24,000 nt of DNA from NCBI GenBank assembly GCA_019115125.1, contig DXEG01000060.1, positions 23,725 to 47,724 on the forward strand. Reading direction: 5' to 3'. This DNA is from Candidatus Blautia faecipullorum (lineage in GTDB: Bacteria > Bacillota > Clostridia > Lachnospirales > Lachnospiraceae). A program made the translations under genes and the position numbers. Positions 1-24,000 of this stretch are shown here, one piece after another. Within the stretch, counting starts at the first letter, position 1, and each line of letters starts with the position of its first letter. The notes beneath the pieces were generated by a model. The model saw only the letters and a program-made list of their open reading frames with translations. It did not search any database and had not been told where the DNA came from.

Positions 1-116
1 TTGAGACCAAATCTGAAGATACCGGTATCCTCCTCAAAGGAATAATGCCAGTCATCCTCCACCAGAAACTGCTTAACGACATTAACGATTTCATCTGAAT
101 ATTCATATCTACGCAT
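1..116 (-). CDS. hypothetical protein, first 38 codons only (gene runs off the left edge)
   Basis: Too short for the ORF track. ATG at 116 has AAGGGAG about 8 nt upstream. It translates MRRYEYSDEIVNVVKQFLVEDDWHYSFEEDTGIFRFGL with no stop to position 1. It starts 4 nt after the stop of the 120..326 ORF. Vaguely YbjN-like, but too short to call. Confidence 0.45.
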   Translation of the reverse strand, partial: MRRYEYSDEIVNVVKQFLVEDDWHYSFEEDTGIFRFGL

Positions 117-119
117 AGC

Positions 120-326
120 TTATTCTCCCTTTCCGGAAGACCCAAAGGCCTCCCTATGTACTCCTTTCCATATCTGTAACCATCTGTCGCTCCGGCAGGA
201 TATACCAGATGCGGTTTCCTGTCTCTTCTCGTTCATACAGATTCTGCAATGTCTGCTGGTGGATTCAAAGAAACCGACCTTCTTTCCCTTGCCAATATTC
301 TCCTTTTTATAGCGTTGCTTGCGCAT
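120..326 (-). CDS. hypothetical small basic protein (68 aa), weakly supported
   Basis: ORF-track frame that fits exactly between the 392..715 gene and the ATG at 116. No convincing SD (GGAGG lies about 22 nt upstream) and no recognisable motif. Confidence 0.3.
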   Translation of the reverse strand: MRKQRYKKENIGKGKKVGFFESTSRHCRICMNEKRQETASGISCRSDRWLQIWKGVHREAFGSSGKGE

Positions 327-391
327 CTTTTCTCTATCCGCAGATGCAACCTCCTCTTCCTCTTCCAGCGGATGTGGTACTGTTGGTAATG

Positions 392-715
392 TTATCTCTC
401 ATAGCAGATCACCTCCTGTTTTGCTGCTATAGTCTTTGCATTGGTTAATGAGTGCTCCAGCTCACGGAACAGTGTCTTTAAAACACTTGTAAGCTTTTTG
501 TTGTACCAGGCCTTAAAACCATAAAGCTCGCCGATGGTGCGACCATGGCAGCCAAAGTACTTCTTGACCGAGAGAGAAAACGGAATCTCATAAAAACAGG
601 TAGCTTCCTCTCTTCTATTGCTGTTGCTATAGTAGAACTCGATACGGTCACCAGTATTATAGATGGTGATACGGTCGGTGTTCTGGATTGCGAGTTTTAC
701 ATTGAGTTTTTTCAT
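392..715 (-). CDS. hypothetical protein (107 aa)
   Basis: ORF-track frame 392..772 trimmed to the internal ATG at 715 (MKKLNVKLAIQN...), which has AAGGAGGG 8 nt upstream. The 19 codons further upstream lack an SD. Confidence 0.6.
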   Translation of the reverse strand: MKKLNVKLAIQNTDRITIYNTGDRIEFYYSNSNRREEATCFYEIPFSLSVKKYFGCHGRTIGELYGFKAWYNKKLTSVLKTLFRELEHSLTNAKTIAAKQEVICYER

Positions 716-839
716 AGCTGTTGCCCTCCTTCTGTGCTGTGGTTTTCTTGATGATTCTATTAAATCATTCAAAATGAGTTGCTTGTATCTAATCCAACTT
801 CACATTTAGGCAACTTACATCACATTTAATTCCCCATTT

Positions 840-848
840 TTTGAAACT
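840..848 (-). promoter_or_regulatory. copy of recurrent intergenic motif TTTGAAACT (AGTTTCAAA on the minus strand)
   Basis: Exact 9-mer in the divergent spacer 716..1060, about 130 nt upstream of the minus-strand ATG at 715. A nearby direct repeat CACATTTA lies at 801-808 and 821-828. Confidence 0.3.
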
Positions 849-1060
849 TCAGCCATATCGTTATGAAAAGAAAACATTGGAAAAGATAACTCGGTAAATA
901 ATTACAAAAACCAACAGAACCAAACCGCTCATTATCCTTTAAAATACAAAGGGAATATGATACTATAAGATAAATTAAGATAATATTCTCATTTGTACTA
1001 CAAGGCATTTCTACTACACTGATCTGCAATTTTAAAAATACATAGGAGGAGGCAAAAGGC

Positions 1061-4000
1061 ATGCAAATTATTGATCTTAAGAAAAGTACCACTGGAAAAT
1101 TGATGATTACATGGGAGGTTTTATTTCCCACCAATTTTGCTGACACATTAAGAAAATGTATGGACAGTGATTCCGTCCATAGGTATTTAGGCGGTGTGTC
1201 CGCTAAAAGATTCGATTCTGACGAAAAAGAAGAAATGCAGAAAGTTCTTGTCCGTATGCTTTTCGATAAAGAATATCGCTTACATGTACAAGATGGTATC
1301 GATATTACCGACAAGAAAAAATCCCAGTTCGATAAATATTTTAACGATGCACAGGGAAATCAGGATTATAACGCTGTAATTACACATATCTTTAACTGCG
1401 CTAAGTCCGGAAACTATGACTACTATTCCTTTTCTTTTACCCAAAGCCTTAAGAAGAAACTTATAGATTTATTTAATCTCTTTCCAGCTGATTATAGACA
1501 GGCATATGAGAAAGATGTCCAAAGCTTAATCGAGCAACATTTCGATAGCCATCAACAATTAAGCAAATATAAAAATGCTCTTTTAAACGTTGATTTTCCT
1601 GATCGGATTACCTGCCTTGTCTGTATTGCAATGACCTGGCCAATTTGGGATGAAAATTCAAAGCAAGCTACAGATTTAGCAAACCTTATTTTTCCCTCGG
1701 ACAACATTGAAATCATTGCTCTTGAGAAAAGTACCACTGGAAAATTGATGATTACATGGGGGGTGTTATTTCCCACCAATTTTACTGACACATTAAGAAA
1801 ATGTATGGACAGTGATTCCGTCCATACGTATTTAGGCGGTAAGTCCGACGAAGGATTCGATTCTGACGAAGGCGAAGAAATGCAGAAGGTTCTTGTCCGT
1901 ATGCTTCTTGATAAGGAATATCGTTTACGTACACAAAATGGTGTCGATATTACTAACAAGAAAAAATCCCAGTTCAATAAATATTTTAACTATGCACAGG
2001 GGAAAAAGGATTATGAAGCTGTGATTACACGTATCTTTAACTGCGCTAAATCCGGAAACTATAACTACTATTCTTTTCCTTTTACCCAAGACCTTAAGAA
2101 GAACCTTATAAATTTATTTAAACGCTTTCCATTTGATTATAAACAGAGATATGAGAAAGATGTCAAGATCTTAATCAAGCAGCATTTTGGTAGCCATCGA
2201 CTATTAAGCAAATATAAAAATGCTCTTTTAAACGTTGATTTTCCTGATCGGATTACCTGCCTTGTCTGTATTGCAATGACCTGGCCAATTTGGGATAAAA
2301 ATTTAAAGCAAGCTACAGATTTAGCAAACTTTATTTTCCCATCTGAATCATCAGACAATATTAATTCCACTGAAACCAACGCGAAAATATTAAATTATAC
2401 CGATTCAGAAAAGAAAACTGCTGCGGCTAAATCAGCAGAGGCTCACGAGCTATTCAATAAAAATGACTACCAAAAGGCAGCGGAGCTTTTTATAGAGATA
2501 ACAGATCATAAATTAGCAGATGATAATACCCTTGCTGATGCTTATTACCACTGTGCCTTGTGTATATTAGACCATAAGGCACGTATCGAAAATGTTAATG
2601 CCCGACAGTTATTATTAGAGGCTATTTGGCGTTACAATTCTAATGCCGCCATCCAGCGTTACAAAACAGAATACAAGGAAGATCTGGAAACAATACCACT
2701 TATACGTGATTTTTCACAGACACATGGAAAAGCAAGAATCATTTTAAATGCAGTTAATGAATATACTGCCGCATTCAAAGAATCTCTGCCAAAAGAAATG
2801 CAGAGCAAAGAAGAAAGGAAAAAGCTAATAACCTTTGCGGCTACCCGAGCTCAATGGGAACAGCAAGTCGATTCCATCAAAGATTTAAACATAGATTGCC
2901 GATTCTTATTATTTGATGATGATTCAGAAAAGAATTTTAAGGATTTAATATATATTCTAAACCATATATCAGCTTTGCAACAGGAAGCAACATTGGCTAA
3001 CCATACTAAAACGCTCCTTCGTTGGCACAAAACAGTCATTTACATAAGAGCAAGAGAGACTGAATACTCCGTCTTAATTGATACCGCATTAAAAAGATTG
3101 GGTAATTATACCATCCGAGTATATATCATTGATGATAATAAATGGGCCGCACAATATCTGTTATATCAGCACCCCTTGTTCCGCCCTATTCAGCACATTG
3201 ATGCGCGGACACTACAGAACACAGCCATCACACTGTCTTTTACCATTATTACCGATCAAAATCCAGACCTGACCTGCTGGTTGGTTAAAGAAGCCTTCTG
3301 GCTTGGATGTTTTAATTACAACAAACTTACACTGTCAATCAATATCGTTGGACCGGATTCAGAAAAGATTGATCAGCGACTGCGTTTTGAATGCCCTGGC
3401 ATATATGGCAAAACACCGGATTCTGATTCTGTTTCCAGAGTCATTATCAACAAACCATATGTAGTGGATTCTATTCACTCCAGCGATGCACTCAAAACTA
3501 TATGTGACTGTCATAACCCTGTAAATGCATTCAACTATTATGTGATAAATATCGGCAATAGTGCTGAAAATTTAAATTTTGCAATAAAGTTGCGAACTTT
3601 GTCTATTCGTAATCTTGTTAATTCGTATCAGAAGCTTCAAAATAGTTCTCTGCCAATGATAACCTTTTACTGTCCAGACTCAAACATCGCCCACTTATCC
3701 AAGCATATGGTTGTTCAAAATGTGAACAGCGGAGATCAGTGGTTCAATAACTATAATGTTAAGCCTTTCGGAATTATAAATGATCGTTACGCTTTTGAAA
3801 AACTGGATGGTGGATATTTGGAAAAAGTAGCACAATCTACGCACTTGCAGTATTGTCATATTGTGGCTTCTGATTCACGCACTCTAAAACTTGAAAAACT
3901 GAAAGACTATTTTTCATGGAGTTATAATCGGGATTCCTCTATGGCAGTAGCGCTTTCAATGCCATATCGGTTATTCCAGACCGTGACAGACACTAACGGG

Positions 4001-4486
4001 CACATCATATCATCAGATTTAAACATCGCACCGGATTTGGCTCCAAGCGATATAGAAGAATTGGCAAAAGCCTTTACCGCAAATCGATCCTCTTGCCAGC
4101 AGAGTCTCCTGATGTATGAACATTCAAGATGGATACGATGGGTTCTGTCACGCGGTTGGGAATCTGCATCTGCTGAGCAAGTTTTAAACTATATGAGAGA
4201 CGGGAATCCAAAACATCAGCTATTTATAGCAAAATTGCACGGATGTATATGTGGTTTGAACGAATTACAGGACTTCTCAAATTCGCTTTGTAACGAGGCA
4301 AAATATAACAGCAATATGACCCTTGGTCAAAAAAAGCGATATGCAAACGTCGGAGAACACGACTTTATTACACCATTTGATTTCAAAGCAACCGACGATT
4401 CAAATATTAAAGCAACCGCTGAAATAATAACTACGGCATTATATCCGGAAGAACTTATTGAAGAAGAGATTTTGACCGAGAAATAA
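1061..4486 (+). CDS. giant multidomain protein (1141 aa): duplicated N-terminal domain, TPR-like segment, degenerate Rossmann-like region, EHxRW (RyR-like) module
   Basis: Long ORF with GGAGGAGG 8 nt before the ATG. Residues 3-217 and 218-~435 are an in-frame tandem duplication. A TPR-like stretch follows (AEAHELFNKNDYQKAAELFIEI...ADAYYHCALCIL). The C-terminal ~400 aa is paralogous to the N-terminus of the 4947..8084 protein. It includes YEHSRW (4118..4132)...RGW...KLHGCICGLNEL, which resembles the RyR-domain signature. Confidence 0.9.
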   Translation: MQIIDLKKSTTGKLMITWEVLFPTNFADTLRKCMDSDSVHRYLGGVSAKRFDSDEKEEMQKVLVRMLFDKEYRLHVQDGIDITDKKKSQFDKYFNDAQGNQDYNAVITHIFNCAKSGNYDYYSFSFTQSLKKKLIDLFNLFPADYRQAYEKDVQSLIEQHFDSHQQLSKYKNALLNVDFPDRITCLVCIAMTWPIWDENSKQATDLANLIFPSDNIEIIALEKSTTGKLMITWGVLFPTNFTDTLRKCMDSDSVHTYLGGKSDEGFDSDEGEEMQKVLVRMLLDKEYRLRTQNGVDITNKKKSQFNKYFNYAQGKKDYEAVITRIFNCAKSGNYNYYSFPFTQDLKKNLINLFKRFPFDYKQRYEKDVKILIKQHFGSHRLLSKYKNALLNVDFPDRITCLVCIAMTWPIWDKNLKQATDLANFIFPSESSDNINSTETNAKILNYTDSEKKTAAAKSAEAHELFNKNDYQKAAELFIEITDHKLADDNTLADAYYHCALCILDHKARIENVNARQLLLEAIWRYNSNAAIQRYKTEYKEDLETIPLIRDFSQTHGKARIILNAVNEYTAAFKESLPKEMQSKEERKKLITFAATRAQWEQQVDSIKDLNIDCRFLLFDDDSEKNFKDLIYILNHISALQQEATLANHTKTLLRWHKTVIYIRARETEYSVLIDTALKRLGNYTIRVYIIDDNKWAAQYLLYQHPLFRPIQHIDARTLQNTAITLSFTIITDQNPDLTCWLVKEAFWLGCFNYNKLTLSINIVGPDSEKIDQRLRFECPGIYGKTPDSDSVSRVIINKPYVVDSIHSSDALKTICDCHNPVNAFNYYVINIGNSAENLNFAIKLRTLSIRNLVNSYQKLQNSSLPMITFYCPDSNIAHLSKHMVVQNVNSGDQWFNNYNVKPFGIINDRYAFEKLDGGYLEKVAQSTHLQYCHIVASDSRTLKLEKLKDYFSWSYNRDSSMAVALSMPYRLFQTVTDTNGHIISSDLNIAPDLAPSDIEELAKAFTANRSSCQQSLLMYEHSRWIRWVLSRGWESASAEQVLNYMRDGNPKHQLFIAKLHGCICGLNELQDFSNSLCNEAKYNSNMTLGQKKRYANVGEHDFITPFDFKATDDSNIKATAEIITTALYPEELIEEEILTEK
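1067..2368 (+). repeat. in-frame tandem direct duplication, 2 x 645 bp (215 codons) inside gene A
   Basis: Copy 1 is ~1067..1711 and copy 2 is ~1712..2368. GTACCACTGG occurs at 1086 and 1731 (offset 645). Copy 2 has a 9-nt insertion near its end (PSDNIE vs PSESSDNIN). A block of about 90-100 nt (~1561-1650 vs ~2206-2295) looks identical, while flanks differ at many nonsynonymous sites. Confidence 0.95.
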
Positions 4487-4507
4487 TTTAGAAACATTCT
4501 CAAAAAA

Positions 4508-4558
4508 GAAAACAGGGAAGCTCTCGTAACTTCATGATGAGAGAACTTCCCTGTTTTC
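4508..4558. terminator. strong hairpin, likely rho-independent and possibly bidirectional terminator after gene A
   Basis: GAAAACAGGGAAGCTCTC (4508-4525) pairs with GAGAGAACTTCCCTGTTTTC (4539-4558) with a 2-nt bulge. The T-run overlaps and follows the 3' arm, and an A-run precedes the 5' arm. It lies 22 nt after the stop of gene A. Confidence 0.7.
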
Positions 4559-4681
4559 CTACTTACAAATAATTCCGCCTCACTTTTATTCACAAAGTTC
4601 GCACAGCCTTAATCAGCGCGGTTAGATAATATGACGTGCCCCCACATTTGTAGCAACGTGGATTTACCTGTATACTAGAGT

Positions 4682-4710
4682 TTGATAAGAACAATGGTAA
4701 TCATTATAAT
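4682..4710 (+). promoter_or_regulatory. sigma-70-like promoter TTGATA-N17-TATAAT with no obvious downstream gene
   Basis: TTGATA at 4682-4687, a 17-nt spacer, then TATAAT at 4705-4710. It sits in the ~390-nt spacer between the gene A terminator and the stop of gene B. It points antisense into the 3' end of gene B. The background is AT-rich, so a chance match is possible. Confidence 0.3.
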
Positions 4711-4946
4711 AGAAAAAACTTTTTCACATCATTTCTCATATAAAAAAGATGCTTTCACAAACACTTCCTACATTTCTTTAAATGGAGAATCCCTCAAAAA
4801 TTCTACTCTTCTTATATTGAATCCAAATGTATCCAAAAATACAAGTTCTTTTCATCAATCTTCACTTGTCCACCTCTTTTGTCCTCATTTTCCTATCTTT
4901 TATGGTCATTTAATCTTTCCTTTGCTCTGGAACATCCAGACTTCTA

Positions 4947-7900
4947 CTAAATATTTGAATTCCACAACGTCTCCGTCCCCCAGATCGTCACATTCATCTG
5001 ATTTGCCCGCTCCACAAACGCAGCTCTGCCCTTGTTCCGATAATCCGAAGAGACCGCCAGAACACCCTTTGACTGGAAGTGGTCTGACACCGCTCTGATC
5101 TCATACACCCACTGCATATTATCATTGTCGGAGGTCTTACATGAAACCATCGTGGCATTCATTCCGCTTAAGGCAATGATATCAATTTCATTTTTTACAG
5201 ACTCACCTTCACCAATGATAGCCTGTTTGATCACTTCTCCCCTGGCTTTTACATACTCGCTGTATCCAAAACAGGATGGGCCCTTTCGATCAAGCATTTC
5301 AATCAGCTTCTGCTCCTGTGGAGTATCTTCAGCATCCCAGGCAATCTTAACACCGGTTTCCACATCATCATATTTTCCGGATTCACGCATCAAGTAATAG
5401 ACAATCAACTCAAAAATCAGCCCCTGTGTTTTCATAAGCCGCATAGTGGCGGCATCACTGAATGCAAAAGTGACTGTATCGTCCTCTGTATTGAACTGCA
5501 GATTCTCTATGTATCTCCTCTGCAGAAGATCCTGCAGGAAGGCCAGTTTCACCTTTCTATGTACTTCTGTTTCCTCGGAAGATACGATCGGTGCCTGCTG
5601 CACAAGGCGGCTGGAAACCTTCAGGCCACCATTCATCGGAATAAATTTTAATGACTTATATTGATCCGTCTCGGTTATCTGTCCCATCTCAAACTGTTGC
5701 AGCAAACTTCCTATCTCCGGATTTACATATTCAAAATCAACCGTAACTATGGGGCCTGCAATATTTTTCTCATAATCACGAATGATATGATACGTCTGCA
5801 ATTGTTCCAGCACATTGCCAATCATTGAATTTCGGAAGATAGTTTCGGAAAATGAACCTGTATAATGTAGTTCATCACCTTCCAGATCCTGCTTTATTCC
5901 ATCACCATAATTCATGTCTTTTGCCGCCTGGGAAAAGAATTTTGTGACTGCTGCCCAAGTATTGAAACTGCCCGAAGCCTTTCCATTGGCGCCTTTAAGA
6001 TGTGTCGGCTCACAATATTTCTTAAACAATGCCATAATGGACTCGTACTCACTGCTGTCATAAAGGCCGGCATATTCATTGGCAATCCTCCCTCCCATAA
6101 GCTGAATATATTCTGCAAGCGAAAAATTCTTATTATCCAATCCGACACCAACATTTTTATCTGCTGAAAAAGATACAATTCCCTTATTTTGCAGATACTG
6201 AACAGCATTAATGTTACCCGTATACTTTTCCATCAGTCGTCCGATAGCAAGAGCTGCGTCATATCCTCTGTTTGGCACACAGTTAATAATGATATCATGA
6301 TGTCCATACTTTATAAGTTGCTCTTCGAGGCAAGCAAATATCGACTCAACATCCATGGATGATAATGTTATGAACTCCGGAACTGTATTATTTCCGCGGC
6401 TCTCAAAATAAATCGCAATCGCATTCTGGTATTTCCTGCTATTGACCGCTTTTCCAATAAATACAGCATTCTGCGCACAGAAAAGCGTTGGAATAATTAC
6501 ATCATATGTAGATGTGGTCATTCCATCACTCAGGGTGATTACTGTTCCGTACTTCTTCCCATACCAAAGTGCAAATGGCAGCATTTCCACCAACTGTTCA
6601 TCCAGGCTAAAGAAATCCATCCTCGCATTTCTGGTTTTAATTGGAGAAAGAATCTTGTTCACTTCCTCAATGTGATCCGCTTCCTCTGAAGAAATTGATA
6701 ACGCATATTCCCTAGCTGCATCCAGAGACTTCTGATAAAGCACCAGAGAATTATCGTCATCATTGGCCAGTTTCGAAATCGCACGTCTCAGGTTGGAATA
6801 CTCGGGACTATTGCCGACAACAAGATGAAGGACAGCTTCTATGTCAACCTGGCTGGACAGCTTTTTTGTAAGCTGATGTGCTCTCAGGCTGGCCCGGTCA
6901 AGTTCAGACGGATCGTTTGCCGGGCATTTTTTTCTGATCCATAAATCATACTGATGATCAAAGTCATTTGCCAACGAAGCTTTCGTTCCGCAATCACACA
7001 GACACATATGCAGGAGTCGCTGTTTATCCTGATGGGTATTGCCATTTTGGTAAAGCAGTGTTTCCTCTTCCTTAGGTGTCGGCGCACGGAACCCGCGTGT
7101 TACGGTATATGCATTCCAGCGACGATGTTCCAGGGCAACCAGACTCCAGTAAAGCTTATTCTTCTTGCGGATAGCTTCCTTTAGTGTATCCACCGGAGCC
7201 TTCTTTATGTCCACATTCTTACACATAGCCAGTTTTACCGGAATATGAACCGCAGATGCGAAGGAAGAATCCGCTGCATAATTTGCACCGATAAAATTGG
7301 CTGCGATACTGATATCTCCGATCTCATAGTCCTTGGGAGATTCCACAAACTCTGCAACTCTGCTTGCCTCAAACTGATCATCTGCATCCTTCTTATTGAT
7401 TCGCTGATCATATTTCATACTGTAGCTGAAATTGATATTGCGGGCAATTCGATCAAGTTCCGTGCCAGTCACAGATTCATTACCAAAGAAATGTACCTCG
7501 ATGCCATTGTCCCGTCCAGCTTCTATCAGCATCTCCTGCTCATCCGTACTGATGCTATCGGAAAGTTCGTTGAAGACATTGACAAGTATTCTGTGTCGCT
7601 GCCCTGCTGATTCTGCCTGTGCCCCGGAAATCTGTGTAATCAGTTCCGAAGCAGCCAGCCAGTTATGTTCCGCATCACCCAGAGAGATGATAATATAATT
7701 ATATCTATTAGCAGCAAAATCAAGCGGGGCCAGTCCGGCAGAATCCATTCCTTTTTCGACATCAATATCAACAAAACGCAGATTCGCATAATGTTTCTGC
7801 TCCGCATACAATTTAAGCGCAGGCATACATGCTCCGGCCTTCGTGGAAAGTACCTGTTCCTTATACGCTGCGGCGTTCTGAGAGGCAACTGTGATACTTA

Positions 7901-8084
7901 GTTCTGTATCCAGCGCCTGACTGGCCCAGAATGCCGCCTTGAATGCCTCGTTTCCGATCCAGCCAGTTCCAAGGATCAGAACATTGCTCTGCTTCTTGTT
8001 TCCTCTGATTTCTGCATATTCGCAGATTGGTTTTTCATATAGAAGATCATAAATCCGCAGTCGGTATTCGCCTATTTTTGCCAT
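4947..8084 (-). CDS. giant multidomain protein (1045 aa): NAD(P)-type Rossmann head, EHxRW (RyR-like) module, CARF-like domain, PD-(D/E)xK (Card1/Can2, DUF1887-like) nuclease
   Basis: GGGAGAAGGA lies 5 nt before ATG 8084. GxGxxG is present at residues 39-44 (VLILGTGWIGNEA). EHRRW is at 7116..7130, followed by RGF...LHMCLCDCG. Residues ~512-665 resemble the Card1 CARF layout (VITLSDG...; DIIINCVPNRGYDAALAIG; NFSLAEYIQLMGG, cf. Card1 LSLKEYLDAHG). The C-terminus has GLIFELIVYY (E892), NEIDIIA (D968) and MVSCKTS (S981-x-K983), a restriction-endonuclease-fold pattern with Ser in place of the usual Glu. Confidence 0.9.
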   Translation of the reverse strand: MAKIGEYRLRIYDLLYEKPICEYAEIRGNKKQSNVLILGTGWIGNEAFKAAFWASQALDTELSITVASQNAAAYKEQVLSTKAGACMPALKLYAEQKHYANLRFVDIDVEKGMDSAGLAPLDFAANRYNYIIISLGDAEHNWLAASELITQISGAQAESAGQRHRILVNVFNELSDSISTDEQEMLIEAGRDNGIEVHFFGNESVTGTELDRIARNINFSYSMKYDQRINKKDADDQFEASRVAEFVESPKDYEIGDISIAANFIGANYAADSSFASAVHIPVKLAMCKNVDIKKAPVDTLKEAIRKKNKLYWSLVALEHRRWNAYTVTRGFRAPTPKEEETLLYQNGNTHQDKQRLLHMCLCDCGTKASLANDFDHQYDLWIRKKCPANDPSELDRASLRAHQLTKKLSSQVDIEAVLHLVVGNSPEYSNLRRAISKLANDDDNSLVLYQKSLDAAREYALSISSEEADHIEEVNKILSPIKTRNARMDFFSLDEQLVEMLPFALWYGKKYGTVITLSDGMTTSTYDVIIPTLFCAQNAVFIGKAVNSRKYQNAIAIYFESRGNNTVPEFITLSSMDVESIFACLEEQLIKYGHHDIIINCVPNRGYDAALAIGRLMEKYTGNINAVQYLQNKGIVSFSADKNVGVGLDNKNFSLAEYIQLMGGRIANEYAGLYDSSEYESIMALFKKYCEPTHLKGANGKASGSFNTWAAVTKFFSQAAKDMNYGDGIKQDLEGDELHYTGSFSETIFRNSMIGNVLEQLQTYHIIRDYEKNIAGPIVTVDFEYVNPEIGSLLQQFEMGQITETDQYKSLKFIPMNGGLKVSSRLVQQAPIVSSEETEVHRKVKLAFLQDLLQRRYIENLQFNTEDDTVTFAFSDAATMRLMKTQGLIFELIVYYLMRESGKYDDVETGVKIAWDAEDTPQEQKLIEMLDRKGPSCFGYSEYVKARGEVIKQAIIGEGESVKNEIDIIALSGMNATMVSCKTSDNDNMQWVYEIRAVSDHFQSKGVLAVSSDYRNKGRAAFVERANQMNVTIWGTETLWNSNI

Positions 8085-8177
8085 ACATCCTTCTCCCTCA
8101 CCATATGATTCATAGTCATATAAACTCTCAATTTATAATACTTCCTTCAAGATTCTCTCCCGGATCAGTTTCCTCAT

Positions 8178-8324
8178 TCAGGTCATATTCTTCAACAAAC
8201 GTTCCATCATTATTTTTTCGGCGTCTTCACTAAATTTTTTCATATCCGTTGAAATAACACGATCCGCACCTGTTCCATCCTCCAGGACAAACTTCAGAAG
8301 CATAAACTGGAAAATGTCATTCAT
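8178..8324 (-). CDS. small hypothetical protein (48 aa), translationally coupled to the wHTH gene
   Basis: Not in the ORF track (under 60 aa). The ATG at 8324 overlaps the wHTH stop (AAATGAATGA). It translates MNDIFQFMLLKFVLEDGTGADRVISTDMKKFSEDAEKIMMERLLKNMT, which is helical and protein-like. It fills most of the gap between the wHTH gene and gene B. Confidence 0.4.
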   Translation of the reverse strand: MNDIFQFMLLKFVLEDGTGADRVISTDMKKFSEDAEKIMMERLLKNMT

Positions 8325-8523
8325 TTAATAATTTCTTTCTGCCATTATAGAAATTTTCTTGTTGTTTTAAAAGAGTCAATGTATGCTTTACTTTCCTCAA
8401 TGGCAAATTTGTGATTACTGATAATTCTTCAGCAGATAGTAATTTGTCAGACGCTTTCAATGCATTCAAAACTTTTTCATCATCTTCTTTTATCCACGTT
8501 GCACATACTATTTTAAAATCCAT
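8317..8523 (-). CDS. small winged-helix (wHTH) DNA-binding protein (68 aa)
   Basis: AAAGGAGGAAGAGAGAT precedes ATG 8523. The pattern LLSAEELSVITNLPLRKVKHTLTLLKQQE is typical of a MarR/ArsR-like recognition helix plus wing. Same strand as gene B and upstream of it. Confidence 0.7.
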   Translation of the reverse strand: MDFKIVCATWIKEDDEKVLNALKASDKLLSAEELSVITNLPLRKVKHTLTLLKQQENFYNGRKKLLNE

Positions 8524-8607
8524 ATCTCTCTTCCTCCTTTAAGTTTCAATTTGTCATCCTGATTTTCTCTTTTGCAATTCGTGTAAATAAATCGGGGTAA
8601 TATCATT

Positions 8608-8912
8608 ACCTCATGAACCAAACGGCAGCCCGTCTTCCTAAATACCTGGTTGTCATGGCGATGAAAGGCGTTGGGTCTTCTCTGGGTCCTCAGCTGATGG
8701 CCGAATCGGGGATGTGGCCCGTATCACTCACCGAAACGCCATTACTGCATTTGCCGACGTTGACCCCTGTGTAAATGAATCCGGAGACTACGCCCAGAAA
8801 AGTGTCCATGCGTCAAAGCAGGGCTCTCCTGCACTGCGTAAGACATTGTTCCAGGTCATGGATGTCCTGATCAAGACAAAGCCTCAGAATGATCCAACAT
8901 ACTTGTTTGATA
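8608..8912 (+). pseudogene. IS110-family transposase remnant (C-terminal ~100 codons, 5'- and 3'-truncated, frameshifted)
   Basis: It reads ...AARLPKYLVVMAMKGVGSSLGPQLMAE, then after a 1-nt loss near 8705 continues (I)GDVARITHRNAITAFADVDPCVNESGDYAQKSVHASKQGSPALRKTLFQVMDVLIKTKPQNDPTYLF. This matches the conserved C-terminal block of IS110/IS1111-type transposases (GVG...AEIGD...F...aGl.P...SG....isk.G...lR..l). The N-terminal catalytic part is absent. Homology stops where the 186-aa minus-strand gene ends. Confidence 0.8.
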
Positions 8913-8917
8913 ATAAC

Positions 8918-9478
8918 CTATCGGATCACGCTATATGTCCTGTCAAATTCGTCTCTTTCAACGAAATTCCAATCACACTCGGTCACATTGCCTACATCAT
9001 CATAAGAAATACCGTAGAAAATGAGCATTGCATCCTCTGTGGCTGCCTCCATGGTTCCCCAAAGCTGCGCTGTATATCTCCGGTCTGAAGAAGCCTTATC
9101 AATGACCAGCCCCTTCTTTTCTACCAAAAACGTCACCTCAGGACACATCTCAAGCTTCGCATCCCAGGCTGGCAGAGGCTTCGGAATCTGCTCGAAGGTA
9201 TCTCCTTCGATATGTCTGTGATTCGCCTCAAAGTATTCCTTATCATTGGGATATGGACTGTCGGTACTATCCAGCTTGATCCAGTCACCAGCCATCGCTT
9301 TCTCTCCGCCGACAGCTCCGTTGACTGCCTCCCGCGAATGGATTTCATATCTGCCATCACCAAGATCGCAGATCTTGCCATTCAGCATCAGTTCTTTTAT
9401 AACAGCATTATCGCTTCCCAGCTGATAAGCCTTAACCAATTTTCCTTTATTCTTAATCACTTCATACATGATTTTCAC
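8918..9478 (-). CDS. hypothetical protein (186 aa)
   Basis: ORF-track frame with GAGGTG 6 nt before ATG 9478. Ordinary globular composition. No motif I recognise. Confidence 0.7.
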   Translation of the reverse strand: MKIMYEVIKNKGKLVKAYQLGSDNAVIKELMLNGKICDLGDGRYEIHSREAVNGAVGGEKAMAGDWIKLDSTDSPYPNDKEYFEANHRHIEGDTFEQIPKPLPAWDAKLEMCPEVTFLVEKKGLVIDKASSDRRYTAQLWGTMEAATEDAMLIFYGISYDDVGNVTECDWNFVERDEFDRTYSVIR

Positions 9479-9542
9479 CTCATAATGTCACATCAATCCT
9501 TGCTTTCTGTTTGCTTCAGGGGCTATGATTAAAAATTAACGG

Positions 9543-9562
9543 AGAAGCTGTCAACAGCTTTT
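9543..9562. terminator. short hairpin with flanking T/A runs, possible terminator between rsr and the 186-aa gene
   Basis: AAGCTG-tcaa-CAGCTT (9545-9560) is extendable by A-T/G-U pairs. TTTATATT follows on the plus strand and AAAAA precedes on the minus strand. About 135 nt downstream of the rsr stop. Confidence 0.3.
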
Positions 9563-9695
9563 TATATTATATCATAGAATCTTCCTATGAGCCATTGCAA
9601 AACGCTATCCACCTCTCCGTTTTCTAAAGTTGTATAGCTACCTTCGTCCCAGGATCTGCTGATCACCACCTCCTTCCCGGGAACAAAGCTCGATG

Positions 9696-11231
9696 TTACG
9701 CCGTTTTCTCGGATTTGTTGTAGTTTTCCACATCCTTTACCATACTTCCCATCCCTGCTTCTGCAAGGTTAATGAACGAAAGTACACGGTCGCTCCAGCC
9801 TGCAATGAGGTTAAAGCGTGCGCCGCAGAACTGCTGTGTACCATAGCCCTGAAGATCTACACCATGCACCCAGAAGTCTTTGTTGTACTTGCTGCGGTAT
9901 TTGTTCGCAAGCCCCTGTATGGTGGTTTCAAGACCACAGTTGCACTCGTTATCCGAGAAATAGATAACTCGGTCGAACGGCTTAAAGCGTTTGCCCTTAT
10001 CGACCTCCAATGCATATTCCATCGGAAGTGAAAGGTCTGTGCCACCGCCTGCAAATGAGTTCTGTAATGCAATTTCAAGAACAGAATCATACTTGCCATA
10101 GTTTGCGATACGATATCCTCTCTCTTCACTGTTTTTATACACATCCTCCGGGAATTGCATTCCGCGCCGTCTGTAGTATTCACGATAGAGAGTCTTCGAT
10201 GCTTCAAAGTAGCATACCGTTGCATCTTCGCAAAGCTTGTTTGTCATCGCCCCGAGTAAAGAAGCGATATCAGAGCAGCGGATATCGCTCTTTGCAGAAA
10301 TCCGACAGCTCATTGAACCGGATACATCAATGGCGATAAGTGTTCTGCCCTTGATTTTCTCCATATTATCAACCGAAGCCGTAACTGCGCTCTCGAGAGC
10401 ACGGTGAATCTCATCAGTCATGAGTCCTTCCTTCTCAAGCATGCGATAAGCGCTGAAGAAACGGAACGGAAGCTGCTTCGACTTCTTCACCTGAACCGAA
10501 TCAGAAAGTACCGCAAGCACCGGAGTGATATCCGCACCGGACATAATAATGTTGCGAAGGTTACGAAGCAATGCCATGTAGCCAACTTTGCCGGATGCAA
10601 TAAGCTCATCCCAGACTTCCCTTGTATTGCCACGAGAGGAAAGTTCCGTTTCCCAGGTGTACGGAGTCTCAAGGGTATCGTTTAAGATCTTCCCAAAGAG
10701 TTCCTCAATCTCTTTGGACTTCGGATTCGGATGTGTAATGCGGAGAATATCACGGAACTTCACATCTTTGCAGCCGCCATTGTATTTTGCAATCTGGTAC
10801 TCATCGAAGTTCTGGATCACCTCAGCCATCCCACGCTTTAATGCGTTCGGAAACGGCTTGCCATACATGGTCTTGTAGCAGGCCATGATTTCTGTAACAT
10901 CATCCGGACGTTTGACCACACTACAAATGGTCTGGCGGGTAAATGCAGATGCCTCGCGGGCGATCGCAGCGGTAAGCACATGGCTTACAGAACGCATGTT
11001 GAAAACCTCACGAGCAAAGCAGGCAAGGTTGCTAACAAACTCCGGGTGCTTCTTGCAGAGTTCTGTTGCAAGCTGGACGATTTCGTTATCCGTGGATCCA
11101 TAGTATTTTTCCTCGCTAAACATGGTGGTCACTACTGCTGTCATAAGTTGTTCCTTATTGCTCATTCGGTATGCTGCATGACCGGAACGGTTTTCGGTTT
11201 TGATTGTGTTGGTTGTGTTGAACTTAGCCAT
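9696..11231 (-). CDS. rsr: Ro60-related protein Rsr (TROVE domain + C-terminal vWA domain)
   Basis: 511 aa with GGAGGTG 6 nt before the ATG. The N-terminal and central TROVE-like sequence (NRSGHAAYRM...EKYYG...; GYMALLRNLRNI; KQLPFRFFSAY) is followed by a vWA MIDAS motif (LIAIDVSGSMS). Two Y-RNA-like genes lie immediately upstream, which is the classic rsr context. Confidence 0.9.
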   Translation of the reverse strand: MAKFNTTNTIKTENRSGHAAYRMSNKEQLMTAVVTTMFSEEKYYGSTDNEIVQLATELCKKHPEFVSNLACFAREVFNMRSVSHVLTAAIAREASAFTRQTICSVVKRPDDVTEIMACYKTMYGKPFPNALKRGMAEVIQNFDEYQIAKYNGGCKDVKFRDILRITHPNPKSKEIEELFGKILNDTLETPYTWETELSSRGNTREVWDELIASGKVGYMALLRNLRNIIMSGADITPVLAVLSDSVQVKKSKQLPFRFFSAYRMLEKEGLMTDEIHRALESAVTASVDNMEKIKGRTLIAIDVSGSMSCRISAKSDIRCSDIASLLGAMTNKLCEDATVCYFEASKTLYREYYRRRGMQFPEDVYKNSEERGYRIANYGKYDSVLEIALQNSFAGGGTDLSLPMEYALEVDKGKRFKPFDRVIYFSDNECNCGLETTIQGLANKYRSKYNKDFWVHGVDLQGYGTQQFCGARFNLIAGWSDRVLSFINLAEAGMGSMVKDVENYNKSEKTA

Positions 11232-11295
11232 TTGGGCACCTCCATCTTTCTTAAGTGTATGGGGAAATATGTGACTGTTTATATAAATAACATGC

Positions 11296-11422
11296 AGAGA
11301 ATAGGCGATAACAGTAAATATAACGCTTTCCCATTAAGCTACAGAACAGCTATGCTGTCCCAGTGGGATTCGAACCCACATCCCTCGATAACCAGACTCG
11401 AAGTAACTGCCATCTGCACTGC
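11296..11422 (-). ncRNA. yrlA: Y RNA, YrlA-type with tRNA-like module (copy 1, rsr-proximal)
   Basis: On the minus strand the ends form a long stem (GAUGGCAGU with ACUGUUAUC, including two G-U pairs). Enclosed are a variable-arm-like hairpin (CUUCGA...UCGAGG) and a T arm GUGGG-UUCGAAU-CCCAC (11363..11379). Next come an acceptor-like stem closed by a loop (UGGGACAG-CAUAG-CUGUUCUG), then UA and a D arm (GCUU-AAUGGGA-AAGC). This permuted tRNA mimic matches the published YrlA architecture. RNA ends are not determined. Confidence 0.8.
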
Positions 11423-11440
11423 TGCATGATATTTATCCTT

Positions 11441-11482
11441 CAAATGAAACTGCCGAACCGGTCGCTTCACTCAGCCCGGCAG
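11441..11482 (-). terminator. hairpin plus U-rich tract between the two Y RNA genes
   Basis: Minus strand reads CUGCCGGGC...GACCGGUUCGGCAG (stem with G-U pairs, plus coordinates 11450..11482) followed by UUUCAUUUG. It sits about 20 nt downstream of the distal Y RNA. Confidence 0.4.
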
Positions 11483-11500
11483 CTTCTGTAACCACATATA

Positions 11501-11627
11501 AGAGAATCGGCGATAACAGTAAACAAAGCGCTTGACCGTTAAGCTACGGAACAGCTCAGCCGTCCCGGTGGGATTCGAACCCACATCCCTCGATAACCAG
11601 ACTCGAAGTAACTGTTATCTGCACTGC
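11501..11627 (-). ncRNA. yrlA: Y RNA, YrlA-type with tRNA-like module (copy 2, distal)
   Basis: Same 127-nt architecture, offset 205 nt from copy 1. Terminal stem is GAUAACAGU/ACUGUUAUC (9 perfect bp). T arm is GUGGG-UUCGAAU-CCCAC. The closed acceptor-like stem is CGGGACGG-CUGAG-CUGUUCCG and the D arm is GCUU-AACGGUC-AAGC. Differences from copy 1 fall in loops or keep pairing (A-U to G-U, C-G to U-G). Confidence 0.8.
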
Positions 11628-11699
11628 CTATATGTAATTACCAATGTATCTGATGTGTCTGTGCTTTCGTCTTAATCTTCCAAGACTCATCAGGGGCGT

Positions 11700-11786
11700 T
11701 CATTGCCCGAGCACAATGTGCTTCGGTAAAGGTTCCACCGGATTGTACGCTATCCGGCTTCTTTGAATAAATCCTGACCAATACAT
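11700..11786 (-). CDS. possible 28-aa upstream ORF or leader peptide
   Basis: AAAGGAGGAGGT lies 4 nt before ATG 11786. It translates MYWSGFIQRSRIAYNPVEPLPKHIVLGQ. The region also contains hairpins (CCGGAT-N8-ATCCGG), so it may be a structured leader rather than coding. Confidence 0.25.
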   Translation of the reverse strand: MYWSGFIQRSRIAYNPVEPLPKHIVLGQ

Positions 11787-11830
11787 CCGACCTCCTCCTT
11801 TCGATGATTCAATATTAAACCCTTATTTTT

Positions 11831-11866
11831 GTTTCAGCATCTGTGGCATCCCACAGAAACTGAAAC
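11831..11866 (-). other. nested inverted repeat / RNA hairpin downstream of the AAA+ gene
   Basis: GTTTCAG-cat-CTGTGG-catc-CCACAG-aaa-CTGAAAC, with 7-bp outer and 6-bp inner arms. No U-tract follows on the minus strand, so it is not a canonical terminator. Confidence 0.5.
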
Positions 11867-11870
11867 TGTC

Positions 11871-11888
11871 TTTGAAACTTTTGAAACA
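11871..11888 (-). promoter_or_regulatory. two adjacent copies of the TTTGAAAC(T/A) motif
   Basis: TTTGAAACT at 11871-11879 and TTTGAAACA at 11880-11888. They sit 27-44 nt after the AAA+ stop and about 85-100 nt upstream of the 11786 uORF. Confidence 0.35.
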
Positions 11889-11914
11889 CATTTCTGATCA
11901 AATCATGCCTACTG

Positions 11915-13291
11915 TCAGGCCCCGGCAGGAAGAGCTGTTTCCTCCTCTGGTACGATTGTTATGACAATATTTTCGATATCACCTGACAGTAAAACCTTGT
12001 GGCCTTTGTATCGACCAATATTGCGATCATACACAGTTGCTGCTGTGATTGCCTCTCTCACAGCGTCCCTGACGCCCCTGGCGCCATAGTTGCTGTGCTG
12101 TTCCTTCAGCTGCACCATTAGTTCCTCGTCCATATGCTCAAGTTCCATCTCGTAATTCTGCAGCTCTTCCACTACAAATTTGCTGACGATGTCTGTAAGC
12201 GCATCTGCGGGAAGTTCACGGAAAGCCAGACAGTTCGTAATCTTGCCGGCGATTTCCGGATGACCGCAGGCCTTAGCGAGAGTGTTTCTACAAATCTCCT
12301 TCTTTCGGAATGCTGACGCCTCTTCATAAACCTTCATATCTACCGGAATGTTGCTGGTAATGACAAAAATCACATGGCTCAGATCAATATCCGGTGAATT
12401 GTCCGCAAGGTGAACCACACCGCTGGAAAAGCATTCCATAAGCCCGGTATAGATACGATCCGTTGCCTTCTCAATCTCGTCCAGCAGGAAAACCTGGTAT
12501 GGATTGGATCGGACAGGCTCAAACACTGTAGGATCCTTATAGCCTATATAGGAAGGCGGAGATCCGAAGAATCTGTTGACCGAATGCTCACCAATGAACT
12601 CGTTGAGGGCAATCTGATGAAACCCATAAGCCTGTCCGGTCAGCTTCTCCAGTGCTCCCGGAAGAGCTTTTCCAACCTCTGTTTTGCCAACACCGGTCGG
12701 GCCAAAGAGAACAATAACCTCAACTTCTGGCTTTTTTCTGCGGAGATTTGCTGAAATCAGTTCACTGATCTTTTTGATAGCTTCGTCCTGTCCGTAAATA
12801 CCACGCTTCAGTTCCGCCGCCAGTTCATCCGGCCAGACCGTTTTTGTCTGCTTCTTCTGTTCAAGTTCACGGACTTTATCCTTATCCACAATGTATTTTG
12901 AGCTGCCTGCAGCTGTCTCGTTCTCACTTGTCTGCGACAAAGTTACTGCAGATTTCATCGGATTTTTCTCAGCTTCCTGCGATTTTTCCAGCACTGTATA
13001 ACTCCACACCTGATCGGTATTGCAGATTGTTACAGTTCCACCATCCTCCTCTGGCTTGAATTCGATGACCATATCCACAGCCGGAATGTCCTGCGGCAGG
13101 CTCACACGTCCCGCCTCCATACAGGTTTTATCAGCAAAGTTAACGTGGTAAATCTCCATCTCTTTTTTCCCGCTGATTCCCTGAAGCATTTTCCTCAGAC
13201 CACTTTTACCACTCATCAAAATGACAGATGTCAAATGACCACGGTCTTCATCGAAACCAATTACGATACAGTCTTTATCTGAATATCTCAT
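11915..13291 (-). CDS. Clp/Hsp100-type AAA+ ATPase (single ClpB/ClpA D2-like module) with a novel ~180-aa N-terminal domain
   Basis: IYGQDEAIKKI..., Walker A (LFGPTGVGKTEVGKAL), FFGSPPSYIGYKD, Walker B (FLLDEIEKA) and sensor (VITSNIP) follow the AAA_2 (ClpB D2) pattern. Start set at ATG 13291 (GGAAAGGGGGA 7 nt upstream) rather than ATG 13333, which has no SD. Confidence 0.85.
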   Translation of the reverse strand: MRYSDKDCIVIGFDEDRGHLTSVILMSGKSGLRKMLQGISGKKEMEIYHVNFADKTCMEAGRVSLPQDIPAVDMVIEFKPEEDGGTVTICNTDQVWSYTVLEKSQEAEKNPMKSAVTLSQTSENETAAGSSKYIVDKDKVRELEQKKQTKTVWPDELAAELKRGIYGQDEAIKKISELISANLRRKKPEVEVIVLFGPTGVGKTEVGKALPGALEKLTGQAYGFHQIALNEFIGEHSVNRFFGSPPSYIGYKDPTVFEPVRSNPYQVFLLDEIEKATDRIYTGLMECFSSGVVHLADNSPDIDLSHVIFVITSNIPVDMKVYEEASAFRKKEICRNTLAKACGHPEIAGKITNCLAFRELPADALTDIVSKFVVEELQNYEMELEHMDEELMVQLKEQHSNYGARGVRDAVREAITAATVYDRNIGRYKGHKVLLSGDIENIVITIVPEEETALPAGA

Positions 13292-13333
13292 GTGAGATTC
13301 CCCCTTTCCTTTTGATAAGTCCATTTCCTGCAT

Positions 13334-14050
13334 CTATCGATATTTGCATAACAGGTTAACGTTTACCTTCTCATATGCATTGAATTCATTAGCGATTTCT
13401 TCATCGGACTTACCGGCTACCGGCTCATACCAGTCCTGTGCACTGAAATAGTCAATATTCTCCTGTATTTTGAACTCTCTCCCATGGCGTGCATACATCT
13501 CATTGATGATCATTTGAATCTCATCGCTGCTATAACCTTCAATATCTGATACCTCCAGGTATCGATCCGCACTATCCGGCATCAGATAGGCTGGCATTGC
13601 TGCATTCTCTTCAGATGTTGCTTCATTATCAGAATCAATGTCCTGAACCTCCTCCGCTGTGAAGGTGTCATCTTCCATCGTATCGGACAGAACCTGCTCA
13701 TTCATGTAGTTGGTGATGGCCTGCTCTTCCGAAGATACATGAGAACGGTTATAGAAAAACGCTCCAATAAACAAGGAAATTACAGCACAGACAATAACTG
13801 ACTTCCACGGAATTCCTGTATGGACAGTTGTTCCAGCCGTGCCAATGGTATGAATCATATTGCCTGCATTACCTGTTGTCCTGTCGTTTCCGGCTGCTGT
13901 CTGCGGACGATATGTCCTGGTTGTTCTTACAATTCTCTGATTCCTCTGGGCCCTGTGATCAGCTTCCGCCTGAGACACATTATCCAATGTGGTTCTTCCG
14001 GTTCTGTCATCTTTATAGTATCGTTTTCCATTGATCAGTACATAACTCAT
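13334..14050 (-). CDS. single-pass membrane protein with C-terminal YARHG domain
   Basis: Start set at ATG 14050 (GTAAGGAGG 8 nt upstream, MSYVLINGKRYY...). One TM helix (WKSVIVCAVISLFIGAFFY), an acidic linker, then the literal YARHG motif (INEMYARHGREFKIQENIDYFSAQDWY). Confidence 0.8.
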   Translation of the reverse strand: MSYVLINGKRYYKDDRTGRTTLDNVSQAEADHRAQRNQRIVRTTRTYRPQTAAGNDRTTGNAGNMIHTIGTAGTTVHTGIPWKSVIVCAVISLFIGAFFYNRSHVSSEEQAITNYMNEQVLSDTMEDDTFTAEEVQDIDSDNEATSEENAAMPAYLMPDSADRYLEVSDIEGYSSDEIQMIINEMYARHGREFKIQENIDYFSAQDWYEPVAGKSDEEIANEFNAYEKVNVNLLCKYR

Positions 14051-14079
14051 TAGAAACGCCTCCTTACAAAACCGTCCGT

Positions 14080-14466
14080 TCACTTACTGGACTCATAATG
14101 CATCCTGATACGAGCAAATACATCTTCAGCAGTAAGATGCCCCAGTACAGTATCATGAACTCTGTCCATCTCTTCCCGTGTCATCAGTCCGCTGATTTCA
14201 AGAAGTCCCTCAGAAGATCCGTGCCCGTTTGCAATAACACTGCATACAGCGCCTTTGCCCGGTCCCTGCCAGACATTACTGTTACTGTCTTTCGGCTTCG
14301 GACGCCCTTCCGATCCGTAGTAGCAAATCTGCATTCCAAAGTTTTCAAATGGAATACCTGCTTCTGTCAGCAAATCATCCAGTTTCTCCAATTCATCGGA
14401 AGCATTGCCTTCAGCAAAGCCACCGGAAAGTGCCATCATCAGTTTAAGTAAATCCATTGTGCTCAT
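14080..14466 (-). CDS. hypothetical protein (128 aa)
   Basis: ORF-track frame with CAGGAGGAATACAAA before ATG 14466. First gene after the 97-nt spacer that follows E1. No motif recognised. Confidence 0.7.
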   Translation of the reverse strand: MSTMDLLKLMMALSGGFAEGNASDELEKLDDLLTEAGIPFENFGMQICYYGSEGRPKPKDSNSNVWQGPGKGAVCSVIANGHGSSEGLLEISGLMTREEMDRVHDTVLGHLTAEDVFARIRMHYESSK

Positions 14467-14555
14467 TTTGTATTCCTCCTGCCTTTTGATGATTTAAGGA
14501 TAAACTCTTCTGATCATTTCATCATCCGGCGGCTTTTGTTTCTGCTGAAACTACA

Positions 14556-14564
14556 TTTGAAACT
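14556..14564 (-). promoter_or_regulatory. TTTGAAACT motif abutting the E1 stop codon, with a second GTTTCAG half-site and GTTTC/GAAAC inverted repeat next to it
   Basis: TTTGAAACT at 14556-14564 and CTGAAACT at 14545-14552. On the minus strand these are AGTTTCA repeats 11 nt apart (start to start). GTTTC-tgct-GAAAC lies at 14538-14551. About 90 nt upstream of ATG 14466. Confidence 0.35.
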
Positions 14565-15916
14565 TATGCTACAATATTACATCCAATATCTGAAGATGAT
14601 TTCTCTGCTCCGCAATAGGAGCAGGAATCATTTTTCTGCGCCGGTCCGGACTTCCAGGTAAACGGCCTGCGTTCATCCTCTGTACCAAACAGATGCATGT
14701 ACGGATTAACATCCTGATCTATCGGATAATTTAGCAGCACCGTACACTGATTGATGTATGGAAGCAGTTTTGCCTCATAGCCTTCCTCATGCTCCATCAA
14801 AATGTCGATAGCCAGCTTTGTTTCAAAGATCGCTGTAAGCTGGATATCCAGATACATCCCCGGCTGGAAATGAAGCTTCTCAAGCTCTGTCTCCGTTGCA
14901 TAGAAACGCCTGCGCACCGCCTGATTGCTGTAATCGACACCCTTATCTTCGCCATAAGCACAGGTGTAGCATGCCATGCCGGAATTCGGTTTATACCAGA
15001 ACACCTCTCCTGTGGAGCCTCTTGGGCCACAGCCTGCATCAATCATCGGAATGTTGTATTTATCTGCCAGCTCGTTACAAACATAGCCGCAATGACGATT
15101 ATCCGCACAGCAAAGGATAATGGAATCCTTCCAGATAATCTTCTCAAGTTCAGCAGGATCCACATGCTGGATCAGATCTCTGAAGGTATAAATCTTGCAG
15201 TTCGGATTGATGTCAGCAGCTCTTTCCTTGAAACAGTCAACTTTATAGCGACCTACATCATGGATACCACATTCGTGACGGCAAACATTGTGATAAGCAA
15301 GGATGTCATTGTCAGCCACGATCAGGGAACCGATTCCCGCTCTTACCAGTTCCAGACCGACCTTAAAACCGCCGGATCCGATACCGGAAATAATAGCCTG
15401 CTTTGCTGCCATTCTATCCTGCTCTACGATTCCTTGATTTCTGGAAAATACATCCTGGCGTGTGGAGTAATAATCAATATTGATCTCTGATCCGGAATTA
15501 TCTCTGACAAAGATTTCTGCCTGCTCTTCATTCCAGACAATGGAAAGACCAAACTGACCGAAAATGTCACCGTCTTCTCTCCCTGTGTGCTCTTTTCTGA
15601 CCGCCATACCCAAGACCTTCGCATCTGTTCTTGCATCGTATAGCGCCTCCTGTACGATGTTATAGGTTTTAGTCTCTGGGTGGTAATAGCCCCAAAGTTC
15701 ACCCTCATAACGCTGCTTCCGGTATTCTTCCGGAATCAGAACCGTGTATGGTCTGAGCGCCTCCTGAATCTTTTCAAAGTCCATGAAGTCTTCCTCAGAT
15801 GTTCCTTTCTCTGCCGTATTGTCCATGAAAGTAACTTCTGCAGTTTCTGTCTTAACCGGTTCTGTTTCGGCCGATACCGCTGCCTTCTGCAATGCATTTG
15901 CTGTTCTGTTATCCAT
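14564..15916 (-). CDS. ThiF/MoeB-family E1-like activating enzyme (Bil D-like position)
   Basis: Rossmann ATP site (IISGIGSGGFKVGLELVRAGIG), IVADNDILAYHNVCRH (cf. vD.D.v..sNLnRQ), LCCADN, and CxxC pairs (MACYTCAY; CSYCG). Start set at ATG 15916 (GGAGGAGG 8 nt upstream). Alternative starts are 15958, 15826 and 15781. Confidence 0.85.
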   Translation of the reverse strand: MDNRTANALQKAAVSAETEPVKTETAEVTFMDNTAEKGTSEEDFMDFEKIQEALRPYTVLIPEEYRKQRYEGELWGYYHPETKTYNIVQEALYDARTDAKVLGMAVRKEHTGREDGDIFGQFGLSIVWNEEQAEIFVRDNSGSEINIDYYSTRQDVFSRNQGIVEQDRMAAKQAIISGIGSGGFKVGLELVRAGIGSLIVADNDILAYHNVCRHECGIHDVGRYKVDCFKERAADINPNCKIYTFRDLIQHVDPAELEKIIWKDSIILCCADNRHCGYVCNELADKYNIPMIDAGCGPRGSTGEVFWYKPNSGMACYTCAYGEDKGVDYSNQAVRRRFYATETELEKLHFQPGMYLDIQLTAIFETKLAIDILMEHEEGYEAKLLPYINQCTVLLNYPIDQDVNPYMHLFGTEDERRPFTWKSGPAQKNDSCSYCGAEKSSSDIGCNIVA

Positions 15917-16569
15917 ATATTTTTCCTCCTCCGGGTGTCCCCTGAACAAATCGGACAATCTTGTGCGGATTGATCCTTTATCTTCGGCTGCTGCAAGCGT
16001 TCCACGCTCTGCTTTTTGGCCGCCTTTCTTGCGGCTTCATTACGTTCTACAGTTTCTTTGAGTCTTCGCAGGGCAATACGGGGCATAGCCGCTCTGACTG
16101 CCTTATCGTTGATCTCATACTCTACTTCCGTCTCGTCGCCATTCTCATCAATATACCAGAACTTAATCCGGAATTCAGGGTCAATGAAGATGAGTCCGTT
16201 TACAACGCCGCCAAACTGCTGCGCAAGCTTGATATTTGCCGGATGATCACCATGGCTGAAATGCAGGTACCCGTCCGGATGTCTGTGAACCTGAGAGACT
16301 GTCAGCTTACCGTTTGAGAAATCATAATATTCGCTGAGTCGTGTCGATAAGTGGTCTGCATAAACATGATCCTTCTCACACATAGTTGGCGTATAGGTGG
16401 CATTGATGCCGCTATCCGATACCATGTCAAAAAAGAAGTCATTTCCGATGCGGATGCCCGGCATCTGGATAATGCTTTCGTTTCCGGGATGCCGCCCCAC
16501 CTCGAGCAGCATCCCTCTGTAGGTATTGTGGGTAATATAAACATGATACTTATCTTTTCGCTGAAACAT
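15736..16569 (-). CDS. JAB/JAMM (MPN+) metallopeptidase (Bil C-like position)
   Basis: Complete JAMM signature: upstream Glu (MLLEVGR) and HRHPDGYLHFSHGD (HxH-x7-S-xx-D). ATG 16569 has GGAGG 5 nt upstream (the track's 16575 start is GTG). The last ~60 codons are extremely Arg/Lys-rich and overlap the E1 gene by 181 nt. Confidence 0.8.
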   Translation of the reverse strand: MFQRKDKYHVYITHNTYRGMLLEVGRHPGNESIIQMPGIRIGNDFFFDMVSDSGINATYTPTMCEKDHVYADHLSTRLSEYYDFSNGKLTVSQVHRHPDGYLHFSHGDHPANIKLAQQFGGVVNGLIFIDPEFRIKFWYIDENGDETEVEYEINDKAVRAAMPRIALRRLKETVERNEAARKAAKKQSVERLQQPKIKDQSAQDCPICSGDTRRRKNIWITEQQMHCRRQRYRPKQNRLRQKLQKLLSWTIRQRKEHLRKTSWTLKRFRRRSDHTRF

Positions 16570-16580
16570 AGACACCTCCG

Positions 16581-17033
16581 TTATCTATCGCGATCCACAC
16601 CTGTCTTCTCCCATACACAATAGACGTCGATCCACCTTAGAACCCTAGTCATGGCAGTGTAGCCATTCACGGACGCAGGATCCGTAGATTTTACCTGACA
16701 GATATAGGGAAGTCCCATCGTGGAATCAGAAATCAGGTGATGGAAGCCCGGCTTCAATTTTGTCATAGGATACACTTTGATTGAGCCGCCAAAGAGGCCA
16801 TCGGCATCTCTGCCCGGGTGATCATGCTCGTATACCACATGGAATACAAAGGTTCGCCAACGCTGATCCGGTGCCGGCTTAACCGGCAGGGTCACATCCA
16901 CACAGAATCTATGCTTGTTGTCATAACAAAACATCATTTTCATATTCGGATGGTTATACTCACGCATAAACCTCAGGAAAGCATCCTTTTCAAACTGCAG
17001 TAAAGCTCCGTTCTCTTTTTCATACCAATACAT
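16581..17033 (-). CDS. UBC-fold E2-like conjugating enzyme (Bil B-like position)
   Basis: IKVYPMTKLKPGFHHLISDSTMGLPYICQV...YTAMTRVLRWI follows the E2 core pattern (yP..pP...HPN...G.iCl...W). C in YICQ is the candidate catalytic Cys. ATG 17033 has GGAGGG 6 nt upstream (the track's 17039 start is TTG). Confidence 0.7.
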   Translation of the reverse strand: MYWYEKENGALLQFEKDAFLRFMREYNHPNMKMMFCYDNKHRFCVDVTLPVKPAPDQRWRTFVFHVVYEHDHPGRDADGLFGGSIKVYPMTKLKPGFHHLISDSTMGLPYICQVKSTDPASVNGYTAMTRVLRWIDVYCVWEKTGVDRDR

Positions 17034-17045
17034 ATGCAACCCTCC

Positions 17046-17426
17046 TTATCGTGCATAGTTCTTCTCTGGTGCCGTATTGATTACAGGGGTGCTGGAATTC
17101 TGCGCCTGACTTGCAGGCACCACCTCTCCGTTGCGGAATACAAACGCCTCAACGTCTGCAGTTCCATTTGCCTGATCTTCGAGCTGGCCATAATTAGGCT
17201 CATGAGCTGTCCTAATAACAGGAGTCGTAGAGTTCTCTGCCTGATTGGCTGGTACTATTCTTCCTTTGTCGTATACGAATGCCTCTACATCTGCAGATCT
17301 ATTTGCCTGATCCTCAAGCTGGCCATAATTCTTATATCTTCCGGTTCTGATCATATCCATATGCTTTTCCTCCTTGTCAAAATCCGCATATTCCTTAAAG
17401 TTACCATTTATTACAGATGCATTCAT
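17046..17426 (-). CDS. 126-aa tandem-repeat protein occupying the Ubl/modifier slot of the E2-JAB-E1 operon
   Basis: ATG 17426 has GAAAGGAGG 9 nt upstream (MNASVINGNFKEY...). It contains two 45-aa repeats, NYGQLEDQAN(R/G)(S/T)ADVEAFV(Y/F)..G..VPA.QA.NS.TPVI.TA.E, and begins a third (NYAR-stop). The stop is 12 nt from the E2 start. Confidence 0.7.
   Translation of the reverse strand: MNASVINGNFKEYADFDKEEKHMDMIRTGRYKNYGQLEDQANRSADVEAFVYDKGRIVPANQAENSTTPVIRTAHEPNYGQLEDQANGTADVEAFVFRNGEVVPASQAQNSSTPVINTAPEKNYAR
17049..17330 (-). repeat. 2 x 135-nt in-frame tandem repeat plus a 12-nt partial third unit
   Basis: AATTATGGC (N-Y-G) occurs at 17330-17322 and 17195-17187. AAC-TAT-GCA-CGA (N-Y-A-R) lies at 17060-17049. 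Confidence 0.9.
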
Positions 17427-17442
17427 TGTACAGTCCTCCTTT

Positions 17443-17661
17443 CTATCTAAACAAAGATCTGATGATATAACCGATGACAAATACCATGATCACAATCGGC
17501 ATGACTGCATTGATCCATGCCCAGGTGTTATTGGCAAATGCCGTAACGATAAACTCCTTATATTTGATACAGCTGACCACCACCAGCATTGTTCCTGCTA
17601 TTGTCCAGCCGATCAGGAACCGTTTGATCACGGTCCACACTGTAACTACCCGATAATCCAT
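17443..17661 (-). CDS. small membrane protein (72 aa, 2 predicted TM helices)
   Basis: ATG 17661 (MDYRVVTVWTVIK...) has GGGGGTGGTG 6 nt upstream. The track's 17700 start is GTG inside the previous gene. Hydrophobic stretches: FLIGWTIAGTMLVVVSCI and WAWINAVMPIVIMVFVIGYII. Confidence 0.65.
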   Translation of the reverse strand: MDYRVVTVWTVIKRFLIGWTIAGTMLVVVSCIKYKEFIVTAFANNTWAWINAVMPIVIMVFVIGYIIRSLFR

Positions 17662-17666
17662 GTCTG

Positions 17667-17945
17667 TCACCACCCCCGATAGCTTCTGCGCAACTTCCAC
17701 TTCAGCCGCACGGTAAAATAAACAACAGTTGCTATCACAATCAGGATTGGAAATCCGGAGGACAACAGATTTGCCATGAAAATGGCAATCCGCGCTGTCA
17801 CCGCCCCAAAATTGGCAATGATGCTAAAAGCTGCCAATCCTGAAAGCACAGAACAGATAATTAGCGCGAGTGTTACGCCCGACACGATCCTAACTCCGGT
17901 TCCTCTGTAGCTTTCCTGTTTAAAGATACTCCCTGCACGTCTCAT
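17667..17945 (-). CDS. small membrane protein (92 aa, 2-3 predicted TM helices)
   Basis: ORF-track frame with hydrophobic stretches VSGVTLALIICSVLSGLAAFSIIANFGAV and GFPILIVIATVVYFTV. Its ATG overlaps the stop of a 15-codon uORF (ACATGAGA). Confidence 0.65.
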   Translation of the reverse strand: MRRAGSIFKQESYRGTGVRIVSGVTLALIICSVLSGLAAFSIIANFGAVTARIAIFMANLLSSGFPILIVIATVVYFTVRLKWKLRRSYRGW

Positions 17946-17989
17946 GTGAACGTCACCTCCCTTGGACCTGTATCTGTATATGCTGTCAT
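17942..17989 (-). CDS. possible 15-aa upstream ORF coupled to the first membrane-protein gene
   Basis: GAAAGGAGG lies 7 nt before ATG 17989. It translates MTAYTDTGPREVTFT. Its TGA overlaps the downstream ATG (ATGA). Confidence 0.3.
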   Translation of the reverse strand: MTAYTDTGPREVTFT

Positions 17990-18069
17990 CTTCCCGACCT
18001 CCTTTCGTTTGTTGTTAAGGCTATTGTAAGATCTAGAATCCGTTTCTTATAGGTATACCTGCTGCCAGG

Positions 18070-18102
18070 ATTGAAACTTAAATTTCAGCCTTTTTTGAAA
18101 CT
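18070..18102 (-). promoter_or_regulatory. two copies of the (A/T)TTGAAACT motif
   Basis: ATTGAAACT at 18070-18078 and TTTGAAACT at 18094-18102, in the 192-nt spacer between the degenerate ATPase gene and the membrane/Ubl operon. About 80-110 nt upstream of the uORF ATG 17989. Confidence 0.35.
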
Positions 18103-18137
18103 ATTTCCTCGTCTGACAATGCGCTACACCGGAAGCA

Positions 18138-19388
18138 TCACACCACAACCGGAACCCCTGCCGCAGCAGGCAGGAAGTCCGATGTACGAATCAGATAGAC
18201 GTTTGCATTCGCTGTGGTTTTAACAGCCAGATAATCCGATGTTCCGCCGAAAAATCCCGGCTTTACATACATATCCTGACTCCGGACACGAAGACGCTCT
18301 TCGCTCTGACTCTGCCAGTGTACTGCTCGTTTGAACGACACGAGGATGTGCGGCGTATTTCCAGCCACCGGTACCGGATAATGATACTGATAAGAGCCGA
18401 ACAAATCTCGGGACAGATCATCCGTTGCAGCCGATGTACCATGATGGAAAAGTACCACATTCGGAAAATCCAGCTCTGCATTACCGTGCATGGCTTCTCT
18501 GACATTCTGCGAAACCATCATCAGTTCAATCTTCCCCTGGCGTCTGGTCTGCATGAGGTACTTCATTAATTCATCATTTTCATTCACAAACTGCATTTCA
18601 TCGAGGATGATACGGATTCGCGGCACTCGTTTCAGGGTATGGAATATTTCCTCCTTCAGATAGGAGTTGAAAATACTCTGATTACAAGAGCATGTGTACA
18701 TGGCCATCCCAGCCAGGTTCCCCTTCGCTCCGCTCTGAAAGTTGTATTTCGTATCGCTGCCAGGAGCATAGATATCTTCAAATATCTCTTCCAAGCGTTC
18801 AAAGAGCCTGCGAAGCACAATGCCTGCTTCATGATTAGCGCGAATATTATCGGCAATCACATTGGAGAGACCTGACTGCAGAGCAAATTCGGAGATAAAA
18901 TCATCATCCTCATTCAGGAGCTTTACGATGGCTGGCAGGGATACCGGATACTTTGCGGAAACGACATTCAGAACAGCGGCAGCATAGATCATGACCTGGT
19001 CGGTCAGAATGCCATAGCCCATCTCTTCCGCTGTCATACGGACAAAGCGAAGAATCTGCTGTGCAGACATTCCATAAAATGGATGATAGTTCTTATCCGC
19101 AGGACATGATGTCATAACGCAATCAATCTCATGTGCACTTACTTTCTGCTGTATAGCCGTCATCAGCTCCGGATGACTGGTGAGCAGGATTGTGGGCATA
19201 TCATTTTTCTCAATACCACTACAGAACAGATCCAGCACCATTGCATGATTTCCGGCCTCAACTCCGCTGATCAGAAGATCGCCGTGAATATTGCGGAAAA
19301 AGGATGCACTGTCAACACGCCCCTCGAACACACGTCTTGCTGCATTCATACGCTCACATTCATTGATAACCATTCTTTTATTACCCAT
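18138..19388 (-). CDS. Walker-A-degenerate paralogue of the TraG/VirD4-type ATPase (416 aa)
   Basis: ATG 19388 has GGAAGGAG 7 nt upstream. It aligns by eye with the 20196..21602 protein: IRIILDEMQF vs KYFLLDEMLL; RRQGKIELMMVSQN vs GRSLGVRMMCGLQN; NVVLFHHGTSAATDDLSRDLFG vs NIVAFRSNDYDTRQFVINRLG. The P-loop position reads GVEAGNHAMV instead of GAPGTGKTNF. Confidence 0.75.
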   Translation of the reverse strand: MGNKRMVINECERMNAARRVFEGRVDSASFFRNIHGDLLISGVEAGNHAMVLDLFCSGIEKNDMPTILLTSHPELMTAIQQKVSAHEIDCVMTSCPADKNYHPFYGMSAQQILRFVRMTAEEMGYGILTDQVMIYAAAVLNVVSAKYPVSLPAIVKLLNEDDDFISEFALQSGLSNVIADNIRANHEAGIVLRRLFERLEEIFEDIYAPGSDTKYNFQSGAKGNLAGMAMYTCSCNQSIFNSYLKEEIFHTLKRVPRIRIILDEMQFVNENDELMKYLMQTRRQGKIELMMVSQNVREAMHGNAELDFPNVVLFHHGTSAATDDLSRDLFGSYQYHYPVPVAGNTPHILVSFKRAVHWQSQSEERLRVRSQDMYVKPGFFGGTSDYLAVKTTANANVYLIRTSDFLPAAAGVPVVV

Positions 19389-19461
19389 AGTTTCACTCCT
19401 TCCTGCCGAATTCATATATGAATCCGGCCTTCTGATTCTCTAATGCTTATCGCCTGCACTC

Positions 19462-20103
19462 CTACGGAAGTATCTGCATCAGTTTCATTGCTGAACGAAA
19501 CCGGATATTTTTCAGACAATCCTCGCCAAACTGCTGACCGGTATAATTGTTCTGAAACGAAACATCGCAGAAGCCCAGAATTCGCTGCCATATACTCTGG
19601 TGAATCCTCGCCTTGGTAGTTATCGTCGGAATTGTACTGTAGGTTCTTCGGATAATACCTTTTCTAATATTGATTCCACCATCCGGTGAATAAGAATAAC
19701 TTTCAAAAGGATTTAAAAAATTCCGGCTCCTCCAGTTCAGAGAATCATAACCGGTCGTTCCACAATCAAAAGCTCTTGTCCTTCTCCATTGAATCGTCTG
19801 GATATCCTCCGGCATTGTTTTCAGCAAAACTCCACCAAGAATGGAAATTCCTATTAGCAGAAGTATTTCAAGACCAATTGGAAGGGTCAGCACGGTTACA
19901 ACGACAGTCATAACCGCAGCCAACAAAGCAATGTACTTTCCTGTTTTATAATTGCCAACCAAAATGACAGCAATGATAATATCCAGGATAATCTTAAATC
20001 CATTAACACCGGCTTCCCCGCTACGTGTATTAAAAAGAAGCAACAGGAGCCAAATGCCAAAACCTTTACAAAAATTGATCAGGCTGCTCTTTACAGACTC
20101 CAT
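19462..20103 (-). CDS. polytopic membrane protein with C-terminal bacterial PH-like (bPH/YdbT-like) domain
   Basis: ATG 20103 has GAGGGGGTG 6 nt upstream. There are 3-4 TM stretches (GFGIWLLLLLF; IILDIIIAVILVG; YIALLAAVMTVVVTVLTLPIGLEILLLIGISILGGVLL). The soluble tail ends ...TITTKARIHQSIWQRILGFCDVSF, which resembles the bPH_2 C-terminal strand pattern. Confidence 0.65.
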   Translation of the reverse strand: MESVKSSLINFCKGFGIWLLLLLFNTRSGEAGVNGFKIILDIIIAVILVGNYKTGKYIALLAAVMTVVVTVLTLPIGLEILLLIGISILGGVLLKTMPEDIQTIQWRRTRAFDCGTTGYDSLNWRSRNFLNPFESYSYSPDGGINIRKGIIRRTYSTIPTITTKARIHQSIWQRILGFCDVSFQNNYTGQQFGEDCLKNIRFRSAMKLMQILP

Positions 20104-20195
20104 GAACGCACCCCCTCGCATAAAGAAAATAAAATAAATCTGAAGTTTCAGAGCTATTCCTGCATCCGAATAGCTGCAGGAACCAGCCCTTCTTT

Positions 20196-21602
20196 TTAAC
20201 CGTACAACGGCATTGTAAACAGAAACGGATCTTCACACGCAAGTGAAACCACTGCTTCACCGTTCTTCAGTTTCAACAGATTCCAGTCTTCCACCGTGTG
20301 ACCGGCCCGCTGGATATTGAGATTTGCCTGCTGTACGGAAAGACTGAAGTTCTGGTAGTTCTCACCCAGGCGATTGATAACAAACTGTCTGGTATCGTAA
20401 TCGTTCGATCTGAACGCCACAATGTTCTGGAAAGACGACAGGATGTTCCTTGCGCCGGCCACCCCATATTGCTCTTCAAGTCCGCATGTATTCTGAAGTC
20501 CGCACATCATTCTGACTCCCAGAGAACGCCCGAAATTTAAACTGTCTGATAAATGCTCAAGCCTCGGAAGAAGGAGCATTTCGTCTAACAGAAAGTACTT
20601 ATTGGTTTTCATCTGTTGTCTTCCACCCAGTGCGTTAGCAAGAGCTCTGTCGATGAGAATGCCATACATAGGGGCTAGCAGTCTGCCTTTACGAAGGTCA
20701 TACTCAATAAAGACAACTTTCTTATTTCCACTGCATATGATATCTCGCATAGAGAACTCTCTTGCCGGATCAGCCTGTGCAAACGGACCGACGAACATCT
20801 TCTTCAACATGGAACTGACATAAGAGTTCACTCCCTGCGTCTGGTTTCCCTTGCCTGAGATATAGTCAATGCAGCTGCGTTGATCAGACATATAATCCAG
20901 ACTGAGAATCTTCTTAAGATCCTCATTGGTACTGTGAGTAAAGAAATTGATAAATTCTTTGTTATTCAGCTTCGACTGATCAAAACGCCAGTAAGTCTTC
21001 ATGAAATAAATCATGACAGCTGCAACAACCTGCTCTGCCATTGCCGGAAAAACAGGCTGTGTTTCACTTCGCATGGACTGAAACAGCTGCTCACAAAGTT
21101 CCAGTGCATCTTCGTTGGATTCCGGCGTATAGACCAGTTTCCCATCATTTCCCCGTGGCATTACTTCTGCAAAAATATTATGATAGGAGGTAACCCTGCG
21201 ATATGCATCGCCATTGCCGATGATAACCTTCATGCTGTCCGGAATTCTGCTTCCGAAAGTCTCCAGATAATCACCCTTCGTATCGAAGATGATAATCACA
21301 TCTGTCGGCTGCATGGTGGCAAGCATGCGATCCAGTGTCATATTAAAAAAATTGGTCTTACCAGTGCCAGGCGCCCCAAGAGCCAATAAGCCATAGGCAA
21401 GTATATCTCTGCTCAAACCGAACAATCTCTTAGTCTTCGGATCCTGAAATGCAACAAACGGACTTCGTGATTTATCCGCTGTCCATACAGGAACCGGAAT
21501 GTCTCCGATGCTCTGTCCTAAGATGGTCTTGGTGTACATACCACTGTTTCTTTCCTGATTGCTGCCTGTCCCGATTCGTTTATGTCCAAAATCATATGCC
21601 AT
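20196..21602 (-). CDS. TraG/TraD/VirD4-type (FtsK-HerA superfamily) P-loop ATPase, soluble (468 aa, no TM segment)
   Basis: AAGGAGGG lies 7 nt before the ATG. Walker A (LGAPGTGKTNFF), Walker B (YFLLDEMLLLP) and GVRMMCGLQNTCGLEEQYG (cf. the coupling-protein motif Qs..QL...YG). Confidence 0.8.
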   Translation of the reverse strand: MAYDFGHKRIGTGSNQERNSGMYTKTILGQSIGDIPVPVWTADKSRSPFVAFQDPKTKRLFGLSRDILAYGLLALGAPGTGKTNFFNMTLDRMLATMQPTDVIIIFDTKGDYLETFGSRIPDSMKVIIGNGDAYRRVTSYHNIFAEVMPRGNDGKLVYTPESNEDALELCEQLFQSMRSETQPVFPAMAEQVVAAVMIYFMKTYWRFDQSKLNNKEFINFFTHSTNEDLKKILSLDYMSDQRSCIDYISGKGNQTQGVNSYVSSMLKKMFVGPFAQADPAREFSMRDIICSGNKKVVFIEYDLRKGRLLAPMYGILIDRALANALGGRQQMKTNKYFLLDEMLLLPRLEHLSDSLNFGRSLGVRMMCGLQNTCGLEEQYGVAGARNILSSFQNIVAFRSNDYDTRQFVINRLGENYQNFSLSVQQANLNIQRAGHTVEDWNLLKLKNGEAVVSLACEDPFLFTMPLYG

Positions 21603-21617
21603 AGGCTGACCCTCCTT

Positions 21618-22922
21618 TTAAATATCCATGCCAATGTCAACGCCATCGACGTCATTATCTACACCACCGAAGTCATCATCACCGATGCCGCCTGGGTTAT
21701 CATCGCCGATACCGCCTCCGCTTACTCCGGAATCTACAGCACCAGTATCCCCGGCAGAAATGCCGGTCGCATCCAATGCATCGGTATCTGCCTGAATTCC
21801 ATTGGACTCAATAGACAGGGCGCCTTCGTCCACGGTTACGCCGGCAGTGGTTTGCATCTCCTGTGATTCCTGAAACTCCTGAACCGCATCAATATACTTC
21901 TCACTCATCTCCGCGGTGGACTTAATCGACTCTTCCTTTGACATAGTCGGATCATTCATTGCGTGATCATAATAAGCATTCACTGAACCTCTGAGGGTTG
22001 CATTGTACTCTTCAAGACTTACCGGTTTGTTCGGATCAAATGACATCTTCGTGTCCTCCTTTGCTGATAAATTGTTTGCCTGTGTAATCTGTTGCTGAAG
22101 GCTTCTGTGGGCTGCAACCATCTCAGCCTTCACTGCTGCTTCTGTATTCTTATCTACCGGAACGTTAGTGCCAAAATACTGATTCTGGAGAGTCTGATTA
22201 AGATCCCTTTCGAAATTCAGATTCTGGAACCGTTCTATTGCTTCCTGTTCCGTTGCGTGATAGCCTGTTGATTCTACTGATTTGGCATACGCCTCGAACG
22301 ACGGTTCTGTACCGTATTTCTCTGTAAGTCTACTCAGTATTGCCGCTGTCTTCTCTTCTGCACCAAGGAATGCATCTCGCTCCGTTGACTGGAAGTAATA
22401 ACAGTAATATCCATTTGCAGTCTCACCGGTCAGATACTGGCTGCCCAACTGATACCTTCCATCCTGCTGGACAACACTGGATGTCAAGCTGTTTGCCTGA
22501 TACTCAGCTGTTTTCTGAGCATCCTCAATAGTTATCGTTCCATCGATGATCTGATCCTGAAAACAATGGGTGTTTTCATGCAAAACTGTGTTCAGAGACT
22601 GAACGTTGTAATCACTGATTGAATGCCGGATCGTCTGTCCGTTATATTCAAAGGACTGCGTACCATTGACAGCCATATCCCGGTTTACATTGATCACTCC
22701 GTCGGCCGCATTGCCGCTCTCGTTTGCCGGTAAATCTGCGAAATGTACTTCCGGCACACCAACTTCACCCTTCTCAAGAGCATCACGGTTCACAGTTTCC
22801 TGAAGAAGATCCAGTTTCTCGTTCTCTCCAAGCTTGCTGTAGGTTGATTCGCGGAACATGGCATAGAGCTGATCATTAGTCAAATTCCCATACTGAGTAG
22901 GATGTACTCCATATGCTCCCAT
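21618..22922 (-). CDS. zincin-like metallopeptidase (HExxH) with acidic Gly/Asp-rich C-terminal tail
   Basis: GGAGGT lies 8 nt before the ATG. HExxH in NTVLHENTHCFQDQ, with a downstream FQSTERDAF. The tail reads ...SGGGIGDDNPGGIGDDDFGGVDNDVDGVDIGMDI and contains two GGxGxDxUx-like nonapeptides. Confidence 0.75.
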   Translation of the reverse strand: MGAYGVHPTQYGNLTNDQLYAMFRESTYSKLGENEKLDLLQETVNRDALEKGEVGVPEVHFADLPANESGNAADGVINVNRDMAVNGTQSFEYNGQTIRHSISDYNVQSLNTVLHENTHCFQDQIIDGTITIEDAQKTAEYQANSLTSSVVQQDGRYQLGSQYLTGETANGYYCYYFQSTERDAFLGAEEKTAAILSRLTEKYGTEPSFEAYAKSVESTGYHATEQEAIERFQNLNFERDLNQTLQNQYFGTNVPVDKNTEAAVKAEMVAAHRSLQQQITQANNLSAKEDTKMSFDPNKPVSLEEYNATLRGSVNAYYDHAMNDPTMSKEESIKSTAEMSEKYIDAVQEFQESQEMQTTAGVTVDEGALSIESNGIQADTDALDATGISAGDTGAVDSGVSGGGIGDDNPGGIGDDDFGGVDNDVDGVDIGMDI

Positions 22923-22927
22923 CCAGT

Positions 22928-23233
22928 CTACCTCCGCATATTCCAGATCTTCAGCTCAGCGATTTCTATGTTGCCCTTAGCCAGTTCGGTCATAACCTCC
23001 ATGGCTTTCAGAAAATCCCTGTTCTTCCAGATTGCCAGAATCATCGGCAGCGAATACTGACCGATGTAAATGTCAGTCAGTTTCTGCCCTTTTGCCCACT
23101 CCTCTATGTTCTGAGCTAATGCAGGAGGACAGTTTTCCATCGCCTGCATGGCTTTGTCCTGCGCTGCCTCCTGTGTAAATCCATATTCCAGACGGATTCT
23201 ATCCATCAGTTGTGTTACATCGCGGTTTTTCAT
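22928..23233 (-). CDS. hypothetical protein (101 aa)
   Basis: ORF-track frame. The stop is 5 nt from the next start. It is preceded by a 19-codon uORF. Helical composition, no motif recognised. Confidence 0.65.
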   Translation of the reverse strand: MKNRDVTQLMDRIRLEYGFTQEAAQDKAMQAMENCPPALAQNIEEWAKGQKLTDIYIGQYSLPMILAIWKNRDFLKAMEVMTELAKGNIEIAELKIWNMRR

Positions 23234-23234
23234 A

Positions 23235-23294
23235 TCACACCACTCCTCTCTGTCTCACTGCTGATTTTGTCAGCATTTTAATTGATGACGGCAT
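23235..23294 (-). CDS. possible 19-aa upstream ORF
   Basis: TAAGGAGGTG lies 8-9 nt before ATG 23294. It translates MPSSIKMLTKSAVRQRGVV. The stop TGA (23237-23235) is 1 nt before ATG 23233. Confidence 0.25.
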   Translation of the reverse strand: MPSSIKMLTKSAVRQRGVV

Positions 23295-23309
23295 TACGCT
23301 AACACCTCC

Positions 23310-23588
23310 TTATGCCGCCATTTCCTCTTCATAAACTATAGAATCGACACTAACCAGAATGTCCTTACCTGCTCTGGCCGGCTTTCTGATACTGCACATT
23401 ACCTTTGTGCCAACCGGAAGTCTTCCGGTCCAGTAACCGAATGCCGGAACGAGTTCCTTGCGATCATCAAAGTCATTTTCAATATTCAAGTCGATGTACA
23501 AACCTGATCTGCTCTGTCCTTTTACGATGCCGGGCACAGAATCCCGTAAGTTGACCATTGCTTCTTCGTTGTATCCGAAATCCCACAT
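23310..23588 (-). CDS. small S1/OB-fold-like protein (92 aa)
   Basis: GGGAGGA lies 8 nt before the ATG. The pattern GIVKGQSRSGLYIDL...AFGYW...LPVGTKVMCSIRK...ILVSV follows the S1-domain beta-strand pattern (G.V.g....G.fvdl....gf........vG..v.v.v......i.lS). Confidence 0.6.
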   Translation of the reverse strand: MWDFGYNEEAMVNLRDSVPGIVKGQSRSGLYIDLNIENDFDDRKELVPAFGYWTGRLPVGTKVMCSIRKPARAGKDILVSVDSIVYEEEMAA

Positions 23589-23641
23589 AACTTTTTCCTC
23601 CCTGAATCTGTGTTGTTTTCTGTTCTGATATAACTATCTCA

Positions 23642-23671
23642 CCAACCGAGAGTTTCATCACTCCCGGTTGG
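23642..23671 (-). other. 11-bp hairpin in the 5' leader of the S1-like gene
   Basis: CCAACCGAGAG (23642-52) pairs with CTCCCGGTTGG (23661-71). The single mismatch is A-C on the plus strand but U-G on the minus-strand RNA, favouring a minus-strand RNA structure. No U-tract follows. Confidence 0.45.
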
Positions 23672-23691
23672 AATCAGTCTTAGAAATAGCT

Positions 23692-23700
23692 TTTGAAACT
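23692..23700 (-). promoter_or_regulatory. TTTGAAACT motif abutting the stop codon of the upstream gene
   Basis: Exact 9-mer directly next to the TAA at 23701-23703, about 100 nt upstream of ATG 23588. Confidence 0.3.
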
Positions 23701-24000
23701 TTACCCGCATCTGAGATCCAGGTAATTGTTTTCCTCTTTGCGATTTGTCAGCATGCTGCAATGTTCCGCATAATAGGTTTCCACATCAGCCTTACGGAAT
23801 CTGCAGGGCACAACCTCGGAGAACAGCTTAACCTTTTCCTTGTAAAGGAGTTGTACATGCTCATAGGCCTGAGGACCAGCAGCCTTTCCATTCACCTGTG
23901 TCCGAAAAAGGTTCAGATAAGACTCGTAATCTCTGACCTCATCAATCAATCCTGCTCGGGCCAACCCCACAAAAATAGCTGCAGATCTCGCCTGGCAGTT
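23701..24000 (-). CDS. hypothetical protein, C-terminal part (frame stays open to the right edge)
   Basis: The ORF-track frame 23701..23970 starts at a GTG, but the frame remains open to position 24000 (...NCQARSAAIFVGLARAGLIDEV...), so the gene probably begins outside the window. Confidence 0.55.
   Translation of the reverse strand, partial: NCQARSAAIFVGLARAGLIDEVRDYESYLNLFRTQVNGKAAGPQAYEHVQLLYKEKVKLFSEVVPCRFRKADVETYYAEHCSMLTNRKEENNYLDLRCG

Follow-up and report, generated by a model that had tools for sequence, protein, structure and literature searches.

A Rossmann–RyR module fused to a CARF-like nuclease: a candidate TIR-signalled immune effector in gut Clostridia

Introduction

The 24,000-nucleotide stretch of Candidatus Blautia faecipullorum DNA analysed here (the window) carries two large convergent genes, A and B (Table 1). 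They lie on a conjugative element of gut Clostridia whose other genes include TraG/TrwB, ClpP and the like. What kind of system do these genes belong to? A sequence-only reading had described a conflict or defence locus without a known name, in which A would be a degenerate sensor, B the catalytic effector and a neighbouring winged-helix (wHTH) gene part of the system. The domain identities, their conservation and the linkage of the genes, as observed here, place B among predicted nuclease effectors and draw attention to a different set of partners, namely TIR-domain genes.

Table 1. Features of the A/B locus (window coordinates)
Feature	Position	Strand	Basis or remark
Gene A	1061..4486	+	intact ORF, 1141 aa; 31 homologues
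A aa 1-430, two tandem ~213-aa helical domains	1061..2350	+	645-nt DNA duplication
A aa ~530-700, pre-M Rossmannoid domain	2650..3160	+	hhalign; B has no such domain
A aa 678-1070, module M	3092..4270	+	glycine loop degenerate (IITDQNPD), RyR motifs retained
Convergent spacer, A stop to B stop	4487..4946	.	460 nt
Gene B	4947..8084	-	intact ORF, 1045 aa; 101 homologues
B aa 851-1045, Card1-type PD-(D/E)xK nuclease	4950..5534	-	Pfam PF09002, PADLOC, PDB 1xmx alignment
B aa 501-690, CARF-like Rossmannoid domain	6015..6584	-	Foldseek alignment to Card1/Can2/VC1899
B aa ~262-400, RyR (PF02026-type) domain	6885..7301	-	RyR-region profile matches solved RyR domains
B aa 1-370, module M	6975..8084	-	TrkA-N/KTN-like Rossmann with GTGWIG loop (aa 39-44), then RyR
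Lineage-specific ~814-bp segment, variable slot upstream of B	8098..8911	.	blastn
48-aa ORF, overlaps 68-aa ORF	8178-8324	-	in identical loci only
68-aa ORF ('wHTH')	8317-8523	-	sub-threshold winged-helix matches, E 0.035-0.16
IS110-family Transposase_20 fragment	8714-8890	+	E 1.4e-7
186-aa gene	8918..9478	-	tblastn and synteny

A and B share a Rossmann and RyR module

The C-terminal part of A is homologous to the N-terminal part of B, and every similarity block listed in the earlier reading was reproduced. Comparison of the two family alignments by hhalign pairs A678-1068 with B2-367 at E 2.9e-17 (probability 98.9 %); BLASTP matches A949-1064 to B263-363 (E 2e-5). The common module (M) spans ~370 aa and consists of a TrkA-N-like Rossmann domain and an RyR domain (PF02026). 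The GxGxxG loop is kept in B as GTGWIG (G39/G41/G44), with G39 invariant and G41 nearly invariant in the B-family alignment, and is lost at the aligned position of A, as had been noted. The RyR motifs of B are Y..DSS.A, ALEHRRW (H320, W323), LLHMC (H359) and ELDR (D396); H320, W323, H359 and D396 are invariant across 56 B-family sequences. A carries YEHSRW (H1021, W1024) and KLHGC (H1060). A profile of the RyR region of B matches solved RyR domains (6uhi, E 3.8e-8, or 1.9e-13 with a larger profile; 3nrt, E 6e-3 and 1.5e-6 in profile searches), an assignment at the level of the family profile; the B sequence alone finds no Pfam RyR at E <= 1. The Rossmann part of B gives weak generic NAD(P)-Rossmann fold matches in Foldseek. 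Sequence profiles match both TrkA-N/KTN and the bacterial 'putative ryanodine receptor' proteins (e.g. Bacteroides thetaiotaomicron, PDB 3nrt/4n05), although the K+ transporter context of the former is missing and the RyR domains of A and B contain long insertions that set them apart from the latter.

Module M is a portable unit with 474 representative clusters (phmmer). Among family members at other loci, RyR was matched in 9/48 and TrkA_N in 4/48, the latter weakly (best E 6e-4). Other relatives fuse the module to a protein kinase (6/59) or a Card1 nuclease (3/59), and unfused M proteins adjoin stand-alone CARF-nucleases in five loci (L019, L083, L038, L032 and L136). In some loci, small canonical RyR genes (~94-aa protein) are tightly coupled 3' of B or M2 genes, and those adjoining B and M2 relatives are near-canonical in sequence.

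B is a predicted CARF-like nuclease effector

B is built as a Rossmann and RyR module, a helical linker, a CARF-like domain, a winged-helix-like linker and a PD-(D/E)xK nuclease (AF2 model: pLDDT 89.3, pTM 0.86). With this model, Foldseek finds VC1899 (1xmx, 6e-11), Can2 (8bao, 4e-9) and Card1 (6xl1, 1e-7). PADLOC matches CARF4--CARF_PDDEXK (2e-10), and Pfam Card1_endonuc (PF09002) scores just below its gathering cut-off (E 2.8e-5; 24.1 bits vs 26.4). The CARF-like domain and nuclease proposed earlier are thereby borne out. No library names the system as a whole: Pfam covers the nuclease domain only, PADLOC the CARF-nuclease only and NCBIfam nothing. The nuclease motif reads N965-E966-I-D968 ... 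S981-C-K983, with N965, E966, S981 and K983 invariant and D968 nearly so in the B-family alignment. From its fold and nuclease motif, B is predicted to be a CARF-like nuclease effector.

Card1, Can2 and VC1899 are CARF4 plus PD-(D/E)xK proteins, cA4-activated ancillary nucleases of type III CRISPR systems. B shares with them the fold order of CARF-like domain, linker and nuclease (TM-score 0.58-0.64, target-normalised), as well as the nuclease family PF09002 with its NEID...xCK motif. Given that these proteins are its top structural and sequence matches, B could be an ordinary cyclic-oligoadenylate nuclease with an N-terminal regulatory domain, and A and TIR unrelated neighbours. We regard this as highly improbable. 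B adds an N-terminal extension of ~500 aa (M and the helical linker), has SCK in place of ECK and, throughout its family, CVPN in place of the canonical CARF 'TGG' loop (consensus IINCVPN). A CRISPR context is also missing: no CRISPR-like array was found in 154/155 collected loci or in the window, no cas gene occurs among the annotated neighbour families, and the recurrent neighbours are TIR and RyR genes. Stand-alone CARF-nuclease relatives keep a canonical DLTGG loop, which fits the CRISPR-ancillary reading; in those that adjoin M proteins, the loop hints that a CARF ligand may matter too.

A is a fast-changing partner with a retained RyR pocket

A comprises a duplicated all-helical N-domain, a helical stretch, a pre-M Rossmannoid domain and a module M that has a dead glycine loop along with its RyR domain. 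The duplicated domain described earlier corresponds to aa 1-213 and 217-430, encoded by a 645-nt DNA repeat of 89 % identity. This duplication occurs in one homologue only (94 % identical), other relatives being ~936 aa long with a single copy, and the aa 1-430 region varies by partner type. The pre-M domain is common to M1/M2 proteins of ~600-870 aa: in hhalign, A431-677 matches an alignment of this region from 92 M-proteins (97 %, E 4.8e-11). It showed no similarity to TIR or CARF. The proposed TPR-like stretch was not confirmed, the model there being of low confidence with no significant fold match (AF2 model of A: pLDDT just 64). No recognisable effector domain was found in A.

The glycine loop is degenerate in every A-like partner from other loci, and the RyR H..W motif is kept. 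Judged by protein identity to the window, A is evolving faster than B: B is 67 % and A 42 % identical in L090, and 56 % and 36 % in L092. A is a distinct lineage of the module family. Its dinucleotide loop is dead and its RyR pocket preserved, while its N-terminal half changes fast; most likely it is an accessory RyR-module protein.

TIR genes adjoin B more often than A-like genes do

A same-strand TIR-domain gene lies within 2 kb of B in 22 of ~45 non-redundant B loci and within 10 kb in 27, in a sample that is biased because loci were retrieved by motif patterns, with TIR domains detected by a home-made HMM. Counted over 42 non-redundant B loci, TIR is found within 1 kb in 19 (same strand in 19/19) and within 10 kb in 24. 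TIR ORFs account for ~4 % of all genes across the collected loci, whereas ~45 % of B genes have an immediate TIR neighbour, although such islands are generally rich in TIR genes and the adjacency may partly reflect island composition. No TIR was found within 10 kb in ~18/~45 B loci, some of them on short contigs. Precomputed Pfam annotation of three further contigs independently gives the same pattern (B-RyR-TIR-TIR; TIR-B; B-RyR-x-TIR-TIR-(A-like)). The seed TIRs are Pfam-verified and ThsB-like by PADLOC, and the catalytic Glu column is conserved in the TIRs. The sensor domains of TIR proteins near B relatives vary (FtsK-like ATPase, Sel1/TPR, MORN). Neither the link to TIR nor the class of ligand that it implies (ADP-ribose-derived TIR signals) had figured in the sequence-only reading.

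A-like genes do accompany B at other loci, but less often than TIR-domain genes: a partner is present in 15/~45 B loci, nearly always convergent and over B identities of 27-100 %, and two thirds of B loci have none. In 11 B loci TIR and A-like genes occur together. This census bears on the idea that A and B are self-contained, with A sensing an invader and activating the nuclease of B by heteromerising through the common module, free of TIR. The recurrence of the convergent pair fits such a scheme, as do four distinct pair loci without TIR in the available sequence (the window, L008, L089 and L087, the last with only 2.2 kb upstream). The partner type also changes between loci whose B genes each show ~89-90 % identity to that of the window (the partners in L086 and L087 share 29 % identity), and such exchange of partner N-termini between near-identical B genes would suit a specificity subunit; the faster divergence of A agrees with this, and RyR domains are known to work as dimers (PMC13232231). 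Nevertheless, we think a TIR-free pair unlikely, since A-like genes are so often missing, TIR is the commoner neighbour and occurs together with A-like genes in the 11 loci noted above, the convergent genes form no operon and the wHTH lacks conservation. In addition, conservation of the RyR ligand residues in both A and B argues for a small-molecule ligand. Of the two-gene sensor/effector proposal, the Rossmann/RyR module, the nuclease effector and the dead-loop partner stand, as does the defence-type character of the locus; the self-contained pair with a wHTH of its own is not supported, and neither is the sensor role of A.

The slot upstream of B is variable

The genes converge on a common spacer, as described before, in which no gene remnant was detected; an ORF overlapping B (4682-5098, +) is conserved only in its B-overlapping part. 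Upstream of B, blastn homology with relatives ends at ~8912 and starts again at ~8097. The intervening slot is occupied by TIR genes in L086, L096 and L099 and measures just 80 bp in L089. In the window it holds an IS110-family fragment, which confirms the IS scar, and the 68-aa and 48-aa ORFs. These two had been taken for a wHTH gene of the system and a coupled ORF, but the winged-helix matches of the 68-aa ORF fall below threshold, and both ORFs are lineage-specific, being confined to loci identical with that of the window and absent from relatives whose B is 90 % identical. Many relatives, some with B only 27 % identical, have the 186-aa gene immediately upstream of B. It has no match in Pfam, PADLOC or NCBIfam and is possibly a third component, or a backbone gene of the conjugative element. 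No TIR gene was found in the 24-kb window.

A proposed TIR-signalled nuclease

Thoeris anti-phage systems comprise types I-XI and further putative types, 29 in number, with predicted 'DNase' effectors mentioned (Yirmiya et al. 2025 preprint, 10.64898/2025.12.03.692087). The B loci resemble them in that TIR gene(s) with variable sensor domains stand beside an effector made of a nucleotide-binding and a toxic domain, in the swapping of effector domains round a constant sensor, and in their location on mobile islands. They differ in that the predicted signal-binder of B is Rossmann plus RyR, not SLOG, Macro or the others named in the preprint text (10.64898/2025.12.03.692087), in the Card1-type CARF-like nuclease as toxic part, in the second RyR-bearing protein (A-like or ~94-aa RyR) that often accompanies B, and in the window copy having no TIR gene. 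The B family may be among the 29 putative types.

Phage RyR-domain proteins, the subject of two 2026 preprints, offer a lead to the ligand. RyDEP and RyR Tad (PF02026) are phage anti-Thoeris factors that bind or cleave TIR-made cADPR signals, acting on 2'/3'cADPR through H..W, H and D residues (PMC13232231; 10.64898/2026.06.04.730250), to which the RyR residues of B correspond by motif (PMC13232231; 10.64898/2026.06.04.730250). They belong to the same domain family and share the H..W / H / D ligand motif, but are small and act against defence by sequestering or hydrolysing cADPR isomers, whereas the RyR domains here are host- or element-encoded and follow a Rossmann domain, with a nuclease fused to them in B. 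Taken with the TIR linkage, these preprints lead us to read B as a nuclease activated by a TIR signal. On balance we favour an immune cassette of the TIR-signalling (Thoeris-like) kind, with B as its effector, that occupies a variable slot of a conjugative element of Clostridia. We infer its ligand and activation from small, only distantly related phage proteins, and the role of A and any defence phenotype are put forward in the same conditional sense.

In relatives, an invader would be sensed and neighbouring TIR proteins would turn NAD+ into an ADP-ribose-derived signal. The RyR domain in the N-terminal module of B would serve as the receptor, probably binding the signal jointly with the adjacent GxGxxG Rossmann domain. 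The helical linker could then relay the change to a Card1/Can2-like dimeric CARF-like scaffold, which would lack a canonical cOA-binding loop of its own, and the PD-(D/E)xK nuclease would be activated to degrade nucleic acid. A might act on the signal, buffering or ending it much as the RyR sponges and glycosidases of phages do but encoded by the host. Alternatively, A might gate B by pairing through the RyR/Rossmann module.

The anti-Thoeris role of the phage proteins also suggests that the RyR-module proteins, A especially, are anti-defence cargo that neutralises Thoeris signals of the recipient, as sponge or glycosidase, during conjugative transfer. The conjugative element and a separately transcribed A with no recognisable effector domain would suit this, but it seems quite improbable to us: cassettes that end in an A-like gene (L096, L102 and L155) themselves code for TIR proteins and a nuclease, A is ~10 times bigger than known sponges, and the intact nuclease of B is hard to reconcile with it. 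More probably, B is a previously undescribed immune effector of Thoeris-like TIR signalling, its TIR genes apparently having been lost in the window. With the TIR cassette missing and an IS110 scar in its slot, B and A may here be orphaned, reliant on a TIR protein encoded elsewhere, or TIR-independent.

Architecture of the A–B Pair

Genes A and B are both intact and converge on a spacer of 460 nt (see table). B is 100% identical to a hypothetical protein of a Candidatus Blautia faecipullorum MAG and is present on 23 contigs. Neither A nor B nor the 186-aa protein encoded upstream of B has a model in NCBIfam. The sequence-only reading had proposed that A and B share a module, here called M (B residues 1–370, A residues 678–1070), and this similarity is borne out. 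BLASTP aligns A949–1064 with B263–363 in the RyR part (E 2e-5), and profile–profile comparison of the two families aligns A678–1068 with B2–367 (98.9% probability, E 2.9e-17), recovering all the sequence blocks on which the proposal was built. The glycine loop reads GTGWIG in B and IITDQNPD at the aligned site of A, as had been seen. The first 430 residues of A do form a tandem duplication (645-nt repeat, 89% nucleotide identity), common to one close homologue only; other family members carry a single copy. The candidate explanation that A and B are recent paralogues was ruled out, as both modules are nearer to the M2 clade (related module proteins of ~730–870 aa) than to one another; A-like modules and B modules form separate clades.

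Two other domain calls did not hold up. All winged-helix matches of the 68-aa "wHTH" product were sub-threshold, and the model of A, in which the "TPR-like" stretch lies, is poor (pLDDT 64), with a PDB search returning weak matches to TPR proteins, none significant. On some contigs a 138-aa ORF running antisense to the 3′ end of B is annotated as a gene. Its conservation is limited to the stretch that overlaps B, so it is probably spurious.

Coordinates of features in the window and gene content of selected related loci (L numbers)
Sequence	Feature	Position	Strand	Remarks
Window	Gene A	1061-4486	+	intact ORF, 1141 aa
Window	Antisense ORF	4682-5098	+	138 aa, probably spurious
Window	Gene B	4947-8084	-	intact ORF, 1045 aa
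Window	Slot segment (~814 bp)	~8097-8912		holds IS110 fragment, 68-aa and 48-aa ORFs
Window	IS110-family transposase fragment	8714-8890		IS scar
Window	186-aa protein gene	8918-9478	-	without family match
Window	TROVE/Ro60 + vWA gene	9696-11231	-	Pfam 1.4e-34
Window	Conserved upstream string	11915-17480	-	also in L008, L089, L096, L102, L158
Window	ThiF/E1-like gene	14564-16575	-	split over two frames around 15877-16030
Window	TrwB/TraG-type coupling protein	20196-21602	-	2.7e-30; then bacterial PH-domain protein
L014	Stand-alone RyR gene	13251-13532
L083	Stand-alone RyR gene	6548-6829
L155	Stand-alone RyR gene	10203-10487
L157	Stand-alone RyR gene	10343-10627
L014	Xre-type HTH gene	9697-9999		100 aa, directly upstream of B
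L157	Xre-type HTH gene	6693-6995		100 aa, directly upstream of B
L155	Gene content			B, 94-aa RyR protein, 487-aa protein, two TIR-Sel1 proteins, convergent A-like gene (precomputed Pfam)
L156	Gene content			TIR-TPR, B (precomputed Pfam)
L157	Gene content			HTH_3 protein, B, 94-aa RyR protein, TIR, TIR-MORN (precomputed Pfam)

The Shared Module

Related loci were taken from species-representative genomes and metagenomes, and among those collected M is widespread in Clostridia. A single-sequence exhaustive search with B1–370 returned 474 representative clusters at E ≤ 1e-3. The Pfam family PF02026 (RyR) matches 9 of 48 M-containing proteins (best 1.6e-7); B alone has no Pfam match to RyR at E ≤ 1, and eight A-like partners, one M2 protein, and one M1 protein (the related group of ~600 aa) gave no Pfam match. 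Profiles of the C-terminal part of M match solved RyR domains, namely 6uhi (3.8e-8 and 1.9e-13) and, at about 1e-6, the Bacteroides "putative ryanodine receptor" structures 3nrt/4n05 (3nrt 1.5e-6, family profile). Thus, judged at the profile level, B belongs among the RyR proteins. Matches of M relatives to PF02254 (TrkA_N) are weak (4/48, best 0.0025; 1/59, 6e-4), and Foldseek finds nothing beyond generic NAD(P)-Rossmann matches for B (E > 0.008). The GxGxxG loop of B recurs in M1 and M2 relatives and is degenerate in A and all A-like partners. The Pfam matches to RyR and TrkA_N, together with those to solved RyR structures, lead us to describe M as a predicted KTN/TrkA-N-like Rossmann domain with one insertion-bearing RyR repeat behind it.

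M occurs in several settings. Among 59 other relatives, it is fused to a Ser/Thr kinase domain in six, and in three it is joined to a Card1 nuclease in another domain order; in most it lies behind uncharacterized N-terminal regions. M-only proteins fall into the M1 and M2 groups, whose genes are often adjacent. Residues ~530–1070 of A match the entire M1/M2 core, in which a pre-M Rossmannoid domain precedes M (hhalign 97%, E 4.8e-11); the idea that this pre-M domain is a hidden TIR or CARF domain was rejected (hhalign probability ≤ 0.5%). M2 often adjoins a stand-alone ~415-aa CARF plus PD-(D/E)xK nuclease with a canonical DLTGG CARF loop, so B looks like a fusion of two such neighbors, which are encoded separately side by side elsewhere.

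The Nuclease Half of B

The CARF-like plus nuclease assignment for the rest of B was confirmed. On the structure model of B, which is confident (pLDDT 89, pTM 0.86), Foldseek matches the C-terminal half to VC1899, Can2, and Card1 with E values from 6e-11 to 1e-7 (1xmx 6e-11, 8bao 4e-9, 6xl1 1e-7) over ~550 aligned columns; viral structures gave no significant Foldseek match. Pfam Card1_endonuc, PADLOC CARF4–CARF_PDDEXK (CARF4 match 2e-10), and a PDB sequence match agree. The catalytic motif is NEID968...S981-C-K983, with N965, E966, S981, and K983 invariant, and its SxK variant is common to B and the stand-alone relatives.

In B, as in Card1 and Can2, a Card1-type nuclease fold comes after a CARF fold, and B could on these grounds be an ordinary cOA-responsive member of that group. 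However, the canonical TGG-type CARF loop is missing in the B family, which has IINCVPN where the stand-alone relatives have DLTGG. CRISPR-like arrays were absent from 154 of 155 loci and from the window, and cas families were absent from the annotated neighbors within ±10 kb. Because both the CARF loop and the CRISPR context fail to fit, B is not assigned to the cOA-sensing Card1/Can2 proteins, and that explanation is very improbable. The CARF-like domain of B is probably a dimeric transmission scaffold rather than a ligand site.

TIR Genes Beside B

In several loci, TIR-domain genes stand directly beside B, with C-terminal parts that vary between TIR alone, TIR plus Sel1/TPR, and TIR plus MORN (Pfam). 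When a TIR HMM built from Pfam-verified seeds was run over all loci, 19 of the 42 non-redundant full-length B loci had a TIR gene within 1 kb of B, on the same strand in every case, and 24 had one within 10 kb. With L155–L157 added, the counts are about 22/45 within 2 kb and 27/45 within 10 kb; the precomputed Pfam annotation of these further contigs agrees independently with the linkage. TIR ORFs account for ~4% of the genes in these loci overall, so TIR genes stand next to B much more often than the island average would give, by what is a crude control. Most B-adjacent TIR domains keep the catalytic-Glu column (W...E), and they resemble ThsB at modest E (PADLOC).

The genomic arrangement of Thoeris, a TIR gene beside an effector with a nucleotide-binding domain, is thus found in the B family but not at the window copy, and the B locus presumably works like Thoeris. 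In the accessible part of a survey of Thoeris systems, predicted DNase effectors appear among 29 putative types, with no mention of RyR there (10.64898/2025.12.03.692087); B-like effectors may already be among those 29 types.

M1 is also TIR-linked (15/41 within 1 kb), and TIR plus HD and TIR plus LRR genes occur in M1-type loci (Pfam). The typical string is M1, TIR-LRR, and a CitMHS-like membrane protein. This operon recurs, with M1 (~600 aa, Rossmann plus RyR), a TIR plus BspA-type LRR protein (549 aa), and the CitMHS-like protein (380 aa), in L051, L054, L057, L062, L066, L073, L145, and L152 (locus positions ~8400–13100), in many cases with genes for a 737-aa protein and a ~1900-aa transglutaminase-like giant ahead of it. 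Possibly the operon is a second TIR/RyR system whose effector is a membrane protein.

The RyR Pocket

The motifs ALEH320RRW323, LLH359MC, and ELD396R are invariant in 56 B-family members; they match the RyR ligand-pocket residues, namely the H..W of helix 1, the H of K.HP, and the D of YDR. A keeps H1021, W1024, and H1060, and its equivalent of the Asp is uncertain. B residues were matched by motif, rather than by superposition, to those of two phage RyR-domain anti-Thoeris proteins, RyDEP and RyR Tad. RyDEP is a dimer with key residues H75, W78, H100, and D117, and its homologues are sponges (PMC13232231). RyR Tad sequesters 1''-3' gcADPR via H129/W132, K147/H154, and K170/D171 (10.64898/2026.06.04.730250). 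Binding and cleavage of TIR-derived cADPR isomers by RyR-type domains was shown in mid-2026 in small phage anti-defence proteins only (PMC13232231; 10.64898/2026.06.04.730250). Literature searches found no paper tying RyR domains to host effectors or CARF nucleases, and nothing relevant on RyR with CARF, RyR with conflict systems, or CARF with ryanodine.

On balance, B appears to be a TIR-signal-activated, Card1-type nuclease effector, a reading we lean toward with modest confidence. Its domains, residue conservation, and gene linkage are observed; the proposed ligand and activation path are as follows. The Rossmann plus RyR module of B would be the receptor for the TIR signal, and the CARF-like domain, its TGG loop lost family-wide, would pass activation on as a dimeric scaffold.

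Partner A and Other Companions of B

In 15 of ~45 loci, with B identities spanning 27–100%, B has an A-like gene no more than 10 kb away, almost always convergent and at the far end of the cassette. The C-terminal ~550 aa are conserved in all partners, with the glycine loop degenerate and the EH.RW motif intact, whereas the N-terminal halves are of at least four unrelated types. Partner types are exchanged even between B genes ~89–90% identical to that of the window; for instance, the partners in L086 and L087 are 29% identical. A also diverges faster than B: relative to the window copies, a B at 67% identity goes with an A at 42%, and a B at 56% with an A at 36%. TIR and A-like genes occur together in 11 loci, and many loci have TIR without an A-like gene. 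Conversely, the window, L008, L087, and L089 have an A-like gene without TIR in the available sequence.

The sequence-only reading took A as sensor and B as effector of a two-gene defence system, and the four loci without TIR are what such a TIR-independent pair would look like. The presence of A-like genes in 15 of ~45 loci, the TIR-only loci, and the swapped N-terminal halves mark A as an often-present yet dispensable accessory, with a variable half that behaves like a specificity or regulatory element. A TIR-independent sensor/effector pair is considered unlikely. As to its role, and to any defence phenotype, which we infer from the observed domain identities, conservation, and linkage, A would be an accessory RyR-module protein that buffers or terminates the signal, comparable to ring nucleases and phage RyR sponges. 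Alternatively, A could pair with B and gate it, because RyR domains work as two-fold dimers. The window pair would on either account be one without its cis TIR.

Small near-canonical RyR proteins (93–109 aa) are encoded immediately after M2 genes and some B genes, in the four loci of the table and ~25 others. At one extreme the two genes overlap by 58 nt and at the other they are 64 nt apart, with most gaps no larger than about 30 nt; this tight coupling suggests a stoichiometric second RyR subunit. The window has no small RyR gene.

Other companions recur. L012, L094, and L100 carry, upstream of B on the same strand and instead of an A-like partner, a larger B-like paralogue (1383–1450 aa; uncharacterized N-terminus, M, linker, and nuclease), adjacent to B in L012 and L100 and 4.5 kb off in L094. 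In a B subfamily at 34–36% identity, an Xre-type HTH gene lies directly upstream of B; the L014 and L157 products are 61% identical and unrelated to the 68-aa ORF of the window. A conserved cluster in L031, L034, and L049 combines M2 (~860 aa), a small RyR protein, a ~1160-aa double-AAA+ protein with an FtsH-type M41 peptidase, a stand-alone CARF plus PD-(D/E)xK nuclease (DLTGG), and 273-aa, 85-aa, and YbjN-like proteins.

The Window Copy and Its Surroundings

Homology of the window to its relatives (blastn) ends at ~8912, the end of the conserved 186-aa gene, and resumes at ~8097, 13 nt upstream of B. The intervening slot contains the IS scar that had been noted next to the locus, and the 68-aa and 48-aa ORFs in it are confined to loci identical to the window. 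In L086 (B 90% identical) the slot spans 5.6 kb with a double-TIR protein and a TIR plus FtsK-like ATPase protein; other TIR genes occupy it in L096 and L099, and in L089 it is 80 bp. These differing contents identify it as a variable cassette site at which the window lineage has an IS scar in place of TIR genes. No TIR gene was found in the 24-kb window, nor were remnants of TIR or small RyR genes in the A–B spacer or the window-specific upstream segment.

The 186-aa gene is the immediate upstream neighbor of B in two distinct contexts, also where B is only 27% identical to that of the window (L102, L117), and its product may be a third component. The TROVE/Ro60 gene sits between the AAA_2 and 186-aa genes in the window and L086-type loci only; Rfam searches returned nothing relevant, with no Y-RNA or other family at gathering score anywhere in the window. 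The conserved string upstream of the slot comprises a ~150-aa protein, E1-like ThiF, a ~128–146-aa protein, YARHG (in some), an AAA_2 ATPase, and the 186-aa protein. PADLOC matches its ThiF to E1-E2/Cap2-like (2e-22) and its AAA_2 to DolB/PDC-M37B-like proteins (1e-21), and the string could be a conflict system in its own right, of ubiquitin-like or AAA+ type, or else element backbone. The ThiF/E1-like gene, a single gene of 646–650 aa in relatives, is split in the window; the 650-aa L008 orthologue matches frame −1 and then −3. Either the gene is a frameshift pseudogene, in keeping with a degree of decay in the element, or the assembly is in error.

The surroundings are those of a conjugative element and cargo (TraG/TrwB, TROVE/Ro60, ClpB/DolB-like AAA+, YARHG, and ThiF/E1-like), a further TraG gene and ClpP lie beyond the left edge of the window (seen in L001), ClpP just outside it, and the whole window is conjugative-element DNA. 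With phage RyR proteins acting against Thoeris, the pair could be anti-Thoeris cargo of this element; given the nuclease of B and the TIR-encoding cassettes that end in A-like genes, we consider this quite improbable.

Implications

A wider joint reading is possible, and we offer it tentatively. RyR would be a host-side receptor for TIR-made ADP-ribose signals as well as a phage tool against them, and B-type proteins would form a new Thoeris class, their sensor being the bacterial ancestor-type of Repeat12, a domain of animal ryanodine receptors. The animal receptors have this same pocket. Completing or tuning a two-fold pocket would fall to a second RyR subunit (A or the ~94-aa RyR protein), as obligate heterodimer partner or built-in buffer, and in TIR-less pairs the variable half of A would couple invader recognition directly to B.

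If B is activated in this way, it would be a natural TIR-signal receptor built on the RyR fold, in the sensor position of a nuclease, beside TIR genes, and in a widespread host/element family. It would also represent a new effector class joining the Thoeris and type III CRISPR (Card1/Can2) toolkits, and a testable case of sensor-domain exchange between two signaling immune pathways. The M family is frequent on the conjugative elements of gut Clostridia and so may shape, within the gut microbiome, phage sensitivity as well as the traffic of plasmids and ICEs.

What the first reader, a model, noticed from the sequence alone, without database searches (positions are those of the whole stretch)
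4947..6551. Card1/Can2-like CARF-nuclease core with a non-canonical ligand loop and an SxK catalytic variant, and no signal synthase in view
Seen directly:
- Residues ~512-665 follow the Card1 CARF order. Beta1 ends in Ser (VITLSDG), there is a Rossmann-like core, beta4 reads DIIINCVPNRG, and then comes NFSLAEYIQLMGG.
- The C-terminus carries E892...D968...S981-C-K983.

Established (from memory of the CARF literature):
- The ligand site uses a Ser/Thr after beta1 and a [DN]x[ST]xxx[RK] loop after beta4.
- Card1/Can2 nucleases use D...ExK.

Unusual here:
- The beta4 loop is out of register (NCVPNRG) and the Glu is replaced by Ser.
- There is a ~220-aa insertion between the CARF and nuclease parts.
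- No type III CRISPR, CBASS cyclase or other nucleotide-signal synthase appears in the window.

The ligand may therefore differ, possibly involving the NAD(P)-type head of the same protein.
Basis: partly seen in the sequence, partly recalled or inferred. Interest (0 to 1): 0.65.

Follow-up and report, generated by a model that had tools for sequence, protein, structure and literature searches.

The report
Card1-like nuclease with RyR-like head
A 1045-residue protein on a gut-bacterial conjugative element joins a Card1/Can2-type sensor-plus-nuclease module, whose usual ligand loop has decayed, to a new N-terminal nucleotide-binding head resembling the RyR domains recently shown to bind TIR-made immune signals, so it may be a new kind of signal-controlled suicide nuclease.

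Summary
Window 4947-8084 (-) encodes one 1045-aa protein. In a confident AF2 model (pLDDT 87.9), residues about 506-1045 match VC1899, Can2, Cdn1 and Card1 over their whole length (Foldseek E 2e-11 to 7e-8).

- **Nuclease site:** E892, N965-E966-x-D968 and K983 are conserved, but Ser981 replaces the ExK Glu. This holds across the clade, including about 400-aa standalone relatives. It usually co-occurs with Glu995 on the next helix, which resembles the known PD-XXK-E variant.
- **CARF loop:** standalone relatives keep D-x-TGG (60/73). Fused proteins have lost it (135/149).
- **Head (new here):** the N-terminal 410 aa combine a GxGxxG Rossmann domain with a divergent RyR-like domain. The four RyDEP cADPR-binding residues (H320, W323, H359, D396) are at least 90% conserved.
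- **Context:** the head recurs in about 66 other Clostridia loci, often beside a small RyR protein and/or a standalone CARF-nuclease. TIR genes follow the fused gene in 7 of 19 contexts. None lies within about 20 kb here, where the partner is a convergent 1141-aa head-bearing protein.

Best reading: a nuclease effector controlled through its head, probably by an NAD-derived signal. Biochemistry is untested.

The parts
4947..8084 (-). Whole ORF, 1045 aa (P0001): head + linker + CARF + insert + nuclease
   Evidence: about 100 homologues; AF2 pLDDT 87.9
7410..8012 (-). Rossmann-like domain (about aa 25-225) with G39-T-G41-W-I-G44 (nt 7953-7970)
   Evidence: beta-alpha-beta pattern in the model. 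G39 is invariant and G41 near-invariant. GxG is also invariant in 58 head-only proteins. Weak Foldseek hits to dehydrogenase and RCK Rossmann folds.
6849..7301 (-). Divergent RyR/R12-like helical domain (about aa 262-412): E319-H320-R-R-W323 (nt 7116-7130), H359 (7008-7010), D396 (6897-6899)
   Evidence: These residues are invariant or at least 90% conserved in 63 head proteins. hhalign against small RyR proteins gives E 2.9e-4 in the expected register. PF02026 is the top Pfam family among the segments, 4/63, best E 0.0026. The first 7 sub-threshold hits of a small-RyR HMM are all head proteins. Ligand roles of the equivalent residues come from PMC13232231.
6570..6848 (-). Helical linker (about aa 413-505)
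   Evidence: Helices 415-507 in the model
6165..6569 (-). CARF domain (about aa 506-640): beta1 VITLS with S519; degenerate beta4 loop N601-C-V-P-N-R-G607 (nt 6264-6284)
   Evidence: Foldseek hits to Card1/Can2/Cdn1/VC1899, Cam1 and Csm6. Six-strand alpha/beta pattern. Not detectable by sequence. TGG loss versus standalone relatives and Can2.
5430..6164 (-). Inter-domain region (about aa 641-885): the normal Card1-type linker plus a family-specific beta-rich insert (about 725-835) and a winged-helix-like element before the nuclease
   Evidence: Secondary structure. Region absent or shorter in standalone relatives. About 550 alignment columns for targets of 370-400 aa.
4950..5429 (-). PD-(D/E)XK nuclease domain (aa 886-1045): E892 (5409-5411), N965-E966-x-D968 (D at 5181-5183), S981-C-K983 (5136-5144), Y994-E995 (5100-5105); about 45-aa helical insert at 917-960
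   Evidence: PF09002 at 24.1 bits (cut-off 26.4). PADLOC CARF4--CARF_PDDEXK E 2e-10. hmmsearch alignment to 1XMX. Conservation. Motif census.
1061..4486 (+). Convergent partner gene (P2, 1141 aa): two all-alpha repeats + TPR-like helices + a copy of the head module (EHSRW, KLHGCIC)
   Evidence: BLASTP E 2e-5 to the head of P0001. Head HMM hit at aa 695-1068. The same pairing occurs in L005, L015, L016 and L019. The AF2 model is poor, pLDDT 61.7. No informative fold match.

Best explanation
The ORF encodes a multi-domain effector nuclease carried by a conjugative element of gut Lachnospiraceae. Its C-terminal half is a Card1/Can2-type module: a CARF domain followed by a PD-(D/E)XK nuclease. Its N-terminal 410 residues are a 'head' made of a dinucleotide-binding Rossmann domain and a divergent RyR/R12-like domain.

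Proposed mechanism (inferred):
1. The head binds, and perhaps processes, an NAD-derived nucleotide of the ADPR/cADPR class. In many relatives this would be made by TIR proteins encoded immediately downstream.
2. The conformational change passes through the CARF scaffold, which has lost its own TGG ligand loop.
3. The nuclease site closes and cuts nucleic acid, arresting or killing the cell. Its residues are E892, E966, D968 and K983, with Ser981 in the ExK position and Glu995 on the following helix supplying the third carboxylate, as in PD-XXK-E restriction enzymes.
4. The small RyR proteins in the same operons would buffer or destroy the signal.

In the window's own element no TIR gene is nearby. 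There the nuclease is paired with a convergent head-bearing protein (P2), which may provide the input.

Shown: fold, domain order, residue conservation, loss of the CARF loop, gene neighbourhoods.
Inferred: the ligand, the activation route, nuclease activity and the biological role.
For: - **Fold and architecture:** AF2 pLDDT 87.9, pTM 0.83. Foldseek to 1xmx, 8bao, 9u49, 6wxw and 6xl1 gives E 2.4e-11 to 7e-8 over whole targets.
- **Nuclease homology by sequence:**
- **Active-site conservation:**. The Asp-to-(E/S) spacing of 13 matches Cdn1 D310/E323.
- **Covariation in the active site:** S-x-K occurs with Y-E in 143 proteins and with Y-K in 17. E-x-K never occurs with Y-E (0/8). [quoted passage not shown]
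- **CARF loop:** standalone relatives keep the loop (60/73) and match Can2 'LNVTGGTK'. Fused proteins lack it (135/149).
- **Head:** GxG is invariant. H320, W323, H359 and D396 are at least 90% conserved in 63 head proteins and align with RyDEP H75/W78/H100/D117 positions through the small RyR proteins. hhalign E 2.9e-4; PF02026 is the top Pfam family.
- **Rosetta-stone evidence:** standalone CARF-nuclease + [N-term+head] + small RyR operons occur in about 18 loci. A small RyR gene lies directly downstream of head genes in 23/66 loci.
- **TIR genes:** they lie in the same operon, often overlapping or within 20 nt, in L005, L007, L009, L010, L024, L097 and L099. They lie within 10 kb in L015, L017 and L019.
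- **No CRISPR:** no CRISPR array was found in any fused-family locus.
Against: - The RyR assignment rests on weak profile similarity (E about 3e-4) plus motif register. Neither Foldseek run listed a RyR structure among its top 50 hits.
- TIR genes are absent from the window and about 20 kb around it. Roughly half of the fused-family contexts also lack one.
- Seventeen standalone S-x-K relatives lack the Glu995 equivalent, so that Glu is not obligatory.
- I could not read model coordinates, so the spatial position of Glu995 and the head-CARF contacts are unverified.
- The CARF beta1 motif (S519, D528, P532) is still conserved, so the CARF domain may still bind something.
- No biochemical data exist for any family member.
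Confidence: 0.5

Rival explanations
1. Homotypic-adaptor model. The head is mainly a protein-protein docking module, like the effector-associated domains of bacterial conflict systems. A sensor protein bearing the same head (P2 here; the roughly 760-aa [N-term+head] proteins elsewhere) recognises an invader and recruits or activates the nuclease through head-head contacts. No diffusible signal is needed.
For: The same head occurs in two neighbouring, convergently arranged proteins in the window and in L005, L015, L016 and L019. The head is combined with variable N-terminal domains in about 66 loci. Half of the fused loci lack any TIR gene.
Against: The glycine-rich Rossmann loop and the RyR-type ligand residues are the most conserved positions of the head. 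This is typical of a small-molecule site rather than a docking surface. Split systems pair a head protein with a head-less CARF-nuclease that keeps a canonical ligand loop, which implies a diffusible ligand. Bona fide small RyR proteins, which are known cADPR binders, are tightly linked.
Confidence: 0.2
2. Ordinary Card1/Can2: a cyclic-oligoadenylate-activated ancillary nuclease working in trans with a type III CRISPR system elsewhere in the host genome.
For: The closest structural matches are cA4-activated Card1, Can2 and Cdn1. PADLOC CARF4--CARF_PDDEXK models hit the protein.
Against: The cOA-binding TGG loop is lost in 135/149 fused proteins. There is no CRISPR array or Cas10 in the window or in any fused-family locus. 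The gene travels on conjugative elements with T4CP and ClpP genes. A 500-aa head and linker are absent from all characterised members.
Confidence: 0.05
3. Catalytically dead nuclease-like domain. With the ExK Glu lost, the module serves only as a nucleic-acid-binding or scaffolding domain.
For: S981 replaces the metal-ligand Glu. The Pfam score is below the gathering cut-off.
Against: E892, N965, E966, D968, S981, K983 and E995 are conserved at 90% or more down to about 25% identity. Inactive domains normally drift. Active PD-XXK-E enzymes are a precedent. The S/E and E/K positions co-vary.
Confidence: 0.08
4. Counter-defence cargo. The conjugative element uses RyR-type domains (the small RyR proteins and the head) to sequester or hydrolyse the recipient's Thoeris cADPR signals, as phage RyDEP does. 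The nuclease part would then serve another element function.
For: RyR-domain proteins are proven anti-Thoeris sponges and glycosidases. The genes sit on conjugative elements. The head retains the catalytic His/Asp dyad.
Against: TIR genes lie inside the same operons, some overlapping the fused gene's or the small RyR gene's stop codon, which points to a self-contained signalling unit. A sponge does not need a conserved nuclease active site.
Confidence: 0.1

Closest known systems
Card1 / Can2 / Cdn1 / VC1899 (CARF4-PD-DExK ancillary nucleases of type III CRISPR; Pfam PF09002)
   Same: Same two-domain core in the same order (CARF, then PD-(D/E)XK nuclease). Best structural matches over whole targets. 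Shared alpha1 Glu, N-E-x-D and x-K motifs with identical spacing.
   Different: 1045 aa against 370-450 aa. An extra 500-aa Rossmann + RyR-like head and linker, and extra inserts. S-x-K instead of E-x-K, with Glu995 on the next helix. CARF TGG loop lost. No CRISPR context; carried on conjugative elements.
Standalone S-x-K CARF-nucleases of Clostridia (uncharacterised; e.g. L049, L078, L081)
   Same: Closest sequence relatives of the C-terminal half. Same S-C-K motif. Genetically linked to head-bearing proteins and small RyR proteins.
   Different: About 415-450 aa with no head. They keep the canonical D-x-TGG CARF loop (60/73). Some have Lys instead of Glu at the 995 position.
RyDEP and other RyR/R12-domain proteins (PF02026; PMC13232231)
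   Same: H-x-x-W, G-(W/F), (H/T)-P-C-L-V and D-R motifs in the same order. The four ligand or catalytic residues are conserved. Bona fide small RyR genes are adjacent in relatives.
   Different: Very divergent: below Pfam threshold, with two insertions including a Cys-rich one. Embedded in a large cellular or plasmid protein rather than being a small phage anti-defence protein. Function here is proposed as sensing or regulation, not evasion.
Thoeris (TIR ThsB + ThsA effector)
   Same: In 7 of 19 contexts, TIR proteins with the conserved catalytic-Glu motif are co-operonic with a putative nucleotide-sensing effector. The logic is TIR-made signal, then effector.
   Different: The effector has no SLOG or Macro sensor and no Sir2, TM or caspase output; it has a RyR-like head, a CARF domain and a nuclease. 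The TIR gene is absent from the window's element and from about half of the family contexts.
PD-XXK-E restriction endonucleases (Cfr10I, NgoMIV, Ecl18kI, SsoII, PspGI)
   Same: A non-acidic residue in the (D/E) position of (D/E)XK and a conserved Glu on the helix that follows.
   Different: No sequence relationship beyond the superfamily. The spatial equivalence of Glu995 is inferred, not measured.

Membership tests
Card1/Can2 (CARF4-PD-DExK, PF09002) | N-terminal CARF (Rossmann-like, 6-stranded) fold directly upstream of the nuclease | tested here: met
   AF2 model plus Foldseek whole-target matches to 1xmx, 8bao, 9u49, 6wxw and 6xl1; also Cam1 and Csm6 CARF domains
Card1/Can2 (CARF4-PD-DExK, PF09002) | Nuclease domain matches PF09002 above the curated cut-off | tested here: inconclusive
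   24.1 bits against a cut-off of 26.4. PADLOC CARF4 models give E 2e-10. Most homologues carry a precomputed PF09002 hit.
Card1/Can2 (CARF4-PD-DExK, PF09002) | Catalytic E...D...E-x-K tetrad | tested here: not met
   S981 occupies the ExK Glu position. This is conserved across the family.
Card1/Can2 (CARF4-PD-DExK, PF09002) | CARF beta4 ligand loop [DN]-x-[ST]-G-G-x-[KRE] | tested here: not met
   The loop is N-C-V-P-N-R-G. 135/149 fused proteins lack [ST]GG, whereas 60/73 standalone relatives have it. Can2 has LNVTGGTK.
Card1/Can2 (CARF4-PD-DExK, PF09002) | Genomic association with type III CRISPR-Cas / a cOA synthase | tested here: not met
   No arrays or cas genes in the window, in about 42 kb of the source contig, or in the 19 fused-family contexts
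Card1/Can2 (CARF4-PD-DExK, PF09002) | Activation by cA4 (or cA6) | not testable with these tools
   Needs biochemistry
RyR / R12 domain (PF02026; RyDEP) | Significant match to the family profile | tested here: inconclusive
   P0001 itself gives no Pfam hit. 4/63 head segments hit PF02026 (best E 0.0026). hhalign of the head profile against small RyR proteins gives E 2.9e-4, probability 40%. Sub-threshold hits are enriched for head proteins.
RyR / R12 domain (PF02026; RyDEP) | Ligand residues His, Trp (H-x-x-W), second His and Asp conserved | tested here: met
   H320, W323, H359 and D396 are at least 90% conserved in 63 head proteins. The register comes; the residue roles come from PMC13232231.
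RyR / R12 domain (PF02026; RyDEP) | Four-helix R12 fold | tested here: inconclusive
   The region is helical in the model, but no RyR structure appears in the top 50 of either Foldseek run with the full-length query. The domain could not be searched alone.
Thoeris-like TIR signalling system | TIR-domain signal generator encoded with the effector | tested here: not met
   Not met for the window: no TIR in 24 kb or in about 20 kb of flanks. Met in relatives: operonic in 7 of 19 contexts and within 10 kb in 10 of 19.
Thoeris-like TIR signalling system | Effector activated by a TIR-made ADPR-derived molecule | not testable with these tools
   Needs binding and activity assays
PD-XXK-E active-site variant (Cfr10I/NgoMIV type) | Non-acidic residue in the (D/E)XK position plus a compensating Glu on the next helix, pointing into the site | tested here: inconclusive
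   The sequence and secondary-structure pattern fits, and the positions co-vary. 17 S-x-K relatives lack the Glu.

The most novel reading that the evidence does not exclude
The Rossmann + RyR-like head is a cellular receptor, or processing enzyme, for TIR-made ADPR-type signals. The family would then be a new Thoeris-like system whose effector is a Card1-type nuclease, with small in-operon RyR proteins acting as built-in signal buffers in the way ring nucleases do. This would be the first RyR-domain immune sensor on the host or plasmid side. It would also be a case in which fusion to a new sensor let an ancestral CARF ligand site decay.
Probability: 0.3. Interest if true: 0.85.

Novelty: new variant of a known kind. 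Interest (0 to 1): 0.7.

Why it matters
CARF-nuclease effectors are so far understood only as cyclic-oligoadenylate receptors of type III CRISPR. RyR-domain proteins have only just been shown to bind or cleave TIR-made cADPR signals, and only as phage anti-defence factors.

This family joins the two. A Card1-type nuclease has lost its CARF ligand loop and gained a RyR-like, NAD-type head. It is repeatedly encoded with TIR and small RyR proteins on conjugative elements that are common in human and animal gut Clostridia.

If the head is the sensor, three things follow:
- There would be a new route from NAD-derived signals to a nuclease.
- RyR domains would have a host- or plasmid-side role.
- The family would be a clear example of sensor replacement by domain fusion.

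It is directly testable. An isolate, Frisingicoccus caecimuris DSM 28559, carries a 75%-identical copy.

Tried and rejected
- **Sequence detection of the CARF domain failed.** A profile of residues 500-700 found nothing in the PDB or Pfam. Only the fold comparison and the bridge through standalone relatives to Can2 7BDV (E 1.6e-6) show it.
- **First RyR comparison was insignificant.** hhalign with the narrow 42-sequence head alignment gave E 0.26. It reached E 2.9e-4 only with the 63-sequence superfamily alignment.
- **Foldseek of the full model against viral structures (BFVD) was uninformative.** There were no hits at E <= 0.001 and no RyR proteins.
- **P2 gave no answer.** I tested it as a possible hidden signal synthase. 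Pfam, PADLOC and NCBIfam gave only weak noise. The AF2 model was poor (pLDDT 61.7) and its fold search was meaningless apart from TPR-like hits. The N-terminal repeats are all-alpha, so they are not TIR-like or cyclase-like.
- **The roughly 1160-aa genes in split operons are not cyclases.** I suspected a Cas10-like cyclase, but they are AAA_2 + AAA + Peptidase_M41 proteases.
- **A CBASS reading of the ThiF/E1 gene was rejected.** No CD-NTase is present.
- **Model coordinates are not exposed to the sandbox**. I could not measure the Glu995 geometry or the inter-domain contacts.
- **No paper in the library mentions RyR, CARF, TIR and NAD together**.
Full report
**1. What is at the coordinates**

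The finding (4947-6551) is the C-terminal half of a single 1045-aa ORF on the minus strand, window 4947-8084. Residue 512 begins at nt 6551.

The protein has about 100 homologues at 23-100% identity. All are unannotated and come from gut-metagenome Clostridia, mostly Lachnospiraceae and Eubacteriales MAGs. Searching the CARF-nuclease half alone against 1.84 billion cluster representatives gave 213 hits at E <= 1e-3 and 33 at E <= 1e-30. The fused family is therefore real but modest in size.

**2. Fold**

I predicted the full-length structure with AlphaFold2 from a 42-sequence alignment. The model has mean pLDDT 87.9 and pTM 0.83. Foldseek against the PDB returned the following:
- Top hits were VC1899 (1xmx, E 2.4e-11, TM-target 0.64), Can2 (8bao), Cdn1 (9u49) and Card1 (6wxw, 6xl1; E about 6e-8, TM-target 0.61-0.63).
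- Each hit aligned over the whole 370-400-aa target, in about 550 columns.
- Isolated CARF domains (Cam1, Csm6) also matched with probability 0.98-1.0.

By sequence, only the nuclease part is detectable:
- PF09002 scores 24.1 bits, just under its 26.4 cut-off.
- PADLOC CARF4--CARF_PDDEXK models give E 2e-10.
- A family profile hits 1XMX at E 0.006.

The CARF region is invisible to profile searches. It is bridged through standalone relatives, which hit Can2 7BDV across the CARF domain at E 1.6e-6.

**3. The catalytic site**

- E892, N965, E966, D968, S981, K983, Y994 and E995 are at least 90% conserved across the family.
- S981 aligns with the Glu of 'IECKT' in VC1899. It lies 13 residues after the Asp, the same spacing as D310/E323 in Cdn1, whose site is E274/D310/E323/K325 (PMC12825302). 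The Glu-to-Ser replacement is therefore real.
- The replacement is not peculiar to this protein. In a census of 178 relatives, S-x-K dominates, including in about 400-aa standalone CARF-nucleases.
- It co-varies with the residue after a conserved Tyr on the next helix. S-x-K occurs with Y-E in 143 proteins and with Y-K in 17. E-x-K never occurs with Y-E (0 of 8).
- In the model, E995 sits on the helix immediately after the beta-strand that carries S981 and K983.
- This is the pattern of the 'PD-XXK-E' variant, in which the carboxylate has migrated. [quoted passage not shown]

I infer that the nuclease is active and that E995 completes the site. I could not read the coordinates to check the geometry, and the 17 exceptions show that E995 is not indispensable.

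**4. The CARF ligand loop**

I aligned the fused proteins with the standalone relatives that sit next to head-bearing genes in other Clostridia.
- Standalone proteins have the canonical beta4 loop (F-D-L-T-G-G-D-E). This matches 'LNVTGGTK' of Can2.
- The window protein has N-C-V-P-N-R-G at that position.
- In a census, 60 of 73 standalone proteins carry [ST]GG. 135 of 149 fused proteins have no [ST]GG anywhere in the CARF region, and only one fused lineage (L017/P0060) keeps it at the right place.
- Two giant fused relatives (L009, 1523 aa; L020, 1450 aa) have lost most of the CARF domain.
- The beta1 motif (T517, S519, D528, P532) is retained, with a 6-8-residue insertion.

Fusion to the head therefore goes with decay of the classical CARF ligand loop.

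**5. Inserts**

The '~220-aa insertion' is overstated. Roughly half of residues 641-885 corresponds to the normal Card1/Can2 linker. The family-specific extras are a beta-rich insert at about 725-835 and a helical insert of about 45 aa at 917-960 inside the nuclease domain. Some shorter family members lack both.

**6. The head (outside the finding's coordinates)**

Residues 1-410 form a module that I call the head. It has two parts.

*Rossmann-like domain*
- It carries G39-T-G41-W-I-G44.
- GxG is invariant in this family and in 58 other head-bearing proteins.

*Helical domain with an invariant E-H-R-R-W motif*
- A genome scan seeded on that motif found 175 relatives and retrieved the best 80 as loci. 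In most of those 80, the head lies at the C-terminus of 700-900-aa proteins whose N-terminal domain matches no Pfam family.
- The window's convergent neighbour P2 (1061-4486, 1141 aa) has the same layout.
- The helical domain resembles the RyR/R12 domain. The motif order is H-x-x-W, then G-(W/F) eight residues on, then (H/T)-P-C-L-V, then D-R. This matches the small PF02026 proteins encoded in the same loci.
- A 63-sequence head profile aligns to them in that register with hhalign E 2.9e-4.
- PF02026 is the only Pfam family hit by more than two of the 63 head segments (4 hits, best E 0.0026).
- The first seven sub-threshold hits of a small-RyR HMM among 1306 ORFs are all head proteins, at that region.

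[quoted passage not shown] The residues used are H75, W78, H100 and D117 (PMC13232231). The aligned residues here are H320, W323, H359 and D396. All four are at least 90% conserved across the 63 head proteins.

This assignment is suggestive but not proven. No RyR structure appeared in the top 50 of either Foldseek run with the full-length query.

**7. Genomic context**

*The window and its source contig*
- The window is cargo of a conjugative element. It carries a T4CP gene and, with a ClpP and a second T4CP gene just beyond the window, sits between conjugation genes. Other cargo includes a ThiF/E1 cassette, YARHG, AAA_2 and a TROVE-vWA gene.
- It contains no CRISPR array, Cas10, CD-NTase or TIR gene.
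- Neither do about 42 kb of the source contig.

*19 distinct fused-family contexts*
- A TIR gene lies in the same operon in 7 contexts, in four of them within about 20 nt of, or overlapping, the preceding gene: L005, L007, L009, L010, L024, L097 and L099.
- A TIR gene lies within 10 kb in 3 more contexts: L015, L017 and L019.
- By eye, the TIR proteins keep the W-x-x-x-E catalytic motif.
- One sub-clade shares a seven-gene operon: [~1100 aa][~415 aa][HTH][fused][RyR][TIR][TIR or DUF4062].
- The P2-type partner is adjacent in the window and in L005, L015, L016 and L019.

*66 head-only loci*
- 23 have a small RyR gene directly downstream.
- About 18 contain a standalone CARF-nuclease, usually arranged as [CARF-nuclease][AAA+AAA+M41 protease][N-term+head][RyR] or [CARF-nuclease][head][RyR].
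- 10 have a TIR gene.

No fused-family locus has a CRISPR-like array. The repeated split and fused arrangements are Rosetta-stone evidence that the head, the CARF-nuclease and the small RyR protein work together.

**8. Mechanism**

*Shown:* a Card1-type CARF + nuclease core; a conserved, variant active site; a decayed CARF loop in fused forms only; a conserved dinucleotide-type and RyR-type head; linkage to RyR and, often, TIR genes on mobile elements.

*Inferred:*
1. The head binds an NAD-derived signal of the ADPR/cADPR class. Where TIR genes are present, they would make it.
2. The head drives the CARF-nuclease into its active state.
3. Once sensor and effector were fused, the CARF ligand loop became dispensable.
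4. The small RyR proteins buffer or remove the signal.

In the window's element the input is unknown. P2 is the obvious candidate partner. I put this model at about 0.5.

*Rivals:*
- The head as a homotypic adaptor (0.2).
- A counter-defence role for the element (0.1).
- A dead nuclease (0.08).
- A classical cOA-activated CRISPR ancillary nuclease acting in trans (0.05).

**9. Comparison and membership**

The protein works like, and descends from, the Card1/Can2 family. It nevertheless fails three of that family's defining features that I could test: the ExK motif, the TGG loop and the CRISPR association. It is also 2.5 times larger. I therefore file it as a new variant rather than a member.

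It does not meet the Thoeris definition in this window, because no TIR gene is present, although relatives do. RyR membership of the head is inconclusive by profile and fold, but it is met at the level of the ligand residues.

**10. Novelty**

No paper in the searchable library combines RyR, CARF, TIR and NAD. The RyDEP preprint does not discuss multi-domain bacterial or plasmid RyR proteins.

The architecture, the correlation between fusion and CARF decay, and the head-RyR-CARF-nuclease-TIR gene network appear to be undescribed.

**11. Limits**

- All functional statements are inferences from sequence, predicted structure and gene context.
- The TIR calls in L015, L017, L019 and L024 rest on my own HMM.
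- Gene calls in the fetched loci come from a crude ORF picker.
- The background frequency of TIR genes on Clostridia mobile elements was not measured.

Noticed in passing
window 11325-11383 and 11530-11588 (-): Two sub-threshold matches to YrlA (Y RNA-like, RF02553; 23.2 and 26.5 bits against a gathering score of 69). They lie in the 680-nt gap directly upstream of the TROVE/Ro60-vWA gene (9696-11231, -). This fits the known Ro60-Y RNA pairing, here on a conjugative element.
   Followed up: partly
window 13334-17480 (-): A ThiF/E1 gene (14564-15958) hits PADLOC Cap2-like 'E1-E2' models at E 2e-22. It sits in a conserved cassette of small unannotated genes plus YARHG and AAA_2, with no CD-NTase. 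The same cassette recurs in L095, L096 and L098. It may be a ubiquitin-like conjugation system on the element.
   Followed up: partly
window 23701-24000 (-), running off the end: The 89-aa ORF here is the C-terminal part of a 285-aa NADAR-DarT1 (PF22397) gene in the source contig. This is an ADP-ribose-processing protein on the same element.
   Followed up: no
window 1061-4486 (+): P2 contains a tandem duplication of an all-alpha domain of about 215 aa (aa 13-215 and 228-430). Most homologues are about 936 aa and have one copy. Function unknown; weak PADLOC hits to PDC-S15 and the ThsA STALD domain.
   Followed up: partly
L026, L027, L029, L063, L073, L076, L088 (also L072, L085): Recurrent operon in other Clostridia: [standalone S-x-K CARF-nuclease][~1160-aa AAA_2 + AAA + Peptidase_M41 protease][N-term + head][small RyR]. 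The roughly 320-aa N-terminal domain of the head proteins matches no Pfam family.
   Followed up: partly
L007, L097, L099 upstream of the fused gene: The TIR-type operons begin with a protein of about 1080-1170 aa (a faint precomputed PF05183 RdRP hit in L097, none in L007), a protein of about 415 aa and a roughly 100-aa HTH_3 protein.
   Followed up: no
window 20196-21602 (-) and L093:6368-7726: Two type IV coupling protein genes, one beside a ClpP gene, flank the cargo region. The region may therefore lie between two conjugation modules or in a composite element.
   Followed up: no
window 8714-9088 (+): A short ORF that by eye looks like the C-terminal remnant of a transposase. It lies between the fused gene's upstream region and the next gene. 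Not tested.
   Followed up: no

What the first reader, a model, noticed from the sequence alone, without database searches (positions are those of the whole stretch)
9696..11627. Rsr (Ro60) with two tandem tRNA-mimicking Y RNAs
Seen directly:
- A TROVE+vWA protein is preceded on the same strand by two 127-nt units, offset by 205 nt.
- Each unit folds, on the minus strand only, into a long terminal stem plus a permuted tRNA mimic. The mimic has a long variable-arm-like hairpin, a T arm with GGUUCGAAUCC, an acceptor stem closed by a pentaloop, a UA linker and a D arm.
- Differences between the copies lie in loops or preserve pairing. The terminal stem changes A-U,A-U to G-U,G-U. The acceptor stem changes C-G/G-C/G-U to U-G/G-U/A-U.

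Established: bacterial rsr genes are typically flanked by YrlA-type Y RNAs with exactly this tRNA-like module.

The ORF track has no record of these RNAs. Its 10980..11429 plus-strand ORF runs straight across copy 1.
Basis: partly seen in the sequence, partly recalled or inferred. Interest (0 to 1): 0.7.

Follow-up and report, generated by a model that had tools for sequence, protein, structure and literature searches.

The report
Ro60 gene, two Y RNAs, hammerhead

Summary
Two 127-nt direct repeats (89% identical, offset 205 nt) lie upstream of a TROVE+vWA (Ro60-family) gene on the minus strand. Each is the core of a ~140-nt RNA at 11635..11494 and 11428..11291. Each RNA has a basal stem, an invariant bulged-C helix, an upper stem and a circularly permuted tRNA-like module (V hairpin, T arm, closed acceptor stem, UA linker, D arm). 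On 26 homologous units, 95.9% of cells pair and 22 of 40 pairs show compensatory changes; slid controls give at most 11.

They are YrlA-type Y RNAs of a divergent subfamily. Rfam YrlA matches only the tRNA-like core (26.5 and 23.2 bits, gathering score 69). The published 5' GNCGAA motif is replaced by an invariant GCAGYGYA.

New: a complete type III hammerhead ribozyme lies at 11716..11659, 23 nt upstream of the first Y RNA. Its predicted cleavage is after C11709. It recurs at the same position in 20 of 21 related loci (Rsr identity 74% or more). All three stems covary, and two orthologous variants score above Rfam's gathering threshold. It is absent from more distant Rsr loci and has decayed in three lineages. 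The likely role, inferred and not shown, is to cut the Y-RNA precursor free of its 5' leader.

The parts
9696..11231 (-). rsr: Ro60-family protein (TROVE ring plus vWA/MIDAS domain), 511 aa, with RBS GGAGG 8 nt upstream of the ATG
   Evidence: Pfam TROVE 120.5 bits and vWA_Ro60 44.1 bits, both above cut-off. A profile of 15 homologues hits human Ro60 9nen at 5.5e-11, Xenopus Ro60 1yvp at 6.4e-8 and D. radiodurans Rsr 2nvo at 2.1e-5. The MIDAS-like DVSGS motif is visible in the translation. The NCBIfam Rsr equivalog is not reached.
11291..11428 (-).
   Evidence: Model R1 scores 152.6 bits at 11288-11429. Rfam YrlA scores 23.2 bits at 11325-11383. MFE fold, covariation.
11494..11635 (-). Y RNA, upstream copy: basal stem ACAUAUAGG/CUUAUAUGU (extendable to about 11643/11487 in the long fold), bulged-C helix, upper stem and permuted tRNA-like module
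   Evidence: Model R1 scores 150.8 bits at 11492-11635. Rfam YrlA scores 26.5 bits at 11530-11588. Folds.
11446..11486 (-). Conserved stable hairpin between the two Y RNAs, followed by UUUCAUUU. Possibly a leaky terminator or a 3'-end protecting hairpin for the first Y RNA.
   Evidence: -27 kcal/mol, z = -4.3, 0 of 200 shuffles fold as well. It is present after the U-type unit in L001, L002, L009, L016, L040 and L043, with varying apical sequence. The terminator scan does not call it.
11659..11716 (-). Type III hammerhead ribozyme. Stem III is UUGUGCU/AGCACAG, C17 is 11709 (predicted cleavage between 11709 and 11708), stem I is GGGC[AAUGAAC]GCCC, core CUGAUGA, stem II is GUCUU..AAGAC, then GAAA.
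   Evidence: Rfam Hammerhead_3 matches the full model at 26.1 bits. The structural descriptor gives the only hit in the window and none in shuffles. The local MFE is the three-stem fold. Orthologous copies score 56.9 and 53.9 bits, above the gathering score of 48.5. Compensatory changes occur in all three stems.
11700..11786 (-). Leader mini-ORF with a strong Shine-Dalgarno sequence (MYWSGFI...). Whether it belongs functionally to the module is uncertain.
   Evidence: The N-terminal 7 codons are conserved in L001, L006, L009, L022, L040 and L043, but the length is not. L016 lacks it. No Pfam hit.
11806..11893 (-). Conserved 5' block of the module: AGTTTCA direct repeats, an inverted TGAAAC, then GGTTTAATATTGAA. 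A presumed regulatory or promoter region; its function is not shown.
   Evidence: It aligns across loci whose upstream genes differ. The consensus scan finds no sigma-70 promoter here.

Best explanation
This is a Ro60/Y-RNA ribonucleoprotein locus of a gut-Clostridia lineage, carried in a variable defence-like island of a conjugative element. On the minus strand one module reads: conserved 5' block, short leader, type III hammerhead ribozyme, Y RNA, stable hairpin, Y RNA, rsr.

Shown:
- The two ~140-nt RNAs have the YrlA architecture. A long closing stem carries an invariant bulged-C helix (5' G-C(bulge)-A-G-Y-G-Y-A and 3' UUCU), which is the presumptive Ro60-binding site. That stem encloses a circularly permuted tRNA mimic in which the Y stem takes the place of the anticodon stem and the acceptor stem is closed by a loop.
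- A complete hammerhead with covarying stems sits 16-23 nt upstream of the first Y RNA throughout the clade.

Inferred:
- The module is transcribed as one precursor.
- The hammerhead cuts itself after C11709, detaching the leader. This leaves a 2',3'-cyclic phosphate upstream and a 5'-OH on the Y-RNA precursor.
- Host exonucleases then trim to the protein-protected closing stems. RNase J acts on a 5'-OH end in the glmS case in Bacillus; that comparison is from my own knowledge.
- The mature Y RNAs bind the Rsr ring through the bulged helix and use the tRNA-like elbow to recruit a tRNA-binding partner, as proposed for YrlA.

For: Y RNAs:
- Repeat geometry and minus-strand fold.
- Rfam YrlA hits at both units and nowhere else.
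- Model R1 finds 58 units in 40 sources, all on the rsr strand and nearly all directly upstream of rsr. It finds only two in the window with filters off.
- Covariation on 26 units: 95.9% of cells paired, 22 of 40 pairs with double changes against 3-11 in slid controls, 0 of 500 shuffles as high, and all six helices supported. An independent RNAalifold run on a MAFFT alignment gives 15 of 28 pairs compensatory.
- Elbow nucleotides are invariant.
- ARAGORN calls no tRNA.
- The literature definition of YrlA is matched.

Hammerhead:
- Full-model Rfam match.
- The descriptor finds one hit in each of 17 sources, always on the rsr strand upstream of the first Y RNA, and 0 in five shuffles of 275 kb.
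- L001 scores 56.9 bits and L011 53.9 bits, above the gathering score of 48.5.
- Eight distinct variants show compensatory changes in stems I, II and III around an invariant core and C17.
- It is present or recognisably decayed in 20 of 21 loci with Rsr identity of 74% or more.
- It stays with the module where the upstream gene differs, in L009 and L044.
- Only one hammerhead occurs per array, even when the array holds three Y RNAs and a tRNA.

Protein.
Against: - No expression data. Transcript ends, self-cleavage and Rsr binding are all unobserved.
- Rfam gathering scores are not reached in the window by either RNA family.
- The published GNCGAA Rsr-contact motif is absent and the NCBIfam Rsr equivalog is not met, so binding is inferred from position and conservation only.
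- The hammerhead is dispensable for Y RNAs in general. It is absent from all 25 loci with Rsr identity of 72% or less (19 of them with enough upstream DNA to judge), although most of those with adequate upstream DNA have Y RNAs.
- It carries inactivating-looking changes in L040 (C3U), L043 (G12C) and L022 (stem III mismatches), while the Y RNAs and rsr in those loci stay intact.
- The window's copy is the lowest-scoring variant, with a 4-bp stem I. In the 546-nt MFE the hammerhead fold is not the predicted one.
- No promoter or terminator was called by consensus, so co-transcription is assumed.
- After cleavage about 73 nt (50 nt of ribozyme plus a 23-nt spacer) would still precede the Y RNA, so a further trimming step must be postulated.
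- The covariation alignment A5 was fitted to the model and its sequences are related, so the shuffle control is not a probability.
Confidence: 0.8

Rival explanations
1. The two units are not stable trans-acting Y RNAs. They are cis-acting structured leader elements of the rsr mRNA, for example autoregulatory Rsr-binding sites or tRNA-sensing elements, and they work only within the transcript.
For: They lie on the same strand directly upstream of rsr. No promoter or terminator of their own is called. The last unit ends only about 60 nt before the rsr start codon. The spacer between the last unit and rsr is highly conserved.
Against: The copy number varies from one to five and the inserted modules are swapped between loci, which fits gene-like cassettes better than a leader. 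In L049, L031 and L033 a unit lies downstream of rsr. The experimentally studied relatives YrlA and YrlB are described as ncRNAs bound by Rsr, and YrlA carries tRNA-type nucleotide modifications in vivo. Each unit is closed by its own long stem, so it forms a self-contained domain.
Confidence: 0.1
2. The hammerhead-like sequence in the window is a relic or a chance resemblance with no role in Y-RNA biology. Bacterial hammerheads are scattered in mobile DNA, and this one merely hitch-hikes.
For: The window copy scores 26.1 bits against a gathering score of 48.5. The motif has decayed in L040, L043 and L022. It is absent from sister clades that still have Y RNAs. Hammerheads are already known to be frequent in prophage and mobile contexts without an assigned function (PMC3088659).
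Against: Chance is excluded: the descriptor gives 0 hits in shuffles and exactly one hit per locus, at a fixed position and strand. All core nucleotides are intact in the window. The stems covary across 8 variants, which needs selection for pairing. The spacing to the first Y RNA is held at 16-23 nt. It stays with the module when the flanking genes change.
Confidence: 0.15
3. The units are tRNA genes, tRNA pseudogenes or tRNA-derived repeats (for example integration-site remnants of the mobile element), and the link to rsr is incidental.
For: They have perfect T arms (GGUUCGAAUCC), D arms and a class-II-like variable hairpin. A real tRNA-Leu(CAG) sits inside the array of L009, and its variable-arm loop resembles the Y-RNA V loop.
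Against: The order of the arms is circularly permuted, and the acceptor stem is closed by a loop with no free ends. ARAGORN finds no tRNA in the window. The closing stem with its invariant bulged-C helix is shared with units that have no tRNA-like part at all. The association with rsr holds over 40 or more loci.
Confidence: 0.03
4. The plus-strand ORF 10980-11429 (149 aa) is a real gene, and the conservation of 'copy 1' reflects its coding sequence.
For: It is an open reading frame of 149 codons with an ATG start.
Against: It has no Pfam or NCBIfam match. About 250 nt of it are antisense to the well-supported rsr ORF. The remainder is explained by an RNA whose covariation, including G-U pairs, fits the minus strand. 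The second copy of the repeat is not in any comparable ORF.
Confidence: 0.02

Closest known systems
YrlA-type bacterial Y RNAs (Rfam RF02553; Chen et al. 2014, PMC4201824; YrlA structure, bioRxiv 10.1101/312249)
   Same: They are encoded next to rsr on the same strand. A long closing stem with the Ro-binding module encloses a permuted tRNA mimic: V region opening with YUAY, T arm, closed acceptor stem, UA linker and D arm, with conserved elbow nucleotides. Several copies per locus are already known.
   Different: The 5' GNCGAAN0-1G motif is replaced by an invariant GCAGYGYA with a bulged C opposite UUCU. Rfam scores are 23-27 bits in the window and up to 45 in relatives, against a gathering score of 69. 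The V region is a well-formed 6-bp hairpin like a class II tRNA variable arm. The array is headed by a hammerhead ribozyme. The setting is a mobile, defence-like island of gut Clostridia with no rtcB or rtcA in the window.
Salmonella rsr-yrlBA-rtcBA RNA repair operon (PMC7790460, listed; the operon layout is recalled from my own knowledge, as I did not read the paper's body)
   Same: An rsr gene lies with two adjacent Y RNAs on one strand. In relatives one unit is tRNA-like and the other is a shorter YrlB-like RNA (L002, L009).
   Different: In the window both units are tRNA-like. No RtcB, RtcA or RtcR is encoded in the 24 kb; only L044 has an rtcB, and it is on the opposite strand. The neighbours are instead a ClpB/DolB-like AAA ATPase, a YARHG protein, a ThiF/E1-like protein and an unknown 186-aa protein.
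Type III hammerhead ribozymes (Rfam RF00008), including bacterial and prophage hammerheads (Perreault et al. 2011, PMC3088659)
   Same: It has the canonical core, the A15.1-U16.1 pair, C17, closed stems I and II and an open stem III. It occurs in mobile DNA of a Clostridia-type host.
   Different: It is single, not in flanking pairs or triplets, so excision of a gene-length or circular RNA is not expected. It is fixed immediately upstream of a specific non-coding RNA array rather than between variable prophage genes. This association was not found in the searchable literature.
glmS ribozyme and other ribozyme-defined 5' ends (comparison from my own knowledge, not tested here)
   Same: A cis ribozyme creates a 5'-OH end that decides the fate of the downstream RNA.
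   Different: glmS is metabolite-dependent and leads to mRNA decay. Here no ligand-binding element is evident in the window, and the downstream product is presumed to be matured rather than destroyed.

Membership tests
YrlA-type Y RNA | Encoded within 4 kb of a Ro60/Rsr orthologue on the same strand (Chen et al. 2014) | tested here: met
   The units lie 60 and 263 nt upstream of the rsr ATG on the minus strand. The same holds in 40 or more related loci.
YrlA-type Y RNA | V, T, AS (closed acceptor) and D stem-loops in that order, enclosed by a stem formed by the 5' and 3' ends | tested here: met
   MFE folds. Covariation in all six helices, with 22 of 40 pairs compensatory. An independent RNAalifold run supports it.
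YrlA-type Y RNA | Conserved tRNA-elbow nucleotides: T loop, D-loop GG, UA between AS and D, YUAY before V, pyrimidine ending V | tested here: met
   In 26 units: T-loop U, U, C and A are 26/26. D-loop first A is 26/26 and the two G are 22/26 and 26/26. The linker U is 26/26 and A 24/26. UUAC is 23-26/26 at each position. The last V position is a pyrimidine in 26/26.
YrlA-type Y RNA | GNCGAAN0-1G motif near the 5' end (proposed Rsr contact) | tested here: not met
   The 5' strand reads G-C-A-G-Y-G-Y-A, invariant or nearly so, and contains no GNCGAA. A different conserved bulged helix occupies that place.
YrlA-type Y RNA | Rfam RF02553 gathering score (69 bits) | tested here: not met
   26.5 and 23.2 bits, covering model positions 27-81 only. 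The best relative is L004 at 45 bits over the full model.
YrlA-type Y RNA | Bound by Rsr in vivo and modified by TruB/DusA | not testable with these tools
   This needs RIP or Northern blots and modification mapping.
Ro60/Rsr protein | TROVE (HEAT-repeat ring) domain followed by a vWA domain with a MIDAS motif | tested here: met
   Pfam TROVE scores 120.5 bits (cut-off 23) and vWA_Ro60 44.1 bits (cut-off 27.7). The DVSGS motif is in the sequence. The profile hits solved Ro60/Rsr chains.
Ro60/Rsr protein | NCBIfam NF041674 'RNA-binding protein Rsr' equivalog cut-off (900 bits) | tested here: not met
   22.7 bits. The protein is a divergent branch of the family. Its closest solved relatives are 9l5y and 9kop, 'TROVE domain-containing protein', at 2.3e-42.
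Hammerhead ribozyme, type III | Catalytic core C3 U4 G5 A6 N7 G8 A9 ... G12 A13 A14, the A15.1-U16.1 pair, and a non-G at position 17 | tested here: met
   CUGAUGA ... GAAA, U16.1 = 11710, C17 = 11709. Read and aligned to the model.
Hammerhead ribozyme, type III | Three stems around the core, with I and II closed by loops and III open | tested here: met
   Stem I has 4 bp, stem II 5-7 bp and stem III 7 bp. Compensatory changes occur in all three across 8 variants.
Hammerhead ribozyme, type III | Rfam RF00008 gathering score (48.5 bits) | tested here: inconclusive
   The window scores 26.1 bits, below the threshold. Orthologous copies at the same position score 56.9 (L001) and 53.9 (L011), above it. 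Other copies score 29-39.5.
Hammerhead ribozyme, type III | Site-specific self-cleavage giving 2',3'-cyclic phosphate and 5'-OH ends | not testable with these tools
   This needs in vitro transcription and cleavage assays, plus end mapping.

The most novel reading that the evidence does not exclude
The hammerhead is an integral, selected part of a mobile Ro60/Y-RNA cassette. It would be the first natural bacterial hammerhead with an assignable job: host-independent 5' maturation of a non-coding RNP RNA. The cassette itself would be a modular conflict or defence device in which one conserved Ro-binding stem presents interchangeable 'bait' modules (permuted tRNA mimics, unpermuted tRNA-like inserts, short hairpins). 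It would work together with the co-conserved ClpB-like AAA ATPase, the YARHG protein and the unknown 186-aa protein. A further possibility is that the 2',3'-cyclic-phosphate and 5'-OH ends made by the ribozyme are themselves used, as a signal or as a ligase substrate.
Probability: 0.2. Interest if true: 0.8.

Novelty: new variant of a known kind. Interest (0 to 1): 0.55.

Why it matters
Ro60/Y-RNA particles are conserved from bacteria to humans, yet the effector bound by the tRNA-like domain of bacterial YrlA RNAs and the way these RNAs are matured are still open questions. This locus adds three things.

First, it documents a large, divergent Clostridia subfamily that current models miss: Rfam and NCBIfam both fall below threshold. 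That explains why such loci are annotated only with spurious ORFs.

Second, it links a self-cleaving ribozyme to a defined non-coding RNA array. Most of the thousands of bacterial hammerheads have no known function. A case with a fixed position, a defined downstream product and natural knock-outs (L040, L043) makes the question directly testable.

Third, it places a Ro60 RNP with swappable RNA modules inside a conjugative-element defence island. This suggests a role in conflict with phages or other elements, not only in stress RNA decay.

Tried and rejected
- Rfam at gathering thresholds over the whole window gave nothing. Only permissive scans show the hits.
- ARAGORN finds no tRNA or tmRNA in the window, so the true-tRNA reading is rejected.
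- The tmRNA and plastid 3'-UTR 'hits' are just the 17-nt T arm.
- MAFFT-only alignment of the hammerheads mis-registers stem III by one column. I replaced it with a core-anchored decomposition.
- Circular-RNA or excision models need two ribozymes. Only one hammerhead occurs per locus and no other ribozyme family was found nearby, so these models are rejected.
- A conserved alternative hairpin sequestering stem III (GAAGCAC AUU GUGCUC in the window) is not conserved in relatives. I judged this by eye, and rejected it as a switch.
- BLASTN of the RNA region against PLSDB plasmids and INPHARED phages gave no match.
- The IMG/VR scan with the Rsr profile gave one distant TROVE locus (L039, 32% identity) with Y-like units but no hammerhead.
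- The IMG/VR pattern scan for hammerhead plus Y motif returned four unrelated contigs without Rsr or Y RNA.
- The promoter and terminator consensus scan was uninformative in the RNA region.
- Literature searches for any natural hammerhead / Ro60 / Y RNA link found none. The library covers open-access papers only, so absence is not proof.


Full report
**1. The observation**

The repeat finder reports one direct-repeat family in 11150-11950: 11296-11422 and 11501-11627, 127 nt, 89% identical, offset 205 nt. The ORF 9696-11231 on the minus strand (511 aa) matches Pfam TROVE (E 1.4e-34) and vWA_Ro60 (E 2.6e-11), both above their curated cut-offs.

Each unit, folded as minus-strand RNA, gives as its minimum-energy and centroid structure a closing stem around four hairpins. 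These are a 6-bp V-like hairpin, the T arm GUGGG-UUCGAAU-CCCAC, an 8-9-bp closed acceptor-like stem, a UA linker and a 4-bp D arm. Energies are -42.1 and -39.8 kcal/mol. The plus-strand ORF 10980-11429 exists and has no family match.

Three corrections apply.
- The plus strand also folds, but more weakly (-32.7 and -24.8 kcal/mol).
- Single-sequence z-scores are unremarkable (-1.4).
- The RNAs are longer than the repeat.

**2. True extent and architecture**

Related loci show that every unit has a 7-9-bp basal stem outside the 127-nt repeat. In the window these stems are ACAUAUAGG/CUUAUAUGU (unit 11635..11494) and CAUGCAG/CUGCAUG (unit 11428..11291). In other loci they are CACACAG/CUGUGUG, CAUACAG/CUGUAUG or UCUGCAG/CUGCAGA.

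Between the basal and upper stems lies an invariant module. Its 5' strand is G-C-A-G-Y-G-Y-A and its 3' strand is ...UUCU. RNAalifold pairs these as G-C, a bulged C, then A-U and G-C. By position, and by analogy with the bulged helix that Ro60 contacts in other Y RNAs, this is the presumptive Rsr-binding site. That is an inference.

In a 546-nt fold both units form independent domains with even longer closing stems.

**3. Comparative test**

I collected 50 related rsr loci through genome, metagenome and viral scans and exact-protein look-ups.

A covariance model built from 21 units finds 58 units in 40 sources. All are on the rsr strand and nearly all lie directly upstream of rsr. It finds 14 more in 11 further loci. 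In the window it finds only the two units, at 152.6 and 150.8 bits. With filters off the next hit scores 10 bits, and the plus strand of the same interval scores 7.3 bits.

On 26 distinct tRNA-like units:
- 95.9% of cells are standard pairs.
- 22 of 40 pairs have compensatory double changes, against 3-11 when partners are slid by 1-3 columns. None of 500 shuffles reaches the observed values.
- All six helices are supported.
- About 11% of cells are G-U, which fixes the strand.

The alignment was fitted to the model. An independent MAFFT/RNAalifold run already gave 15 of 28 pairs with compensatory changes. Elbow nucleotides are invariant or nearly so: T loop, D-loop GG, UA linker, UUAC before V, and the pyrimidine ending V.

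**4. Identity**

These features are the ones by which Chen et al. 2014 and the YrlA structure paper define YrlA. Rfam's YrlA model hits both units and nothing else, but only over its tRNA-like core (positions 27-81) at 26.5 and 23.2 bits, against a gathering score of 69. Relatives reach 45 bits over the full model. The published 5' GNCGAAN0-1G motif is absent.

The protein is likewise divergent. It passes the Pfam models and is homologous to solved Ro60/Rsr chains, but scores 22.7 bits against NCBI's Rsr equivalog cut-off of 900.

So these are YrlA-type Y RNAs of a divergent Clostridia subfamily in which protein and RNA-binding module have changed together. Tandem YrlA-like RNAs near rsr are already known.

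**5. The hammerhead**

A permissive Rfam scan gave a full-length type III hammerhead match at 11660-11715 on the minus strand (26.1 bits, gathering score 48.5).

Read directly, it has:
- stem III UUGUGCU/AGCACAG
- U16.1 and C17 (position 11709)
- stem I GGGC[AAUGAAC]GCCC
- core CUGAUGA
- stem II GUCUU...AAGAC
- GAAA

The local MFE is exactly this three-stem fold.

A structural descriptor anchored on the core finds one hit in each of 17 of 51 sources, always on the rsr strand upstream of the first Y RNA. It finds none elsewhere in 275 kb on both strands, and none in five shuffles. Orthologous copies score 56.9 (L001) and 53.9 bits (L011), above Rfam's gathering score, and others score 29-39.5.

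Eight distinct variants keep the core and C17 invariant while changing pairs compensatorily:
- stem I: G-C/A-U, G-C/U-A, C-G/U-A
- stem II: U-A/G-C
- stem III: G-C/C-G/A-U

Among the 21 loci with Rsr identity of 74% or more and enough upstream DNA, 20 carry the ribozyme or a recognisable remnant at the same place. L010 is cut by the contig end. L040 has C3U, L043 has G12C plus a stem II mismatch, and L022 has two stem III mismatches. None of the 25 loci at 72% identity or less has it; 19 of those have enough upstream DNA to judge. A permissive all-family Rfam scan of 15 of them found no other ribozyme class.

The gap between the ribozyme and the first Y RNA is 16-23 nt. There is one ribozyme per array, even in L009 where the array is Y RNA, tRNA-Leu(CAG), Y RNA and a YrlB-like RNA. 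The ribozyme stays with the module where the upstream genes differ, in L009 and L044. Only one hammerhead occurs in the window, so the paired or triple arrangement of prophage hammerheads and circular-RNA models do not apply.

**6. Mechanism**

Shown:
- the architecture of the two RNAs
- their conservation with rsr
- a complete, covarying hammerhead at a fixed position

Inferred:
- The module (conserved AGTTTCA-repeat block, leader mini-ORF, ribozyme, Y RNA, stable hairpin at 11486..11446, Y RNA, rsr) is transcribed as one precursor.
- Self-cleavage after C11709 removes the leader and leaves a 5'-OH.
- Exonucleases trim to the Rsr-protected stems.
- The Y RNAs bind Rsr through the bulged helix and recruit a tRNA-binding partner through the elbow.

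[quoted passage not shown] A built-in ribozyme is therefore a plausible host-independent way for a mobile element to make this 5' end.

Against an essential role:
- The ribozyme is clade-restricted and has decayed in three lineages with intact Y RNAs.
- The window copy is the weakest variant.
- About 73 nt would remain 5' of the Y RNA after cleavage.
- No promoter was identified.

**7. Context**

The window also encodes:
- a ClpB/DolB-like AAA_2 ATPase (11915-13333)
- a YARHG protein (13334-14083)
- a ThiF/E1-E2-like protein (14564-15958)
- a 1045-aa protein with a CARF_PDDEXK-like C-terminus (4947-8084)
- a TrwB/TraG-type coupling protein (20196-21602)

The block YARHG, AAA_2, RNAs, Rsr and a 186-aa ORF is conserved in the clade at 78% Rsr identity or more. 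It is followed by variable TIR/LRR, TIR/TPR or nuclease genes. Other members sit next to a relaxase, NADAR-DarT1, DUF488 or RtcB. This looks like a defence or conflict island on conjugative elements of gut Clostridia (record titles). No known PADLOC system includes Rsr.

**8. Novelty**

Rsr with tandem YrlA-type RNAs is known biology, and the window adds new, divergent members. I did not find the ribozyme-headed array in seven full-text searches or in the two key papers. The library is open-access only.

I rate the whole as a new variant of a known kind. It is of moderate interest because it offers a testable natural function for a bacterial hammerhead and a maturation route for Y RNAs.

Noticed in passing
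window 11700-11786 (-): A mini-ORF with a strong Shine-Dalgarno sequence (MYWSGFIQRS...GQ*). The first seven codons are conserved in L001, L006, L009, L022, L040 and L043, where the ORF is only 7-8 codons long. In the window a deletion of about 80 nt extends it across the hammerhead cleavage site, so cleavage would leave a non-stop message.
   Followed up: partly
L001:2400-2525, L002:2440-2550, L009:2990-3120, L043:915-1035; window remnant about 11727-11747 (-): A conserved structured element of about 130 nt lies between the mini-ORF and the hammerhead: ACCCGCCC..GGACRGUAC..AAAGGYRCUGYGGUGCGCAACRYAGCGUGG..GAUAGUGCACGAU..CCCCUU. It has no Rfam match and is mostly deleted in the window. It may be an unknown regulatory RNA.
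   Followed up: no
window 11806-11893 (-): AGTTTCA direct repeats, an inverted TGAAAC and GGTTTAATATTGAA form a block that is conserved wherever the module occurs, whatever the upstream gene. It looks like an operator or promoter, but no sigma-70 consensus was called.
   Followed up: partly
window 11446-11486 (-): A very stable conserved hairpin (-27 kcal/mol, z -4.3) lies between the two Y RNAs and is followed by UUUCAUUU. Its apical part varies between loci while pairing is kept.
   Followed up: partly
L004:2223-2973; L009:3125-3944; L002:2835-2944: Y-RNA arrays are modular. L004 has five units (three tRNA-like, two with other inserts). L009 has hammerhead, Y RNA, a genuine tRNA-Leu(CAG), Y RNA and a YrlB-like unit. 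In L002 the second unit has its tRNA-like module replaced. The tRNA-Leu variable-arm loop (UCUGGUUAA) resembles the Y-RNA V loop (GUCUGGUUA).
   Followed up: partly
L033:2278-2390, L027:1113-1273, L032:254-414: Some units carry an unpermuted tRNA-like insert inside the same Ro-binding closing stem; ARAGORN or Rfam calls a tRNA within them. This is a Y-RNA design different from the permuted YrlA type.
   Followed up: no
L013:2303-2445, L022:2302-2444: These loci have a single chimeric unit with the 5' half of the upstream type and the 3' half of the downstream type, so its basal stem cannot pair. This is either a 205-nt deletion by recombination between the tandem copies or an assembly collapse of the repeat.
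   Followed up: no
L040:2505-2562, L043:1041-1098, L022:2215-2278: These are naturally degenerate hammerheads (C3U; G12C plus a stem II mismatch; two stem III mismatches) in loci whose Y RNAs and rsr are intact. They would serve as natural controls.
   Followed up: yes
window 8918-9478 (-): A 186-aa ORF immediately downstream of rsr is co-conserved with it in the clade at 78% identity or more. The family is confined to Clostridia, has about 100 clusters and no Pfam, NCBIfam or PADLOC match. The AlphaFold model is confident (pLDDT 92.5, mostly beta) and has no PDB Foldseek match.
   Followed up: partly
window 4947-8084 (-), 11915-15958 (-), 20196-21602 (-): The context looks like a defence island on a conjugative element. 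It includes a 1045-aa protein with a CARF_PDDEXK-like C-terminus, a ClpB/DolB-like AAA_2 ATPase, a YARHG protein, a ThiF/E1-E2-like protein and a TrwB/TraG coupling protein. In relatives the slot after the 186-aa gene holds TIR/LRR or TIR/TPR proteins instead.
   Followed up: partly
L039:1996-2498: A viral (IMG/VR) contig with a distant TROVE protein (32% identity) has three Y-like units and a tRNA-Ser upstream of the gene, and no hammerhead.
   Followed up: no

What the first reader, a model, noticed from the sequence alone, without database searches (positions are those of the whole stretch)
9696..17989. Unusual co-linear chaining of a ubiquitin-like operon, an AAA+ unfoldase trio and an Rsr/Y-RNA module, with no RtcB
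Seen directly: three blocks follow one another on the same strand, with no intervening opposite-strand gene.
- block 1: the Ubl operon (17989..14564)
- block 2: the 128-aa / YARHG / ClpB-D2-like AAA+ trio (14466..11915)
- block 3: Y RNA x2 plus rsr (11627..9696)

Each spacer between blocks carries the same AGTTTCAAA motif.

Established: rsr/Y RNA loci are usually linked to RNA repair genes (rtcB/rtcA). None is present here.

Inference:
- The three blocks may be co-regulated parts of one conflict system carried on a mobile element. One reading is protein tagging plus unfolding coupled to RNA surveillance. Another is tRNA-like decoys against tRNA- or RNA-targeting nucleases.
- I know of no described system with this combination.
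Basis: inference. Interest (0 to 1): 0.75.

Follow-up and report, generated by a model that had tools for sequence, protein, structure and literature searches.

The report
ICE ubiquitin-like module plus Rsr cassette
A conjugative element of gut Lachnospiraceae carries a conserved, undescribed ubiquitin-like tagging plus unfoldase gene set. An optional hammerhead-ribozyme / Y-RNA / Ro60 cassette has been inserted into it, so the three blocks are neighbours, not one obligatory system.

Summary
All genes from 17945 to 9696 lie on the minus strand, AGTTTCAAA sits in both spacers, and no RtcB is present.

**Blocks 1 and 2 are one conserved module.**
- Its parts are two small membrane proteins, a tandem-repeat peptide precursor, a UBC-fold E2, a JAB peptidase, an E1, a YARHG membrane protein, a ClpB-D2-like AAA+ and a 186-aa protein.
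- It sits next to a type IV coupling protein in more than 12 diverged lineages (56-100% aa identity) of Lachnospiraceae mobile elements.

**Block 3 is a 2.3-kb optional cassette (9616-11939).**
- It lies between the AAA+ gene and the 186-aa gene.
- It is present only in a crown sub-lineage and in L016. It is absent from sister and deep lineages.
- Rsr relatives at 72% identity or less never sit with the module, and they also lack RtcB.

- It starts with the element's own tandem AGTTTCA motif.
Compensatory changes support all three of its stems.
- Then come one or two YrlA-like Y RNAs (23 of 38 pairs covary) and rsr.

**Other points.**
- The motif is element-wide, with five sites in the window, not specific to the three blocks.
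- No beta-grasp Ubl was found.

Verdict: new variants of known kinds, not a three-block system.

The parts
17667..17945 (-). TM92: small membrane protein, first gene of the conserved module
   Evidence: Conserved at 47-88% identity in all module lineages, with a C-terminus ..RRSFWGW. It moves together with TM85 to a position after the AAA+ gene in L014, L026 and L028. No family hit.
17443..17661 (-). TM85/72: second small membrane protein
   Evidence: Called as 72 aa on identical contigs. Always adjacent to TM92 in relatives.
17046..17426 (-). Tandem-repeat peptide precursor (126 aa): leader, two 45-aa units, one-residue tail. Candidate modifier in place of a Ubl
   Evidence: 135-nt direct repeat. 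Family members carry 1 to 3 or more units. Each unit ends N[YF]G before QLEDQ, the last ends N[YF]A, and a hypervariable tail follows. The AF2 model has pLDDT 44, so the fold is unresolved.
16581..17033 (-). E2-like protein (UBC fold), probable catalytic Cys114
   Evidence: AF2 pLDDT 90, pTM 0.85. About 46 of the 50 best Foldseek PDB hits are UBC E2 enzymes. FHH(99-101) and C114 are conserved. The family is tiny: 26 representatives among 1.84 billion.
15736..16569 (-). JAB/JAMM peptidase. The conserved part is aa 1-190; the tail overlaps the E1 frame
   Evidence: Invariant E25/E33, H97-x-H99-x7-S107-x2-D110. Fused in frame to E1 in L012, L014, L016 and L024. Split into two frames here and in L010.
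14564..15958 (-). E1-like adenylating enzyme (ThiF domain aa 178-339, C-terminal CxxC pairs)
   Evidence: Pfam ThiF 1.7e-24. PADLOC Cap2-type 'E1-E2' models 2e-22. PDB: ThiF, MoeB, PaaA, MccB, Uba5, Cap2.
14546..14564 (-). Tandem motif AGTTTCA-N5-AGTTTCA at the E1 stop, upstream of the 128-aa/YARHG/AAA+ genes
   Evidence: Conserved at the same place in L010, L022 and L030.
14080..14466 (-). 128-aa accessory gene, a second small presence/absence insertion
   Evidence: Absent from L010 (indel about 14051-14471), L012, L014 and L016. Present in L022, L030 and L032-34. No family hit.
13334..14050 (-). YARHG-domain membrane protein
   Evidence: Pfam YARHG 1.4e-15 at aa 166-248. Hydrophobic segment near aa 92-111, seen in the sequence. 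Conserved next to the AAA+ gene.
11915..13291 (-). Single-ring AAA+ ATPase, ClpA/ClpB/ClpV D2-like, with a family-specific N-terminal region of about 170 aa
   Evidence: Pfam AAA_2. NCBIfam ClpA 449-715 and ClpB 513-824. Conserved at 56-100% in the module. Reduced to a 28-aa remnant in L028.
9616..11939 (-). Optional Rsr cassette as a whole (presence/absence polymorphism)
   Evidence: blastn against L010 gives borders 11940 and 9615. Flanked by an imperfect 14-nt direct repeat, GAGGAGGAAACAGC / GAGAGGTGGATAGC.
11861..11879 (-). Tandem AGTTTCA motif at the 5' end of the cassette, followed by GAAAC, a -10-like TAATAT and an RBS-like GGAGG
   Evidence: Present at this place in every Rsr-bearing locus and absent after the AAA+ gene in Rsr-less loci.
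11660..11715 (-). Type III hammerhead ribozyme, predicted cleavage after U-C at the 5' side
   Evidence: Rfam Hammerhead_3: 26.1 bits here and 33.2 bits in L016, below the 48.5 threshold. The core pattern occurs once against 0.02 expected. Five sequence variants keep stems I, II and III through compensatory changes, with CUGAUGA, GAAA and U-C invariant.
11494..11640 (-). Y RNA copy 1 (YrlA-like, tRNA-like domain plus long terminal stem)
   Evidence: 171 bits to the model built from it and its relatives (circular by construction). Independent support comes from the hits next to rsr in distant loci and the partial Rfam YrlA match. Fold. Covariation.
11446..11486 (-). Strong hairpin between the two Y RNAs (possible 3'-end or terminator element of copy 1)
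   Evidence: -27 kcal/mol, z = -3.2, 0 of 200 shuffles as stable. Function not tested.
11290..11435 (-). Y RNA copy 2
   Evidence: 161 bits. 89% identical to copy 1. Relatives carry one or two copies.
9696..11231 (-). rsr (Ro60 orthologue, TROVE plus vWA with a DxSxS MIDAS motif)
   Evidence: Pfam. D302, S304 and S306 are invariant in the clade alignment.
8918..9469 (-). p186: conserved last gene of the module, separated from the AAA+ gene by the cassette
   Evidence: Directly follows the AAA+ gene (or TM85) in L010, L012, L014, L025, L027 and L028 at 45-76% identity. No family or PDB hit.
18072..18102 (-). Motif pair (24-nt spacing) upstream of TM92, followed by GAAAC-N13-TACAAT
   Evidence: Conserved in L016, L022 and L025.

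Best explanation
The region is a composite of two things that happen to be chained on one strand of a Lachnospiraceae conjugative element.

**(1) A conserved, uncharacterised ubiquitination-like module.**
- Gene order: TM92, TM85, tandem-repeat peptide precursor, E2, JAB, E1, (128-aa accessory gene), YARHG membrane protein, ClpB-D2-like AAA+, p186.
- It lies just downstream of the type IV coupling protein.
- Inferred mechanism: JAB cuts the precursor after [Y/F]-[G/A] to release 45-aa peptides. E1 adenylates their C-terminus and E2 carries them on Cys114 to targets. The dedicated AAA+ ring then acts on tagged or membrane-associated proteins, together with the YARHG and small membrane proteins.

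**(2) A self-contained 2.3-kb RNA cassette, inserted between the AAA+ gene and p186 in one sub-lineage.**
- Order: the element's own tandem AGTTTCA promoter-like unit, a type III hammerhead ribozyme, one or two YrlA-like Y RNAs, then rsr.
- Inferred mechanism: the cassette is transcribed from that unit and/or by read-through from the AAA+ gene. The hammerhead cuts off everything upstream. The Y RNAs are trimmed and bound by Rsr. The RNP works as in other bacteria, in structured-RNA decay with a host exonuclease or in tRNA mimicry.
- It is optional cargo, not a component of the tagging module.

**Shown:** gene identities, conservation of the module, the presence/absence pattern of the cassette, and the RNA structures.

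**Inferred:** every biochemical step.
For: **Module conservation.**
- Same genes and order in L010, L012, L014, L016, L021-L028 and L030-L035 at 56-97% protein identity, next to the coupling protein wherever the flank is available.
- AAA+ loss leaves a remnant (L028) or a truncation (L024).

**The cassette is optional.**
- It is a clean indel against L010, flanked by short direct repeats.
- In the species-dereplicated genome set, 1 locus has rsr, 5 lack it and 2 are uninformative.
- On the AAA+ tree, Rsr is in the crown clade and in L016. It is absent from L010/L023, L025 and all deep lineages, so at least two gain or loss events are needed.

**Rsr-centred sample.**
- All 9 metagenome loci with Rsr at 74% identity or more sit in this slot.
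- None of 8 loci at 50-67% with usable flanks has a module gene. Neither do L019 and L020 (74% and 70%).
- Their neighbours are FeoB, MarR, SbcCD, AcrB and glycosidases, with no RtcB.

**Cassette anatomy.**
- The hammerhead is present in every slot cassette and in no other Rsr locus.
- Y RNA model hits lie next to rsr in nearly all contexts and in no Rsr-less module locus.
- 23 of 38 pairs carry compensatory changes. 92.8% of cells are paired against 42-57% in slid controls.

**Motif and transcription.**
- The tandem form is found only on the coding strand and only in module loci, and it heads every cassette.
- Fixed geometry: AGTTTCA-N24/25-GAAAC-N13-TAnAAT.
- No minus-strand intrinsic terminator is predicted between the blocks.
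Against: - Rsr occupies exactly the same slot in two lineages that differ by about 22% in protein sequence. Rsr and AAA+ identities track each other (79/77, 88/85, 91/87%). The cassette has therefore been kept for a long time, which could reflect a functional tie to the module.
- A hammerhead upstream of the Y RNAs makes most sense if transcription enters from the module.
- The cassette uses the same motif as the module's operons, so co-expression is likely.
- No expression or biochemical data exist.
- The modifier is unproven (AF2 pLDDT 44), and the module's biological role is unknown.
- The sample is limited to about 20 distinct lineages, from gut metagenomes.
Confidence: 0.72

Rival explanations
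1. One reading: the three blocks are one integrated conflict system. Protein tagging and unfolding are mechanistically coupled to RNA surveillance by Rsr/Y RNA.
For: - Same strand, with no predicted terminator between the blocks.
- Shared motif.
- The hammerhead implies processing out of a longer transcript.
- The cassette is retained in the same slot in lineages 77-100% identical, with parallel divergence.
Against: - The cassette is absent from 8 informative module lineages, including all the deep ones and the cultured Frisingicoccus caecimuris DSM 28559.
- Rsr at 72% identity or less is never linked to the module.
- The association traces to one or two events, not to repeated independent joining.
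Confidence: 0.1
2. The Rsr cassette is anti-defence or RNA-damage cargo of the element. The tRNA-like Y RNAs act as decoys or inhibitors of anticodon nucleases, or the Rsr RNP clears damaged RNA after transfer into a new host. It works independently of the tagging module.
For: - Another conjugative element (L020) carries tRNA, two Y RNAs and rsr inside an island. That island also holds a T4-Rnl1-like RNA ligase, a KTI12/AAA_33 kinase, an HD protein, ASCH, an ADP-ribosylglycohydrolase and a tRNA_bind protein.
- YrlA was proposed as a competitive inhibitor of an anticodon nuclease in PMC7790460.
- The cassette is optional and sits among variable cargo: TIR-TPR, Card1-like nucleases, type III CRISPR in relatives.
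Against: - No direct evidence.
- Most Rsr relatives in this clade are chromosomal, next to housekeeping genes, so a general RNA quality-control role is equally possible.
- No RNA repair enzyme accompanies the cassette here.
Confidence: 0.3
3. The E2/JAB/E1/AAA+ gene set is part of the conjugation machinery (backbone) of this element family, not a conflict system. For example, it could process or remodel envelope or transfer proteins.
For: - It is adjacent to the coupling protein and the conserved 425-aa gene in nearly every lineage with an upstream flank (L022 is an exception).
- It includes two small membrane proteins and a YARHG protein. YARHG is thought to be an extracellular, possibly peptidoglycan-binding domain (PMC3355149).
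- It has no PADLOC system match beyond generic E1 and AAA+ domains.
Against: - Variants survive with parts deleted: L032 lacks the precursor, E2 and JAB; L028 lacks the AAA+; L024 is truncated.
- Gene order is permuted in L014, L026 and L028.
- Known bacterial E1/E2/JAB sets (CBASS type II, Bil) are immune systems (PMC11601596).
Confidence: 0.25
4. The repeat protein is a multi-core precursor of a ribosomal peptide natural product. The E1-like enzyme then works as MccB or PaaA do, modifying a peptide, and not as a protein-tagging E1.
For: - PaaA (2.4e-8) and MccB (1.5e-5) are among the best PDB matches of the E1.
- The precursor has a leader, 1 to 3 or more near-identical core units and variable tails.
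- No beta-grasp fold is predicted.
- Membrane proteins in the set could serve export or immunity.
Against: - A UBC-fold E2 with a conserved Cys, together with a JAB peptidase fused to the E1, is the signature of conjugation systems.
- No transporter or other tailoring enzyme is present.
Confidence: 0.12

Closest known systems
Bil (bacterial ISG15-like) systems, BilABCD
   Same: Separate E2, JAB/JAMM peptidase and E1 genes in one operon on mobile DNA. A modifier gene sits immediately upstream of the E2. JAB is expected to trim a precursor tail (PMC11601596).
   Different: - No beta-grasp Ubl. The candidate modifier is a 45-aa unit in a tandem-repeat precursor.
- PADLOC matched only CBASS-type E1-E2 models for the E1 and nothing for the E2, JAB or repeat protein.
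- The extra conserved partners (AAA+, YARHG, two membrane proteins, p186) are not part of Bil.
Type I Bub (6E.1/DUF6527) operons
   Same: JAB-E1 fusion (present in L012, L014, L016, L024). The modifier lies next to the E2. JAB is thought to cleave a pre-protein to expose the reactive C-terminus.
   Different: - No DUF6527/BubE protein.
- The E2 keeps a cysteine (C114), not the Bub serine.
- The modifier is not fused to the E2 and is not a recognised Ubl.
Type II CBASS Cap2/Cap3
   Same: The E1 matches Cap2-type models (2e-22; PDB Cap2). A JAB partner is present. No stand-alone Ubl is needed in that system.
   Different: No CD-NTase and no cyclic-nucleotide effector. The E2 is a separate small protein, not fused to the E1.
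[quoted passage not shown]
   Same: rsr sits next to one or two Y RNAs, at least one with a tRNA-like domain (T-arm, D-arm). Y RNAs are made from polycistronic transcripts (PMC4201824; PMC7790460).
   Different: - No rtcBA or rtcR.
- Carried as a cassette on a conjugative element.
- A hammerhead ribozyme precedes the Y RNAs. The paper library returned no report of that combination.
Type III hammerhead ribozymes (Rfam RF00008)
   Same: Complete catalytic core, helices I and II capped by loops and helix III open, with a U-C cleavage site.
   Different: Scores are below the Rfam threshold (26-33 against 48.5 bits). Stem I is very short (4-6 bp). The ribozyme sits 13-19 nt upstream of a Y RNA.
Tag-and-unfold pathways (ubiquitin-Cdc48/proteasome, Pup-Mpa)
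   Same: A conjugation enzyme set is genetically tied to a dedicated AAA+ ring. This is a resemblance in logic only.
   Different: No protease partner is encoded. The AAA+ is a ClpB-D2-type single ring. No evidence yet that it reads the tag.

Membership tests
YrlA-type bacterial Y RNA (Rfam RF02553) | Encoded next to an rsr (Ro60) gene | tested here: met
   Both copies lie 59-409 nt upstream of rsr. The same RNA is found beside rsr in L019, L020, L036, L039, L040, L042, L044-48, L050 and L052.
YrlA-type bacterial Y RNA (Rfam RF02553) | tRNA-like domain: T-arm with a GUUCGAAUC-type loop, an adjoining stem, and a D-arm | tested here: met
   Rfam aligns model positions 27-81. The helices carry compensatory changes: 4 of 5, 9 of 9 and 4 of 4 pairs.
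YrlA-type bacterial Y RNA (Rfam RF02553) | Long stem formed by the 5' and 3' ends, carrying the Ro60 binding site | tested here: inconclusive
   A 15-pair terminal stem is predicted. Its outer helix is nearly invariant in sequence across 23 RNAs, as expected for a protein-binding site. Ro60 binding was not testable.
YrlA-type bacterial Y RNA (Rfam RF02553) | Score at or above the family gathering threshold (69 bits) | tested here: not met
   26.5 and 23.2 bits in the window, 37.2 bits in L016. These are divergent members.
Hammerhead ribozyme type III (RF00008) | Conserved core CUGAUGA ... GAAA and a U-H cleavage site | tested here: met
   Invariant in all 6 sequence variants. The pattern occurs once in the window against 0.02 expected.
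Hammerhead ribozyme type III (RF00008) | Three helices: I and II closed by loops, III open | tested here: met
   Compensatory changes:
- Stem I: GGGC/GCCC, GAGCG/CGCUC, GGGUG/CGCCC.
- Stem II: GUCUU/AAGAC, GUCGU/ACGAC.
- Stem III: UUGUGC/GCACAG, AUGUGU/ACACAU, GAUGUG/CACAUC.

L041 has a broken stem III.
Hammerhead ribozyme type III (RF00008) | Rfam gathering score (48.5 bits) | tested here: not met
   26.1 bits (E 0.043) in the window and 33.2 bits (E 0.0027) in L016.
Hammerhead ribozyme type III (RF00008) | Self-cleavage | not testable with these tools
   Needs an in vitro transcription and cleavage assay.
Ro60/Rsr | TROVE domain plus a C-terminal vWA domain with a MIDAS motif | tested here: met
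   TROVE 1.4e-34, vWA_Ro60 2.6e-11. DxSxS (D302, S304, S306) is invariant.
Bacterial ubiquitination-like operons (Bil / Bub / CBASS type II) | E1 adenylation domain | tested here: met
   ThiF 1.7e-24. Cap2-type HMMs. PDB ThiF, MoeB and Cap2.
Bacterial ubiquitination-like operons (Bil / Bub / CBASS type II) | E2 with a UBC fold and a catalytic residue | tested here: met
   - Confident model (pLDDT 90). UBC enzymes dominate the fold hits, although all E-values are at or above 0.07.
- C114 lies 13-14 residues after FHH, like Cys after HPN.
- No sequence-level hit to Pfam or PDB E2s.
Bacterial ubiquitination-like operons (Bil / Bub / CBASS type II) | JAB/JAMM peptidase | tested here: met
   JAMM motif invariant. 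No Pfam or PDB sequence hit.
Bacterial ubiquitination-like operons (Bil / Bub / CBASS type II) | A beta-grasp Ubl (Bil, Bub) or a CD-NTase substrate (CBASS) | tested here: not met
   - No Ubl or CD-NTase family in any ORF.
- The only candidate is the repeat precursor, whose model is unreliable (pLDDT 44).
- No module protein has a conserved C-terminal Gly.
Type I/II Bub | DUF6527 (BubE) serine protease | tested here: not met
   No PF20137 hit in the Pfam scans of the window ORFs.
rsr-yrlBA-rtcBA RNA repair operon | rtcB and rtcA next to rsr | tested here: not met
   None in the window, nor among the 10 nearest neighbours scanned at six distant Rsr loci of this clade.

The most novel reading that the evidence does not exclude
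The conserved module is a bacterial tag-and-unfold pathway of a new type.
- A 45-aa peptide, not a beta-grasp Ubl, is released from a poly-precursor by JAB.
- E1 and E2 attach it to targets.
- A dedicated ClpB-D2-like AAA+ reads the tag at the membrane.
- In one sub-lineage the element has added a ribozyme-processed Rsr/Y RNA unit, so that protein and RNA quality control (or anti-defence) are expressed together on entry into a new host.
Probability: 0.15. Interest if true: 0.85.

Novelty: new variant of a known kind. Interest (0 to 1): 0.6.

Why it matters
**The module.**
- Bacterial E1/E2/JAB systems have only recently been shown to be real conjugation pathways (CBASS type II, Bil, Bub). The biological role of several of them is still open.
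- This module ties such an enzyme set to an AAA+ unfoldase-type ATPase, to membrane proteins, and to a repeat precursor of small peptides.
- If those peptides are the modifier, the definition of a ubiquitin-like tag would widen. It would also give a bacterial model for tag-dependent unfolding.
- One cultured carrier exists, Frisingicoccus caecimuris DSM 28559, so the idea is testable.

**The cassette.**
- A hammerhead placed 13-19 nt upstream of a Y RNA is a simple, testable case of a ribozyme used to mature a bacterial non-coding RNA out of an operon transcript.
- Rsr/Y RNA units travelling on conjugative elements support a role in surviving RNA damage or RNA-targeting defences. One of them (L020) sits with a tRNA, an RNA ligase and a kinase.

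Tried and rejected
- **Rfam at gathering thresholds:** nothing in the window. Only the permissive scan showed the Y RNAs and the hammerhead.
- **ARAGORN:** no tRNA in the window.
- **Nucleotide searches of PLSDB plasmids and INPHARED phages:** no match.
- **E2 protein searches in plasmids, phages and IMG/VR:** no match.
- **Hammerhead plus Y RNA pattern in IMG/VR:** no match.
- **Rsr clade in IMG/VR:** only a 32% relative. The element is therefore neither a phage nor a known plasmid.
- **Sequence searches of E2, JAB and p186 against PDB:** nothing, even with a profile.
- **First attempt to count hammerhead pairs on a MAFFT alignment:** failed because of register errors. It was replaced by explicit parsing.
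- **The motif as an RNA hairpin:** rejected. The folds are no better than shuffles (z -1.8 and -0.01).
- **The motif as a plain sigma-70 promoter:** rejected. No -35 match lies at the right distance, and the consensus scan is at chance level (29 found against 28.2 expected). An activator- or alternative-sigma-dependent promoter remains the best guess.
- **The AAA+ C-terminus (..PAGA) as a conjugation substrate:** rejected. It belongs to the cassette border and is not conserved.
- **The repeat precursor as a beta-grasp Ubl:** could not be supported (pLDDT 44).

Full report
**What is in the window**

- Every substantial gene from 23970 down to 4947 is on the minus strand.
- Pfam identifies the following:
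  - a TrwB/TraG-type type IV coupling protein (20196-21602);
  - a ThiF-type E1 (14564-15958);
  - a YARHG protein (13334-14083);
  - an AAA_2 ATPase (11915-13333);
  - Rsr, with TROVE and the Ro60 vWA domain (9696-11231).
- NCBIfam aligns the ATPase only to the second (D2) module of ClpA, ClpB and ClpV.
- The ORF at 15736-16575 has no family hit. It carries an E..HxHx7Sx2D JAMM motif that is invariant in five homologues down to 64% identity.
- The 152-aa ORF at 16581-17039 has no sequence hit anywhere.
  - Its AlphaFold model is confident (pLDDT 90, pTM 0.85).
  - About 46 of the 50 best Foldseek matches in the PDB are UBC-type E2 enzymes. The scores are modest (TM 0.45-0.51, E at or above 0.07).
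  - FHH(99-101) followed by C114 matches the HPN-to-Cys spacing of E2s.
- The E2/JAB/E1 reading of block 1 is therefore right, and so are the 128-aa/YARHG/AAA+ trio and rsr.
- The closest named source is a 'Candidatus Blautia faecipullorum' MAG.
- The identical Rsr protein occurs in 79 blocks of the assembly collection, always in this same context.

**The RNAs**

- Rfam gives nothing at curated thresholds.
- The permissive scan gives two partial YrlA matches, at 11530-11588 and 11325-11383. They score 26.5 and 23.2 bits against a threshold of 69.
- The same scan gives a complete type III hammerhead at 11660-11715, at 26.1 bits against a threshold of 48.5.
- The two Y RNA copies are a 127-nt direct repeat, 89% identical. 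Each folds into a long terminal stem enclosing a stem-loop, a T-arm, a further stem and a D-arm.
- I aligned 13 copies from related loci. RNAalifold gave 38 pairs. From these I built a covariance model.
- The model finds the RNA beside rsr in nearly all other Rsr loci I had fetched, whatever their context. It finds none in module loci that lack rsr.
- On 23 such RNAs:
  - 92.8% of cells are paired, against 42-57% when partners are slid;
  - 23 of 38 pairs have compensatory changes;
  - 0 of 500 shuffles reach the observed values;
  - the alignment is fitted to the model, which inflates this somewhat.
- The outermost helix is almost invariant in sequence, as expected for a protein-binding site.

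**The hammerhead**

- It is present 13-19 nt upstream of the first Y RNA in every cassette of this element family, and in no other Rsr locus.
- Five sequence variants keep the core (CUGAUGA, GAAA, U-C) and all three helices through compensatory changes.
- The bare core pattern is expected 0.02 times in the window.
- The paper library holds no report linking a hammerhead to bacterial Y RNAs or Rsr.

**Are the three blocks one system?**

Module-centred sample.
- I looked up contigs encoding AAA+ homologues at 82, 69 and 63% identity.
- I also scanned species-representative genomes with an E2 alignment.
- tblastn maps show one recurrent gene set: TM92, TM85, repeat protein, E2, JAB, E1, YARHG, AAA+ and a 186-aa protein. 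In the window the last of these is at 8918-9478, beyond the finding's coordinates.
- The set is normally placed right after the coupling protein and a conserved 425-aa gene.
- It persists down to 56% AAA+ identity. The variations are minor:
  - JAB and E1 are fused in L012, L014, L016 and L024;
  - the two membrane genes are moved behind the AAA+ gene in L014, L026 and L028;
  - the AAA+ gene is reduced to a 28-aa remnant in L028, and L024 is truncated.
- Blocks 1 and 2 are therefore parts of a single conserved module.

The Rsr block behaves differently.
- Against L010 (AAA+ 82%), the window has a clean 2.3-kb insertion, 9616-11939. It contains the last codons of the AAA+ gene, a copy of the motif, the hammerhead, both Y RNAs and rsr.
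- It is bordered by an imperfect 14-nt direct repeat.
- The 128-aa gene is a second small indel.
- Lineages with rsr: the window's crown clade (L022, L030-L034, L041) and L016/L035.
- Lineages without rsr: L010, L023, L025 (Frisingicoccus caecimuris DSM 28559), and all deep lineages (L012, L014, L026, L027, L028).
- On an AAA+ tree this needs at least two gain or loss events.

Rsr-centred sample.
- A metagenome scan with a clade alignment returned 29 loci.
- All nine with 74% identity or more lie in this slot.
- None of the eight at 50-67% identity with usable flanks contains any module gene.
- Neither do L019 (74%, chromosomal-looking) and L020 (70%, a different conjugative element).
- The immediate neighbours of the distant loci are FeoB, MarR, SbcCD, AcrB and glycosidases. 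None is RtcB.
- The association is therefore lineage-specific. 'No RtcB' is the norm in this clade.
- The literature says rsr joins rtcBA only 'in some bacteria' (PMC7790460).

**The motif**

- AGTTTCAAA occurs five times, always on the coding strand, against 0.37 expected.
- It is in both spacers. It also lies upstream of TM92 (18094), upstream of the 92-aa gene (23692), and at 840.
- The extended form has a fixed geometry: AGTTTCA-N5-AGTTTCA (N17 before TM92), 24-25 nt, GAAAC, 13 nt, a TAnAAT-like box, then an RBS. The corresponding sites in diverged elements keep it.
- The tandem form occurs only in module loci and only on the coding strand. It heads every Rsr cassette, and it is absent after the AAA+ gene in Rsr-less loci.
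- It does not fold as RNA better than shuffles, and it lacks a sigma-70 -35 box.
- I read it as the operator or promoter unit of an element-encoded regulator or sigma factor. This is an inference.
- The cassette brought, or copied, its own unit. Co-regulation with the rest of the element is therefore likely, but it is element-wide and not specific to the three blocks.
- No minus-strand intrinsic terminator is predicted between the blocks. Together with the hammerhead, this makes read-through from the AAA+ gene plausible.

**Where is the Ubl?**

- No ORF matches a Ubl family, and no module protein has a conserved C-terminal glycine.
- The gene just upstream of the E2 encodes a leader followed by 45-aa units.
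- In 98 homologues:
  - there are one to three or more units;
  - each internal unit ends N[Y/F]G directly before QLEDQ;
  - the last unit ends N[Y/F]A;
  - a tail follows that varies from none or one to about 22 residues.
- This layout resembles a poly-modifier precursor trimmed by the JAB peptidase. Bil trims a precursor tail, and Type I Bub uses its JAB-E1 fusion to cut a Ubl-E2 pre-protein (PMC11601596).
- The AlphaFold model is unreliable (pLDDT 44), so this stays a hypothesis.
- A multi-core peptide natural-product precursor is the alternative. PaaA and MccB are among the best PDB matches of the E1.

**Comparison with known systems**

- The enzyme trio places the module among bacterial ubiquitination-like operons. 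It fails the membership tests of each described family:
  - no beta-grasp Ubl (Bil, Bub);
  - no DUF6527 (Bub);
  - no CD-NTase (CBASS type II).
- PADLOC matched only CBASS-type E1-E2 models for the E1 and nothing for the E2, JAB or repeat protein.
- Its conserved partners have no counterpart in those families: a ClpB-D2-like AAA+, a YARHG membrane protein, two small membrane proteins and p186.
- The 2006 survey of prokaryotic Ub-like operons mentions only a ClpS link (PMC1779556).
- The E2 family is very small: 26 clusters among 1.84 billion representatives. It is absent from plasmid, phage and IMG/VR collections.
- The cassette is an ordinary Rsr/YrlA unit in its core. It is new in its hammerhead and in its carriage on a conjugative element.

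**Verdict**

- The 'one three-block system' interpretation is only partly supported.
- What is really there is a conserved, undescribed ubiquitination-like/AAA+ module with an optional ribozyme-Y RNA-Rsr cassette inserted into it.
- Both are new variants of known kinds. Neither has a demonstrated function.

Noticed in passing
window 15736-15958 (JAB/E1 overlap): JAB and E1 lie in different frames with a 220-nt overlap, and the JAB ORF ends in a basic, out-of-frame-looking tail. In L012, L014, L016 and L024 the two are one in-frame fusion of 591-664 aa. L010 has two separate genes. This could be natural split-versus-fused variation, a frameshift mutation or programmed frameshifting.
   Followed up: partly
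window 4947-8084 (-): The 1045-aa protein ends in a Card1/Can2-type PD-(D/E)xK nuclease domain (Pfam 2.8e-5, below the gathering cut-off; PADLOC CARF-PDDEXK 2e-10). Related elements carry type III CRISPR-Cas genes nearby (Cas10, RAMPs, Csx19, RT-Cas1 in L010, L012, L014). It may be a CRISPR-ancillary effector travelling on the element.
   Followed up: partly
L020 5367-17000: A different conjugative element (700-aa coupling protein, integrase) carries a tRNA with a long variable arm (9546-9629), two Y RNAs (9631-9791, 9856-9937) and rsr. They sit inside an island that also holds a T4 Rnl1-like RNA ligase, a KTI12/AAA_33 kinase, a radical SAM protein, an HD protein, ASCH, an ADP-ribosylglycohydrolase, PP2C and a tRNA_bind protein. 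It looks like an RNA-repair or anti-defence island.
   Followed up: partly
L041 1-5685: A mosaic. E1 is 92% and AAA+ 95% identical to the window, but Rsr only 74%. The hammerhead has a broken stem III, and there is a single Y RNA. This suggests cassette exchange by recombination, and possibly an inactivated ribozyme.
   Followed up: partly
L032 9798-9943 and L041 3666-3811: Their single Y RNA has the 5' end of copy 1 and the 3' end of copy 2. That is what unequal recombination between the tandem copies would produce. Copy number (1 or 2) varies among otherwise close elements.
   Followed up: partly
window 11446-11486 (-): A very stable hairpin (-27 kcal/mol, z -3.2) lies between the two Y RNAs, followed by a short U-rich stretch. 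It may mark the 3' end of copy 1 or be a processing site.
   Followed up: partly
window 1060-1359 and 1705-2004 (+): The 1141-aa plus-strand ORF (no family hit) contains a 300-nt internal direct repeat, 89% identical, spaced 645 nt. It is only 27-32% identical to its counterparts in L010 and L025, so it is fast-evolving cargo.
   Followed up: no
L004, L007-L009 (contig ends 162 nt upstream of rsr): Many short-read assemblies break inside the duplicated Y RNA region. Surveys based on short contigs will therefore under-count the linkage between rsr and the module.
   Followed up: no
L032 5374-6807: A variant element in which the repeat precursor, E2 and JAB are deleted (TM85 runs straight into a partial E1). 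YARHG, AAA+, the cassette and p186 remain, so the enzyme set can decay while the rest persists.
   Followed up: no
window 11698-11793 (-): An RBS-like GGAGG and an ATG open a 31-codon ORF (MYW...) that runs into the hammerhead. It is not conserved in L016 or L022. It is probably a relic of the copied operon-leader unit, not a gene.
   Followed up: partly
window 21618-22922 (-): The conserved 434-aa acidic protein upstream of the coupling protein contains an HExxH-like motif (LHENTHCF) but has no family hit. It may be a metallopeptidase-like backbone protein of the element.
   Followed up: no

Follow-up and report, generated by a model that had tools for sequence, protein, structure and literature searches.

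A rare gene cluster confined to Lachnospiraceae-type gut Clostridia encodes a complete ubiquitin-style enzyme set, comprising an E1, a predicted E2, and a JAB protease, in which the gene occupying the "ubiquitin" position encodes a tandemly repeated peptide of about 45 residues with no ubiquitin fold. We analyzed a 24,000-nt stretch of the Candidatus Blautia faecipullorum genome (GCA_019115125.1, contig DXEG01000060.1, positions 23,725 to 47,724; hereafter the window) to follow up an earlier note, based on sequence alone, that had proposed a Bil-like E2-JAB-E1 operon chained to two tiny membrane proteins. The note's observation is confirmed, whereas its interpretation is only partly supported.

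Organization of the operon

Seven reading frames lie on the minus strand of 14564-17989. They are a 15-codon uORF (17942-17989), whose TGA overlaps the ATG of the next gene; TM92 (17667-17945); TM72 (17443-17661); a 126-aa two-repeat protein with a strong AAAGGAGGA ribosome-binding site (17046-17426); a 150-aa E2 (16581-17033); a 277-aa JAB ORF (15736-16569); and E1 (14564-15916/15958). The gaps of 5, 16, 12, and 11 nt and the JAB/E1 overlap reported in the note are correct. The arrangement is far beyond chance, as the same gene order recurs in about 19 distinct loci found by protein look-up and in 53 metagenome loci (related loci are designated L below).

The uORF (MTAYTDTGPREVTFT) has a ribosome-binding site but is not conserved in any relative examined: its start codon is absent in the closest fused relative, L010, and there is no counterpart in L001, L017, L018, or L019. 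It is thus probably not a gene. The 192-nt gap upstream of TM92 contains AGTTTCA...AAGTTTCAAT direct repeats (18070-18102, minus strand). GTTTCA repeats recur in this gap in L010, L017, and L018, while in L019 the same gene set starts after a terminator-like hairpin. The repeats are a candidate promoter or operator for the TM92-to-AAA+ transcription unit, a function that is inferred only.

TM92 has a hydrophobic stretch at residues 15-83 and a basic C-terminus, and TM72 has two predicted TM helices (residues 11-34 and 45-72), as judged by hydropathy. TM92 has no family hit. The note had suggested that the two small membrane proteins act as a membrane effector or anchor and had made their co-occurrence with the module a test of its proposal. 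The two genes do co-travel with the module and form an adjacent pair in 15/18 and 29/31 evaluable loci, including L006 and L019; TM72 is always paired with TM92. However, the pair sits elsewhere in the cluster in L026, L028, and L029 and is absent in L004, L008, L023, L044, and L047, among which L004, L008, and L023/L044 are minimal versions of the system. The pair is therefore an accessory part and not core.

The E1, E2, and JAB enzymes

E1 (450 aa from the ATG at 15916, which is preceded by GGAGGAGG) comprises a ~110-aa beta-rich middle domain and a single ThiF adenylation domain. It matches Pfam ThiF at 1.7e-24 and the PADLOC Cap2-type "E1-E2" models at 2e-22, the latter over the E1 part only; its relatives in the PDB are ThiF, MoeB, PaaA, and MccB. 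GIGSGG, DxD, CCADNRH, and Cys296 in AGCGPR, the candidate crossover-loop Cys (codon at 15029-15031), are invariant across homologues. The two CxxC pairs, putatively Zn-binding and counted by the note among the intact ThiF signatures, are present in the window but are not conserved family-wide.

E2 and JAB match no Pfam, NCBIfam, PADLOC, or PDB sequence model, so that their assignments, though upheld, rest on fold and transitive evidence. The AlphaFold model of E2 (starting MYWYEK) has a pLDDT of 82.8, and nearly all of the top 50 Foldseek matches in the PDB are E2/UBC/UEV chains. The best match is the CdnG-E2 complex 8yjy_B (probability 0.98, E 0.02, TM 0.47), and hhalign returned nothing; the E2 assignment rests on the predicted fold only. 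The FHH...C motif is intact, with His98/99 upstream of the candidate catalytic Cys112 (codon at 16698-16700), and His99 and Cys112 are invariant across homologues; the His and Cys are also invariant in a sister family.

The JAB ORF carries an invariant JAMM motif (E23...H95xH97-x7-S105-xx-D108; HRHPDGYLHFSHGD at 16246-16287). The family profile finds 399 representatives, and 8 of 10 sampled distant hits carry Pfam Prok-JAB; the JAB of the sister family passes the Prok-JAB cut-off directly. Homologues align only to the first ~190 aa, arguing that the true domain is roughly residues 1-190 (16000-16569).

The JAB/E1 overlap results from a frameshift

The last ~80 residues of the JAB ORF are an out-of-frame read across the start of E1. 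JAB and E1 form one fused protein in 52 of 58 related loci, and a 1-nt deletion in an A-run (A5, 16013-16017, minus strand) splits them here. The 90%-identical L020 has A6 at this site and an in-frame fusion, and the closest relatives L030 and L033 carry an A6 run in the linker. The overlap seen by the note is therefore a frameshift lesion rather than a designed overlap. The split genotype is seen in 18 contigs from several samples, and splits have arisen independently at least four more times.

A tandem-repeat protein in the modifier position

The repeat protein lies directly upstream of E2 in every related locus. In the window it consists of a 34-aa leader ending ...KNY, two 45-aa units, and the tail AR. 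Unit 1 (17190-17324; GQLEDQANRSADVEAFVYDKGRIVPANQAENSTTPVIRTAHEPNY) and unit 2 (17055-17189; GQLEDQANGTADVEAFVFRNGEVVPASQAQNSSTPVINTAPEKNY) are 32/45 identical at the protein level but undetectable as a DNA tandem repeat. The AlphaFold model has a pLDDT of 49.6 and shows only a hairpin; the note was correct that this slot does not hold a beta-grasp protein.

The family of 107 proteins has one, two, or three units, and the whole unit is conserved, not just its flanks. All 186 junctions have Tyr (132) or Phe (54) followed by a small residue or the stop codon (Gly 92, Ala 81, Ser 5, end of protein 4), much like a polyubiquitin precursor. Each unit is flanked by the motif I-x-T-[AG]-x-x-[KP]-N-[YF] followed by Gly or Ala, and the 10-residue leader repeats the same flanking motif. 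Some proteins end exactly at ...EKNY, while others carry short variable tails that start with Ala.

In the sister loci L074 and L081, one or two similar tandem ~50-aa units are fused in frame to the N-terminus of the homologous E2, with no Met at the junction in L081. This parallels the Ubl-E2 fusion BubAB, which is cleaved by the JAB-E1 fusion BubCD (PMC11601596). The units of the two families are only 14-21% similar in a MAFFT alignment, so that homology between them is suggestive and not proven.

Downstream partners and the extended cluster

The conserved core continues downstream of E1, which the note had missed. The "adaptor" (13334-14050, minus strand) comprises a conserved 33-residue N-terminal motif (M.Y.L..G.R.Y...D..SQ.E..R), a linker, one TM helix (78-103, by hydropathy), and an extracytoplasmic YARHG domain (Pfam, 1.4e-15). 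The N-terminal motif is invariant even where YARHG or the TM helix is missing (L004, L006, L008). It is followed by a 458-aa ClpA/ClpB-D2-like AAA+ ATPase (11915-13291, minus strand) with a conserved ~110-aa N-terminal domain, which matches AAA_2 at 2e-21 and the ClpA and ClpB models at 4e-38 and 5e-35, far below their cut-offs. Walker A GPTGVGKT, Walker B LLDEIEKA, and a GYVGY-type pore loop are invariant, and the gene is present after the adaptor in nearly all loci. The minimal loci L008/L009 consist only of the modifier, E2, JAB::E1, adaptor, and AAA+ genes, set among housekeeping genes.

A 128-aa gene (14080-14466, minus strand) inserted between E1 and the adaptor is specific to the window's clade and not part of the family-wide core. 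It has no tblastn counterpart in L001, L010, L017, or L018, is present only in near relatives such as L022, L030, L031, and L034-L038, and has no family hit. The conserved soluble protein p183 (8918-9478, minus strand; no family hit) directly follows the AAA+ gene in most relatives, but here a TROVE insertion separates them.

On the other side, the extended cluster includes three minus-strand genes identified as parts by synteny. A T4CP-like (TrwB/TraG-D_C) soluble ATPase (20196-21602) matches Pfam TrwB_AAD_bind at 2.7e-30 and PADLOC mad8 at 7e-14. Its conserved partner p425 (18138-19415) is possibly a Walker-A-less paralogue of it, as suggested by a weak colinear BLASTP match to the T4CP-like protein (E 0.01). 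p434 (21618-22922), conserved upstream of the T4CP-like gene, has an HExxH motif (LHENTHCF) and an acidic C-terminal tail; its C-terminal region is shared with small proteins in L001.

A model for a peptide-conjugation system

We favor, with moderate confidence, a model in which the region is the enzymatic heart of a previously undescribed family of bacterial ubiquitin-type conjugation systems. The one to three ~45-aa units encoded directly upstream of E2 and their conserved flanks are seen in the sequences themselves; everything that follows is inference. JAB would cut after the aromatic residue at each junction, as a deubiquitinase does on polyubiquitin. The single-domain, ThiF-type E1 would adenylate the new C-terminus and take it onto the invariant crossover-loop Cys, and the unit would then pass to the invariant Cys of the UBC-fold E2, which would attach it to a target. 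In the weakest step, the membrane-anchored adaptor and the ClpB-like unfoldase would act on or with the conjugates. TM92 and TM72 would form an accessory membrane pair, either an effector or an anchor. Every characterized E1 substrate ends in Gly, or in Asn for MccB, and a Tyr/Phe C-terminus has no known precedent; the unit also lacks a confident predicted fold. ClpP accompanies the AAA+ in only 2 lineages, so a degradative outcome is not general.

No described subtype matches, in agreement with the note. The nearest described architecture is Type I Bub, owing to the ancestral JAB::E1 fusion, but the cluster uses Cys chemistry, as judged from its conserved residues, and has neither a beta-grasp modifier nor a DUF6527 protein.

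Alternative interpretations

The biological role of the cluster may be defense or effector export. In one low-confidence reading, compatible with the tagging chemistry, the wider cluster is not an anti-phage system but an effector-export or interbacterial-antagonism apparatus driven by FtsK/HerA-type translocase ATPases, with the conjugation module marking or regulating cargo or machinery. The window family carries the T4CP-like ATPase plus p425, an HExxH protein, small proteins with acidic C-terminal tails, and several small membrane proteins. Both sister loci place the module right after an FtsK_SpoIIIE ATPase, which in L074 comes with a WXG100-like protein (a match just below Pfam's cut-off) and an ADP-ribosyltransferase toxin. 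Type VII secretion loci contain the ubiquitin-like YukD/EsaB. However, the flanks are typical defense-island genes (TIR proteins, Cas13a, a STAND NTPase, DarT1-NADAR, a Card1-like nuclease, and TROVE), the minimal loci L008 and L023 lack any translocase, and no VirB4, relaxase, or other channel components were seen.

It is also conceivable, but unlikely, that the enzyme module is real and the repeat protein is not the conjugated tag but a substrate or target, a decoy, or a pro-peptide or inhibitor that JAB removes to license the E2. E1 would then activate the C-terminus of another protein, as in Type II CBASS, where the CD-NTase itself is conjugated and an E1/E2/JAB set works without a dedicated Ubl (PMC11601596). 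The absence of a confident fold, the unprecedented aromatic C-terminus, and the fusion to E2 in the sister loci, which would also fit an autoinhibitory pro-peptide, are consistent with this view. Against it, no other protein of the locus has a conserved C-terminus, as the ends of the AAA+, the adaptor, and p183 all vary. Variable copy number, exact ends at ...NY, and disposable tails are what a processed modifier precursor looks like and are not expected of a target or an inhibitor.

Similarly doubtful is the possibility that the module is an inactive remnant in this particular genome. The fusion is the rule, the JAB domain of BubCD is rigidly docked on E1 (PMC11601596), and many relatives are visibly decaying, with an IS insertion and frameshift in L020 and further frameshifts and deletion chimeras elsewhere. 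Yet both ORFs keep all catalytic residues, the downstream genes are intact, and E1 has a strong ribosome-binding site and an internal ATG whose EEE..M context is conserved even in the fused forms. The window copy may therefore still work as two proteins, as in Bil systems, which work with separate JAB and E1 (PMC11601596).

A ribosomal peptide natural product pathway is improbable. In such a pathway the repeat protein would be a multi-core precursor adenylated by the E1-like enzyme as by MccB and PaaA, JAB the leader or linker peptidase, and the TM proteins would serve export or immunity. PaaA and MccB are among the best solved relatives of E1 (2.4e-8 and 1.5e-5), repeated cores with conserved flanks and variable copy number are typical of multi-core precursors, and a radical-SAM/SPASM enzyme sits next to the modifier in L004 and L006. 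However, ThiF and MoeB score better than MccB, conservation extends over the whole unit, and the radical-SAM enzyme occurs in only 2 lineages, where it has its own separate peptide. An E2 with invariant His and Cys, an AAA+ unfoldase, and in-frame fusion of units to E2 have no place in known RiPP pathways.

The note's term Bil-like holds only for gene order. That the cluster is a divergent member of the Bil family, for which the gene order modifier-E2-JAB-E1 and Cys-based E1 and E2 speak, is very unlikely, as three defining features contradict it (no beta-grasp Ubl, a JAB ancestrally fused to E1 rather than stand-alone, and one adenylation domain in place of the tandem IAD-AAD-CYS E1) and no sequence model links the E2 or JAB to any described family.

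On the favored reading, these gut Clostridia use a tandemly encoded mini-peptide in place of ubiquitin, which would be a new kind of protein tag if experiments confirm it.

Gene content and predicted enzymes

The minus strand from about 23.6 kb down to 4.9 kb of the window is one long run of co-directional genes. Within 14564-17989, seven reading frames are found exactly as the earlier note described them: a 15-codon uORF at 17942-17989, whose stop overlaps the next start, TM92 (a small membrane protein) at 17667-17945, TM72 (a second one) at 17443-17661, a 126-aa two-repeat protein at 17046-17426, a 150-aa protein at 16581-17033, a 277-aa protein at 15736-16569, and a ThiF-domain protein ending at 14564. 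The gaps are 5, 16, 12 and 11 nt, followed by an overlap. The observation made in that note is thus confirmed, whereas its interpretation as a Bil-like E2-JAB-E1 operon is only partly supported, as detailed below. An identical 277-aa product is on record from a Candidatus Blautia faecipullorum MAG, and the same split gene arrangement was read in 18 contigs from several samples, so it is not an error of one assembly. The uORF is not conserved, which led us to reject it as a leader peptide.

The E1 assignment holds. Pfam ThiF matches with 86.7 bits against a cut-off of 28.1 (1.7e-24), PADLOC Cap2-type 'E1-E2' models score 2e-22 over the E1 part only, and ThiF, MoeB, PaaA, MccB and UBA5 are the solved relatives. 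The protein has the GxGxxG, Arg finger region and DxxDN Mg site expected of a Rossmann-type adenylation domain of the E1/ThiF superfamily, as GIGSGG, YHNVCRH and CCADNRH. In an alignment of six family members, GxGSxG, DxD, YHN..RH, CC.DNRH and the Cys in 'GCG.R.STGE' (crossover-loop region) are invariant, but the two CxxC pairs are not.

The E2 assignment is supported by predicted fold, not by sequence. Pfam, NCBIfam, PADLOC and PHROGs gave no hits for the E2, the JAB, the repeat protein, TM92, TM72, the 128-aa protein p128, p183 (a conserved soluble protein) or p425 (a conserved partner of a T4CP-like ATPase), even at E <= 10 for every member of the E2 and JAB alignments, and phmmer and hmmsearch of E2 and JAB against PDB sequences also found nothing. 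hhalign of the E2 alignment against an approximate human UBE2D2 sequence returned a probability of 0.3%. The E2 family is small, with 42 clusters, all unnamed gut-metagenome or Lachnospiraceae proteins, in which Tyr-Pro, His-His and Cys are invariant. AlphaFold gave a confident model (pLDDT 82.8) with the order helix, four strands, loop, helix. Nearly all of its 50 best PDB fold matches are E2, UBC or UEV chains, led by a CBASS E2 (8yjy_B, probability 0.98, E 0.02, TM 0.47). The E-values are weak, and we call the protein an E2 on predicted fold, invariant residues and position.

The JAB was equally invisible to the libraries and is supported by motif and by transitive profile evidence. Its alignment keeps E23, H95, H97, S105 and D108 (E...HxH-x7-S-xx-D) invariant or nearly so; the MPN fold is inferred from this motif and the profiles. 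A profile search of 1.84 billion representatives found 399 proteins, and of ten distant hits that we sampled (E 1e-10 to 1e-28), eight carry Pfam Prok-JAB.

The JAB/E1 overlap is a lesion

The overlap between JAB and E1 is not a designed one. Homologues align only to the first ~190 residues of the JAB ORF, and several continue in frame into E1. Three-frame translation shows that the basic C-terminal tail of the window's JAB ORF is the E1 N-terminus read out of frame. Against a 90%-identical contig, the only frame-changing difference in the linker is A5 (window 16013-16017) versus A6. Over the 58 loci that hold both domains, JAB and E1 share one ORF in 52, and splits occur in the window lineage and at least four other times. 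Because the relatives simply have one more A, we also rejected a programmed frameshift, although low-level slippage on A5 cannot be excluded. The lesion may or may not impair the window's own copy.

Downstream of the lesion, E1 has an ATG at 15916 preceded by GGAGGAGG. That sequence plus the ATG (15914-15931) lies inside the coding sequence 'PEEEKYM', and the 'EEE..M' context is kept even in the fused forms. A separately translated E1 is therefore plausible, and the conserved context hints that an internal start may produce free E1 even from fused genes.

Gene neighborhoods define a core and an accessory membrane pair

Protein look-ups, a scan of species-representative genomes and a metagenome scan gave 82 loci, which we scored by tblastn with the window's proteins; a first metagenome scan with the single protein P0195 had found nothing. 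The invariant core comprises the modifier candidate (the repeat protein), E2, JAB::E1, a small "adaptor" protein with a conserved 33-residue N-terminal motif, and a ClpA/B-D2-like AAA+ with intact Walker A, Walker B and pore-loop motifs plus a conserved N-domain. The adaptor usually also has a TM helix and often a YARHG domain. In L008/L009, the minimal loci, these five genes stand alone among housekeeping genes.

Whether the two small membrane proteins travel with the module had been posed as a test in the earlier note. TM92 and TM72 are always adjacent to each other, are present in 15 of 18 and 29 of 31 evaluable loci, and are usually directly upstream of the modifier candidate. They sit elsewhere in the cluster in loci L026, L028 and L029 and are absent from L004, L008, L023, L044 and L047. 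They co-travel with the module, but as an accessory pair.

Most loci also have p101, an HExxH protein, a T4CP-like ATPase and p425 upstream, and p183 plus a ~1000-aa protein downstream. In the window that large protein (1045 aa; 4947-8084, minus strand) has a Card1/CARF-PDDEXK-like nuclease C-terminus; a ~1000-aa protein 21-32% identical to it follows p183 in more distant loci, so it may belong to the system as an effector. A second large uncharacterised protein (1141 aa; 1061-4486, plus strand) has weak PADLOC hits (PDC-S15 and the ThsA STALD region). The HExxH protein, p434 (21618-22922), carries the motif as LHENTHCF. Its conserved C-terminal region (PVSLEEYN...) occurs as a stand-alone 115-aa protein in Blautia caecimuris (locus L001, 5545-6217). 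These proteins and a neighboring 102-aa protein end in acidic tails, ...D(G)(M/L)D(I/P), which might be a recognition signal for the adjacent T4CP-like ATPase. p425 (18138-19415) aligns weakly but colinearly with that ATPase (20196-21602; E 0.01), with the Walker A site replaced and a Walker-B-like 'IILDEM' kept, and may be a degenerate paralogue that forms a mixed ring.

At the window's left end, 3-116 (minus strand) is the start of a homologue of the 121-aa protein that follows the AAA+ gene in B. caecimuris (68% identity over 38 aa). There that protein is followed by ClpP, a second T4CP-like ATPase and an HSP70-like gene, and the second half of that larger cluster may lie just beyond the window. 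ClpP appears in two lineages. A radical-SAM/SPASM enzyme also appears in two divergent lineages (L004, 6608-7594; L006, 8607-9819), inserted with its own small peptide (conserved YAPPEFMG) directly upstream of the modifier candidate; in L004 the modifier-like sequence is read as the C-terminus of the SPASM ORF.

The flanks hold TIR proteins, Cas13a, a STAND NTPase, DarT1-NADAR, WYL and TROVE. Rfam at gathering thresholds found nothing in the window, but the ORF-free gap at 11232-11914 (minus strand), upstream of the TROVE gene at 9696-11231, holds two sub-threshold YrlA (Y RNA-like) matches at 11530-11588 (26.5 bits, E 0.012) and 11325-11383 (23.2 bits) and a sub-threshold type III hammerhead match at 11660-11715. 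Together with the TROVE/Ro60-vWA protein, this looks like an Rsr plus tandem Y-RNA-like cassette inserted between the AAA+ gene and p183. The cassette recurs in the window's near relatives (for example L022, L034, L035 and L038) and is absent in L010, the closest fused relative, and in the more distant loci. Generic promoter and terminator scans were no better than shuffles. However, direct repeats of (A)GTTTCA(A) in the intergenic region upstream of TM92 (18070-18102) are conserved in the equivalent gaps of L010, L017 and L018 and may be an operator or promoter; in L019 the same gene set begins after a terminator-like hairpin.

The cluster is rare: only 9 of 185,579 species-representative genomes matched in the pattern scan, all of them Clostridia. 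One is the cultured Frisingicoccus caecimuris DSM 28559, which has the full fused cluster. DNA searches against plasmids and phages and an E2 scan of viral contigs found no relative, and a plasmid or phage origin is therefore unsupported. Many relatives are deletion chimeras (p425::JAB, JAB::YARHG, JAB::T4CP, JAB::AAA+), are truncated by an IS, or lack modifier-E2-JAB altogether (homologues P0058, P0062, P0080 and P0083; loci L020, L029 and L041), and the cluster appears to turn over quickly.

The repeat protein resembles a polyubiquitin precursor in its logic

The 107 homologues of the repeat protein contain one, two or three units of ~45 residues (GQLEDQA.G..DVEAFVFRNGEVVPA.QA.NS..PVI.TAPEKNY). 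Some proteins end exactly at ...EKNY, while others add 'AR', 'A', 'AC', 'AL' or a longer unconserved tail that begins with Ala. At 186 unit ends the last residue is Tyr (132) or Phe (54), and the next is Gly 92, Ala 81, Ser 5, Val 3, Cys 1, or the stop codon 4 times. The short conserved leader (MI.TG..K.[YF]) repeats the motif that ends each unit, so every unit is bracketed by the same sequence. The window's two units are 32/45 identical, yet Tandem Repeats Finder saw no DNA repeat in the gene. AlphaFold gives no confident fold (pLDDT 49.6), showing a short helix, a hairpin and a strand per unit; with a length of 45 aa, this rules out a standard beta-grasp. The pattern of variable unit number, exact ends and disposable tails is the logic of polyubiquitin precursors.

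A sister family supplies the strongest comparative argument. Loci L073-L077 and L081 have an E1 35-41% identical to the window's, and L073-L076 also have an E2 about 26% identical that starts MYWYEND (the window's starts MYWYEKENG) and keeps the same invariant His and Cys. In these loci one (L081) or two (L074) tandem ~50-residue units, each bracketed by ...PKGKLA or ...AGGKLA, are fused in frame to the N-terminus of the E2; in L081 there is no Met at the junction, so the fusion is real. After the fusion come a separate JAB that passes Pfam's Prok-JAB cut-off, a ThiF E1, and a membrane protein with a YARHG or OmpA domain. This mirrors Type I Bub, where a Ubl-E2 fusion is cleaved by the JAB domain of a JAB-E1 fusion to expose the modifier's C-terminus (PMC11601596). 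The unit sequences of the two families align poorly (14-21% identity), and we treat them as equivalent in position and not as proven homologues.

Relation to described systems

The classes catalogued by Iyer et al. 2006 (rows 6a-6e) correspond, by our own matching drawn in part from PMC11601596, to the 6A-MBL, CBASS, Bil and Bub/6E systems of the later literature. The present family fits none of them, and full-text searches found no description of such a system.

Type I Bub operons (formerly 6E.1) encode BubAB (a Ubl-E2 fusion with beta-grasp domains), BubCD (a JAB-E1 fusion) and BubE (a DUF6527 serine protease) (PMC11601596). The family shares with them an N-terminal JAB fused to a single-domain, ThiF-like E1, split secondarily in the window, with nearly the same JAMM residue spacing (E28/H91/H93/D104 in BubCD, E23/H95/H97/D108 here), and an E2 whose predicted fold lacks the two C-terminal UBC helices. 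Sister-family units are fused to E2 as in BubAB, so the JAB is expected to mature the precursor. However, the candidate modifier is a separate gene in the window family, and the fused units of the sister loci are not beta-grasp-sized. Invariant Cys in E2 and in the E1 crossover loop implies thioester chemistry, where Bub uses Ser/Tyr oxyesters, with a catalytic Ser in its E2 and no Cys in its E1 crossover loop. No protein of the window gave a DUF6527 match in the Pfam scans, an adaptor and a ClpB-like AAA+ are added, and no detectable sequence match to solved Bub chains appeared in the PDB searches.

With Bil (BilABCD), the system to which the earlier note likened the operon, the family shares the gene order modifier, E2, JAB, E1, Cys-based chemistry as inferred from the invariant residues, the absence of an encoded E3, and the defence-island setting. 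Its E2, like BilB, has a candidate catalytic Cys (Cys112, with His99 also invariant) in a UBC-like predicted fold. It fails on the modifier, the E1 architecture and the JAB arrangement. BilA is a beta-grasp Ubl with a C-terminal Gly, while the units here end in Tyr/Phe and gave no Pfam or NCBIfam hit. The E1, unlike the tandem IAD-AAD-CYS E1 of Bil, has one ThiF stretch only (residues 178-339 of the 464-aa ORF), preceded by a ~110-aa beta-rich domain that is not ThiF, and its candidate Cys lies in the crossover loop itself. BilC is a separate JAB, whereas JAB is separate in the window only because of the frameshift.

Type II CBASS combines a Cap2 E2-E1 fusion with the JAB Cap3. The E1 domain scores best against PADLOC Cap2-type models, the best fold match of the E2 is a CBASS E2, and both systems lack a beta-grasp Ubl. 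In contrast, there is no PADLOC or Pfam hit to a CD-NTase and no cyclic-nucleotide effector, E2 is separate from E1, JAB is fused to E1, and a dedicated small candidate modifier gene is present.

Eukaryotic polyubiquitin and ubiquitin-fusion precursors likewise have head-to-tail units in variable number, one or a few disposable residues after the last unit, and a conserved junction presumably cut by a dedicated peptidase; the unit here is 45 aa, is not a beta-grasp, and ends in Tyr/Phe rather than Gly-Gly. Pup of actinobacteria, which acts with Mpa/ARC and the proteasome, is likewise a small tag with little predicted structure encoded next to an AAA+ unfoldase, and a ClpP protease is present in two lineages of the present family. 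However, Pup is ligated by glutamine-synthetase-like PafA through a side-chain carboxylate, not by an E1/E2 cascade, no proteasome is encoded here, and the link between tag and unfoldase is only genomic. MccB and PaaA, the E1-like enzymes of peptide natural products, are likewise ThiF-type enzymes adenylating the C-terminus of a short ribosomal peptide that does not end in Gly, but their pathways have no E2, no JAB and no AAA+, and their peptides are not tandem units fused to an E2.

Proposed mechanism and biological role

The best-supported reading is a conjugation cascade whose tag is the mini-unit. In this view, JAB would mature the precursor at the Y/F|G/A junctions, E1 would adenylate the new C-terminus and take it onto its loop Cys, and E2 would take it onto Cys112 and transfer it to a target. 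The gene order, the repeated units with their bracketing motif and the conserved residues are shown by our analysis, whereas cleavage, adenylation, thioester transfer and conjugation are inferred. The main chemical objection is that no known E1 activates an aromatic C-terminus. We looked for an alternative conjugated C-terminus on the AAA+, the adaptor and p183 and rejected each, because their ends are not conserved.

The adaptor and the AAA+ are obligatory partners, and their job is the least certain step. The AAA+ has a ClpB/ClpA-D2 pore loop, and we saw no IGF/IGL ClpP-docking motif. Since ClpP is present in only two lineages, we rejected ClpP-dependent degradation as a general feature; an unfolding or extraction role is more defensible. 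TM92 and TM72 could be a membrane effector or an anchor, by inference alone.

Defence-island flanks argue for immunity. Against that, translocase ATPases are constantly present: T4CP-like plus a probable Walker-A-less paralogue in this family, and FtsK_SpoIIIE in the sister loci, where the conjugation module lies directly after the ATPase (L074, 1187-6064; L081, 2785-6347). In L074 that ATPase is followed by a WXG100-like protein (26.7 bits, just below the cut-off of 27.3) and a 403-aa ADP-ribosyltransferase toxin, a type VII secretion-like toxin context. Together with the acidic C-terminal tails in the window family, these features keep an export or antagonism role possible, and our data do not separate the two roles.

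The furthest-reaching reading, which we consider doubtful, is that a non-beta-grasp, largely unstructured ~45-residue peptide is made as a poly-unit precursor, cut after an aromatic residue, and then activated and transferred by a genuine E1-E2 thioester cascade onto proteins that a dedicated ClpB-like unfoldase handles at the membrane. This would be a third bacterial tagging pathway, a Pup-like tag on ubiquitin-like enzymology, and would show that the E1/E2 machinery is not tied to the ubiquitin fold or to a Gly C-terminus.

The module is of the bacterial E1-E2-JAB kind; its candidate modifier, if it is truly conjugated, would be new in kind. The family contributes two enzyme families (the E2 and the JAB) that no public profile library covers, a recurrent link between conjugation modules, a Clp-type unfoldase and FtsK/T4CP-type translocases, and a cultured host that carries the intact fused version. 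All characterised E1/E2 cascades, eukaryotic or bacterial (Bil, Bub, CBASS), move either a beta-grasp protein or the tail of a folded enzyme, and the activated C-terminus is Gly or similarly small. Here, a recognisable E1, E2 and JAB set is accompanied by a short tandem peptide with an aromatic C-terminus in the modifier slot. If that peptide is the tag, the definition of a "ubiquitin-like" modifier widens, and the origin and substrate tolerance of E1 enzymes become directly testable.

Follow-up and report, generated by a model that had tools for sequence, protein, structure and literature searches.

The window, a stretch of 24,000 nucleotides of Candidatus Blautia faecipullorum, carries on its minus strand a gene for a small repeat peptide, followed by genes for an E2-like protein and for a JAB peptidase joined to an E1-type adenylation domain (JAB-E1). 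The order peptide, E2-like protein, JAB-E1 is kept in about 70 loci of Lachnospiraceae, with a VirD4-like coupling protein alongside. We annotated the following features, listed in the direction of transcription.

18138..21602, minus strand: conserved upstream genes (a 425-aa protein, a bPH-domain protein and a VirD4/TraG-type coupling protein), a conjugative-element context
17443..17945, minus strand: two small membrane proteins of 85 and 92 aa, always directly upstream of the peptide gene (synteny)
17046..17426, minus strand: repeat-peptide ORF, 126 aa, with AGGAGG 8 nt upstream and with homologues; the conserved product probably starts at M23 or M25
16581..17039, minus strand: E2-like (UBC-fold) protein, 152 aa, as predicted with AlphaFold2 and Foldseek; homologues start at the ATG at 17033 (MYWYEKE)
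16737-16739 and 16698-16700, minus strand: His101 and Cys114 of the E2-like protein, both invariant in 29 sequences
15736..16575, minus strand: JAB/JAMM peptidase ORF, 279 aa, with HxHx7SxxD at 16246-16287 (motif; tblastn)
16012..16030, minus strand: frame change, a 1-nt deletion in an A-run, which splits the JAB-E1 gene in its variable linker (tblastn, relatives)
14564..16030, minus strand: E1 part, a conserved domain of about 100 aa and then a ThiF-type adenylation domain (Pfam ThiF 1.7e-24; PADLOC CBASS E1-E2 2e-22; PDB profile)
13334..14083, minus strand: YARHG-domain membrane protein, a conserved downstream partner (Pfam 1.4e-15; synteny)
11915..13333, minus strand: ClpA/ClpB-like ATPase with a single AAA_2 domain and about 170 aa of unique N-terminal sequence, a conserved downstream partner (domain scans, synteny)

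An earlier note on this DNA had placed the peptide in the Ubl position of an E1/E2/JAB cassette, and the domain matches, the E2 fold and the conserved gene order all agree with that placement. Among the conserved neighbours, none apart from the peptide combines a conserved small C-terminal residue with a variable tail. The AAA+ ATPase or another neighbour was also considered as a CBASS-style E1 substrate and rejected, none of them having a conserved small C-terminal residue. ClpP is found nearby in some elements.

The repeat peptide gene

Both 45-aa repeats of the ORF open with NYGQLEDQAN, and its tail reads NYAR followed by the stop codon. The two repeats are identical at 32 of 45 amino acids and 96 of 135 nucleotides, and the self-alignment score of the peptide reaches 166, against 23.4 +/- 4.3 in 500 shuffles (z = 32.9), which bears out the repeat structure as it had first been described. 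When the identities are split by codon position 1, 2 and 3, they amount to 38, 37 and 21 of 45, indicating purifying selection on this frame. TRF reported no tandem repeat in the DNA of the gene because the copies are too diverged, and a scan for promoters and terminators at the locus showed no difference from shuffled sequence.

The leader is shorter than the 32 aa first assigned to it. In-frame stops occur upstream of M-I-x-T in five lineages (L011, L012, L013, L014 and L016), and an AGGAGG is conserved 6-10 nt ahead of the M-I-x-T ATG, even where the upstream frame is closed. Thus the conserved start is M23 (17358-17360) or M25; the seemingly conserved KEEK of the leader is the Shine-Dalgarno sequence, so that a real leader of about 10-13 aa is what stands of the original description. 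Its final 10 residues, IRTGRYKNYG, resemble the unit ends VIRTAHEPNYG and VINTAPEKNYA, and the motif I-x-T-x4-N-[YF]-[GA] is therefore present n+1 times for n units. The peptide gene can be divided as follows.

17367..17375, minus strand: internal Shine-Dalgarno AAGGAGGAA, which reads as K18-E19-E20, 6 nt before the ATG at 17358-17360
17322..17360, minus strand: conserved short leader MDMIRTGRYKNYG, ending in I-x-T-x4-N-Y-G, from alignments; it co-varies with the unit-end motif
17187..17321, minus strand: unit 1, Q36-G80, QLEDQ...HEPNYG (repeat alignment; AlphaFold2)
17052..17186, minus strand: unit 2, Q81-A125, QLEDQ...PEKNYA, ending at the conserved terminal N-Y-A (repeat alignment)
17046..17051, minus strand: disposable tail, Arg126 and the stop codon; the tail is variable in homologues

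Homologues and junctions

Homology searches with the repeat peptide returned 98 homologues at E<=0.01. Pfam, PADLOC and NCBIfam hold no family for it, a PDB sequence search with the unit profile gave nothing meaningful, and neither the PLSDB plasmids nor the IMG/VR viral contigs contained a match. A profile search of 1.84 billion representatives yielded only 38 proteins, the large ones being unrelated Ig or cadherin repeat proteins, while a homology search with the fused protein P0144 returned the query itself as its sole match. We found no published description of the peptide family in the literature.

The homologues contain 1 to 3 units per peptide, so that repeat number does vary, and the junction x-[YF]-[G/A/S] is conserved by residue class, with an aromatic in 34/34 and a small residue in 33/33 non-redundant units. 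Both points support the interpretation in the earlier note. Gly is typical of the internal junctions (62 of 65), whereas the terminal junction mostly carries Ala or Ser (78 of 88). Conservation of the peptide halts exactly at N-[YF]-[A/G/S], and the sequences beyond are unrelated, the tail after the last junction being 0, 1, 2 ... 21 or about 125 aa long, or consisting of the E2 itself. Three members have natural stops right at the motif (NYA-stop in L033, NFA-stop in L060 and TLA-stop in L076), two end at ...NY-stop (L055 and P0091), and in clade L068-70 the residue following the aromatic is S, L, T, Y or A. Some variants are without the terminal N-Y-A, L015 ending in VIHTPKWCV, and the second unit of L010 is degenerate. 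In-frame fusions of modifier and E2 have arisen repeatedly (L014, P0144, P0150, L068-70, L072-75/78); in the window, as in most close relatives, the two genes stand apart.

Across six clades, the motif at the leader end and that at the unit end co-vary, with a mean BLOSUM62 score of 17.1 within clades and -0.4 between them, and none of 265 derangements reached the observed sum. This is the pattern expected of two sites for one enzyme, and it suggests that leader end and unit end may both be such sites. Orthologous repeats are 0.79-0.88 identical, as against 0.72 for paralogous repeats within a protein; thus the repeats do not evolve in concert, and each repeat position keeps its own signature. 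In subfamily A (43 proteins), the internal junction has diverged, EPNFG vs EKNYA. Polyubiquitin consists of near-identical units kept alike by concerted evolution, and the polyubiquitin-like logic once proposed for this peptide does not hold on that count.

Fold of the 45-aa unit

The AlphaFold2 model of the peptide is of low confidence (mean pLDDT 57.7, pTM 0.44). For each unit it predicts a short helix, a beta-hairpin and a short strand at pLDDT 60-76 (in unit 1, helix 36-43 and strands 49-53, 56-59 and 70-72). The units had been seen as largely disordered, which is only partly right in view of the secondary structure predicted in each. Foldseek found nothing significant for this low-confidence model, its best match being ThiS at E 2.9. 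The noise-level matches include several beta-grasp proteins, which we regard as a lead only. Pfam gave only sub-threshold matches of the peptide family to SAMP2 (0.0026) and ThiS-like (0.015), and when the unit profile was compared by hhalign with reference sequences of E. coli ThiS and H. volcanii SAMP2, the hairpin alone could be aligned, with probabilities of 0.6% and 12.6%, respectively. Since these probabilities are weak, the idea that the unit is a truncated beta-grasp is not established. No beta-grasp was detectable in the peptide with AlphaFold2 and Foldseek, and Pfam scans of the conserved neighbours found neither a beta-grasp nor a Ubl domain, in line with the lack of a beta-grasp gene initially reported for the operon. 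A beta-grasp may be hidden in the domain of about 100 aa that precedes the E1, in the N-terminal domain of the AAA+ ATPase or in the 425-aa protein.

The E2-like and JAB-E1 proteins

The E2-like protein has no Pfam, PADLOC or NCBIfam match, and PDB sequence searches with the single sequence and with a profile gave nothing meaningful. Its AlphaFold2 model (pLDDT 85.6, pTM 0.82) has the topology alpha, four beta strands, then alpha, and the top 50 Foldseek matches are almost all E2 enzymes, at E-values of just 0.06-0.4, the best being CBASS CdnG-E2 8yjy_B (E 0.059, prob 0.96, TM 0.48). Cys114 lies within ...G.P[YF][IVL]C[QT]..., with the His of FHHL before it, and is also conserved in distant clades. 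Going by the predicted model, with its UBC fold and a Cys downstream of an HPN-like His, this 152-aa neighbour is a member of the UBC/E2 superfamily.

The JAMM motif HRHPDGYLHFSHGD occupies residues 97-110 of the JAB ORF, and its E, HxH, S and D are invariant in the alignment of the fusion proteins, as are the adenylation residues. Judged by these motif residues, the 279-aa ORF is a JAMM/JAB protein with the putative zinc site E ... HxHx7Sx2D. Pfam Prok-JAB is matched by distant relatives; the JAB protein of the window itself has no Pfam, PADLOC or NCBIfam match, and its PDB sequence search gave nothing meaningful. According to tblastn, real homology ends near 16012 and the remainder of the ORF is out of frame. 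A single-frame JAB-E1 ORF of 603-668 aa is found in about 38 related loci, and the frame change in the linker recurs in L009, L023 and L016/L037/L038. The copy in the window may be impaired because of its frameshift.

The E1 part has a single ThiF domain and two CxxC zinc motifs, and is separated from the JAB by a linker of about 80 aa and the conserved domain of about 100 aa. Its crossover loop, placed by the CxxC motif and the next helix rather than by superposition, lacks Cys and shows an invariant Tyr in every clade. In PDB profile searches the E1 matched PaaA (1.3e-9), MccB (2.4e-7) and BubCD (1.3e-6), while in PADLOC it scored best against the CBASS E1-E2 models.

A candidate modifier precursor

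On balance we favour, with moderate confidence, the reading that the repeat-peptide ORF encodes the precursor of a conjugatable modifier, the equivalent of a Ubl, in a Bub-type-I/Cap2-like E1-E2-JAB cassette of a Lachnospiraceae conjugative element. In all likelihood the peptide is a tag not described before, lacking a full ubiquitin fold, which the enzymes of the cassette would trim and attach to proteins. Behind this reading stand observations on the order of the genes, the identity of their domains, the motif statistics, the fusions and the natural ends of the peptide. The low-confidence AlphaFold2 model of the peptide and its lack of a significant fold match count against it, as do the variants without a terminal N-Y-A and the frameshift in the JAB-E1 gene of the window.

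The product would consist of a short leader and one to three 45-aa mini-domains (helix, beta-hairpin, strand), each flanked on both sides by I-x-T-x4-N-[YF]-[G/A/S]. The JAB domain of JAB-E1 would cut at this motif, at minimum at its last copy, and shed what follows, a single Arg here and elsewhere up to about 125 aa or a fused E2. The NYAR tail had been taken for an uncleaved remnant; instead, the bond between NYA and R is the best-supported candidate processing site. The new C-terminus, in which the aromatic is most likely followed by Ala or Gly, would be adenylated by the ThiF-type E1, and the activated peptide would be handed to Cys114 of the E2, possibly via the invariant crossover-loop Tyr as in BubCD, before the modifier is finally joined to a target amine. 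One candidate for reading the tag is the ClpB-like AAA+ ATPase, which is conserved along with the cassette. The scissile bond may instead follow the aromatic residue, as the ...NY ends of L055 and P0091 and the variable residue in L068-70 would allow, although we know of no E1 that accepts a C-terminus ending in an aromatic. We infer all the chemical steps, and likewise which bond is cut, which proteins are targeted and what the system does biologically, which could be defence or conflict, or control of the transfer machinery.

A more elaborate proposal, which we hold to be unlikely as a whole, is a tagging system resembling the ubiquitin-proteasome pathway but built on a peptide in place of a beta-grasp: that JAB cuts at every motif of a polyprotein would release 45-aa tags, that the Cys-less, Tyr-dependent E1 and the Cys-dependent E2 would attach them and that the ClpB-like ATPase would read them, in an element-borne system acting on proteins of the host, the recipient or rival elements. 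The tags of such a system may be what remains of the alpha1-beta3-beta4-beta5 portion of a ThiS/SAMP-type fold.

Alternative explanations

Nested within the modifier reading is the question of whether the peptide is a precursor of several modifiers, with the JAB cutting at the leader, internal and terminal motifs and each separate 45-aa tag, ending in ...N[YF]G or ...NYA, being activated and conjugated individually. The leader and internal junctions agree on either side of the putative cut, that is, the motif and the G before QLEDQ, and even in clades with a single unit the leader motif and the unit end co-vary, suggesting that the N-terminal site is used. Moreover, unit number ranges from 1 to 3, and in P0005/L007, P0014, P0141 and L030 the last good site is of the internal type (NYG before QLEE) and is followed by a long degenerate tail. 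However, Gly prevails at internal junctions and Ala/Ser at terminal ones, the internal junction has diverged in the 43 proteins of subfamily A, the repeats show none of the concerted evolution of polyubiquitin, and the 1-3-domain Ubls of Bub and Bil are used whole (PMC11601603). We therefore regard multiple cutting as tentative and somewhat doubtful.

Alternatively, the unit could be no modifier but an accessory N-terminal domain of the E2, split off and duplicated, with a part in E1 docking, target recruitment or pseudo-substrate autoinhibition, the true E1 substrate being another protein, as the CD-NTase is in CBASS. Indeed, in more distant clades the unit simply forms the N-terminal part of the E2 polypeptide, its cleavage from the E2 is putative, and a beta-grasp is undetectable with AlphaFold2 and Foldseek. 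We nevertheless find this improbable, since many lineages encode the peptide separately, with a fixed end, variable tails and three natural stops at the motif, since it leaves copy-number variation and the leader-to-end co-variation unexplained, since no nearby alternative protein has a conserved activatable C-terminus and since such fusions are, by the BubAB precedent, precursors. Improbable, too, is a RiPP-like pathway, in which the JAB would excise cores from a leader-bearing multi-core precursor and the E1-like enzyme, in the manner of MccB and PaaA, would activate their C-termini for cyclisation, head-to-tail ligation or nucleotide attachment, giving a free and perhaps exported peptide. 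A leader and repeated cores with identical flanking motifs do resemble multi-core RiPP precursors, such as those of the cyanobactins. The E1 is as near to PaaA and MccB as to BubCD, lacks a catalytic Cys and is preceded by a conserved domain of about 100 aa, in front of the adenylation domain, where MccB and PaaA have their peptide-binding domains; in addition, the two small membrane proteins are always adjacent. Yet strictly conserved together with the peptide is a UBC-fold E2, whose Cys and His are invariant and which has fused to the peptide repeatedly, and we know of no RiPP pathway that uses an E2; domain scans of the cassette found no transporter, YcaO or other RiPP enzyme, and the co-conserved AAA+ ATPase suits tag reading better than peptide export. 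Finally, the missing database family (Pfam, PADLOC, NCBIfam) would also fit a spurious ORF or a meaningless low-complexity repeat, an explanation whose chance we put at practically nil, as it is already refuted by purifying selection on the frame, by at least 98 homologues with conserved synteny and by the strength of the repeat (z = 32.9).

To our knowledge, all characterised protein modifiers that depend on E1 and E2 are beta-grasp proteins, except for the CD-NTase tail of CBASS, and here the modifier slot of a Bub-like cassette is filled by a dedicated gene of 45-aa modules. If the favoured reading is true, E1-E2-JAB machinery can work with a minimal peptide tag, Bub chemistry (the E1 Tyr) and canonical chemistry (the E2 Cys) would be combined in a natural hybrid, and ubiquitin-like tagging would be tied to conjugative elements of Lachnospiraceae that are abundant in the human gut (Blautia, Frisingicoccus, Fusicatenibacter, Mediterraneibacter). 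A genetically encoded, enzymatically conjugated tag of 45 aa could serve as a tool.

Comparison with known systems

With Pup, the peptide shares its small size and the lack of a ubiquitin fold, and by analogy the AAA+ unfoldase could read the tag as Mpa reads Pup. There is however no sequence similarity, and the unit ends in N-Y-A where Pup ends in GGQ/GGE. Pup involves no E1, E2 or JAB: PafA ligates it via a side-chain carboxylate, and Dop processes it. Scans of the neighbours against Pfam, NCBIfam and PADLOC found no Pup-ligase family (PafA/Dop), and the unit comes out as partly structured in the prediction, so that the Pup-like disordered tag of the earlier note is not upheld. In MccB (microcin C7) and PaaA (pantocin A), as proposed here, a ThiF-type adenylation domain works at the C-terminal end of a short peptide of ribosomal origin, and the sequence scores are comparable, but their pathways have neither E2 nor JAB and their precursors are unrepeated and 7-30 aa long. 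Like polyubiquitin, the peptide has head-to-tail units in variable number, an extra C-terminal residue and a metalloprotease or DUB that could process it; it differs in having a leader and no beta-grasp, with units that are about 70% identical and non-concerted and with internal junctions unlike the terminal one.

In type II CBASS, the disordered tail of E. cloacae CdnD (...GRFA) is adenylated by the E1 Cap2 and cut by the JAB enzyme Cap3 (10.1101/2022.03.31.486616). Here too a flexible tail that is not a beta-grasp would be activated, ...NYA/...NFA compared with ...GRFA, with a JAB peptidase as partner; the E1 scores best against CBASS models, and the best Foldseek match of the E2 is a CBASS protein. 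In contrast to Cap2, an E2-E1 fusion with a catalytic Cys in both domains, the E2 is separate, a JAB instead of an E2 is fused to an E1 without catalytic Cys, and the putative substrate is a dedicated small repeat peptide rather than an enzyme, the CD-NTase. Neither the window nor the related loci contain a CD-NTase or CBASS effector. From Bil (BilABCD) the system differs in its single ThiF domain and in having no Cys domain and no beta-grasp.

Type I Bub (6E.1) comprises BubAB, a Ubl-E2 fusion that the JAB domain of BubCD cleaves after a conserved Gly, BubCD, a JAB-E1 fusion, and BubE (PMC11601596); the type 6e operon was described by Iyer, Burroughs and Aravind in 2006 (PMC1779556). The present modules are of 45 aa, whereas those of Bub are beta-grasp domains of 70-75 aa, and mostly end in Ala after an aromatic rather than in Gly. 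The E2 has the canonical Cys/His and not the Ser of Bub, which uses oxyester chemistry, and no neighbour scanned against Pfam matched DUF6527/BubE. Further differences are the linker and extra domain between JAB and E1, an E1 whose sequence stands no nearer to BubCD than to ThiF or PaaA, and the YARHG and AAA+ partners within a conjugative element. Nonetheless, the two systems are alike in the gene order modifier, E2, JAB-E1, in a JAB at the N-terminus of a homodimer-type E1, in a crossover loop without Cys and with an invariant Tyr, and in a (here putative) modifier of 1-3 tandem modules. Fusion to the E2, the arrangement of BubAB, is seen in several lineages but not in the window or most close relatives. 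In not evolving in concert, the repeats resemble the 1-3-domain Ubls of Bub and Bil, which are used whole, more than they resemble polyubiquitin.

The repeat peptide and its reading frame

The repeat peptide consists of a leader, two 45-aa units that both open with NYGQLEDQAN, and a truncated NYAR end. This description, made in the earlier note, was borne out by translation and by self-alignment, which scored 166 against 23.4 ± 4.3 for shuffles (z = 32.9). The two repeats share 32 of 45 residues and 96 of 135 nucleotides, and TRF detected no tandem repeat at the DNA level in the gene. Identities at codon positions 1, 2 and 3 numbered 38, 37 and 21 of 45, indicating that both copies are old and have been kept by selection on this reading frame.

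Features of the peptide gene and its neighbours
17046..17426, minus strand: repeat-peptide ORF, 126 aa (MNASVINGNFKEYADFDKEEKHMDMIRTGRYK, two 45-aa repeats, NYAR-stop)
17367-17375, minus strand: internal Shine-Dalgarno AGGAGG, codons K18-E19-E20; ATG 17358-17360 next
17352-17360, minus strand: internal start M23/M25, inside the annotated peptide ORF
Downstream of the peptide: E2-like protein, 152 aa, UBC-type predicted fold
About 16012-16030, minus strand: frame split of JAB-E1, a 1-nt deletion in an A-run within a poorly conserved linker

The annotated ORF includes the 32-aa leader, of which residues 1-22 lack conservation; the conserved start is M23/M25, and the conserved product begins MDMIRTGRYKNYG. 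Among the related loci (L-numbers), five lineages (L011, L012, L013, L014 and L016) have in-frame stop codons ahead of M-I-x-T, yet all retain AGGAGG 6-10 nt in front of the ATG. Since AGGAGG is kept where the upstream frame is closed, KEEK in the leader is, judging from these sequences, a ribosome-binding site whose conservation is one of appearance only, and gene callers thus over-extend the gene in most database entries. A longer form may also be made in the window, where a good Shine-Dalgarno sequence precedes ATG 17426 too.

After the short leader the units take the form n x QLEDQA..DVEAFVFRNGEVVPA.QA.NS.TPVI.TA.E.N[YF][GA]. The leader's final ten residues (IRTGRYKNYG) resemble the unit ends VIRTAHEPNYG and VINTAPEKNYA, and a peptide of n units carries the motif I-x-T-x4-N-[YF]-[GA] n+1 times.

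A narrow family with natural ends

A homology search with the peptide returned 98 proteins and an exhaustive profile search with the family only 38 cluster representatives, so the family is narrow; we found no publication on it in the literature searched. Repeat number, which the earlier note had proposed to compare among homologues, does vary: database proteins carry one unit in 31 cases, two in 65 and three in 1, and metagenome loci one in 17, two in 19 and three in 2. Single-unit genes adjoin intact E2 and JAB-E1 genes in L009, L013, L016, L017, L028 and L037-L046.

Conservation ends at N-[YF]-[A/G/S]. Beyond this terminal junction lie R, C, Q, L, Y, I, K, GK or nothing, in subfamily B 15-21 unrelated residues, and in the homologues P0005 (L007 8001-8609), P0014, P0141 and L030 a tail of 25-125 residues of degenerate repeats after the last NYG; VVLFD[SN]N.E.DE is conserved at the end of these tails, some of which hold a Cys-rich stretch (CIQRFQEDCRNC). 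A stop codon directly follows the junction Ala in L033, L060 and L076, and L055 (5950-5976) and protein P0091 end in ...EKNY at a real stop, with no small residue. A decayed copy occurs in L004/L005 (8001-8512), where a single-unit peptide precedes an E2 cut to 81 aa, with no E1; DEAD/ResIII helicase genes replace the rest and a NADAR-DarT1-type gene lies upstream.

Junctions and their co-variation

In 34 non-redundant units the junction residue classes were an aromatic in 34/34 and a small residue in 33/33; the NYG junction, proposed earlier as the possible most conserved feature, matches the hairpin Gly and the helix Ala without exceeding them. Inside and end junctions differ consistently in composition, as in subfamily A (internal EPNFG vs terminal EKNYA).

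Table. Junction composition by position
Leader: x[YF]G; Gly in about 92/95
Internal: N[FY]G; Gly in 62/65
Terminal: NYA 67, NYS 6, NFA 5, NYG 2

Evolution of the repeats is not concerted: identity between proteins was 0.79 for R1-R1 and 0.88 for R2-R2, compared with 0.72 for R1-R2 within a protein. Across clades, however, changes at the leader end are matched at the unit end. With 10-mer windows picked by eye and anchored on the junction, the mean BLOSUM62 score was 17.1 within clades vs -0.4 ± 8.0 between, and 0 of 265 derangements of six clade representatives reached the observed sum. The simplest reading of this co-variation is that one factor recognises both places.

Table. Leader end and unit end in six clade representatives
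L074: EIVGGNIFA; ELKGDNDFA
L073: KIKNGNVFA; EIKEGNKFA
L075: ISGTFA; PKGTFA
L072: IIAPPGRLS; IIVPEGKLA
L069: LPRQPLF; MPKKPVY
Window: IRTGRYKNYG; INTAPEKNYA

In L068-70 the residue following the junction aromatic is not small; together with the ...EKNY ends of L055 and P0091, this makes any exact placing of the scissile bond tentative, and the mature end may be the aromatic residue itself.

The E2, JAB and E1 neighbours and the fusions

Structures were predicted for the peptide and the E2. The 152-aa E2-like protein had no family match in Pfam, PADLOC, NCBIfam or PDB sequence searches, but its model (pLDDT 85.6, pTM 0.82) shows a helix, a four-stranded meander and a helix, and its 50 best PDB matches in Foldseek were E2 enzymes nearly throughout, led by CBASS CdnG-E2 (8yjy_B) and followed by UbcH5 and Ubc13, at weak E of 0.06-0.4 and TM of about 0.45. 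His101 and Cys114 are invariant in the alignment (FHHL...G.PYIC). An exact JAMM motif (HRHPDGYLHFSHGD) is present in the next ORF, which is followed by a ThiF-type E1 (Pfam ThiF 1.7e-24), matched best in PADLOC by CBASS E1-E2 models (about 2e-22) and in PDB profiles by ThiF (6e-11), PaaA (1e-9), MoeB, MccB (2e-7), UBA5, BubCD (1.3e-6) and Cap2 (2e-5). Its crossover loop, bounded by the first CxxC and by the FQPG...DI helix, has no Cys and an invariant Tyr in every clade.

In related loci JAB and E1 form one protein of 603-668 aa, in a single frame in about 38 loci; the window's own gene is frameshifted. Since linker frame changes recur (L009, L023, L016/L037/L038) and distant relatives have separate JAB and E1 genes, the split may be tolerated; the frame change could also be slippage-prone sequence or an assembly error.

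The most telling family evidence comes from several lineages in which the peptide runs in frame into the E2 as a fusion. In L014 (...EPVYA-S-YWYEKE) the tail, stop codon, Shine-Dalgarno and Met are cleanly deleted; proteins P0150 (...RNYA-SG-YWYERD) and P0144 (three units, then ...DPNFA-YPWYKD) are similarly joined. L068-70 have 2-3 units of ~50 aa (ELDRLS.EATKVTDYVVVNGQLVPK...IDMPKKPVY) ahead of the E2, with ...KPVY immediately before YWYD in L068, and L072-75 and L078 one unit-like region closing [FL]A before the E2's xWYE. A JAB gene follows the fused E2 in all of L068-70, L072-75 and L078, and a ThiF E1 gene follows that in the loci checked (L069, L074, L075). Among distant relatives, L073 (363-1716) and L075 (5785-7013) have a tandem pair of E2-like paralogues, of which one bears the N-terminal unit and the other does not; a 1233-aa triple-AAA ATPase lies upstream in L075, and L074 has a relaxase. 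In L059 (738-1919) the E2 frame runs on into JAB; the resulting 393-aa ORF, from a contig of low coverage, reflects either a fusion of E2 with JAB(-E1) or an error in sequencing.

Fold of the unit

The AlphaFold2 peptide run (47 sequences) gave a mean pLDDT of 57.7 and pTM of 0.44. The first 27 residues are disordered. In each unit, which the earlier note had pictured as largely disordered apart from a short segment, a helix (QLEDQA), a hairpin (DVEAFVF-RNG-EVVPA) and a short strand (PVI) are predicted. Forty-five residues are too few for a complete beta-grasp, as that note had also held. Foldseek with the peptide model gave nothing significant (best ThiS 1zud_2, E 2.9; several Ubls at noise level). 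Pfam SAMP2 matched 4 of 36 members below threshold (best 0.0026), covering helix and hairpin colinearly, and a ThiS-like match of 0.015 was obtained for the L069 fusion. When the unit profile was compared by hhalign with SAMP2 and ThiS sequences, only FVFRNGEVVPASQ aligned, to VLVDGRPVPEDQ (SAMP2, 12.6%) and INQQIVPREQW (ThiS, 0.6%). The unit could be what is left of the alpha1-beta3-beta4-beta5-tail portion of a beta-grasp of ThiS/MoaD type, a lead and not a result; a beta-grasp may also lie hidden in the pre-E1 domain, the AAA+ N-domain or the 425-aa protein of the cassette.

A probable modifier precursor

Taken as a whole, the sequence evidence makes it probable that the peptide is a modifier precursor. 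Beyond what is directly observed (domain identities, gene order, motif statistics, fusions, natural ends and selection), JAB would cut the peptide at the motif, at minimum at its last copy; the E1 would adenylate the newly exposed C-terminus; transfer, perhaps via the loop Tyr, would pass it to E2 Cys114 and then to a target amine; and the AAA+ ATPase, or the YARHG and membrane proteins, would function downstream. Whether the leader and internal junctions are also cut, freeing Gly-terminated peptides from a poly-modifier as the earlier note proposed, is more doubtful, although a fair minority chance can be given to it: the leader end co-varies with the unit end, and variants exist with an internal-type NYG|QLEE junction as the last site, but Gly inside vs Ala at the end, position-specific repeats and the precedent of Bub and Bil, whose Ubls of 1-3 domains function as whole proteins (PMC11601603), speak against it.

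That the peptide is instead an accessory domain of the E2 and no modifier seems unlikely given its free tails, natural stops and copy-number variation. RiPP-like maturation by an E1 of MccB/PaaA type is likewise unlikely, as the E2 is strictly co-conserved.

The cassette and known systems

In the conserved gene order a VirD4-like coupling protein is followed by a 425-aa unknown, two small membrane proteins, the peptide, the E2, JAB-E1, a YARHG membrane protein and a ClpB-like AAA_2 ATPase; ClpP and another coupling protein are added in one lineage, and in L001 ClpP lies three genes beyond the ATPase. The cassette is hosted by Lachnospiraceae and related bacteria (Blautia caecimuris, Frisingicoccus caecimuris DSM 28559, Candidatus Mediterraneibacter, Fusicatenibacter, Eubacterium MAGs), and PLSDB and IMG/VR gave no match.

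Neighbouring genes in the window
4947-8084, minus strand: 1045-aa protein, C-terminal ~100 aa matching Card1-like/CARF-PDDEXK nucleases (Pfam 2.8e-5, PADLOC 2e-10), large N-terminal part without match; kept beside the cassette in L013 and L007
8918-9478, minus strand: conserved 186-aa protein
9696-11231, minus strand: TROVE/Ro60-like protein with vWA domain (Pfam 1.4e-34); this and the 186-aa gene recur downstream of the cassette in L007, L010, L013 and L015-L017
11915-13333, minus strand: AAA_2 ATPase, single-ring, ClpA/ClpB-D2-like, with a unique ~170-aa N-terminal region; matches PADLOC models DolB and PDC-M37B (about 1e-21); no ClpA-type IGL/IGF loop, judged by eye
14080-14466, minus strand: 128-aa ORF between E1 and YARHG gene, only in the window and L010, no family match

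The cassette may serve as cargo for defence, comparable to the Card1/CARF-nuclease and Ro60-vWA genes beside it, or may belong to the transfer machinery.

Iyer, Burroughs and Aravind described an operon type, 6e, that encodes a protein of 1-3 beta-grasp repeats of ~70-75 aa; an E2/RWD-like domain is either joined to this protein or encoded by a gene lying between that of the protein and a fused JAB-E1 (PMC1779556). This type is now named Type I Bub: BubAB joins Ubl and E2 and is cleaved by the BubCD JAB domain directly behind the conserved Gly, the crossover loop of BubCD lacks Cys but has an essential Tyr, BubB has Ser in place of Cys, and BubE is a DUF6527 serine protease (PMC11601596). Our cassette resembles it in gene order, JAB-E1 fusion, Cys-less Tyr loop, 1-3 modules and recurrent modifier-E2 fusion. 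However, its module is 45 aa without a beta-grasp, its E2 nucleophile is Cys, BubE is absent, and it has an extra pre-E1 domain and other partner genes; we therefore rejected its membership of Bub as defined. The parallel with Type II CBASS is chemical: Cap2 adenylates the disordered E. cloacae CdnD tail ending ...GRFA and the JAB enzyme Cap3 cuts there (10.1101/2022.03.31.486616), so that an aromatic-Ala end on a flexible tail is a proven substrate type for this enzyme class.
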